A DNA stretch of 30,033 nucleotides from Macrostomum lignano. Its lineage: Eukaryota. The stretch's first letter is position 1, and the number at the start of each line of letters is the position of its first letter. Of this stretch, positions 1-30,033 are shown one piece after another. The stretch covers positions 1 to 30,033 of the forward strand of contig NIVC01004961.1 in the NCBI GenBank assembly GCA_002269645.1, read 5' to 3'. The translations under genes were made by a program, and so were the position numbers. The notes under the pieces were generated by a model. The model was not told the DNA's origin. It did not search any database and saw nothing but the letters and a program-made list of their open reading frames with translations.

Positions 1-443
1 GTTCCCTGACTTTCCCGCTGGTCACTGTCAACCAGAGCCTGGATGCGCTGGATGTTGTCGGCAGTGACAGCAGTCCGGGTCGTCCACATCGGGGGTCATC
101 TTCGAGCGAGTCGCGGCACGCTTGAACTCGGCTGCCCAGCGCTTTATGGTGGCGTATGAGGGGGCAGCGTTAGCGTACACACTAGCATGCGGCTTTGAAT
201 TTCAGCAGGCTTTGAGCCCTCCAGAGTCAGAAATTTAATCACTGCCCTGTGCTCAAGCTTCAATTCTTGAGAAAATGCCATGGGGTGCTGGAAATAAAAT
301 GGTGCAGTGGGACTTAGGGAATGTAGAAAATTCTGAAAAGTTGACAATAGACTATTAACATGTGGCGCTTTTAGAGCCTAAAGTTTCAACACTTTGCCAC
401 TATAAGATCTTGGTCAGGCTCAGAACTTTAAGTGCCCCTCGTA
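1..443 (-). mobile_element. Tc1/mariner (mariner-type) DNA transposon, 5' end only, degenerate transposase
   Basis: Minus strand starts TA|CGAGGGGCACTTAAAGTTCTGAGCC (TA at 443-442), a mariner-like TIR. ATG at 281 reads MAFSQELKLEHRAVIKFLTLEGSKPAEIQSRML and, across frameshifts, VYANAAPSYATIKRWAAEFKR..DSLEDDP..GRP.TAVTADNIQRIQALVDSDQR: the mariner N-terminal HTH and GRP motif. Runs off the window edge. Confidence 0.88.
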
Positions 444-3415
444 GTCGGTGCAGCTTTGGCTATGGTGACATGGTTCGGAGTCTGGAGCTCCCTCCGCATG
501 ATCGCTACTCTGGCCGGTTGCTAGGTTGTTGAAGAATTTGAAGGCCAATCCTCATCAGTCTTTTTGGCGTCACTGTCGGCAAAATTGGATTCATCAGCAG
601 ATGAGGGTGAGTCAGCAGAGCTGTCGGTGTGGATGCTGGATCTCATTTGTTTCTTGAATTTTGGGCAGCAAGTGGGTTGGCAGCAGTCATCTCTGACTAC
701 GCTGTGGTCGCTGTCCGTGTTGTCTCCAGCTAGTAGTCGGCGGCTCCTAGACAGGCAACATGTCATGCTACTGAAGCTGGTAGGCGACCTCTGCGAGTCA
801 TCGTAATGGATGGTTGATGGCCTCGGCTTCGTTCCCAGCGGCGTCAACGGCTTCTTGCTTGGTAGAAGGCTAGGGTGGCTGTTGTTGTGGACCTTCGGCA
901 CCGTCCCATAGAGCTTAGTCCCATAGGCATAACATTATAGGTGAATTGTCCGCAGTGCAACATGGCAAAAGCAGTCAGATCTTGATCTTCTGGACGCAGA
1001 GGAATTTGATAGTAGTGGCTATTCAAGTTGAAAGTGCTGAATAGCTGGCTTCCTTCGAGGCTGGCGATTGCTTCCTGGATGTTTGGAATCAGGTATAGAA
1101 AGTACTCGCATTTCTGGTTCAAACTCCAAAAATCCTGTATAATTTGCAGGCTGCTGTCTTTCTTCGGGATGATTACCAGCGGGATGTTGTAGCTGGAGAA
1201 GCTCAGTCAAATCATGCCTTTGGCAAGCAGATCCTCAAGCAGCTGGTCCACCTTGGGCAGCAGATGTGGTGGAATCCTTTGGGTTGGCAGATATATAGGA
1301 TCCTTGTCCTTCAATACAATGTCATGGGTGACTAGGTGAGTTCGGCCAAGATTGTGTGGCCCCTGCAAGAAGATAGCCTTGTACTTCTTCAATAGCTTGA
1401 TGACTTGAGTGTGCTGGTCACTGTAGCTTGGGCAGTCTGATCAGTCTCGCTATCCCAACTAGGGCATTTGCTCAGACTTTGATCAATTTTGTTCCTCAAT
1501 TAATCATCTCGACAGTGCCTTCTCCATTGGCCATAGATATTAGTGCAAGTGCGGCGTCCAGGTGCTGCACATCTTCGCACCAAGCTGGTTTCAGCGGCTC
1601 GATCACAGGGTGTCCCTTAATTTTCTTCACGTCCTTTAGCTAGTTTAATCTTGATTTAGGCTGATGATAGCGGCGGCACGATTGTGCTCTTAGCCATGTA
1701 GATTCTGCACGTGGTAGCTTCGGTTCGCGTGTAGCAAAGTGGTGCAGCAGTGCCATCCTTGAAGAACAGCATCCTGGTGGCAAGGTCCAGTGAGGTGCTA
1801 TACTTCTCCAGGAACTTGAAGCCCAGGATGTTGTCATGCAATACTTTAGCTAGCAGAAACTTGACTTTTGGCTCAAAATTACCAATTTTAACTTTAATTG
1901 TTAGTTGGCCTGCCATTTGAATAGGCTCTCCATTGTAGGTTACAATGCGCTGCAGGCAGGGCTCAATTTGGCCACATAGGGTTGGGTCATCGGTACATAG
2001 CTAGTGCCAAGTGCTGAATCCCAGGACTTTGCACTTGGAGCCGGTGTCAAGCAGAAAAGCAAAATAACGCTCTTGAATCTCACCAGTTAGAAATGGATCC
2101 CTTCGTGGGCGCTTGAGTGCAGATGTCTATACAGGTGCAAGGGCAGTCTCAGCAGTCTCAGCAGGGACTTTAGTGCTGGCTCGGCTGCTAGATGGCCGTC
2201 CCATTTCCCAAGCTGCTGTTGCACTGGGATGCGGTGCTGGCCAACTGTCAGTGCGGGCATTTGTCGGCGCAATGCTTGTGGTTGCACCTGTAACACATTG
2301 CGTTCTGCCGTCGCAGCTGATAAGGCGGCAGGCGCAAACTTTACTGTTACTGTGGCTGTTGCTGCTGCTGCTGTTGATGTTGACCTCCTGCTGGTGGCGT
2401 CCTTGGCGGCAGGTTGCTGCCGGCTCATGGTTGCTGAAGCTGATAGAACTGGTCGTGCTGCATGTGCTGCAATTCACGTGCTGCAATTCATGTGCCTGGT
2501 GTCCTATATTAGGCGCTCTCATCAGCGCTGTGGCAAGGAGTCGAGGGCACCAAACATTGGTTGCATTGTACTCTAGTTGTTAACTGACCGTCGTCATCCT
2601 TGAGAACCCGGACATGTCTCACTGCTGGTGGCAGTGCTACTTGCTGAGCCAGGCTAGCTGCTGTTTCCAGGCATAGCATAGCCCTTCTCGCTGCAGTCAG
2701 ATTCTGCGGTTGAACCAGGATTAGCTGCTCTCTGGCTGGCTGGGCAATTTGTACTCCCACGGTAAACTAGTCCACCAGCTCAGCCTGCTTCTGAACCGGG
2801 ATGAAGTGCAGAAATGCTCTTTCGGCCAGAGCCATTAGACAATCACTGTAGTCGTCCATGCTCTCATTCTTTGCTGGCAGCATTGGAATTGCTCGCGGTA
2901 CTCCAGTGTGTTGGCCACGTGCGTGAAGCGCATGGACAATCTCTGCTTGAATTCGCCAGACATCAGATTGTCTGGCAGTTCCATCCTGATGACTGCGGGA
3001 TAGGTTGTGGCAATGTCCAGATTCAATAGGACTTCTGCCTTACGTCGGTCATCCCATTGAGCTCGCAACACTCCTTGAGAGCTTGGATCTAGACGTCAAA
3101 GTCCTGGTTCGCAGTGTACTGCTGGATCTTGACCAGTTTCGGCGCTGGAGCTCAATCCGGCTATTGGGGTGGCTGATACACATGATGATAGTGTTGTGGC
3201 TATCCCAGACTGGTCTGTTCCAGATGCCATCGCACCTCTTCAGTCACTGCATGGATCATCTTGTTGTAGGTTGGCCTGGTAGTTGAATTGTCGGGGCCTG
3301 CGGCATCAGCTGTCGCGTCCGCGGCCATTGAGTTAGTAGTCAAAGCCACTACGTAGATTCTGAACGATGCATTGAATGGTTTTTGGTGTTTTGTATCTCA
3401 CTTAGCTGACCACCA
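444..3415 (-). mobile_element. Ty3/Gypsy LTR retrotransposon internal region, decayed and internally deleted (gag, protease, partial RT)
   Basis: gag from ATG 3328 with capsid-like ESMDDYSDCLMALAERAF..LVD*FTVG..QLILVQPQNLTAARRAM; CX2CX3HX4C knuckle CYRCNHKHCADKC at 2295-2257; protease FLLDTGS (~2060-2038) and NILGFKFLEKY; RT N-terminus LGRTHLVTHDIVLKDKDPIYLP..IPPHLLPKV and LNQKCEYFLYLIPNIQEAIASLEGSQLFSTFNLNSHYYQIPLRPEDQDLTAF..GQFTYNVMPMGL. Gypsy domain order; many stops and frameshifts; no YxDD, RNase H or integrase core seen. Confidence 0.9.
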
Positions 3416-3418
3416 GTG
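3395..3418 (-). promoter_or_regulatory. Putative primer-binding site and 3' edge of the 5' LTR of the Gypsy element
   Basis: Minus strand ...CACCTCA-C-TGGTGGTCAGCTAAGTGAGAT: CA, a 1-nt spacer, then TGG, about 70 nt upstream of the gag ATG. Loosely like tRNA-Leu-type PBSs. The LTR 5' start cannot be fixed because no second LTR is in the window. Confidence 0.5.
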
Positions 3419-4056
3419 AGGTGGGGTGGAGAAAAGAAAATAGGAAAGTGGATTAATTTAAATTTAATCTCTTTTGAAATCAGTCAGTTTGCTGATACCA
3501 ATGAGGTGAGGCGGTTTTAACTTTCAAATTCCGCCTTTGTAATCATGGCACACGTAAAGCCAGAAAATGTCATCGTATATGGATACTCCGTCTGCCGGGT
3601 CCTCAATTCCAAGGGAAAGGTAGTCGTAATCGTAGTTGTGCGGTCTTGAGCAGGCACGGTCGTTTAGTTGGTAGACTTGACTTGATGGTCTAGACACTGC
3701 AATTCTGTTTTCTGAGTTTCTGAACTGATTACTTTTAGTAGAGTAGCGCTGCCACTACCATAATTTTTTATTATGAAATGTTGAGATCTCAGAGCTCATT
3801 TGGAGTTGAGACTAATTCGGTTGTTTAATGCCCAGCAGGCAAATAACTCAAGATAAACTATTAAGGGCTTCGATTGATTAACGTAAAAAAGTAATGAGCA
3901 GGTGACTTAATTATTTATTAATTTGTCAACAGATAGTTTAGCTACAAAATGAGAGTTATCTGGCTGTGCTGAGGTGCGGAATAATTGGAGTTAATTACGT
4001 AAAGGCGGTCACTATTAAGGTCTAAACAATATCCACCTATATACTAAATTTCTAAA

Positions 4057-4058
<2 letters not shown>

Positions 4059-4105
<47 letters not shown>
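4059..4105 (+). repeat. (GTCT)n microsatellite, about 11-12 units
   Basis: Perfect tetranucleotide run seen directly, near the 5' end of the Helitron-like element. Confidence 0.98.
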
Positions 4106-4106
<1 letters not shown>

Positions 4107-4582
4107 GGAATTTCACTCTACAGATTGAATGCCTCAACCATTTTTAACCACGTTTTCTGCAAAACATTGCAAATTGTCCAGCCATTGTACCGATAAAATT
4201 TCTTTAATTTGCTTCAATGATAAAGGTATTAAATATTCGAAAAACGAGTTTTACCAATACTTTCAATAGGAGGCTAGAAAAGGTCAAAATCTTGACTGAC
4301 TGAATTTCAATTCCAATTGAGATTGCGCCATAGCAATTTTCTCTCTCCACTGTGTAAGCTTCAATACTGGCTGCAGTGTGCAAGAGAGAGAAAAAATGTT
4401 CAGTGGCTGCGTATATACATTCTGACCCTGGCTGACTGGCGGACTGCATAGACCATTGCTATCTATAGATTTCACTCAATTGTGCATTGGCTCTGCCTGC
4501 GCACTGAGCAGCCTATCACTGCTATGTATTTGACTGCAATGCCGAAGCTTATATTGCTGATCTTCTTGCCTTTCCATTAATA

Positions 4583-4650
4583 GGCGGAGTAGCCGCACTG
4601 TAGGCACTGGGTTTAGGCTAGGCGTAAGGTCCCAGGTTCAAGTCCACCTT
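4583..4650 (+). other. Degenerate tRNA-like / SINE head (Pol III B-box)
   Basis: GGTTCAAGTCC at 4635-4645 matches the B-box consensus; weak A-box-like GTAGCCGCACTG upstream. No convincing cloverleaf. Confidence 0.4.
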
Positions 4651-4666
4651 GCTGTGAACAAATAAG

Positions 4667-4972
4667 TTTTAATTAATTAATTTTTATTTGTAACTTATGC
4701 ATCGACCAATTGAAACATCTTTCAATTAGTAGCAATTGGAGAATTTTTTATTAAGTAGCAATTAATTATTTTAATTAATTTTTATTTGTAACTTATGCAT
4801 TGACCAATTGAAACATCTTTCAATTAGTAGCGATTGGAGCATTTTTTATTAAGTAGCAATTAATTATTTTAATTAATTAATTTTTATTTGTAACTTATGC
4901 ATCGACCATTTGAAACATCTTTCGATTAGTAGTGATGGGAGCATTTTTTATTAAGTAGCAATTAATTATTTT
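4667..4972 (+). repeat. AT-rich ~100-bp tandem repeat x3
   Basis: Unit ..TTTTTATTTGTAACTTATGCATCGACCAATTGAAACATCTTTCAATTAGTAG..TTTTTTATTAAGTAGCAATTAATTATT seen three times. Confidence 0.92.
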
Positions 4973-5384
4973 TGCTAATCGGCACCAGTCACTAAGCAAA
5001 TTTGATTTGTAAAACTGCTTCAAGTGTTGCTGGTCTCATCAATGGCATTGCTAATCCTGAGTTATGCTAAAGTCTGCCTATATGTATCAAATACTGATTA
5101 GTGAGTCGTACTAAATGCTGAGCAATTTTTCAATTGTTGAAAGGATCATTGCAAGTTTACTGAGGAGACTGAGGAGCCAGCCAAGAGGAGAACTGCGTGC
5201 AGAATGTGTTGTAGAGGCAAAGCCTCTATAAGAGGTCAGAAATTCGAATCTGCTTTGAAGCAGAAATTTATCCCTGTAACTTGCGACAATAATGGTGTCT
5301 CCTCCAAAGCAGATTGATACAGATTTTTTTAAATCTTCATTTAATGATGTTATTCCGGGACTCCATTAATCTTCTAGAGCGAAG

Positions 5385-6265
5385 GAGCGGTGCTTAATCT
5401 GGGGGAGTGGTGCTAATCTGGGGGAGCAGTGCTAATCTCGGGGAGTGGTGCTAATCTGGAGGAGTGGTGCTAAATTGGGGGAGTAGTGCTAATCTGAAGA
5501 GCAATGCTAATCTTGGGAGCGGTGCTAATCTGGAGAGTGGTGCTAATCTTAAAAGCAGTGCTAATCTAGGGAGTGGTGCTAATCTGGGGAGCGGTGCTAT
5601 TCTGGAAGAGTGGTGCTAATTTGGAGCAAAGTGGGGCTAATCTGGGGTGAGGTAGTGCTAATCTAGGGGAGCGAAATGGGGCTAATCTGGGGGAGGTAGT
5701 GCTAATCTAGGGGAGCAAAATAGGGCTAATCTGGGGTGAGGTAGTGCTAATCTGAGGGAGCGAAATGGGGCTAATCTGGGGTGAGGTAGTGCTAATCTGG
5801 GGGAGCAAAATTGGGCTAATCTGGGGGGAGGTAGTGCTAATCTGGGGGGAGGTAGTGCTAATCTGGGGGAGCAAAATAGGGCTAATCTGGGGTGAGGTAG
5901 TGCTAATCTAGGGGAGCGAAATGGGGCTAATCTGGGGTGAGGTAGTGCTAAATCTGGGGGAGTAAAATGGGGCTAATCTGGGGTGAGGTAGTGCTAATCT
6001 GGGGGAGTGAAATGGGGCTAATCTGGGGGGAGGTAGTGCTAATCTGGGCGAGTCCTAATCTAGAAGGGAGTGGTGTTATTTTGAGGGAGTAGTGCTAATT
6101 TGGGAGAGTAGTGCTAATTCGATAATGCTAATTTGGAGAAGTTGGTGCTAACCTGGGGGAGGAAAGTCTAATCTGGGGGAGTAGTGCTAATCTGGAGGGG
6201 AACTTGGGGAAGTAGTGCTAATCTGGCGGAGTAGTGCTAATCTGGGGAGAGTAGAGCAAATCTGA
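5385..6265 (+). repeat. G-rich minisatellite, ~19-22-bp units with core GTGCTAATCTGGGG; central part dimeric
   Basis: About 40 imperfect copies; 5630-6050 alternates GAGGTAGTGCTAATCTGGGG and GAGCAAAATGGGGCTAATCTGGGGT. Confidence 0.95.
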
Positions 6266-7267
6266 TGGTAGTCCTCGTGTCAGGTTTTTTGCACAATTAT
6301 TGTGAAGTTTAATATTGCTAAAACAAGACTACAAGCGTAACTCATACAATAAAATAACAAATAATGATAAGAGAACTATAAATGAATTGATATTGCAAAG
6401 TTACAAACATTGTGAAATGTAAATTTTTAGAGCTTTTTTAGTCTCAGTAGAATTGATGTAAAACTGCTTAGAGATTTTCTACTGCAGAACTGCTTAGTGG
6501 TGCTTGCTCAGCGACTGTGCAAAACTGCTTATAGATAAGCGCTAAACTGCTAAGAAGCCACCCGGAGGGGGCTAAATGGCTAGTCCAATATACTAAAAAT
6601 GGTTTGTCGGTAGGTATCTATCTATGTGATCAATTAGAGAAAAAATGGCCCAACCAATTTTCTTTGAACTTGCACTGTTCGATCAGAAATTTTTCCGTGA
6701 CGGTACATGCATCGTGGCTAAGAAATTGCTTGATGCTAAAGGGATTAAATATTCAAAAAACATGCTTTTTTGCAAAGGTCAAGCAGCTCTTTCAACTTGA
6801 AATGCATTGTAAGAATGCTAGAGAAAAAAACTGACTGGTTGAATTCTGATTCTGAAATAGATTGCATCACAATAAGCTTTTTATTTATCGTCAGTGTACT
6901 GGCTGAATTTTGACATTGAATTGAATTGCGTCACAGCGTTAAAAACGCAATGTGGAAGCATACCACAATACTTGATTTACGAGTATATTGAGTAACCATA
7001 TTGGTAACTTTATTAGAGACGGGTACTGACTTGCCTAAGAAATTGATTATATCATAACTGCTTTGTGTGACTTGTACTCTAACTGACTTGGTGTGAGTGT
7101 TGAATTATAAGTGCTACAAATTCACTTATAACTTCGATGAGAGCTAGCCTAGAGGTGAACAGACTCGACTGCTAATGTAGCGACCAGGGATTGAATTTTA
7201 GTAGTGTAATAAAAGTAGTGTAATTTTGTTATTGAAAGCTTTTATTAAAAGGCTAATTAAAAAGACC

Positions 7268-7750
7268 TGGATTGCTGCACTTGATACACCAAGGGTTACT
7301 GCACTTGATAGACCAATGATTACTGCACTTGATAAACCAAGGACTGCTGCACTTGATAAGCCAAGGATTACTGCACTTAATAAACCAAGGGTTACTGCAC
7401 TTGATAAGCCAAGGATTACTGCACTTGATAAACCAAGGATTACTGCACTTGATAAACCAAGAATTATTGCACTTGATAAATAAAGGATTATTGTGCTTAA
7501 TAAACCAAGGATTACTGCGCTTGATAAACCAAGGATTACTGCACTAGATTAGAAAGGGCTATTGCACTAACTGAGACAGATTTTTGGACTTGATGAGTAA
7601 AGGATTATTGCACTAGATGAGAAAACGATTACTTCACTAGCTGAGAAGCTGGTTATTGCGCTGTCTAAAAAAGAGATTATTGCGCCAGCTGAGAAGTGGA
7701 TTGTTGCACAACCTGAGAAAGCAATTATTGCATTAGCAGAGCACTAGCTA
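7268..7750 (+). repeat. 24-bp minisatellite (CCAAGGATTACTGCACTTGATAAA), decaying rightwards
   Basis: About 12 close copies to 7550, then divergent copies; explains the ALDKPRIT ORF. Confidence 0.95.
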
Positions 7751-8210
7751 CATGCTATCTGGTGGATGCTTGCTATCTGGCGGGATGCTTGCTATTTGGG
7801 GGATGCTTGCTCTTGAGGGGGGTATTTGCTATTTGGAAGAGGGGGGTACTGGCTACATGTATAGGATTCTTTCTATCCAGGGATGCTTGCTATTTAGGGA
7901 TTCTTGCTATCTGCAGGATGCTTGCTATCTGGGTGGATGCTTCAACAATATCTGGGGGATGCTTGTATCTGGGTGGATGCTTCAACAATATCTGGGGGAT
8001 GCTTGCTATCGGGTGGATGCTTCAACAATATCTTGGGGATGCTTGCTATTTGGGTGGATGCTTCAACAATATCTGGGGGATACTTGCTATCGGGTGGATG
8101 CTTCAACAATATCTGGGGGATACTTGCTATTGGGTGGATGCTTCAACAATATCTGGGGGATGCTTGCTATCTGGGTGGATGCTTCAACAATATCTGGGGA
8201 ATATTTTCTA
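7750..8210 (+). repeat. ~41-bp minisatellite (TGCTTGCTATCTGGGTGGA-TGCTTCAACAATATCTGGGGGA) with diverged monomers at left
   Basis: About 7 close dimeric copies at 7918-8200, preceded by ~20-bp degenerate monomers. Confidence 0.93.
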
Positions 8211-11070
8211 TTTAGGGGGATTGTCTATTATCTTTGTGAAAGCTATATTTTGTTGTCTGTTTCTTAATTTTGGAAAATAAAGAGTCCGTGACAATTTTAC
8301 ATGAATAATGTGATTTTTAAAAGTGAAGAAAGAATTGGATTTTAAGAAAATGTGCTGTTTTAATTGTTTTCCATGAACTATTTTTGCTCCTTGCTTATTG
8401 GGCACCCCGAAGGGGGGCCGCACTAGATTGCTAGTTATAAACTTAAAGGAACAAATGCAAGAGCAAAAGGAGGGGCGGGGGAAAGGAAAGGAAAAAACTG
8501 ACATAAATGTGGCCAGGATGGCCATATAAATATTTGCAATGAAAATGCCGATGCATGGTGAAAACAGTGGGACAGAGAATGGGGCAACTGGCAGGTCAAC
8601 CGGAGGAAAGAGAGCCCACGTGTAGGGTAAATGCAAGGATTCCCGCAGAAAATAGGTAAAACAAAAATTAAAACACAGGATGGGGCAACGAGGGGAACAG
8701 CCACGGGAACAGGGACAGGACCGGGGAAACAACCAAGGGGCAGGCCACGGACAGGGGACGGAACGGGAAAAGGGTTTCGCAGAAAGTTTATGCCAAAATG
8801 AACAGTCACAAAACTCCGTGGTAGACTGTACTACCACACTATTCCTACTATCTCTCAGTCCTGGGCATTCTCTGGATCAGAAGGTCATGGCTTTACGCAT
8901 TTTCCCTGCCTTGAGGCGATCTTTCCTATCCTAAGGCAGTTTTTCCTGCCCTGAGGCAGTTTATACCCTCTCCAAGGTTACTGCCCTGAGGCGATTCTCA
9001 TTTCTTAGCGGTCTTCTAGTAATACTCCCAATTTGGGGCTTTATACTCTAAGAAATAAGTAAGTCAATTTGAACAACTGCTTATTAAATTTGCTCAAAGT
9101 CAAGTGACAATTCGAGAAGATGCCTTTCTTGGCCTGCTTCGGGGCTTCTATTTATACTAACTTGTATATATATTAAAAACAAACTTTAATTTTGTAGAAT
9201 ATTATTGGCACACACAACATTTAAACAAAGTTATTATTATTTGGCAGAAATTCAAATACCATATTTTCTAAGAAATAGATTGTTCGCGTACATACTACAC
9301 TGCCTCAAAATTAAAGATGGAATTTTTGGAATTTTTGCTCACATTTCTAGCAAAATGGCACAAGTCTTAGACTTAGGCCTAAAGATTTATGTATATAAGT
9401 AGTAGGCTGGGTCATTCCATGAGAGGGTCCCATCATATTTTTGAACTTTAAGTACTTATAACTTCTGAACCATAATAGATAGAAATTCTCTATGCCTCCC
9501 TCTAAGTGAAGCTTCTAAGCTTCTAAGTGAAGTGATGCTTTTTGTAGTTTTTGTAGTTTGTAGTTGCCTCCCTCTAAGTGAAGGTCTAGCTACGTCTACA
9601 TTGCAATGTCAATTAGCATTTTTTGCTTGATACGGTTGTTCATTGGCATTGCCACTTTTGCACAATGCCAAACATTTGTTCTTGACTTACGACACCTTGA
9701 GCTTGTGGAATTCATCTGGTGATAACTTGGAGATGTCCAAGATGTCAAACTCAACATAGCCATTTATGGCAAATTGAAAGCCTATAGCGACATGCACTAC
9801 GTTGCATAATACAGCTATTAGAACACCTAGGATATCTATTTGGAGCTCTAGAGGCCACATTGTGATTGGGCCTGACAGAAAAATACAGTTGCACTGCACC
9901 ACTCTGGCAAAGCCATCTGGCTGCAAATGCCTTCGACAATCCAATGGAGCATGCTCCAGCAAGAGCTACTCGTAGAATAACGTCTTAAAATAGAAAAGGC
10001 TACCTTAGACACTGGGCCTGCCTTAGCTTTTGGAACCATGCCAGAGCTCCATCTAGACACCTAGCTCCATAGACAAAAAGGTGATCTAATATGCTAAGTA
10101 ACCGCAATAGACTATGTGCCATTAGGAGTCAAAACTTTTTAGGGTGAGCACAACCTCGCATTACGAAATCTACAGTGCACGGTATTTCCAAGAGGAATTA
10201 GTGCCACTGACCAAATAGATGCCAGGGATTGCCTGATGGGATAACCATCTGCTGAAGTCTGTATTCAGAGGTTTTCCATCAGAGACTTCCTCTAAAAATC
10301 CCCATGGCAGTGGATATGAGCGTGTATTCCCTTTTCCGCTTTCCATGCCCACCTGATTAGGGAAAGATCTGGGAGTTGACCTGGAACAAGCTCTAATCTA
10401 GGTGAAATGTGCCAGGAAATCCACCTAGATCAGATTTTCTTCTTCCGAATCAAGCTCCCAGAAATAAATTGTGACCTGGGTCAAATTTTGTTCATCTGGT
10501 CCTCAACCTGGAATTTTTACTGTTTCCAAGCCCAGATCACTAATTTCTGGGTGAAGTTTCTGAATGACTTTTTTTGACGGGTATTCTGAATTTGGATCTC
10601 ACAGAAGAAATCGAGAAGGATAACCAACGGTAAAGATGCAAAAAATTGAAGAAAAAAACACAAGTTTAATACAGCTAAAGAACTGCAAAACGATTCGATA
10701 TGCTGAGCAAAACTTAAAAAACATTATTAAACCATGATGATTGACAGGCAAAGAGGCAAACAAAGTGGCGTTTGGCGAGCAATAGGCGGCAACAGCGCAA
10801 AGAAGCATAATGGGGGGGGGTCAGCAAACAAACCCCACAAGCTGCGAGCAATCTTATATTTTTGTTTTGTTTAAAAAAATTGAGTGCAAAAAGTGGCGAG
10901 TGCGCAAATACTTTTGAATTAATTGAGAAAGAAACATTTCTATATGTGTTTTGTATTTTGCCTTCTTGCATGACCTGTTTGCTTCATCTGTTTAAACTAT
11001 TAGTGCATTGATGAAGTCTAATTTGCCAGTCACTCCAAGAATCACAAACTTATCCGGTTCAATTTTTTGC

Positions 11071-14000
11071 ATGCCTCCTACTAAAGAAACAGACGAATTA
11101 AAAGCAGCAGACCGGGCCGATGGCAGGTCGGATACCGCTGTCGCCGCCGCCTCAGCCGACGCATTGAATGTAACTAGCCGATGCAGCTCCAGCGTCACCT
11201 CAGCTAAGCCGTTGCTATTGGATACAGGCGCGTTCGGCGCTTTGCTAGCCTGCGGCTTTGACGAAGAGATTCGAATCTACAAACTGTCCGATGCGAGGCG
11301 GGCACAGCGCGGCGGCCAGGAGCCCAACGCTACCGCCTCCGCTGCCGGGTTTCTATGGCGCTGGCCGCGCTGGCAACGGCTGGCCGGCGTTCACCGGGCC
11401 GCCGTGCGCGACATTCAAGCGTCGCCAAACAGCGAAGTGCAGCTAGTCAGCTGCGGCATGGACGGCAGACTGGCTGTGTGGAATTATCCTACTGGCCAGG
11501 CCGTGTCCGTGATTGAGCTGGGCTGCCCTATTCTGCGCGTGCTGCCGCTGCTGTCTGCCGACCTCTCCGATGCTGATAATGACGCTCCCGCTTACTATTG
11601 CCTGTTGCCTAGCAACCGTCAGGGCAAGCAGGAGTACCGAGTGACGGCACTCAACAGCCAGGCTTTGAAGCAGAACAAGCCCGGGATGAAATTGATGGGC
11701 CGAGTGCTGCCCGACTGTCTATCGCTTGGCCAGAACGGCCGGTTCCTCGTGTCCGCCAATCGTGGCAATCTGCTAGTTTATCGGCCGTCTCGCCAACGCG
11801 TGTACAGCCATTTCGCCTGCGACGGCGCCCGATGCCGGGTAGTGTCCGTGGCCGCCCATCCGAGCCAACGTTCGGCCGCGGTCGGCCTGTCGAACGGTCG
11901 AATCTTGATTATGCACGGCCTGTTCACCTCCGGCCGGCCAGTGTCCACTCTGTTGCAGTGGCATTTTCGGCCAGTGTCCGGCCTGACCTACGCGTCCGAC
12001 GGTTGCGCCCTGTACAGCGGCGGGGAGGAGGCCGTCCTGGTGAAATGGGACACCAGCCCGGAGGCCGGCGAAGCGACCGGCAATCGAGCTTTCCTACCCC
12101 GCCTCGGCGCTAGAATTGTTGGCGCCGTCTGCGGACCGACCGGCCAGGCGGCTGCGGCGGCGGTCCTATCGGACAACAGCGTGCTTGTGCTAGACTCCAA
12201 TATGGGATTAGTCGGCGGGCTCAACGGCGGCGTGCTAGTCGGCGCAGACGATGACGGAGCTCCTGACGAGCAGCAGCAGCAGCAGCAGCTCGGCCTGCTG
12301 CGCGACCCGCTAACCGAGTGCGTTGCCATGCCAGGCCAAGCTGGCGTAGTTCAATTCTACTCTGTGTCCGAGCAGCGCCACCTCGGCTGTCTGGACGTGG
12401 CTAAGGCCAATTATACTGCGGTAGAATCGGCTGTGGTTTCCAAGGTAACGCCGGCCAGAGTTGAAGCGGCCGCGTTCTCCGACGCCGGCGCTTGGTTAGC
12501 AACGTTCGACCGGCGGGATGACGGGCGATACCCGCCGGAGCTGCGGCTTCGGCTGTGGCTGCGGCAGTGCCACCGGCCGCTGGTAAAATCCGAGGTCGGG
12601 GACGTCGACGGCGAGACCGACGCTCTCTTTGAGCGGCTGGCATTCAGCCAGTGCGGCGAAGAGCGACTCGCTCATTGCATTGTCGGCATGGCGTTTCAAC
12701 CGTGCGCAGGCGAGCGCAAGCTCGTTTGCTCGTTAAGCGACGGCAGCCTGGTGTGCTGGACTCGCCAGGAGCGGGTGCGGCATCTGGCCGAGCCTGGCCG
12801 ACACACCGACTTCGCCTCGTTCTGGACGGTGCGTGGCATCTCGGGATTGTGGGTCATGGAGTTTCAAAAGTCATGGTTAGTGGGACATGAACCTCCAATG
12901 GTCATAGTTAGTGGGTCATGGACCTTCGATGGTCATAGTTGGTCATGGAGATCTGATAGTCGTAGTTTGTAGATTATGAAATTACGAGTATAATTGATAT
13001 TGGCCGTGAAGTTTTTTATAATAGCAGATTGCTAGATCAACAAAACGTTTTTCGAAAGCATTGGGTTATTTTATTAGCTCGTATAGGGTAATGAATTTAT
13101 AATTGTGACTGATAGTGCTATCTACTTGTAATGAGTTGTGGTTATTATGCTATCCTACTTAAATGCTTAAATGCATTCCAGATAACTCGCACCTGGCGCC
13201 TGGGCCACGGTTTCACCGGCGGCCCATTAGCATTTGATCCTACCGGCCGCTACCTGCTCACCTGTCACCAATCGCAGGCCTGCGCAGCCGTTTGGAGCAC
13301 CTGCAATCTCGCCAGACCGCCGGCTTTGTTCCGCCTGTTCGATGGCGCCGCACAGACGGCCGGCAGTCAGCTGCTAGCATTCTGCTCGATGTGGGACAGC
13401 GGCCAATCGGTTGTCGTCTGCGGCCGGGACAGGCTGAGAGTTTGGGACCAGCAGAGTGGTCGCCGGCTAGCCGAGGCTCGCCTGACAGTGACATCGGCGG
13501 CCGAGGATCACAAGTCCGGCATGCTGATTCTGCTGTGCGCCGCTGAACAGGCCCTGCTAATGCTGCACAGCTGCGAGCCTGGCCAGCTCAGCCGGATTCG
13601 ACTCAACTGCCCCTCGGAGCCTGTCAATCTCTGCGTGACCGAGGACACGTTCGTGTTTATGACTCGCGATCGTCGACTGTTTGTATATCCCGAGCCTGCG
13701 GCGGCTGCCGTTGCGGCTTCGGTCGAAAACGAGGCGACAACGGCAGCGGCTGCGACTAAGGCGGAGCTGGAAGCCGAATCGGCCGCGGCGGCCTCGTTGC
13801 TAGGCAGGGTGTTCGGCCGGCGTCAGGCCGGCCTGCTAGGCGGCGCGCAGCTGGCCGATCCGGGCGCCGCTTTGGAGGCTCGCCTGCGCCTGTTCACCGA
13901 GTCGGACGCGTTCGCGGCGCCCAGTTTGGCGCGATTCATAGCCGGCAATCTGGAGCTGGTGCGGCGCCGCCTGCTGGCTGAGGACGGCCTGACTGGGGAG

Positions 14001-14647
14001 GGAGAGGAGCAGGCGGAACAGTTGGGAGACGGCTTCGTCAGGCGGGCTGGGGAGGCTTCGGCAAATCGGGGAAGAAGAGCAACGACGATGCCGAATCTGA
14101 GGAGGACGATGTCGAATTGTCGGCCCCGACGATGAAAAATGGCGATGCGGCCGAGCCGGAACTGTCCGAGGCGGTGTTCGACCGGGTTCTGTGCCACTGC
14201 CTGGCCAAATTCAGCAGTTCTGGCAGCCGTCTGCCCAGCCTGCGTCAGGTGCAACGTCGCCGGCGACAGAATCGGCGCCGACTACGCCGCGCCGCCGAGA
14301 AGATTGCCGTCGCCGCCGCTGCCGTTTCCAAGCCTGCAGTCCCAGCTGAACCCATCGCCCAGCCAGATGATGCGGACGAACTGAACCAATCGCAGCAGAA
14401 TATCGATACGGCCGACACCGAGTCTGATCTGATCGTCGTGTCGGCGACTATGGCCACGCCGCGTGCTGGCGGTAATGGCAGCGAAGACGAGGACGATGAT
14501 GAAGAAGACGACGCGTCTGTCCAGCGTCACAGGCCGGCGAAACGACACGCCAACGGTGAACTGGCCGTGGACCTCGACGAGGAGTCGTCCTGCAGCGGCC
14601 GATCGTCGGTTAACAAGCGGAGCCGGCGTAGAAAAATTGCTGCTTGA
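11071..14647 (+). CDS. WDR75: WD repeat-containing protein 75 (UTP17/NAN1, SSU processome t-UTP subunit); 2 exons, one frame break near the C-terminus
   Basis: Exon 1 11071-12828 (GT at 12829), exon 2 from 13182 (ttccag|), phase 0. Motifs HRAAVRDIQASPNSEVQLVSCGMDGRLAVWNY, LQWHFRPVSGLTYASDGCALYSGGEEAVLVKW and RAFLPRLG match WDR75/Utp17 as I recall it. Main frame stops at 14135; the acidic/basic tail is in the -1 frame (13982-14647). Start codon inferred. Confidence 0.85.
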
Positions 14648-14880
14648 ACGTGAATGAACCTATGACCTTTATTGACCTGGCACGATTTTGCTGTCTGTTT
14701 GTTATTGTCGGCACGTCATACGACATTTCTCTGCGCTAGATTCGCTCACTGATGAATCATTGCGGATTGGACAAAAATTAAATCGGTATGATAATTGAGC
14801 GGGAAAAACAGAAGCAACCGCTCTCGAATCATGCGTACTCTCTTTGGCCCTCAATTTCTGTCGGCATTTAGCATTGGAAT

Positions 14881-14886
14881 AATAAA
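14881..14886 (+). promoter_or_regulatory. Candidate polyadenylation signal for WDR75
   Basis: AATAAA about 235 nt after the stop, followed by T-rich sequence. Confidence 0.45.
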
Positions 14887-15846
14887 ATCGCTGCTGCGTT
14901 TCAATTGTCTTCTCTGTTTTTATTTTTTAAGGGTTTGACATCTCATAGTTTGTTTTAGGTTAGAGCACAGATGCTAAAATAACTTTATGGGCCACTCGGG
15001 CATATATAATCAGTAAAACAACTTTCTACTTTTCAGTTCAGTAGCGAAGAAGAATACATAAGCTATTTTATAAAACATAGACAGCTGAAACGACTCTGAT
15101 AAGTTTAGAAGCCCAAAGCTTGCAGGCGTAATCAGCTTGCTAATTGGTTCAGCAATAATGTACATTAGCCAGTCCACTGAAATGTACATGGCAGCTTTAG
15201 GCTGGAATTCCGAGAACGGCAAAAAATTGGGGTGGGGCGGGGGTAGTGTGGAAAGGCGCGGTTGGAGGGTTTAAGCTTGTGGTAAGAGCCTTGTCTTTAA
15301 TAATACATTAAAATGCTTCTGTTAAACTTATTACTAACAGTAGCTTACACGCAAATGTGCTGAGTGGCCCATCTAGTTATTCTAGTATTTGTGAGTTAGT
15401 GGCAGTTTATAGGTTCACTTGGATTGGAATATTTCGCTTTATAGATTGTTTTTCGCTACATATCGTTAATTCTAGTTACACCAATGAGGTTAATAACTGA
15501 ATGAAGGTATTCCAGATTTGGACAGAATTTTCCTCTTTTCATCTTGTTGAATATTTGAGCTGAGTTTTACGCCGAGGCGTTGATCGAATGTCGAATTTTT
15601 CATTTTCGCAACCTTAGTTAGCTTTTCTCGCTTCAACTGACTAAGCTGTCAGCCTTAAACAATTAGCTCCCTTCCCTGCCTCAAACAAGAGTTCGAATTG
15701 ACAAATGTAGTTTTTTTGTTAATCTACACTGTTTCAGGCGACAGATTTCAATCAATAAGCCGATAATGAGCTACATATACTACTAATATGCACTAGCCTC
15801 GGTTCAATCTAACAAATAAAAAGTAGCACAATCTGAACTGTCAAGA

Positions 15847-18800
15847 ATGAGAGTGCCAGCCGTGCAGCACAGTGGACAGCCAGTTGCTGGTCAGAGATCG
15901 GATGTTCAATGCATATTTTATTGCATATTCCATCACGAGGCTGGGCCCAAAATCGAGGTGCAAGAGCCGGCGATTTCATAGTGAAGGAAAGCTTTGACAA
16001 GGTCAGCCGCTATCTGATTACTAAGACGGATTTTGACAATCGATTCATCTGGTTAGACGCGTTTGGATCCCGGATTATGGGCTGTGCTCAGTGCATCGAG
16101 GATAAGCGGTATAAACGGAACGCTATGCACTTTAACATCGGCCTGGTTATCAGTATGGACTGTCAGGTTGGAATCTGCACTATTGCTATGCCTTTTGTCT
16201 TTTGGTTTGAAAAGTTCTGTTTGGACCACTGATACTAGAATAACCAGATAATTAAATTTGTGAAAAAATCGGAGCATCTACTTTTTCAGTAGTTTGTGCG
16301 CAGTGTCATTTCAAAATTAAATTTGGCAACTAAAATTTCCTTTCCTTCTTTGGAAGCATATGTGATTAATAAATGAACAACAGACATTTAACTCCATGTA
16401 CACAAGTGAACGCAACACAAACGAAACTCATCCTAAGGGGCAGGCCCAATCTAGCTCAGCCAATGAGAGAGCAGTAAAAAGAGAGATCAAAGTCAGACAG
16501 ACGTAACTCAGCGTGGGGGGCAGGCTTAATCTAGCTCAGCCAATGAGAGAGCAGTAAGGAGAGAGACCAAAGTCAGACAGACGTAACTCAGCGTGGGGGG
16601 CAGGCTTAATCTAGCTCAGCCAATGAGAGAGCAGTAAGGAGAGAGACCAAAGTCAGACGCAAGCAGGCAGGATGATTTTTCAACGAGCCAACGGTTACCC
16701 CTACAAATACAAAAAAAGTTAAATTAAGAGACCTCCTACTAACAAAAGTAACAAAAATAATTAAAATTGAATCTCTTGTGCGTGCACAAATGGTTTCTAA
16801 TACAAGAGAGGGCTCGGGGATCGGCAACTCCGCTATCTATCCGACCCTCTGGTCCATTGAAACTTCGTGGTAATAGCAATCCGTTAGGGTTTATGCCGAT
16901 TCTACTGTCAACTCTCCACTCACGACTTCACTCTTATCTACTTTCCTTTCTTGTCTTCCTTCTCATTTCTTCTCTGATCTGGGCCGCATCCTTGTGATGG
17001 ATTCCTTATCTGGCCCGTTTATCGACCCCTGGTCTAGCTGAAGTTGCTACTATTAGCAGTATGTTAAACCCTTTTTGTTCACCCGTAGGTGCCAGTCAAA
17101 TACGAGCTGATTGTGAGAAAGCTTGGCCGCTACTTTCACAGCCTGGAGGTTGAGACCGCATTCCTATCCGACCCGGACGCCCAGACCAAACTGCTTCCTG
17201 TACTGACCAGCATTCGAGCCAGTCTTAACGGGCCCGGCTCCTGCAAGCTGCAGGTGTTGCCAGGCAGATCTTTGGAGCTCTTTCTGAAACCGGCCGCGCC
17301 TTTAGAGGCCGCCGCAATGCCGCAGGATTTTGAGGTTTGTTTATCTGCCTTGCTGATCGATTGCTACTTATTTAAATGCCATATTAATACTGTTTACCAA
17401 CTACTGGTCCCTGTGTGTCACTAATTATCTAGTACTGTTCTCTTAAATGTCAACTACTGTGACGAATTGATTGCACCAATGTCTGCTTCCTGAAGCTGTC
17501 ACCAGCATCTGACACTATCATCTGTCACCAGCATCTATCACCATCATCTGTCACCAGCATCTATCACCATCATCTGTCACCATCATCTGTCACCAGCATC
17601 TGTCACCATCATCTGTCACCAGCATCTGTCACCATAACAACAACAACAACAGAGTACGCTGCCAGATCACAAAAGCAGCGTCAGATGGCGCGCTTCAAAG
17701 CTTGGGCGCGAACAAAAGCCGCACCGCCGGCAGAGTCCGGGGCGCCGGCGTCAGCCAGCAGACAGTCGACGTAGCGCCGAGTCCTCGCCTGTCCCCGCCG
17801 GTAGGGTGCCTGCAACGTAAGTAGCAGCACCTCCTGCACCGGCTCCGGGCAGTAGGCCTCGGCGCGGATGACGTGGCCTGCCAGCTGGAGTCGCCGACGG
17901 CGCAGCAGATCGCTAGGACGGGCCAGGCCGGCGCGATGATAGAGCGCCGTGTTGGTGACTCGCTCGTTGCCGATCTTGAAGGCGGCGCGCAGCAGGCCAG
18001 CGTGCGCCGCGTCGACTTGAGCCTCGAGCGAGTCTGTCAGCGTCCAGTTCTCGGCGTTGTATAACAGGACGGTCTCGATCACCGCCTGGAACAGCGCCGC
18101 CCTCTGGCGGTCCGGTAGGGCCTCGGACTGCAGGACTGACCTTATAGAACGAAAGGCAGCCCAAGCAAGTCCTCGGCGACGCCGCAGATCCTCGCGGACG
18201 TCGGGAACCAGACCGCCGAGGTAGACGAACTGCTGACATCTTGGAAGCTCACTCGCCTGTCCGTCAGCGCCTCGGCAGAAGATTGCAGCCTCGGTGTCGT
18301 CCGGCACGCATAGCACGACGGTCTTCTGCGTGTTGACCACCAGGCCGACGCTCGCCGCAACGGCAACCAGCCTATCCAGCTGTCGTTGGGCGCCCTCGAC
18401 GGTCGAGGACAGCAGGGCGAGGTCATCGGCGTAGCCAAGCACGCTGAGCCGTCTCTCCGGTTGGCGTCGACCCACGCGTCGCCGCAGCAGGAAGCCGTCG
18501 TCGTTGGAAGGCAGAGCAGTCCGTAGCACCCAGTCAAGCACCAGAATAAACGGCGCTAGCGTATCTCCCTGGAGCACCCCGGAGGATGTCTCGAAGAAAT
18601 CCGATAGGCCGTCTGGTGTTGAGACAGCAGCCGTCGTGCCGTGGTACAGCGCCATGACAGCAGAAATCAGCAGCTCTGGCACGTTGTACGCACGGAGCAC
18701 CTCTGGGAGCGCGTCCCTCACGACCGAGTCGAAAGCCTTCCTGAAATCGACGAAGATCAGGATCAGGGTCAACTGGCGGATGCGCGCCTCCTCGATGACT

Positions 18801-21788
18801 CGTCGAAGAGCCAGGATCTGCGTCACTGTGCCGCGATGGGGCCGGAATCCGTTCTGCTCAGGTCGCAGGTACGGGTCCAGCACAGGCTGTAACCGCGATA
18901 GCAGCATGCGGTTGAACAGCTTCGCGGCGCAGGACTCACCATCGTCGCCATCGACAGATCCCCGACAGATCCCGAGTCCCGACAGATCCCCGACAGATCA
19001 CCATCGACAGATGTCACCATCATCTGTCACCAGCATCTGTCATCAGCATCTGTCACCAGCATCTGTCACCAGCATCTGTCACCAGCATCTGTCACCATCA
19101 TCTGTCACCATCATCTGTCACCAGCATCTATCACCATCATCTGTCACCATCATCTGTCACCAGCATCTGTCACCATCATCTGTCACCAGCATCTGTCATC
19201 AGCATCTGTCACCATCATCTGTCACCAGCATCTGACACTATCATCTGTCACCATCATCTGTCAGTCACCATCATCTGTCACCAGCATCTGTCATCAGCAT
19301 CTGTCACTATCATCTGTCACCAGCATCTATCACCATCATCTGTCACCATCATCTGTCACCAGCATCTGTCACCATCATCTGTCACCAGCATCTGTCACCA
19401 TCATCTGTCACCAGCATCTGTCATCAGCATCTGTCACCAGCATCTGTCACCAGCATCTGTCACCATCATCTGTCACCATCATCTGTCACCAGCATCTATC
19501 ACCATCATCTGTCACCATCATCTGTCACCAGCATCTGTCACCAGCATCTGTCACCAGCATCTGTCACCATCATCTGTCACCAGCATCTGTCATCAGCATC
19601 TGTCACCATCATCTGTCACCAGCATCTGACACTATCATCTGTCACCATCATCTGTCAGTCACCATCATCTGTCACCAGCATCTGTCATCAGCATCTGTCA
19701 CTATCATCTGTCAACAGCATCTGTCACCAGCATCTGTCACCAACATCTGTCACCATCATCTGTCACCAGCATCTGTCATCAGCATCTGTCACCAACATCT
19801 GTCACCATCATCTGTCACCAGCATCTGTCATCAGCATCTGTCACTAGCATCTGTCACCAGCATCTGTCATCAGCATCTGTCACTATCATCTGTCAACAGC
19901 ATCTGTCACCAGCATCTGTCACCAACATCTGTCACCAGCATCTGTCACCATCATCTGTCACCATCATCTGTCACCAGCATCTGTCACCAGCATCTGTCAC
20001 CATCATCTGTCATCATCATCTGTCACCATCATTTGTCACCATCATCTGTCACTAGCATCTGTCACCAACATCTGCCACCAGCATCTGTCACCATCATCTG
20101 TCACCATCATCTGTCACCAGCATCTGTCACCATCATCTGTCACCAACATCTGCCACCAGCATCTGTCACCATCATCTGTCACCATCATCTGTCACCAGCA
20201 TCTGTCACCAGCATCTGTCACCAGCATCTGTCACCATCATCTGTCACCAGCATCTGTCACCATCATCTGTCACCAGCATCTGTCATCAGCATCTGTCACC
20301 AGCATCTGTCACCAGCATCTGTCACCATCATCTGTCACCATCATCTGTCACCAGATCTGTCATCTGTCACCATCATCTGTCAGTCACCATCATCTGTCAC
20401 CAGCATCTGTCACCATCATCTGTCAGTCACCATCATCTGTCACCAGCATCTGTCACCATCATCTGTCACCAGCATCTGTCACTATTATCTGTCACCATCA
20501 TCTGTCACCAGCATCTGTCACCATCATCTGTCACAGCATCTGTCACCAGCATCTGTCACTAGCATCTGTCACCAACATCTGCCACCAGCATCTGTCACCA
20601 TCATCTGTCACCAGCATCTGTCACCAGCATCTGTCACCATCATCTGTCACCAACATCTGCCACCAGCATCTGTCACCATCATCTGTCACCATCATCTGTC
20701 ATCATCATCTGTCACCAGCATCAAACATCAGCATCTGTCACCGATTCAATCCGGCAGGTGCCAGTTCTGGTTGGCCGGTCTCCGCCAGTCAAGACAGACA
20801 TTGTCACCAGCCTAATCCTGCCCTACATTGACGGAGTCTCGCACGTCGCTAAAATAGCCTGCATGGCCGACGTAGACAAGAGCATAGTGAAAACCTGCCT
20901 GCAGAATCTCTGCAGCCTGCACGCTGTCAGATTCCTGCCGCTGACCCTGTACTCTGACTCTTACGCCTGTCTGACCGGACTGCATAGGCTCGTGTCCGAT
21001 CCCAGACTGGGCCAGCTCTGCCAGGAAGCTGTCACACTGTCTAACAAGGTGATGCTCGCAATTCATCTGCGCTCTACACCCGGGTATCTAGAGATCTCCA
21101 GCGAATCATATCCCATCTCTATAGAATCCTATTTCATCTCTGTAGAATCCGTTTTCATCTCTATTGAATCTGATCCCATCTCTATAGAAACCGATCCCAT
21201 CTCTATAGAATAATATCCCATCTCTATAGAATCTGATCCCATCTCTATAGAATCTGATCGCATCTCTATAGAATCCTATCCATCTCTATAGAATCCCATC
21301 TTATCTCTATAGAATCTGCCCCTATCTCTTGAGAATCTGTCCCCTATCTCTAGAGAATCGATAGGCACATGTCTAGAGGATGTCTACTCATCCTCAATCG
21401 CCCACCACCCCGCTCCCGAACGCAGGAGCGAACGCCCAGCATCGGGCGGCTGTTCCGCTTATTCTCGTGCATGTCGCCGGGCTCCACTCTGAAAGACCTG
21501 CTGACCCTGCACAGCGGCCTGGCAGCGAATGTAGACGTGCTCAGATTAGTGCAGTTCGGCCTGCTGCACTGCCTAATCCGGCGGGTTAGCGCCTATCCGG
21601 TTCGGCTGCACTGGAGTCAAACCGGATCGGCTGACTGCTCTGTCGGGCTAAGAGGAACCGACCAGCTGAACCGGCTGCTAGACGGATACCGGTCTATGGA
21701 TGAGATCTGCGCCAGCACGGGACTGAGCCGGCAGATGGTTGAAGAACGACTAGAACGGGATTCACTTGTGGTGGTTATAAGACGTTGA
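15847..21788 (+). CDS. NPRL2: GATOR1 subunit NPRL2 (nitrogen permease regulator 2-like); 4 exons, 1-nt frame break in exon 1
   Basis: Exons 15847-16166, 17089-17334, 20758-21048, 21426-21788; all GT-AG, phase 0. Joined protein: VQCIFYCIFHHEAGPKIEVQEP/DFIVKESFDKVSRYLITK..IMGCAQCIEDKRYKRNAMHFNIGLV..YELIVRKLGRYFHSLEVE..DFE|VPVL..ILPYIDGVSHVAKI..RLVQFGLLHCLIRRVSAYPV..SMDEICASTGLS..ERLERD, colinear with NPRL2 from end to end. Confidence 0.93.
16441..16658 (+). repeat. 80-bp tandem repeat x~2.7 in NPRL2 intron 1
   Basis: CAGGCTTAATCTAGCTCAGCCAATGAGAGAGCAGTAA.. recurs at 16441, 16521 and 16601. Confidence 0.92.
17495..17635 (+). repeat. Left arm of 13-bp satellite CATCTGTCAC(CAG/CAT)
   Basis: About 10 units, same family as 19013-20742. 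Confidence 0.95.
17636..18937 (-). mobile_element. 5'-truncated non-LTR retrotransposon, RTE-clade-like, antisense in NPRL2 intron 2
   Basis: Uninterrupted frame 18937-17681 with RT motifs EQNGFRPHRGT, FVDFRKAFDSV, GVLQGDTLAP, GYADDLALL, FVYLG and the C-terminal RRRRLQLAGHVIR; 3' UTR stem-loop ACGCTGC-12nt-GCAGCGT (17656-17681); (GTT)5 tail at 17650-17636. Confidence 0.93.
19013..20742 (+). repeat. 13-bp satellite CATCTGTCAC(CAG/CAT), about 130 units
   Basis: Seen directly; ends about 15 nt before the NPRL2 exon 3 acceptor (20756-20757). Confidence 0.99.
21085..21375 (+). repeat. ~20-bp minisatellite with palindromic core TCTATAGA (CCCATCTCTATAGAATC..) in NPRL2 intron 3
   Basis: About 14 imperfect copies. 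Confidence 0.92.
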
Positions 21789-22445
21789 GTAGCTTTTATT
21801 GCATTGCTTGCCATTGATTTGATACATCTGCCAATAGCTGTTGGCGCAGTCAGGTTGTCTATGGTTAGAAGCATCAAGCTCGAAATGAGTAGCTATAGAC
21901 TGTAAATTCGATATGATGCAATCGTATATATTACTGACATAACTGCTGAGAGTAGCTGGTCGTAGAAATCTTGTGGTTAAAAAAATGTCTACGGCAAAGC
22001 CCACTATTTTTCGACAAAGATATACTACTAATTAAGTAGTTAATTTAGGCATTTTAATAAGAAATCGAGTTTCGATATCTCTATATTAAAATATATGCCT
22101 GTGGATCTCTGTTTGTGCATTGTTCTGCGGACTTCTGAGGAAGCTTTTAATGTTGCTTTTAATATTCAATGATGTACACTATAGTTTGACAGTAATTCGA
22201 TATAAGTCATCGATGATTTATTGTGTCTCTTAGTTTTATCTTATAAGAATTAACTTTGTACTCTTAAGTAAGCACTTGTACTGCACTGCGTGACGCAGTC
22301 AAATTAGATTACAGATAAAAAATATAACTGAAGTGTTCTCAATCTGCTCACTTGTGCTTTCAATTTGATGAACAAGCATTAATGTTAGTTGCCTTCTTTT
22401 TGTCTTGATTTTTGATATTTTTACATATTTTTATCATACTCGTAT

Positions 22446-23140
22446 TAGCCCAGATCAGCGCCTTTGCCCCCCCCCCACTAATGTACAAATATAGCCCTGA
22501 TCGGATCTAATTGGCTGGCGCCTCCCCCATCCCCACTAATGTATAATATAGCCCTGATCGGATCTAATTGGCTGGCGCCTCCCCCATCCCCACTAATGTA
22601 CAAATATAGCCCTGATCCTATTTAATTAGCTGGCGCCTCTGCCCCCCCACTAATGTACAAATATAGCCCTGATCGGATCTAATTGGCTGGCGCCTCCCCA
22701 TCCCCACTAATGTACAAATGTAGCCCTGATCCTATTTAATTAGCTGGCGCCTCTGCCCCCCCACTAATGTACAAATATAGCCCTGATCGGATCTAATTGG
22801 CTGGCGCCTCCCCATCCCCACTAATGTACAAATGTAGCCCTGATCCTATTTAATTAGCTGGCGCCTCTGCCCCCCCCACTAATGTACAAATATAGCCCTG
22901 ATCGGATCTAATTGGCTGGCGCCTCCCCCATCCCCACTAATGTATAAATATAGCCCTGATCCTATTTAATTAGCTGGCGCCCCTCCCCCACCCCCAGTAA
23001 TGTACTAAATACGAGTATAGCCCTGATCCAATTTAATATAGCTGGCGCCTCCCCCACCCCCACTAATGTACAAATATAGCCCTGATCGGATCTAATTGGC
23101 TGGCGCCTCCCCCATCCCCACTAATGCACATATATAGCCC
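22446..23140 (+). repeat. ~57-59-bp tandem repeat with two alternating variants, between NPRL2 and CISD3
   Basis: CCACTAATGTACAAATATAGCCCTGATC-(GGATCTAATTG or CTATTTAATTA)-GCTGGCGCCTC.., about 11-12 copies. Confidence 0.97.
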
Positions 23141-23222
23141 AAGTCTTCACTTTTTAGCTTAACTGTCAATGCTTGTAGCCTTTAGGTGCCCGCTTGATTA
23201 ACTGCTAATTCTATCCCAACAG

Positions 23223-23660
23223 TACAGCCTTGGTCGCCTCCTCCAACATGCTCGCCTTCAGGCCGACAATTCAAAGGAGCCGCCTTCGCCGGCAGTCCCT
23301 GCGCCTGCCTGTCCCACATTCGGGCCGTCCAACGTACGCGGCAGCAGCCTCCGGCCCGGCCAGTCGCTGCGCTGGTGCGCATGCGGCCTCAGCCAATCGC
23401 AGCCCTGGTGCGACGGGTCTCACAGGCGGGCGCCGCCAGGGTACAAGCCCTTAGCCTGGACTGTGCCTGATAAGCCGCAGGCTCTCTACCAGCTTTGCAA
23501 TTGCAAGTACACGAAGAGCCCACCGCTGTGCGACGGCAGTCATACCAATCTGCCTTGCCAACTGATGGCTAAACAGGCCGATTGCAAAGACAAATCTAAT
23601 CACGCACAAGATTTAACATTGTGCAGCAGTTGCGGCTGGTGTCCAAAGTTTCAGTTCTGA
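23223..23660 (+). CDS. CISD3: CDGSH iron-sulfur domain protein 3 (MiNT/Miner2-type, two CDGSH 2Fe-2S motifs); no in-frame ATG
   Basis: Frame open from the acceptor at 23221-23222: YSLGRLLQHARLQ..LRPGQSLRWCACGLSQSQPWCDGSH..QLCNCKYTKSPPLCDGSH..CGWCPKFQF*. Two tandem CDGSH motifs and no TM helix define the CISD3 class. First in-frame ATG (23565) lies after both motifs. Confidence 0.92.
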   Translation, partial: YSLGRLLQHARLQADNSKEPPSPAVPAPACPTFGPSNVRGSSLRPGQSLRWCACGLSQSQPWCDGSHRRAPPGYKPLAWTVPDKPQALYQLCNCKYTKSPPLCDGSHTNLPCQLMAKQADCKDKSNHAQDLTLCSSCGWCPKFQF

Positions 23661-23714
23661 TGCGTAGCGGTGTAGCAGTATTTTTGTCTCTGATTTGCAC
23701 AGAATAATGGAGTA

Positions 23715-24465
23715 GGGAGAGCAGAGAAAAGAGAGGGGAGCCGAGGGAAGAGAGGGAGCAGAGAGAAGAGAAGGGAGGCAGAGGAAAGAGAGGGGAGCGG
23801 AAGGAAGAGAAGGGAGGCAGAGGAAAGAGAGGGGAGCAGAGAGAAGAGAAGGGAGCAGAGGGAAGAGAGGGGAGCAGAGAGAAGAGAAGGGAGCAGAGGA
23901 AAGAGAAGGGAGGCAGAGGAAAGAGAGGGGAGCGGAAGGAAGAGAAGGGAGGCAGAGGAAAGAGAGGGGAGCAGAGAGAAGAGAAGGGAGCAGAGGGAAG
24001 AGAGGGGAGCAGAGAGAAGAGAGGGAGCAGAGAGAAGAGAAGGGAGCAGAGGAAAGAGAGGGGAGCAGAGGGAAGAGAGGGGAGCAGAGGGAAGAGAGGG
24101 AGCAGAGAGAAGAGAGGGGAGCAGAGAGAAGAGAAGGGAGCAGAGGGAAGAGAGGGAGCAGAGAGAAGAGAAGGGAGCAGAGGGAAGAGAGGGAGCAGAG
24201 AGAAGAGAGGGGAGCAGAGAGAAGAGAGGGGAGCAGAGGGAAGAGAGGGAGCAGAGAGAAGAGAGGGGAGCAGAGAGAAGAGAAGGGAGCAGAGGGAAGA
24301 GAGGGAGCAGAGAGAAGAGAAGGGAGCAGAGGGAAGAGAGGGAGCAGAGGAAGAGCAGAGAGGGAGCAGAGAGAAGAGAAGGGAGCAGAGGGAAGAGAGG
24401 GAGCAGAGGAAAGAGAGGGGAGCGGAAGGAAGAGAAGGGAGCAGAGGCAAGAGAGGGGAGCAGAT
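23715..24465 (+). repeat. Polypurine minisatellite (GGGAGCAGAGAGAAGAGA / GGGAGCAGAGGGAAGAGA variants)
   Basis: About 750 nt, almost T-free on the + strand; ~17-21-bp units. Confidence 0.97.
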
Positions 24466-24846
24466 GGTTCTGAAAGCCTGTGAAGCCCTGATCATAATCC
24501 CATTTAGCAATAACTCGAACGAGATCCAGATGTCCTAATCCAGAAAAGAGCAATTCAAATTTAATGCTGATTCAAATTCAGTACCTTTGCTATAATGAAA
24601 CGATTTTATGAGGTTTGTTTTCATTAATAATTCAATAAAATATGGTGCCTTTACACAGATTTGATTTACAATTGCTTATATCGAATTCAGACTTTAAGCC
24701 TCTTAATAATTTCTGATAGTTTGTTAGCGATTTATAACCTGGAACTTGATTTATGAGTAAGGCTAAAGTGTTAGTTACATGACTCATCAATGCGAGCATA
24801 TTTTAGTAACATTAGTGCACGTGCACTATGACACACCTGTCCATAG

Positions 24847-26253
24847 GCTACCGGATTAAGCGGCGGCATTGTCCGCCTGTCTCGCCGATCAGTTAACGCA
24901 GGCCAAAGCGTTTCCCGCGTGGCAATTCGTCTGCTATCGTCTGGCAGTCAGCAGCAACAACAACAGCAGGAGCAACAGCAGCAGTCTCGGCCGCCGCTTC
25001 ATCGCGACCAGAGCTCGCCCAGCTTCTTGGCCGAATTGCCAGCCTGGATTTGGCCAAGCTGACGCCGGAGACTCGGGCCCTGCTAGATCGGATCGTTCGA
25101 GTTGATCATGCTGGTGATTTAAACAGTTTGCTGCTTGTGTGTATTTGTGCAACTTTATCGATTCCTATAATGGTCGCAATCTGCAGTTCACAGTTATATT
25201 CCGCCATTTATTAATGCATTTATAACTATTGACATGATTAATTGAAACTAGATAAATCCGTCCCTACATGTAGTTTCAATAAATCCACCTCTGACTTAGA
25301 TAAATCCGCCCCTGTTTTAGATAAATCCGCCCCTGGTTTATATAAATCCGCCCCTGGTTTAGATAAACCTGCCTCTGGTTTAAATAAATCCGCCCCTGGT
25401 TTAGATAAACCTGCCCCTAGTTTAGATAAATCCGCCCCTGGTTTATATAAACCTGCCCCTAGTTTAGATAAATCCACCCCTGGTTTAAATAAAACTGCCT
25501 CTAGTTTAGATAAATCCGACCCTGGTTTGGATAAATCCGATCCTGGTTTAGATAAATCCGCCCATAGTTTAAATAAATTAGCCTCGATTCCCTGTAAATC
25601 CGCCCCTAGATTAAATAAATCTGCCCCTAGTTTGCATCAATCCGCCCCTGCTGTACATGTTCTCAGTTAAATCTCCCTCTAGTTCGAACAGATCCACCTG
25701 CACCCCAGAGAAACCCGCTACCAGTTCCGATAGATCTGCTCCTATTTCAGTTAAATCCGCCTCAACTTCCGCAGGCGAATTCGGCGCCGACCGGATCTAC
25801 GCCGGCCAGCTAGCTGTGCTGGGCGGCACCCCAACAGGCCCGCTGATCCGCCACATGCACGAGCAGGAGCAGGACCATCTGGCCGCGTTCGAAGCCCTCA
25901 TCCCGGCGTTGCGCGCCCGGCCCACCGTGCTGATGCCGTTCTGGCGTGTGGCCGGCTTCGCTTTGGGCGCCGGCACCGCTTTAATTGGCAAAGAGGCCGC
26001 CATGGCCTGCACTGTGGCTGTTGAAGCCGAGATTCAGGAACACTACAATGCTCAGCTGCGCAGCCTGCTAGCCGATAATCCCGAGCTACACGCCGACTTA
26101 ATGCGGGTCATCGCTCGATTCCGCGACGAGGAGGCCGAGCATCACGACACTGGACTACGCGAGGACGCTGAGTCTGCGCCCGCTTATCCGGCTTTGTCCG
26201 CCGCCATTCGAGCTGGCTGTCGGGTTGCCATCTTCTTGTCGGAGCGGATCTGA
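24847..26253 (+). CDS. COQ7: 5-demethoxyubiquinone hydroxylase COQ7/CLK-1; 2 exons, 5' end uncertain (24847 or 24948), no ATG
   Basis: Exon ending LLDRIVRVDHA-G at 25113 (GT 25114, phase 1) joins exon 25775-26253 to give HAGEFGADRIYAGQLAVLG..HMHEQEQDHL..RPTVLMPFWRVAGFALGAGTALIGKEAAMACTVAVEAEIQEHYNAQLR..FRDEEAEHHDTG..AIFLSERI*, with the COQ7 di-iron E/H ligands. Confidence 0.95.
25250..25740 (+). repeat. 21-bp minisatellite (TTAGATAAATCCGCCCCTGGT) filling the COQ7 intron
   Basis: About 19 close copies, then decay toward the acceptor; explains the LDKSAP ORF. Confidence 0.95.
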
Positions 26254-26263
26254 ACTAATTCAC

Positions 26264-26269
26264 AATAAA
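26264..26269 (+). promoter_or_regulatory. Candidate polyadenylation signal for COQ7
   Basis: AATAAA (in AATAAATAAA) about 10 nt after the stop codon. Confidence 0.55.
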
Positions 26270-26934
26270 TAAATTCGCAAAAGATATTGGTAAATAGCCT
26301 TAGAACGATAAAATGCCATAGAAATGCCGGGGAAATTCCATGGAAATGCCGAGGGAATTCCAGAAATTCCAAAAATATCCGCAGAAATTCCAAGAAAATT
26401 GATTTTTTCAAAACCCCACAGATATGCCATTAAAAATCACACGTTTCGTTTACCCAGTTACATGTTGTAGAGAAAGAGTTGTAGTCCAGTGGGTTCGGAG
26501 TCGAACGGTCTAAATTTGCTCCTTGAATATTTGAATCCTTGAATATTTGGCTATATTTTGTTAACTTACAAGTAGGTATTCCTGTGTAAGCAAACTGACC
26601 CACAATAATGAAACCTTTGCTTAGCTTAAACTTAGTTCAAACCGGAAAGTCACCCAGTGCTTTTTATTTGAATTTCTATCTGACTGTTAACCATCTGCTT
26701 TTCTTCGAAGCATTTTGAACAGTTTTGAAATTGTACTTCATTTTCAATAGCTTTGTTATCAGGCTTGTCATAGCCTGATGCTTAAATATACAAATATTAA
26801 TCTGCAAAGGAGTTGTTTATTAAATCGTATTTTTCATTTTCAATTTTGTATCAACAAGAAATAATCTGTCAACATCTAGAATGACGCTCAAACTCCCTCT
26901 AGAATCTCATTCAATCGCCTTAATAGAGAATAGC

Positions 26935-27500
26935 CCTCAATGTCCTTTGATAATCGCCCTCGATCTCCTTTGATAATCGCCCTCAATCTTCATTGATAAT
27001 CGCCCTTAATCTCCATTGATTAATCGCCCTCAATCTCCATTGATTAATCGCTCTCAATCTCCATTGATAATCGCCCTCAATCTCCATTGATAATCGCCCT
27101 CAATCTCCATTGATAATCGCCCTCAATCTCCATTGATAATCGCCCTCAATCTCCATTGATAATCGCCCTCAATCTCCATTGATAATCGCCCTCAATCTCC
27201 ATTGATAATCGCCCTCAATCTCCATTGATAATCGCCCTCAATCTCCATTGATAATCGCCCTCAATCTCCATTGATAATCGCCCTCAATCTCCATTGATAA
27301 TCGCCCTCAATCTCCATTGAGAATCGCCCTCAATCTCCATTGATAATCGCCCTCAATCTCCATTGATAATCGCCCTCAATCTCCATTGATAATCGCCCTC
27401 AATCTCCATTGATAATCGCCCTCGATCTCCATTGATAATCGCCCTCAATCTCCATTGAGAATCGCCCTCGATCTCCATTGATAATTCCCCTGGATCTCCT
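26935..27500 (+). repeat. 23-bp minisatellite AATCTCCATTGATAATCGCCCTC, about 24 copies
   Basis: Near-perfect core at 27060-27420 with degenerate edges; no spacers. Confidence 0.98.
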
Positions 27501-27548
27501 TTGAAACAGCAAAACATAAGTAAATATTCCAGCAGTTTCAGCAGTTGA

Positions 27549-28458
27549 ATGCGGTGCACCAGACAGATCAGCAGCGGCTGTGTGGCCGAACTTGTCAGCG
27601 GTCTGGCTAACTCGGACATCATTCGCAAAGAGAAGCACATTCTTGTTGGGTACGCAATAAAAATCTAACAGTTATATAAAATGTCAAGTTTCTATCCCCG
27701 CTTGCTAGCTAATGCGATGATCATTGCAGACGGTTAAAACAATTCCCAGCAGCTGAGGTTCAGTCGCACTGCCAACAGTTGCTATGCAGCAATGCGAGCT
27801 TAGAGACGCTCGTGTCCGCGTTCGAGTACCTGTTGCAAGGAAATTTCGGTCAGTACTATTAATTAGTATTGCTTATATGGCTAGCCCATCCTGTGCTTGG
27901 TCACAAAGAAAATTAGCATACTGACCACAATGACAGATATGGAGATATGGAGACGCTAAGAAAGGCTTGAACTTTGATATCCCAGCAACTCTCCGTTAAT
28001 CCTCACTGTCATCATCTCGGCATCGGGTGTGGAGCCCTTTGGATTGGGGCGGAGCAGCTCCGCGGTTCCCCTGGTTCGATTCCACGCCCATTTACACCCA
28101 TGAATGCCAGCCCCCATGGCGCAGAGTACATACCCAGATAAATGCTGGCACCCATTTTTATAGCTGGGTGAACTAAAGCAACCAGAGTTACCATGGTAAG
28201 TGTCTTGCTCAAGGACACAAATAGTTCCAGTGGGATCGGGAATTGAACCCCCGACCTTCAAGTCGTGAGTCTGCAACTGCAACCCCATGTAAACAGTATA
28301 TAAGTATTTGTGGAGTCTTAGCATTCTTCATTGGGTTGTACTAACTGGAGACAGCCCGTATCCATTATCATCGACACTTAAATATCGTTGTTTTTAGGCT
28401 TGCCCGATACTTTCTGTCACAAACTGCTGGATAAAACTGTAATAGACATTTCTCATAG
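27549..28458 (+). CDS. Unidentified protein-coding gene, first three exons (continues beyond the window)
   Basis: Exons 27549-27649 (GTACGC, phase 2), 27730-27848 (tgcag| ..|GTCAGT, phase 1), 28398-28458 (tttttag| ..|GTAAGT, phase 2) splice into one open frame: MRCTRQISSGCVAELVSGLANSDIIRKEKHILVGRLKQFPAAEVQSHCQQLLCSNASLETLVSAFEYLLQGNFGLPDTFCHKLLDKTVIDISH. Confidence 0.7.
27950..28300 (-). mobile_element. tRNA-derived SINE, antisense in intron 2 of the unidentified gene
   Basis: Minus strand B-box GGTTCAATTCC (28249-28239), then GTGTCCTTGAGCAAGACACTT and GTTCACCCAGCTATAAAAATGGGTGCC, resembling conserved central domains of widespread metazoan SINE superfamilies. Ends approximate. Confidence 0.7.
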
Positions 28459-28544
28459 GTAAGTTCATAAAAATCTTATTTTGTATATATTAAAGCTTGT
28501 AAAAGGGTAGAAAATGGTTAATAGGGAATAAATAAGGAATAATA

Positions 28545-30033
28545 GGGAAGAAGGGGAAGCAGAGGGAAGAAAGGGAATCAGAAGGAAGAAAGAGGATCAG
28601 AAGGAAGAAAGGGGATCAGAAGGAAGAAAGAGGATCAGAAGGAAGAAAGAGGATCAGAAGGAAGAAAGGGGATCAGAAGAAAGAAAGGGGATCAAGAGAA
28701 GAAAGGGGATCAAAGGGAAGAACGGGGATCAGAAGGAAGAACGGGGATCAAAGGGAAGAAAAGGGATCAAAGGGAAGAAAGGGGATCAAAGGGAAGAAAG
28801 GGGATCAAAGAGAAAAAAGTGGATCAAAGGGAAGAACGGGGATCAGAAGGAAGAAGGGGGGATCAAAGGGAAGAAAAGGGATCAAAGGGAAGAAAGGGAT
28901 CAAAGGAAGAAAGGGGATCAAAGGGAAGAAAGGGGATCAGAAGGAAGAAGGGGGATCAAAGGGATAAAAAGGAATCAAAAGAAAAAGAAAGGGGATCAAA
29001 GGGAAGAAAGGGGATCAAAGAGAAAAAAGTGGATCAAAGGGAAGAACGGGGATCAGAAGGAAGAAGGGGATCAAAGGGAAGAAAAGGGATCAAAGGAAAG
29101 AAAGGGGATCAGAAGGAAGAAAGGGGATCAGAAGGAGGAAAGGGGATCAGAAAGAAGAAGGGAGATCAAAGGAAAGAAAGGGGATCAAAAGAGAGGAAAG
29201 GGGATCAAAGGGAAATAACGGGGATCAGAAGGAAGAAGGGGGATCAAAGGGAAGAAAGGGATCAAAGAGAGGAAAGGGGATCAAAGGGAATAACGGGGAT
29301 CAGAAGGAAGAAGGGGATCAAAGGGAAGAAAGGGATCAAAGGGAAGAAAGGGGATCAAAGGGGAGAAAGGGAAGAAAAGGGATCAAAGGGAAGAAAGGGG
29401 ATCAGAAGGAAGAAGGGGGATCAAAGGGAAGAAAAGGGATCAAAGAGAAGAAGGGGATCAAAGGGATAACGGGGATCAGAAGGAAGAAGGGGGATCAAAG
29501 GAAGAAAAGGGATCAAAAGGGAAGAAAGGGGATCAAAGGGGAGAAAGGGAAGAAAAGGGATCAAAGGGAAGAAAGGGGATCAAAGGGGAGAAAGGGAAGA
29601 AAAGGGATCAAAGGGAAGAAAGGGGATCAAAGGGAAGAAAGGGGATCAAAGGGGAGAAAGGGAAGAAAAGGGATCAAAGGGAAGAAAGGGGATCAAAGGG
29701 GAGAAAGGGAAGAAAAGGGATCAAAGGAAGAAAGGGGATCAAAGGGAGAAAGGGAAGAAAGGGGATCAAAGGGGAGAAAGGGAAGAAAGGGGATCAAAGG
29801 GAGAAAGGGAAGAAAAGGGATCAAGGGAAGAAAGCGGATCAAAGGGAAGAAAGCGGATCAGAAGGAGGAAAGGGGATCAAAGGGAAGAAAGGGGATCAAA
29901 GGGAAGAAAAGGGATCAAAGGGAAGAGAAAAGGGATCAAAGGAAGAAAGGGGGATCAAAGGGAAGAAAGGGGATCAGAAGGAAGAAATGGGATCAGAGGG
30001 AAGAACGGAGGGGATTAGAAGGAAGAAAGCTTG
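28545..30033 (+). repeat. Purine-rich ~19-21-bp minisatellite GGGATCAAAGGGAAGAAAG, runs to the window end
   Basis: About 75 units; pyrimidines almost confined to the GATC core; lies in intron 3 of the unidentified gene. Confidence 0.98.

What the first reader, a model, noticed from the sequence alone, without database searches (positions are those of the whole stretch)
23199..23270. CISD3 has no start codon of its own; its frame opens exactly after a splice acceptor (spliced-leader AUG candidate)
Seen: in-frame TAA at 23199-23201, branch-like CTAAT at 23205-23209, pyrimidine tract, CAG at 23220-23222, then phase-0 TAC AGC CTT GGT CGC.. open through both CDGSH motifs, with no in-frame ATG until 23565. 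Established: flatworm SL RNAs end in AUG, and in Schistosoma mansoni that AUG can act as initiator; CISD3 is a mitochondrial matrix protein needing an N-terminal presequence. Inference: SL trans-splicing here gives M-YSLGRLLQHARLQADNSKEP.., a plausible presequence, so translation and import would depend on trans-splicing. Alternatives: an unseen upstream cis exon, or ATG 23248 (MLAFRPTIQRSRLRRQSL, also presequence-like) plus a 1-nt indel.
Basis: partly seen in the sequence, partly recalled or inferred. Interest (0 to 1): 0.78.

Follow-up and report, generated by a model that had tools for sequence, protein, structure and literature searches.

The report
Flatworm gene borrows its start codon

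Summary
The window is the whole contig NIVC01004961.1 of Macrostomum lignano assembly Mlig_3_7. The reading frame holds two perfect CDGSH motifs. Its only in-frame ATG (23565) lies after both.

The public, transcript-based annotation of three identical gene copies carries a 5'-partial, 132-codon CDS. It starts at 23262, directly after CTTCAG (23256-23261). That hexamer matches the published M. lignano SL acceptor motif [T/C]TNCAG exactly.

The M. lignano SL ends in ...TTGCATG. The annotation pipeline cut transcripts at SL-read peaks and called ORFs on SL-trimmed sequence. An SL-AUG-initiated gene would therefore look exactly like this. The SL AUG is in frame and gives M-ADNSKEPP... (133 aa).

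That N-terminus is not presequence-like, and neither are those of the closest homologues, so the import argument is not supported. Three contigs agree base for base, which argues against the 1-nt indel idea. No credible upstream ATG exon was found.

I could not reach any SL-containing reads, so the splice junction is inferred and not observed. SL-AUG initiation is established in Schistosoma and acknowledged for Macrostomum. This is one more example of a known kind, of modest interest.

The parts
22473..23140 (+). 57-bp tandem repeat array (about 11 copies) filling most of the spacer between the NPRL2 stop (21788) and the CDGSH gene. It is part of the presumed outron or intercistronic region.
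   Evidence: TRF; sequence.
23199..23201 (+). In-frame TAA that closes the frame upstream. No ATG lies between it and the CDGSH motifs.
23205..23209 (+). CTAAT, a branch-point-like pentamer. It lies 13 nt before the AG at 23221-23222 and 52 nt before the AG at 23260-23261.
   Evidence: Its function is inferred only.
23217..23222 (+). It does not match [T/C]TNCAG and is not the annotated 5' end. Possible minor site.
23248..23250 (+). ATG in the +1 frame, opening an arginine-rich ORF that ends at 23454. It lies upstream of the annotated mRNA 5' end, so trans-splicing at 23262 would remove it.
23240..23261 (+). C/T-rich tract (15 of 20 pyrimidines) ending in CTTCAG. This is the most likely SL trans-splice acceptor, and the annotated mRNA/CDS begins at the next base.
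   Evidence: Motif from PMC8629364. The motif occurs at 0.0015 per position in the window.
23262..23660 (+). CDS of the CDGSH (CISD3-like) protein: 132 codons plus TGA. It is annotated 5'-partial in GenBank. With the SL AUG it gives a 133-aa protein, MADNSKEPP...CPKFQF.
   Evidence: Pfam; PDB.
23376..23423 (+). First CDGSH 2Fe-2S motif, CACGLSQSQPWCDGSH.
   Evidence: regex C.C..[ST]...P.CDG[SAT]H.
23496..23543 (+). Second CDGSH 2Fe-2S motif, CNCKYTKSPPLCDGSH.
23565..23567 (+). The only in-frame ATG of the gene, downstream of both motifs. It cannot be the functional start.
23580..23657 (+). C-terminal Cys-rich tail (CKDKSNHAQDLTLCSSCGWCPKFQF), shared with the nearest homologues and absent from canonical CISD3.
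   Evidence: Alignment.
23714..24464 (+). 19-bp (GA-rich) tandem repeat array between the CDGSH gene and COQ7. An AATAAT at 23703 sits just before it.

Best explanation
The gene is a two-CDGSH-motif (CISD3-like) iron-sulfur protein gene of Macrostomum lignano. Its pre-mRNA has no usable initiation codon.

The 35-nt spliced leader (CGGTCTCTTACTGCGAAGACTCAATTTATTGCATG) is trans-spliced onto the acceptor CTTCAG|GCC at 23261|23262. This discards the outron, which contains the 57-bp repeat array, the in-frame TAA and the out-of-frame ATG at 23248. The SL's terminal AUG then sits in frame directly before GCC GAC AAT. It is the first and only AUG ahead of the ORF, and translation gives a 133-aa protein, M-ADNSKEPPSPAVPAPACPTFGPSNVRG...

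Translation of the protein therefore depends on trans-splicing.

Shown:
- the sequence anatomy;
- the frame relationship;
- the identity of three gene copies;
- that the annotated 5' end coincides with an exact acceptor motif.

Inferred:
- that the annotated 5' end is an SL junction. This follows from how the annotation was made. No SL reads were seen;
- that ribosomes start at the SL AUG, by analogy with Schistosoma mansoni.
For: 1. The window is contig NIVC01004961.1 of M. lignano Mlig_3_7.
2. The SL ends in ATG, followed by the donor GTAAG. The top motif at SL acceptors is [T/C]TNCAG (PMC8629364).
3. GenBank carries a 132-aa CDS without Met on three contigs. It starts at window 23262, exactly after CTTCAG. 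That motif occurs only 44 times on the + strand of 30,033 nt.
4. The ORF is open back to 23202. A 5'-partial ORF starting at 23262 therefore means the transcript model itself starts at 23260-23262.
5. The annotation pipeline (TBONE) cut transcripts at peaks of SL-trimmed reads, and TransDecoder was run on the trimmed sequences (PMC5730564).
6. The WDR75 gene in the same window shows the same behaviour. Its database protein starts PPTKE... at 11074, directly after a genome-encoded, SL-like ...TTTTTTGCATG. Only the Met is missing.
7. The SL AUG is in frame at 23262, and the chimeric mRNA's first AUG is the SL's.
8. There is no other in-frame ATG before both CDGSH motifs.
9. All residues conserved with homologues lie downstream of 23262.
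10. SL-AUG initiation is documented in flatworms (Cheng 2006, via PMC9851317; PMC12582326; PMC5832876). It is also noted for Macrostomum ('translation start codon', PMC10468722).
Against: - No SL-containing read or cDNA for this gene could be inspected. Exact look-ups of M-ADNSK... and M-YSLGR... products found nothing, and paper supplements had no entry.
- The neighbouring COQ7 CDS is also 5'-partial but does not start after an AG. So 5'-partial starts in this annotation are not always SL junctions.
- TBONE cuts at every SL peak. An additional upstream site at 23223 would be invisible in the final gene model.
- Base composition switches from 40% to 59% GC at about 23223, not at 23262. This also fits a C-rich polypyrimidine tract.
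- Translation from the SL AUG has never been shown experimentally in M. lignano.
Confidence: 0.78

Rival explanations
1. The SL is trans-spliced at CAACAG|TAC (23222|23223), and the SL AUG starts a 146-aa protein, M-YSLGRLLQHARLQADNSKEPP..., whose N-terminal extension acts as a mitochondrial presequence. This could be the main site or a minor alternative to 23262.
For: - The site is in phase 0. It is preceded by CTAAT and a pyrimidine-rich stretch (13 of 20).
- GC content rises at about 23223.
- The 14-residue extension is amphipathic and basic: muH 0.58, first acidic residue at position 16.
- Canonical CISD3s have such N-termini.
- TBONE's cutting would hide an upstream SL peak.
Against: - The annotated mRNA/CDS starts at 23262 on all three copies.
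- CAACAG lacks the T at position -5 of [T/C]TNCAG.
- CTAAT is only 13 nt from this AG.
- The nearest homologues lack presequence-like N-termini.
- The segment 23223-23261 is 67% pyrimidine and reads well as the tract for the 23262 acceptor.
Confidence: 0.1
2. An upstream cis-spliced exon, unannotated or outside the examined stretch, supplies the ATG. 23262 (or 23223) would then be an ordinary cis acceptor.
For: - Flatworm acceptors are often shared between cis- and trans-splicing (PMC12582326).
- The homologue on L006 has an intron just before the conserved YGPC block.
Against: - If the transcript had an upstream exon, a 5'-partial CDS would not begin at this exon's first base.
- A scan of 21789-23261 found 12 ATG...|GT phase-0 candidates. 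None has a GT[AG]AG donor, the longest is 25 codons in AT-rich sequence, and 668 nt of the interval is tandem repeat.
Confidence: 0.05
3. ATG 23248 is the true start, and the assembly has a 1-nt indel between 23250 and about 23300. The protein would begin MLAFRPTIQRSRL... before shifting into the CDGSH frame.
For: - The +1 peptide is strongly presequence-like: net +7 and no acidic residues.
- One-base differences between copies do occur in this assembly. The window's COQ7 copy has CC where three other copies have CCC.
Against: - Three independently assembled contigs are identical from 23200 through the stop.
- There is no homopolymer in the interval.
- ATG 23248 lies upstream of the annotated mRNA 5' end.
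- Arginine-rich alternative frames are expected in 60% GC coding-like sequence.
Confidence: 0.02
4. The 5' end at 23262 is a transcription start or an assembly truncation. The protein would then be made by non-AUG initiation, or not at all (an expressed pseudogene).
For: - COQ7 next door has a 5'-partial CDS that starts at a non-acceptor position.
- A fourth copy, on L001, is clearly degenerate.
Against: - An exact coincidence with CTTCAG| has a chance of about 0.0015 per position.
- Three copies keep both CDGSH motifs and the full ORF intact and identical.
- The only in-frame near-cognate codon before motif 1 is CTG at 23367. Starting there would delete the conserved FGPSNVRG...LRPG block.
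Confidence: 0.05

Closest known systems
Schistosoma mansoni mRNAs that use the SL 3'-terminal AUG as initiator methionine (Cheng, Cohen, Ndegwa and Davis, J Biol Chem 2006; cited in PMC9851317, PMC12582326, PMC5832876)
   Same: - A flatworm SL that ends in AUG.
- An acceptor placed so that the AUG is in frame with a conserved ORF.
- No own AUG that could give a functional protein.
- Translation that depends on trans-splicing.
   Different: - A different species, the free-living macrostomorph M. lignano, and a different gene.
- Here both the junction and the initiation are inferred from annotation and sequence. They were not shown by cDNA or reporter assays.
slORFs, ORFs created by SL addition (slORFfinder, PMC9851317)
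   Same: The start codon is donated by the SL and the ORF continues into the recipient mRNA.
   Different: slORFfinder relies on SL reads plus ribosome footprints. It mostly reports non-canonical NUG starts in nematodes, trypanosomes and Oikopleura. M. lignano was not analysed.
Human CISD3 / MiNT (PDB 6AVJ) and bacterial two-motif CDGSH proteins (PDB 3TBN)
   Same: - Two CDGSH 2Fe-2S motifs in one soluble chain with no transmembrane segment.
- Significant sequence similarity: 6AVJ at E=1.3e-12 and 3TBN at E=3.8e-17.
   Different: - With the annotated start, the M. lignano protein has no presequence-like N-terminus.
- It has an extra C-terminal Cys-rich tail (C-x12-C-x2-C-x2-C), shared with a small clade that includes a jellyfish protein, EukProt entries and metagenome sequences.
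- Localisation is unknown.
M. lignano SL trans-splicing and operons (Wudarski 2017, PMC5730564; Ustyantsev and Berezikov 2021, PMC8629364)
   Same: - The acceptor matches the published motif.
- The gene lies in a same-strand run: WDR75, NPRL2, CDGSH, COQ7, DUF2428.
- Repeat-adjusted spacers are 805 and 457 nt. That is under the 1-kb operon criterion, measured here from stop codon to next CDS start.
   Different: In the passages I searched by keyword, those papers do not discuss use of the SL AUG as initiator or this gene. Operon membership here is inferred, not shown.

Membership tests
SL-AUG-initiated flatworm mRNA (Cheng 2006 type) | The organism has an SL whose exon ends in AUG immediately before the donor site. 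| tested here: met
   The M. lignano SL is CGGTCTCTTACTGCGAAGACTCAATTTATTGCATG, followed by GTAAG (PMC8629364).
SL-AUG-initiated flatworm mRNA (Cheng 2006 type) | SL-containing transcripts join the SL to an acceptor at the 5' end of this mRNA. | tested here: inconclusive
   The evidence is indirect. The GenBank 5'-partial CDS starts exactly after CTTCAG on three contigs, and the pipeline cuts at SL-read peaks. No SL reads or cDNAs could be reached.
SL-AUG-initiated flatworm mRNA (Cheng 2006 type) | The SL AUG is in frame with the conserved ORF at that acceptor. | tested here: met
   The chimeric SL+23262 sequence translates to MADNSKEPP...KFQF*.
SL-AUG-initiated flatworm mRNA (Cheng 2006 type) | No own in-frame AUG can yield the functional protein, and the frame is closed upstream. 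| tested here: met
   TAA at 23199. The first in-frame ATG, at 23565, lies after both CDGSH motifs.
SL-AUG-initiated flatworm mRNA (Cheng 2006 type) | Translation demonstrably starts at the SL AUG. | not testable with these tools
   This needs Ribo-seq, N-terminal proteomics or reporter assays.
CISD3 / MiNT (class of proteins with two CDGSH domains) | Two motifs of the form C-X-C-X2-(S/T)-X3-P-X-C-D-G-(S/A/T)-H in one polypeptide. | tested here: met
   The regex hits residues 40-55 and 80-95 of the 133-aa product. Pfam PF09360 scores 50.2 bits against a cutoff of 29.5, in 2 stretches.
CISD3 / MiNT (class of proteins with two CDGSH domains) | Sequence relationship to solved CISD3. | tested here: met
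   6avj_A at E=1.3e-12, covering both motifs.
CISD3 / MiNT (class of proteins with two CDGSH domains) | An N-terminal mitochondrial presequence. | tested here: inconclusive
   Only crude heuristics were available, with no TargetP or MitoFates. M-ADNSKEPP... has net charge 0, an acidic residue at position 3 and 7 prolines in the first 30 residues, so it is not presequence-like. The alternative M-YSLGRLLQHARLQ is presequence-like. Most of the nearest homologues are not.
CISD3 / MiNT (class of proteins with two CDGSH domains) | A soluble protein with no transmembrane helix, unlike CISD1 and CISD2. | tested here: met
   The maximum Kyte-Doolittle 19-residue mean is 0.15.
Downstream gene of an M. 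lignano operon | A same-strand upstream gene within 1 kb (repeat-adjusted), with the downstream gene SL trans-spliced. | tested here: inconclusive
   From the NPRL2 stop to 23262 is 1473 nt, or 805 nt after subtracting the 57-bp repeat array. The NPRL2 poly(A) site and any polycistronic precursor were not observable.

The most novel reading that the evidence does not exclude
Two SL acceptors lie 39 nt apart (23222|23223 and 23261|23262). Both are in phase with the SL-donated AUG, and both may be used. The choice of trans-splice site would then decide whether the CDGSH protein carries a 13-residue amphipathic, presequence-like extension (YSLGRLLQHARLQ). That would be dual (mitochondrial or cytosolic) targeting set purely by alternative SL trans-splicing, with no genomic start codon at all. 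The adjacent COQ7 gene also lacks an in-frame ATG in its first coding exon. This hints that SL-AUG dependence may be common among nuclear genes for mitochondrial proteins in this species.
Probability: 0.08. Interest if true: 0.55.

Novelty: new member of a known kind. Interest (0 to 1): 0.27.

Why it matters
The result gives a concrete, well-delimited example in the transgenic model flatworm M. lignano of a conserved gene whose translation should depend entirely on SL trans-splicing.

It also explains a class of '5'-partial' CDSs in the public Mlig_3_7 annotation. These are probably complete proteins that lack only the SL-encoded Met. Gene finders and proteome sets that require an ATG will drop or truncate them.

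The case is practical to test, because M. lignano has working transgenesis. It does not open a new mechanism. SL-AUG initiation has been known in flatworms since 2006.

Tried and rejected
1. Direct transcript evidence.
- Exact look-ups of M-ADNSK..., M-YSLGR..., the SL-readthrough VSYCEDSIYCM-ADNSK... and other N-terminal variants in the 15-billion-protein collection found only the two GenBank entries.
- The homology search returned no Macrostomum CDGSH protein at all. Its cluster representative is the 74-aa fragment.
- Supplements of three M. lignano papers held no CISD3, CDGSH or COQ7 entries.

2. Paralogue comparison. The three intact copies are identical, so they carry no information about frame conservation. 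The fourth copy, on L001, is degenerate: its N-terminus and first motif are replaced by repeat-like sequence.

3. Its contig is AT-rich genomic DNA, and the 'start' is an intron read through by a prokaryote-style gene call. The real exon begins at ...tttcag|TATGGACC. I rejected it as evidence.

4. No SL RNA gene is present in the window.

5. The upstream-exon scan found nothing credible.

6. A C-rich polypyrimidine tract explains it equally well.

7. I considered using COQ7 as a second clear SL-AUG case. Its annotated 5' end does not follow an AG, so I report it only as an open side observation.

Full report
**What the window is.**
- A homology search with the COQ7 ORF gave a 100%-identical Macrostomum lignano protein, BOX15_Mlig014096g2.
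- Looking up the annotated CDGSH product showed that the window is the complete 30,033-bp contig NIVC01004961.1 of assembly GCA_002269645.1, Mlig_3_7. Locus L003 equals window 17262-29660 base for base.
- The gene order, all on the + strand, is:
  - WDR75 (about 11.07-14.6 kb);
  - NPRL2 (15.9-21.8 kb), with a reverse-transcriptase ORF on the minus strand in an intron;
  - the CDGSH gene;
  - COQ7 (about 24.87-26.25 kb).
- On the sister contigs a DUF2428-domain gene follows COQ7.

**Checking the observation.**
- Every coordinate is correct: TAA 23199-23201, CTAAT 23205-23209, CAG 23220-23222, then phase-0 TAC AGC CTT GGT CGC.
- The frame is open to TGA at 23658-23660.
- The first in-frame ATG is at 23565.
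- ATG 23248 is in the +1 frame.
- The ORF contains two exact CDGSH motifs, at 23376-23423 and 23496-23543.
- It passes Pfam zf-CDGSH at 50.2 bits against a cutoff of 29.5.
- It matches solved CDGSH proteins, including human CISD3 (6AVJ) at E=1.3e-12.
- The only in-frame ATG lies after both motifs, so the gene has no usable start codon of its own.
- This is not an assembly slip. Two further contigs, NIVC01000580.1 (L004) and NIVC01000579.1 (L002/L005), are identical over the CDS and the 62 nt before it; in the 160 nt upstream that one search printed, L004 is identical and L005 differs at a single base (window 23140), outside the acceptor region.
- A fourth copy, on NIVC01001608.1 (L001), is degenerate. 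Its N-terminal part and first motif are replaced by repeat-like sequence.

**Where the mRNA starts.**
- GenBank carries a 132-residue product without Met, ADNSKEPP...KFQF (P0241). It is present on three contigs at window 23262-23660.
- The base before 23262 ends the hexamer CTTCAG.
- The frame is open back to 23202. An ORF caller would therefore start a 5'-partial ORF at 23262 only if the transcript model itself begins at 23260-23262.
- The Mlig_3_7 annotation was built as follows (PMC5730564):
  - SL sequences were trimmed from reads;
  - the trimmed reads were mapped;
  - the TBONE pipeline cut transcriptional units at the resulting peaks;
  - TransDecoder was then run on the cut sequences.
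- The published SL is CGGTCTCTTACTGCGAAGACTCAATTTATTGCATG, followed by the donor GTAAG. The top motif at 21,754 SL acceptor regions is [T/C]TNCAG, placed right at the junction (PMC8629364).
- CTTCAG fits that motif.
- The motif occurs 44 times on the + strand of the window, about 0.0015 per position. An accidental 5' end at exactly this point is therefore unlikely.
- The 20 nt before the AG are 15/20 pyrimidines.
- Joining the SL to 23262 puts its terminal AUG in frame. It is the first AUG of the chimeric mRNA, and it gives MADNSKEPPSPAVPAPACPTFGPSNVRG..., 133 aa.

**A control inside the same window.**
- The database WDR75 protein of M. lignano (P0243) begins PPTKETDELK. That corresponds to window 11074.
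- The genome immediately upstream reads TCAATTTTTTGCATG, a 14/15 match to the SL 3' end, including an ATG.
- The pipeline evidently treated this as SL, trimmed it including the ATG, and produced a 5'-partial CDS that lacks only the Met.
- This is what the CDGSH entry looks like, except that its ATG is not in the genome.

**Limits of the inference.**
- I could not see a single SL-containing read or cDNA for this gene.
- 5'-partial starts in this annotation are not always SL junctions. COQ7's CDS starts at ATT (window 24869), preceded by GCGGCGGC.
- TBONE cuts at every peak, so an additional SL site at 23223 would leave no trace in the final model.
- GC content rises at about 23223: 0.40 before it, 0.59 for 23223-23261 and 0.60 for the CDS. 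That segment is 67% pyrimidine and serves well as the tract of the 23262 acceptor.
- I put the trans-splice junction at 23262 at about 0.85, and SL-AUG initiation overall at about 0.78.

**The presequence argument.**
- With the annotated start, the N-terminus has Asp at position 3 and Glu at position 7. Net charge is 0 and there are 7 prolines in the first 30 residues. It is not presequence-like by simple charge and hydrophobic-moment measures.
- The nearest homologues are a jellyfish 'CISD3-like' protein, EukProt entries and metagenome sequences, at 45-55% identity.
  - They form a subgroup with an extra C-terminal Cys-rich tail.
  - They have net-negative N-termini, and three of the four are acidic within the first eight residues.
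  - More distant, canonical bilaterian CISD3s have basic N-termini free of acidic residues.
- The premise that this protein must carry a presequence is therefore not secure, and its localisation is open.
- No dedicated predictor was available.

**Rivals.**
- Upstream ATG exon. A scan of 21789-23261 gave 12 ATG...|GT phase-0 candidates. None has a GT[AG]AG donor, and the longest is 25 codons in AT-rich sequence. 668 nt of the interval is a 57-bp tandem repeat. An upstream exon is also incompatible with a 5'-partial CDS that starts at the exon's first base.
- ATG 23248 plus an indel. Three contigs agree and there is no homopolymer. That ATG lies upstream of the annotated 5' end. Its arginine-rich +1 peptide is what a 60%-GC sequence tends to encode. 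One-base copy differences do exist elsewhere: the window's COQ7 has CC where three other copies have CCC. I therefore keep this rival at about 2% and not zero.
- Non-AUG initiation. The only in-frame near-cognate codon before motif 1 is CTG at 23367. Starting there would remove the conserved FGPSNVRG...LRPG block.

**Comparison with what is known.**
- All reported flatworm SLs end in AUG.
- In Schistosoma mansoni the AUG is in frame with 28% of trans-spliced mRNAs, and more than 40 cDNAs need it for initiation (Cheng et al. 2006, as summarised in PMC9851317; also PMC12582326 and PMC5832876).
- In the keyword passages I read, the M. lignano trans-splicing papers do not discuss SL-AUG use or this gene.
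- The finding is therefore a new, reasonably well supported example of a known mechanism, with the acceptor corrected. It is not a new kind of system.
- Its practical value is twofold. It shows how to read the many 5'-partial CDSs of the Mlig_3_7 annotation. It also provides a compact test case in a flatworm where transgenesis works.

**Verdict.**
- Observation: confirmed.
- Interpretation: partly supported. SL-donated AUG, yes. The acceptor is at 23261|23262, not 23222|23223. The presequence and import reasoning is not supported. The indel alternative is unlikely.
- Novelty: new member of a known kind.
- Interest: about 0.27.

Noticed in passing
window 11059-11073 (WDR75 start): TCAATTTTTTGCATG is a 14/15 match to the 3' end of the M. 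lignano SL (TCAATTTATTGCATG). Its ATG is the natural start of WDR75. The database WDR75 protein (P0243) begins PPTKE... at 11074, right after this ATG, and no AG acceptor is present there. It is either a fossil of SL sequence fixed in the genome, for example through a retroposed trans-spliced mRNA, or a chance match that fooled SL trimming. The similarity does not extend beyond the 15-mer.
   Followed up: partly
window 24829-25110 (COQ7 first coding exon): The first coding exon of COQ7 (IVRLSRRSVNAGQSVSRVAIRLLSS..., presequence-like) has no in-frame ATG either, and it is annotated 5'-partial from ATT at 24869. The in-frame TAG at 24844-24846 is part of an acceptor-like ccatag|GCT. An SL AUG joined there would be in frame and give M-ATGLSGGIVRLSRRSV... 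The only upstream ATG (24829) is in the +1 frame and runs into a TAA. The 5' region is identical in four copies. This could be a second SL-AUG-dependent gene next door.
   Followed up: partly
window about 25009: The window's copy of COQ7 exon 1 has CC where three other contigs have CCC. This shifts the frame, and its annotated CDS is accordingly cut to 181 aa starting at 25047, against 241-247 aa elsewhere. It is either a real inactivating difference between copies or an assembly error.
   Followed up: partly
L001 7195-7310 (NIVC01001608.1): The fourth copy of the CDGSH gene is degenerate. About 164 nt that encode the N-terminus and the first CDGSH motif are replaced by about 116 nt resembling the upstream 57-bp repeat. 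It is annotated as a 74-aa partial product, BOX15_Mlig014691g1.
   Followed up: partly
window 11000-26253 and L002: Five unrelated genes (WDR75, NPRL2, CDGSH, COQ7, DUF2428-domain gene) lie head to tail on one strand. The spacers consist largely of tandem repeats. Repeat-adjusted spacers of 805 and 457 nt fall under the published 1-kb operon criterion.
   Followed up: no
window 17681-18907 (minus strand) and 19012-20742: A 408-aa reverse-transcriptase ORF (RVT_1) lies antisense inside an NPRL2 intron. Next to it is a 13-bp tandem repeat of about 132 copies.
   Followed up: no
window 23580-23657; alignment A1: The protein and its nearest homologues share a C-terminal Cys-rich tail of the form C-x(8-12)-LC-x2-CGW. 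The M. lignano version has four Cys: C-x12-C-x2-C-x2-C. Canonical CISD3 lacks this tail. It may be an extra metal site that defines a distinct CDGSH subfamily.
   Followed up: no
L006 600-640 (Logan SRR9332370 contig): The best Logan homologue's 'MYSILFQ' N-terminus is an artefact of a prokaryote-style gene call reading through an intron from a GTG. The real exon starts at tttcag|TATGGACCATG, so that organism has an intron just before the conserved YGPC block.
   Followed up: yes
PDB hits for window 23262-23657: Besides human CISD3 and a bacterial CDGSH protein, the protein matches chains named 'Iron-binding zinc finger CDGSH type protein' in PDB entries 6z1p and 7w5z, plus a weaker match to a chain named cytochrome c oxidase subunit 13 (9fq7). 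From my own recollection, not checked here, 6z1p and 7w5z are large ciliate mitochondrial complexes; if so, some two-motif CDGSH proteins are structural subunits.
   Followed up: no

What the first reader, a model, noticed from the sequence alone, without database searches (positions are those of the whole stretch)
24828..25113. COQ7 also lacks a usable ATG; two acceptors would each place an SL AUG in phase
Seen: the catalytic frame has TAA at 24894-24896 (ATG 24828 ends there) and no ATG before IVRVDHAG; the other two frames also have no ATG running into the exon. Model A: acceptor TAG 24844-24846 gives M-ATGLSGGIVRLSRRSVNAGQSVSRVAIRLLSSGSQQQQQQQ.., a strong presequence look-alike, but needs one extra base before 25060 (e.g. 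GG at 25046-25047 to GGG, LPAW-DLAKLTPE). Model B: acceptor CAG 24945-24947 gives M-SAATTTAGATAAVS..LLDRIVRVDHAG with no indel but a weak presequence. Both need a donated AUG. Two adjacent mitochondrial genes sharing this feature is more striking than one. If both acceptors are used, alternative trans-splicing could give differently localised COQ7 isoforms (speculative; a nuclear CLK-1/COQ7 role has been proposed in worm and human).
Basis: partly seen in the sequence, partly recalled or inferred. Interest (0 to 1): 0.72.

Follow-up and report, generated by a model that had tools for sequence, protein, structure and literature searches.

The report
Flatworm COQ7 start supplied by spliced leader
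This is the COQ7 gene of the flatworm Macrostomum lignano, which has no start codon of its own and most likely borrows the AUG at the end of the trans-spliced leader, a known flatworm habit; the "two acceptors" puzzle comes from a one-base assembly error in this contig.

Summary
The window is a whole 30,033-bp contig of the Macrostomum lignano Mlig_3_7 assembly. The raw observation holds. No ATG in any frame runs into COQ7 exon 1, and the catalytic frame is closed by TAA at 24894-24896.

The frame problem is an artefact. Three other copies of the locus read GACCCAGAG where the window reads GACCAGAG, so one C is missing at 25008. Against one of those copies the window shows 0 substitutions and 36 indels over 11.2 kb. 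Of these, 33 are single bases, nearly all in homopolymer runs, which is the signature of long-read consensus error.

With the C restored, one open frame runs from TAG|GCT (24846|24847) to the donor at 25113. It still contains no ATG. The M. lignano spliced leader ends in ...TTGCATG. Spliced at 24847 it gives a 249-aa COQ7 with an arginine/serine-rich, acid-free N-terminus.

- **Model B** (24948) works only in the erroneous sequence, so the dual-isoform idea is unsupported.

Use of the leader's AUG as initiator is established in flatworms (Cheng et al. 2006). No RNA reads could be examined, so the junction itself is inferred. A cis-spliced ATGA|GTAAGG exon remains a minor rival. Interest is low.

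The parts
24465..24846 (+). AT-rich sequence upstream of COQ7 (GC 0.34). Presumed outron or intergenic spacer removed by trans-splicing. It contains only out-of-phase or non-consensus cis donors.
   Evidence: GC profile; ATG and donor enumeration
24753..24762 (+). ATGA|GTAAGG, the only consensus GT[A/G]AG donor upstream. It is the candidate first exon for the cis-spliced rival: in frame with acceptors 24892|24893 or 24901|24902 in the corrected sequence.
   Evidence: donor consensus from PMC8629364
24844..24846 (+). TAG, serving both as the in-frame upstream stop of the COQ7 ORF and as the proposed spliced-leader acceptor (CACACCTGTCCATAG|GCTACC).
   Evidence: It is the only AG upstream of the polyQ tract that gives a full ORF after the leader's ATG.
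24847..25113 (+). COQ7 exon 1 (GC 0.60). It encodes the presequence-like N-terminus, a polyQ tract and the start of the COQ7 domain (..RIVRVDHAG). It has no ATG and is read in one frame once the missing C is restored.
25007..25008 (+). CC run that is CCC in the three other copies. This one-base assembly deletion splits the ORF into two frames in this contig.
   Evidence: alignment A1; indel catalogue
24948..24986 (+). (CAG/CAA)n tract encoding polyQ. Read in the wrong frame it gives Model B's SAATTTAGATAAV. Its CAG codons are also in-frame AG dinucleotides.
25114..25774 (+). Intron 1 (donor G|GTGATT, acceptor CCGCAG|G), carrying a 21-nt minisatellite at 25279-25650.
   Evidence: Splicing reproduces VDHAGEFGADRIY of P0001.
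25775..26253 (+). COQ7 exon 2 through the stop codon TGA at 26251-26253. It carries most of the di-iron motif.
26264..26273 (+). Two overlapping AATAAA polyadenylation signals, 11-20 nt after the stop.
   Evidence: read directly from the sequence
23262..23660 (+). Neighbouring CDGSH iron-sulfur gene. Its annotated 5'-partial CDS starts exactly after the consensus acceptor CTTCAG| (23261|23262). It has no in-frame genomic ATG, and the leader's ATG is in phase.

Best explanation
The locus is the nuclear gene for mitochondrial 5-demethoxyubiquinone hydroxylase (COQ7) of Macrostomum lignano. Its coding sequence has no start codon in the genome.

Proposed mechanism:
- The pre-mRNA is trans-spliced at TAG|GCTACC (24846|24847) to the 35-nt M. 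lignano spliced leader, which ends ...TTGCATG.
- That terminal AUG then sits directly in frame and serves as initiator. The product is a 249-aa protein, MATGLSGGIVRLSRRSVNAGQSVSRVAIRLLSS-polyQ-...-COQ7 domain.
- The pre-mRNA may be its own transcript, or a polycistronic one with the upstream CDGSH gene.

The frame break inside exon 1 of this contig is a single-C deletion at 25008. It is a long-read consensus error in a redundant contig, not biology. It is the only reason a second acceptor (Model B) appeared to work.

Shown here: gene identity, absence of any ATG in four copies, the indel and its error-like character, and the phase of the acceptor.

Inferred: that the leader is actually joined at 24847, and that translation starts on its AUG.
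For: **Organism and gene**
- A 100%-identical protein is PAA65892.1 of M. lignano, and a cluster member sits on a 30,033-bp contig, the same length as the window.
- Pfam COQ7 E = 8e-67. The motif E-x6-Y-x22-E-x2-H-x48-E-x6-Y-x28-E-x2-H is intact at residues 92-213.

**No genomic start**
- There is no ATG in any frame from 24829 to 25107.
- The upstream region and exon are identical in four copies apart from the C run.
- All GenBank models of this gene are 5'-partial.

**The indel is an error**
- Three of four copies carry CCC.
- Window against L003 shows 0 substitutions and 36 indels over 11.2 kb, nearly all in homopolymer runs.
- L003 carries a reciprocal error that frameshifts its own COQ7 C-terminus.
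- The assembly is Canu on PacBio reads, polished with Pilon (PMC5730564).

**Phase of the acceptor**
- In the corrected sequence, 24847 is the only acceptor upstream of the polyQ tract that gives a full ORF after the leader's ATG (249 codons).
- The AG belongs to the in-frame stop TAG.
- GC jumps from 0.34 to 0.60 at about this point.

**Spliced leader**
- The M. lignano leader is CGGTCTCTTACTGCGAAGACTCAATTTATTGCATG, and about 30% of genes are trans-spliced (PMC8629364).
- All reported flatworm leaders end in ATG. Its use as initiator was shown by Cheng et al. 2006 (cited).

**Calibration from the neighbour**
- The CDGSH gene's annotated partial CDS starts at the first base after a consensus CTTCAG| acceptor and is in phase with the leader's ATG.

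**N-terminus**
- The first 40 residues hold 5 Arg, 8 Ser and no Asp, Glu or Lys. Hydrophobic moments reach 0.7-0.76.

**Operon geometry**
- The gene is on the same strand as CDGSH, 1186 nt downstream, of which 751 nt is one minisatellite. The repeat-adjusted distance of about 435 nt is below the 1-kb operon threshold of PMC8629364.
Against: - No RNA evidence was seen. No transcript-derived M. lignano COQ7 protein exists in the searched collections. No gene-level spliced-leader table was found in the papers held.
- The acceptor CCATAG|G does not match the commonest trans-acceptor motif [T/C]TNCAG, which about 44% of sites carry.
- The annotated CDS of the intact copies starts at IVRL (window 24868), 21 nt downstream of 24847, and not right after an AG. 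The published pipeline therefore apparently did not cut this gene at a spliced-leader peak at 24847. I explain this by coverage-limited 5' ends, since reads were mapped end-to-end, but that is inference.
- A consensus cis donor directly after an ATG (ATGA|GTAAGG, 24753-24762) is in frame with two downstream acceptors.
Confidence: 0.68

Rival explanations
1. A short cis-spliced first exon supplies the start. A transcript starting upstream of 24753 splices ATGA|GTAAGG (donor at 24757) to GATCAG|TTAACG (24892|24893) or GCAG|GCCAAA (24901|24902). This gives MINAGQSVSRVAIRLL... or MSQSVSRVAIRLL... in frame with COQ7.
For: - It is the only GT[A/G]AG-type donor in the 380-nt upstream region.
- It directly follows an ATG.
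- It is in frame with two CAG acceptors in the corrected sequence.
- The CAG acceptors fit the cis consensus.
Against: - The RNA-seq-based GenBank models of all three intact copies include 24868-24901 (IVRLSRRSVNAG) as coding exon and are 5'-partial. They contain no ATG exon or junction.
- GC is already exon-like (0.55-0.58) from about 24830.
- This splice would discard the most arginine-rich part of the presequence.
Confidence: 0.12
2. A micro-intron model. ATG 24779 opens a 9-codon exon (MTHQCEHIL) that is spliced from TTA|GTAACA (24806) to the same TAG|G acceptor (24847) across a 41-nt intron.
For: It is in phase and open, and it uses the same acceptor as the trans-splicing model.
Against: - The donor GTAACA lacks the +5 G of the GT[A/G]AG consensus.
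- The intron would be only 41 nt.
- The annotated models are 5'-partial, without this exon.
- The exon would be AT-rich (GC 0.33-0.40), unlike coding sequence here.
Confidence: 0.04
3. The mRNA is not trans-spliced. It starts near 24847-24866, and translation begins at a near-cognate codon such as ATT 24868, CTG 24877 or GTG 24919.
For: The annotated 5' end lies at about 24866-24868 without a preceding AG. In-frame near-cognate codons are present.
Against: - Non-AUG initiation is rare and inefficient for a housekeeping enzyme.
- An AUG-terminated leader and an in-phase acceptor are both available.
- The neighbouring gene shows the leader-AUG pattern exactly.
Confidence: 0.05
4. Both 24847 and 24948 receive the leader, producing a presequence-bearing and a presequence-poor COQ7 with different localisation.
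For: In the window as written, the leader's ATG at 24948 gives a 215-codon ORF through the catalytic domain.
Against: - That ORF exists only because this contig lacks one C. In the three other copies the same acceptor gives 53 codons.
- The deletion has the signature of assembly error.
- The SAATTTAGATAAV peptide is the polyQ (CAG/CAA)n tract read out of frame.
Confidence: 0.03
5. The one-base deletion is real, and this contig carries a frameshifted, decaying duplicate of COQ7 in a recently duplicated genome.
For: M. lignano DV1 has duplicated chromosomes and many redundant gene copies (PMC5730564). Four copies of this locus are assembled.
Against: There are no substitutions against L003 across 11.2 kb, yet 36 indels. 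These are spread over coding and non-coding sequence in both directions. Real divergence would include substitutions.
Confidence: 0.07

Closest known systems
[quoted passage not shown]
   Same: - The organism is a flatworm whose spliced leader ends in AUG.
- The recipient ORF has no AUG of its own.
- The acceptor places the leader's AUG directly in frame.
- The host gene is a conserved housekeeping gene.
   Different: - The original demonstration was in Schistosoma mansoni, with cDNAs and reporter assays.
- Here the junction and the initiation are inferred from genome sequence and annotation only.
- I found no paper describing this usage for M. lignano genes specifically.
M. lignano SL trans-splicing and operons (Wudarski et al. 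2017, PMC5730564; Ustyantsev & Berezikov 2021, PMC8629364)
   Same: - It is the same genome assembly.
- The genes lie on the same strand as a run: NPRL2, CDGSH, COQ7, THADA.
- The repeat-adjusted spacing between CDGSH and COQ7 is about 435 nt, under their 1-kb operon threshold.
- Minisatellites inflate the spacers, as they describe.
   Different: - The acceptor is CCATAG|G, not their top motif [T/C]TNCAG.
- Whether this gene is flagged as trans-spliced in their annotation could not be checked.
COQ7/CLK-1 of other animals (e.g. human COQ7, 217 aa)
   Same: - The Pfam COQ7 domain is full length, with all six di-iron ligand positions.
- Identity to metazoan orthologues is 60-70%.
- The N-terminal extension is basic and free of acidic residues.
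   Different: - The pre-domain extension is longer (about 79 aa) and contains a polyQ tract.
- The start codon is not encoded in the gene.

Membership tests
mRNA that takes its initiator AUG from the flatworm spliced leader | The organism's spliced leader ends in AUG immediately before the donor site. | tested here: met
   The organism was identified as M. lignano. The published 35-nt leader ends ...TTGCATG (PMC8629364).
mRNA that takes its initiator AUG from the flatworm spliced leader | There is no in-frame genomic AUG between the upstream stop and the conserved domain. | tested here: met
   There is no ATG from 24829 to 25107 in any frame, and this is identical in four copies. The in-frame stop TAG lies at 24844-24846.
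mRNA that takes its initiator AUG from the flatworm spliced leader | A 3' splice acceptor places the leader's AUG in phase with the ORF. | tested here: met
   TAG|G at 24846|24847 gives a 249-codon ORF in the corrected sequence. The acceptor is not of the commonest motif.
mRNA that takes its initiator AUG from the flatworm spliced leader | cDNA or RNA-seq reads carry the leader joined at that acceptor. | not testable with these tools
   No M. lignano transcript data were reachable. No gene-level tables were found in the held supplements.
mRNA that takes its initiator AUG from the flatworm spliced leader | Translation actually initiates on the leader's AUG. | not testable with these tools
   This needs a reporter assay, ribosome profiling or N-terminal proteomics.
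COQ7 / 5-demethoxyubiquinone hydroxylase (PF03232) | Full-length match to the family profile above its curated threshold. | tested here: met
   224.5 bits against a cutoff of 23.5, covering profile positions 2-169 of 169.
COQ7 / 5-demethoxyubiquinone hydroxylase (PF03232) | The di-iron carboxylate motif E-x6-Y-x22-E-x2-H-x48-E-x6-Y-x28-E-x2-H is present. | tested here: met
   A regular-expression search matches residues 92-213. The motif definition comes from my own knowledge of the family.
Alternative trans-splicing giving dual-localised isoforms | Two acceptors each place the leader's AUG in the catalytic frame of the real gene. | tested here: not met
   The second acceptor (24948) is in frame only in the contig with the one-base deletion. 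In the three intact copies it yields 53 codons.
M. lignano operon (criteria of PMC8629364) | Adjacent same-strand genes have a repeat-adjusted spacing under 1 kb, with the downstream gene trans-spliced. | tested here: inconclusive
   The spacing criterion is met: 1186 nt minus a 751-nt minisatellite leaves about 435 nt. Trans-splicing of COQ7 and a polycistronic precursor were not observable.

The most novel reading that the evidence does not exclude
In the true (corrected) gene, every CAG codon of the polyQ tract (exon starts 24952-24985) is an AG acceptor that keeps the spliced leader's AUG in frame. Occasional trans-splicing there would make a COQ7 that begins M-polyQ and lacks the arginine-rich presequence. 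That would be a non-mitochondrial isoform produced by acceptor choice rather than by alternative promoters or AUGs. Nothing here shows that these sites are used.
Probability: 0.04. Interest if true: 0.5.

Novelty: new member of a known kind. Interest (0 to 1): 0.15.

Why it matters
The main value is practical.
- COQ7 and the neighbouring CDGSH gene are annotated in GenBank as "hypothetical protein, partial" because the leader-derived start codon is not in the genome. Adding the leader's AUG gives complete proteins.
- The result also warns that the small redundant contigs of Mlig_3_7 carry about one homopolymer indel per 300 bp, which creates false frameshifts. Two of the four COQ7 copies are broken this way.
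- Biologically, it adds two nuclear genes for (putative) mitochondrial proteins to the list of flatworm mRNAs whose translation depends on trans-splicing. The mechanism itself has been known since 2006.

Tried and rejected
- **Transcript-derived proteins.** I looked for proteins carrying the leader-encoded Met in the 5.8-billion-protein collection. Only three GenBank genome-annotation entries exist. No Logan or TSA sequence is present, and no other Macrostomum species appears.
- **Gene-level trans-splicing flags.** I searched for Mlig014096, Mlig004773 and Mlig006855 in the full-text library and in the supplements of PMC8629364, PMC5730564 and PMC5816591. Nothing was held.
- **Spliced-leader sequence nearby.** The full 35-nt leader has no exact match in the three related loci. 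In the window I searched only its last 16 nt, which gave just an SL-like 16-mer at 11058-11073. So no SL RNA gene was detected nearby.
GG at 25046-25047 is rejected, because all four copies are identical there.
It gives 54 codons in the corrected sequence and 68 as written, so it is rejected.
- **Cis ATG-exon combinations.** I enumerated every combination of ATG, GT donor and AG acceptor, which gave 128 in-frame combinations. Only two use a consensus donor, and these are kept as a rival.
- **Conservation among the four copies.** This cannot discriminate coding from non-coding sequence or locate the acceptor, because the copies are about 99-100% identical everywhere.
Full report
**What the window is**

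A search with the spliced COQ7 product found a 100%-identical protein, [quoted passage not shown]. Its 90% cluster has three members, all from GenBank assembly GCA_002269645.1 (Mlig_3_7). One of them, PAA46263.1 (181 aa, partial), lies on a contig of exactly 30,033 bp, the length of the window. The window is therefore a whole small contig of the M. lignano DV1 genome.

All genes lie on the + strand:
- WDR75-like, 11.0-14.6 kb.
- NPRL2, 15.9-21.8 kb, with a reverse-transcriptase ORF on the opposite strand in an intron.
- A CDGSH iron-sulfur gene, 23262-23660.
- COQ7, 24847-26253.
- A THADA-like gene starting at 27549.

Spacers and introns are full of minisatellites.

**Checking the observation**

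- TAA at 24894-24896 closes the catalytic frame, and ATG 24828 dies there after 22 codons.
- The only other ATG before the donor is at 25108, out of frame.
- None of the three frames has an ATG that runs into the exon.
- The 261 nt from 24847 to 25107 hold no ATG at all. Dinucleotide shuffles give a mean of 2.5, and 4.3% have none, so this is only mildly unusual.
- Exon 1 ends G|GTGATT at 25113, and exon 2 starts after CCGCAG| at 25775. Together they reproduce VDHAGEFGADRIY.
- The product is a bona fide COQ7: Pfam PF03232 E = 8e-67 with full profile coverage, and the complete di-iron motif.

**The frame problem is an assembly error**

The same locus is assembled three more times: L001 = NIVC01001608, L002 = NIVC01000579, L003 = NIVC01000580. 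Their annotated proteins read IVRLSRRSVNAGQSVSRVAIRLLSSGSQQQQQQQEQQQQSRPPLHRD-PELAQLLGRIASLDLAKLTPE...

The DNA alignment shows why. Exon 1 and 380 nt upstream are identical in all four copies, except that the window has GACCAGAG where the other three have GACCCAGAG.

Over 11,196 aligned columns, window and L003 have 0 substitutions and 36 indels. Of these, 33 are single bases. Nearly all are length differences of short homopolymer runs, they go in both directions, and they fall in coding and non-coding DNA alike. One of them, at window 26179, is a C missing from L003. That explains the frameshifted C-terminus of L003's own COQ7 model, P0121.

The assembly was made with Canu from PacBio reads and polished with Pilon (PMC5730564). 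Multi-copy regions are where such polishing fails. I conclude that the deletion at 25008 is a consensus error (about 0.9) and that the real gene has a single uninterrupted exon-1 frame.

**What is left after correction**

The corrected frame is open from the TAG at 24844-24846 to the donor, and it still contains no ATG in any of the four copies. I joined ATG, the last three bases of the spliced leader, to every AG acceptor between 24650 and 25010. The only site upstream of the polyQ tract that yields the whole protein is CACACCTGTCCATAG|GCTACC at 24846|24847, which gives 249 codons.

Model B's site (24948) gives 215 codons in the window as written but only 53 in the corrected sequence. Its peptide, SAATTTAGATAAV, is the (CAG/CAA)n polyQ tract read out of frame. 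So Model A is essentially right, and Model B and the dual-localisation idea are by-products of the error.

GC content steps from 0.34 upstream to 0.60 in exon 1, within about 20 nt of 24847. The predicted N-terminus, MATGLSGGIVRLSRRSVNAGQSVSRVAIRLLSS, has 5 Arg, 8 Ser and no acidic residue in its first 40 positions. Its helical hydrophobic moments reach 0.76. This looks like a mitochondrial presequence. No dedicated targeting predictor was available, so that reading is a judgement.

**Why the spliced leader is the best source of the AUG**
- M. lignano has a single 35-nt spliced leader, CGGTCTCTTACTGCGAAGACTCAATTTATTGCATG. It is added to about 30% of genes, and about 15% of genes lie in operons (PMC8629364; PMC12582326).
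- All reported flatworm leaders end in AUG. Cheng et al. (J Biol Chem 2006) showed that this AUG serves as initiator methionine. In S. mansoni it is in frame in 28% of trans-spliced transcripts and required by more than 40 cDNAs (as summarised in PMC9851317).
- The published annotation cut transcripts at mapped spliced-leader sites and then called ORFs with TransDecoder. A gene that depends on the leader's AUG should therefore appear as a 5'-partial CDS, and all four COQ7 models are partial.
- The neighbouring CDGSH gene gives a clean calibration. Its partial CDS starts at the first base after a consensus CTTCAG| acceptor (window 23261|23262). It has no in-frame genomic ATG before either CDGSH motif, and it is in phase with the leader's ATG.
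- COQ7 lies 1186 nt downstream of that gene on the same strand. Of that spacer, 751 nt is one minisatellite, leaving about 435 nt. That is under the 1-kb repeat-adjusted operon threshold of PMC8629364. COQ7 may therefore be a downstream operon gene, which would require trans-splicing.

**Weak points**

I could not see any RNA. The annotated CDS of the intact copies begins at IVRL (window 24868), 21 nt inside my proposed exon and not after an AG. The pipeline therefore did not place a spliced-leader cut at 24847.

My explanation is inference. Reads were mapped end-to-end, so leader-containing reads are lost and coverage ramps up from the junction, and the transcript assembler trims the low-coverage end. 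The window's own model supports the idea that these 5' ends follow mappability. It starts at DLAKLTPE (25047), about 39 nt past the indel, where reads would stop preferring the intact copies.

The acceptor CCATAG|G is also not of the commonest [T/C]TNCAG type.

**Rivals**

I enumerated every combination of ATG, GT donor and AG acceptor that keeps the corrected ORF open. This gave 128 combinations, of which only two use a consensus donor. Both start from ATGA|GTAAGG (24753-24762) and splice to 24893 or 24902, giving MINAGQSV... or MSQSVSRV....
- The cis-spliced ATGA exon is a real alternative (about 0.12). However, it would make 24868-24901 intronic, whereas the RNA-based models have it as coding exon and contain no ATG exon.
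- The 41-nt micro-intron from ATG 24779 uses a poor donor (GTAACA) and is likewise absent from the models.
- Non-AUG initiation on an untrans-spliced mRNA is possible but unnecessary.
- A real frameshift allele is unlikely, given zero substitutions.

**Comparison with what is known, and verdict**

Mechanistically this is the flatworm leader-AUG initiator of Cheng et al. 2006, in the species and assembly whose trans-splicing has already been surveyed. Of the five defining features:
- Three were tested and met: a leader ending in AUG, no genomic AUG, and an in-phase acceptor.
- Two need data I could not reach: leader-junction reads and initiation at that AUG.

The finding is thus a plausible new example of a known kind, plus a useful correction to the annotation. 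The only remnant of that idea is that the polyQ CAG codons are themselves in-frame AG acceptors, and there is no evidence that they are used. Interest is low.

Noticed in passing
window 11058-11073 (+): TTCAATTTTTTGCATG matches the last 16 nt of the M. lignano spliced leader at 14 of 16 positions and ends in the ATG that opens the WDR75-like ORF (ATG 11071). Matches with 2 or fewer mismatches are expected 0.03 times per window (3 of 100 shuffles). This could be chance, or a relic of a leader copied into the genome through a retro-transposed trans-spliced mRNA. The similarity does not extend further 5'.
   Followed up: partly
window 18864-30033 vs L003:1-11181: The window and contig NIVC01000580 are the same sequence assembled twice: 0 substitutions and 36 indels in 11.2 kb, about 1 per 300 bp, nearly all in homopolymer runs. 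Any frameshift seen in this contig should be distrusted until checked against the other copies.
   Followed up: yes
L003 (window equivalent 26179): L003 lacks a C that the window has. The proteins annotated on L001 and L002 (P0001) have the intact C-terminus, so they must carry it too. The missing C produces the aberrant COQ7 C-terminus of PAA80468.1 (P0121, ...AESAPLIRLCPPPFELAV...). It is the mirror image of the window's error.
   Followed up: yes
window 23262-23660 (+): A CDGSH iron-sulfur gene with two CDGSH motifs (CISD3/MiNT-like). It has no genomic ATG before the motifs. Its annotated partial CDS starts exactly after the consensus trans-acceptor CTTCAG|, in phase with the leader's ATG. 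Its N-terminus (M)ADNSKEPPSP... has acidic residues and does not look like a classical presequence.
   Followed up: partly
window 25047 (start of PAA46263.1): The GenBank model for this contig's COQ7 starts at DLAKLTPE, about 39 nt downstream of the indel, although the frame is open from 24897. This suggests that annotation 5' ends in redundant contigs follow read mappability rather than biology.
   Followed up: no
window 17681-18907 (-), flanked by 17496-17635 and 19012-20742: A 408-aa reverse-transcriptase ORF (RVT_1, E = 2e-20) lies antisense inside an NPRL2 intron. Next to it is a 1.7-kb array of a 13-nt repeat (TGTCACCAGCATC, about 132 copies). Another RVT_1 fragment lies at 844-1122 (-).
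   Followed up: no
window 27529-27551 (+): The THADA-like gene has its own ATG at 27549, seven nt after a consensus-type TTTCAG| acceptor. If the leader is added there, its AUG would be out of frame and would open a short overlapping upstream ORF. This is the opposite situation to COQ7 and CDGSH.
   Followed up: no
window 23714-24464, 25279-25650, 26929-27504, 28544-30005: Large minisatellite arrays (19-, 21-, 23- and 19-nt units) fill the CDGSH-COQ7 spacer, the COQ7 intron, the COQ7-THADA spacer and the contig end. They inflate otherwise short, operon-like distances.
   Followed up: no
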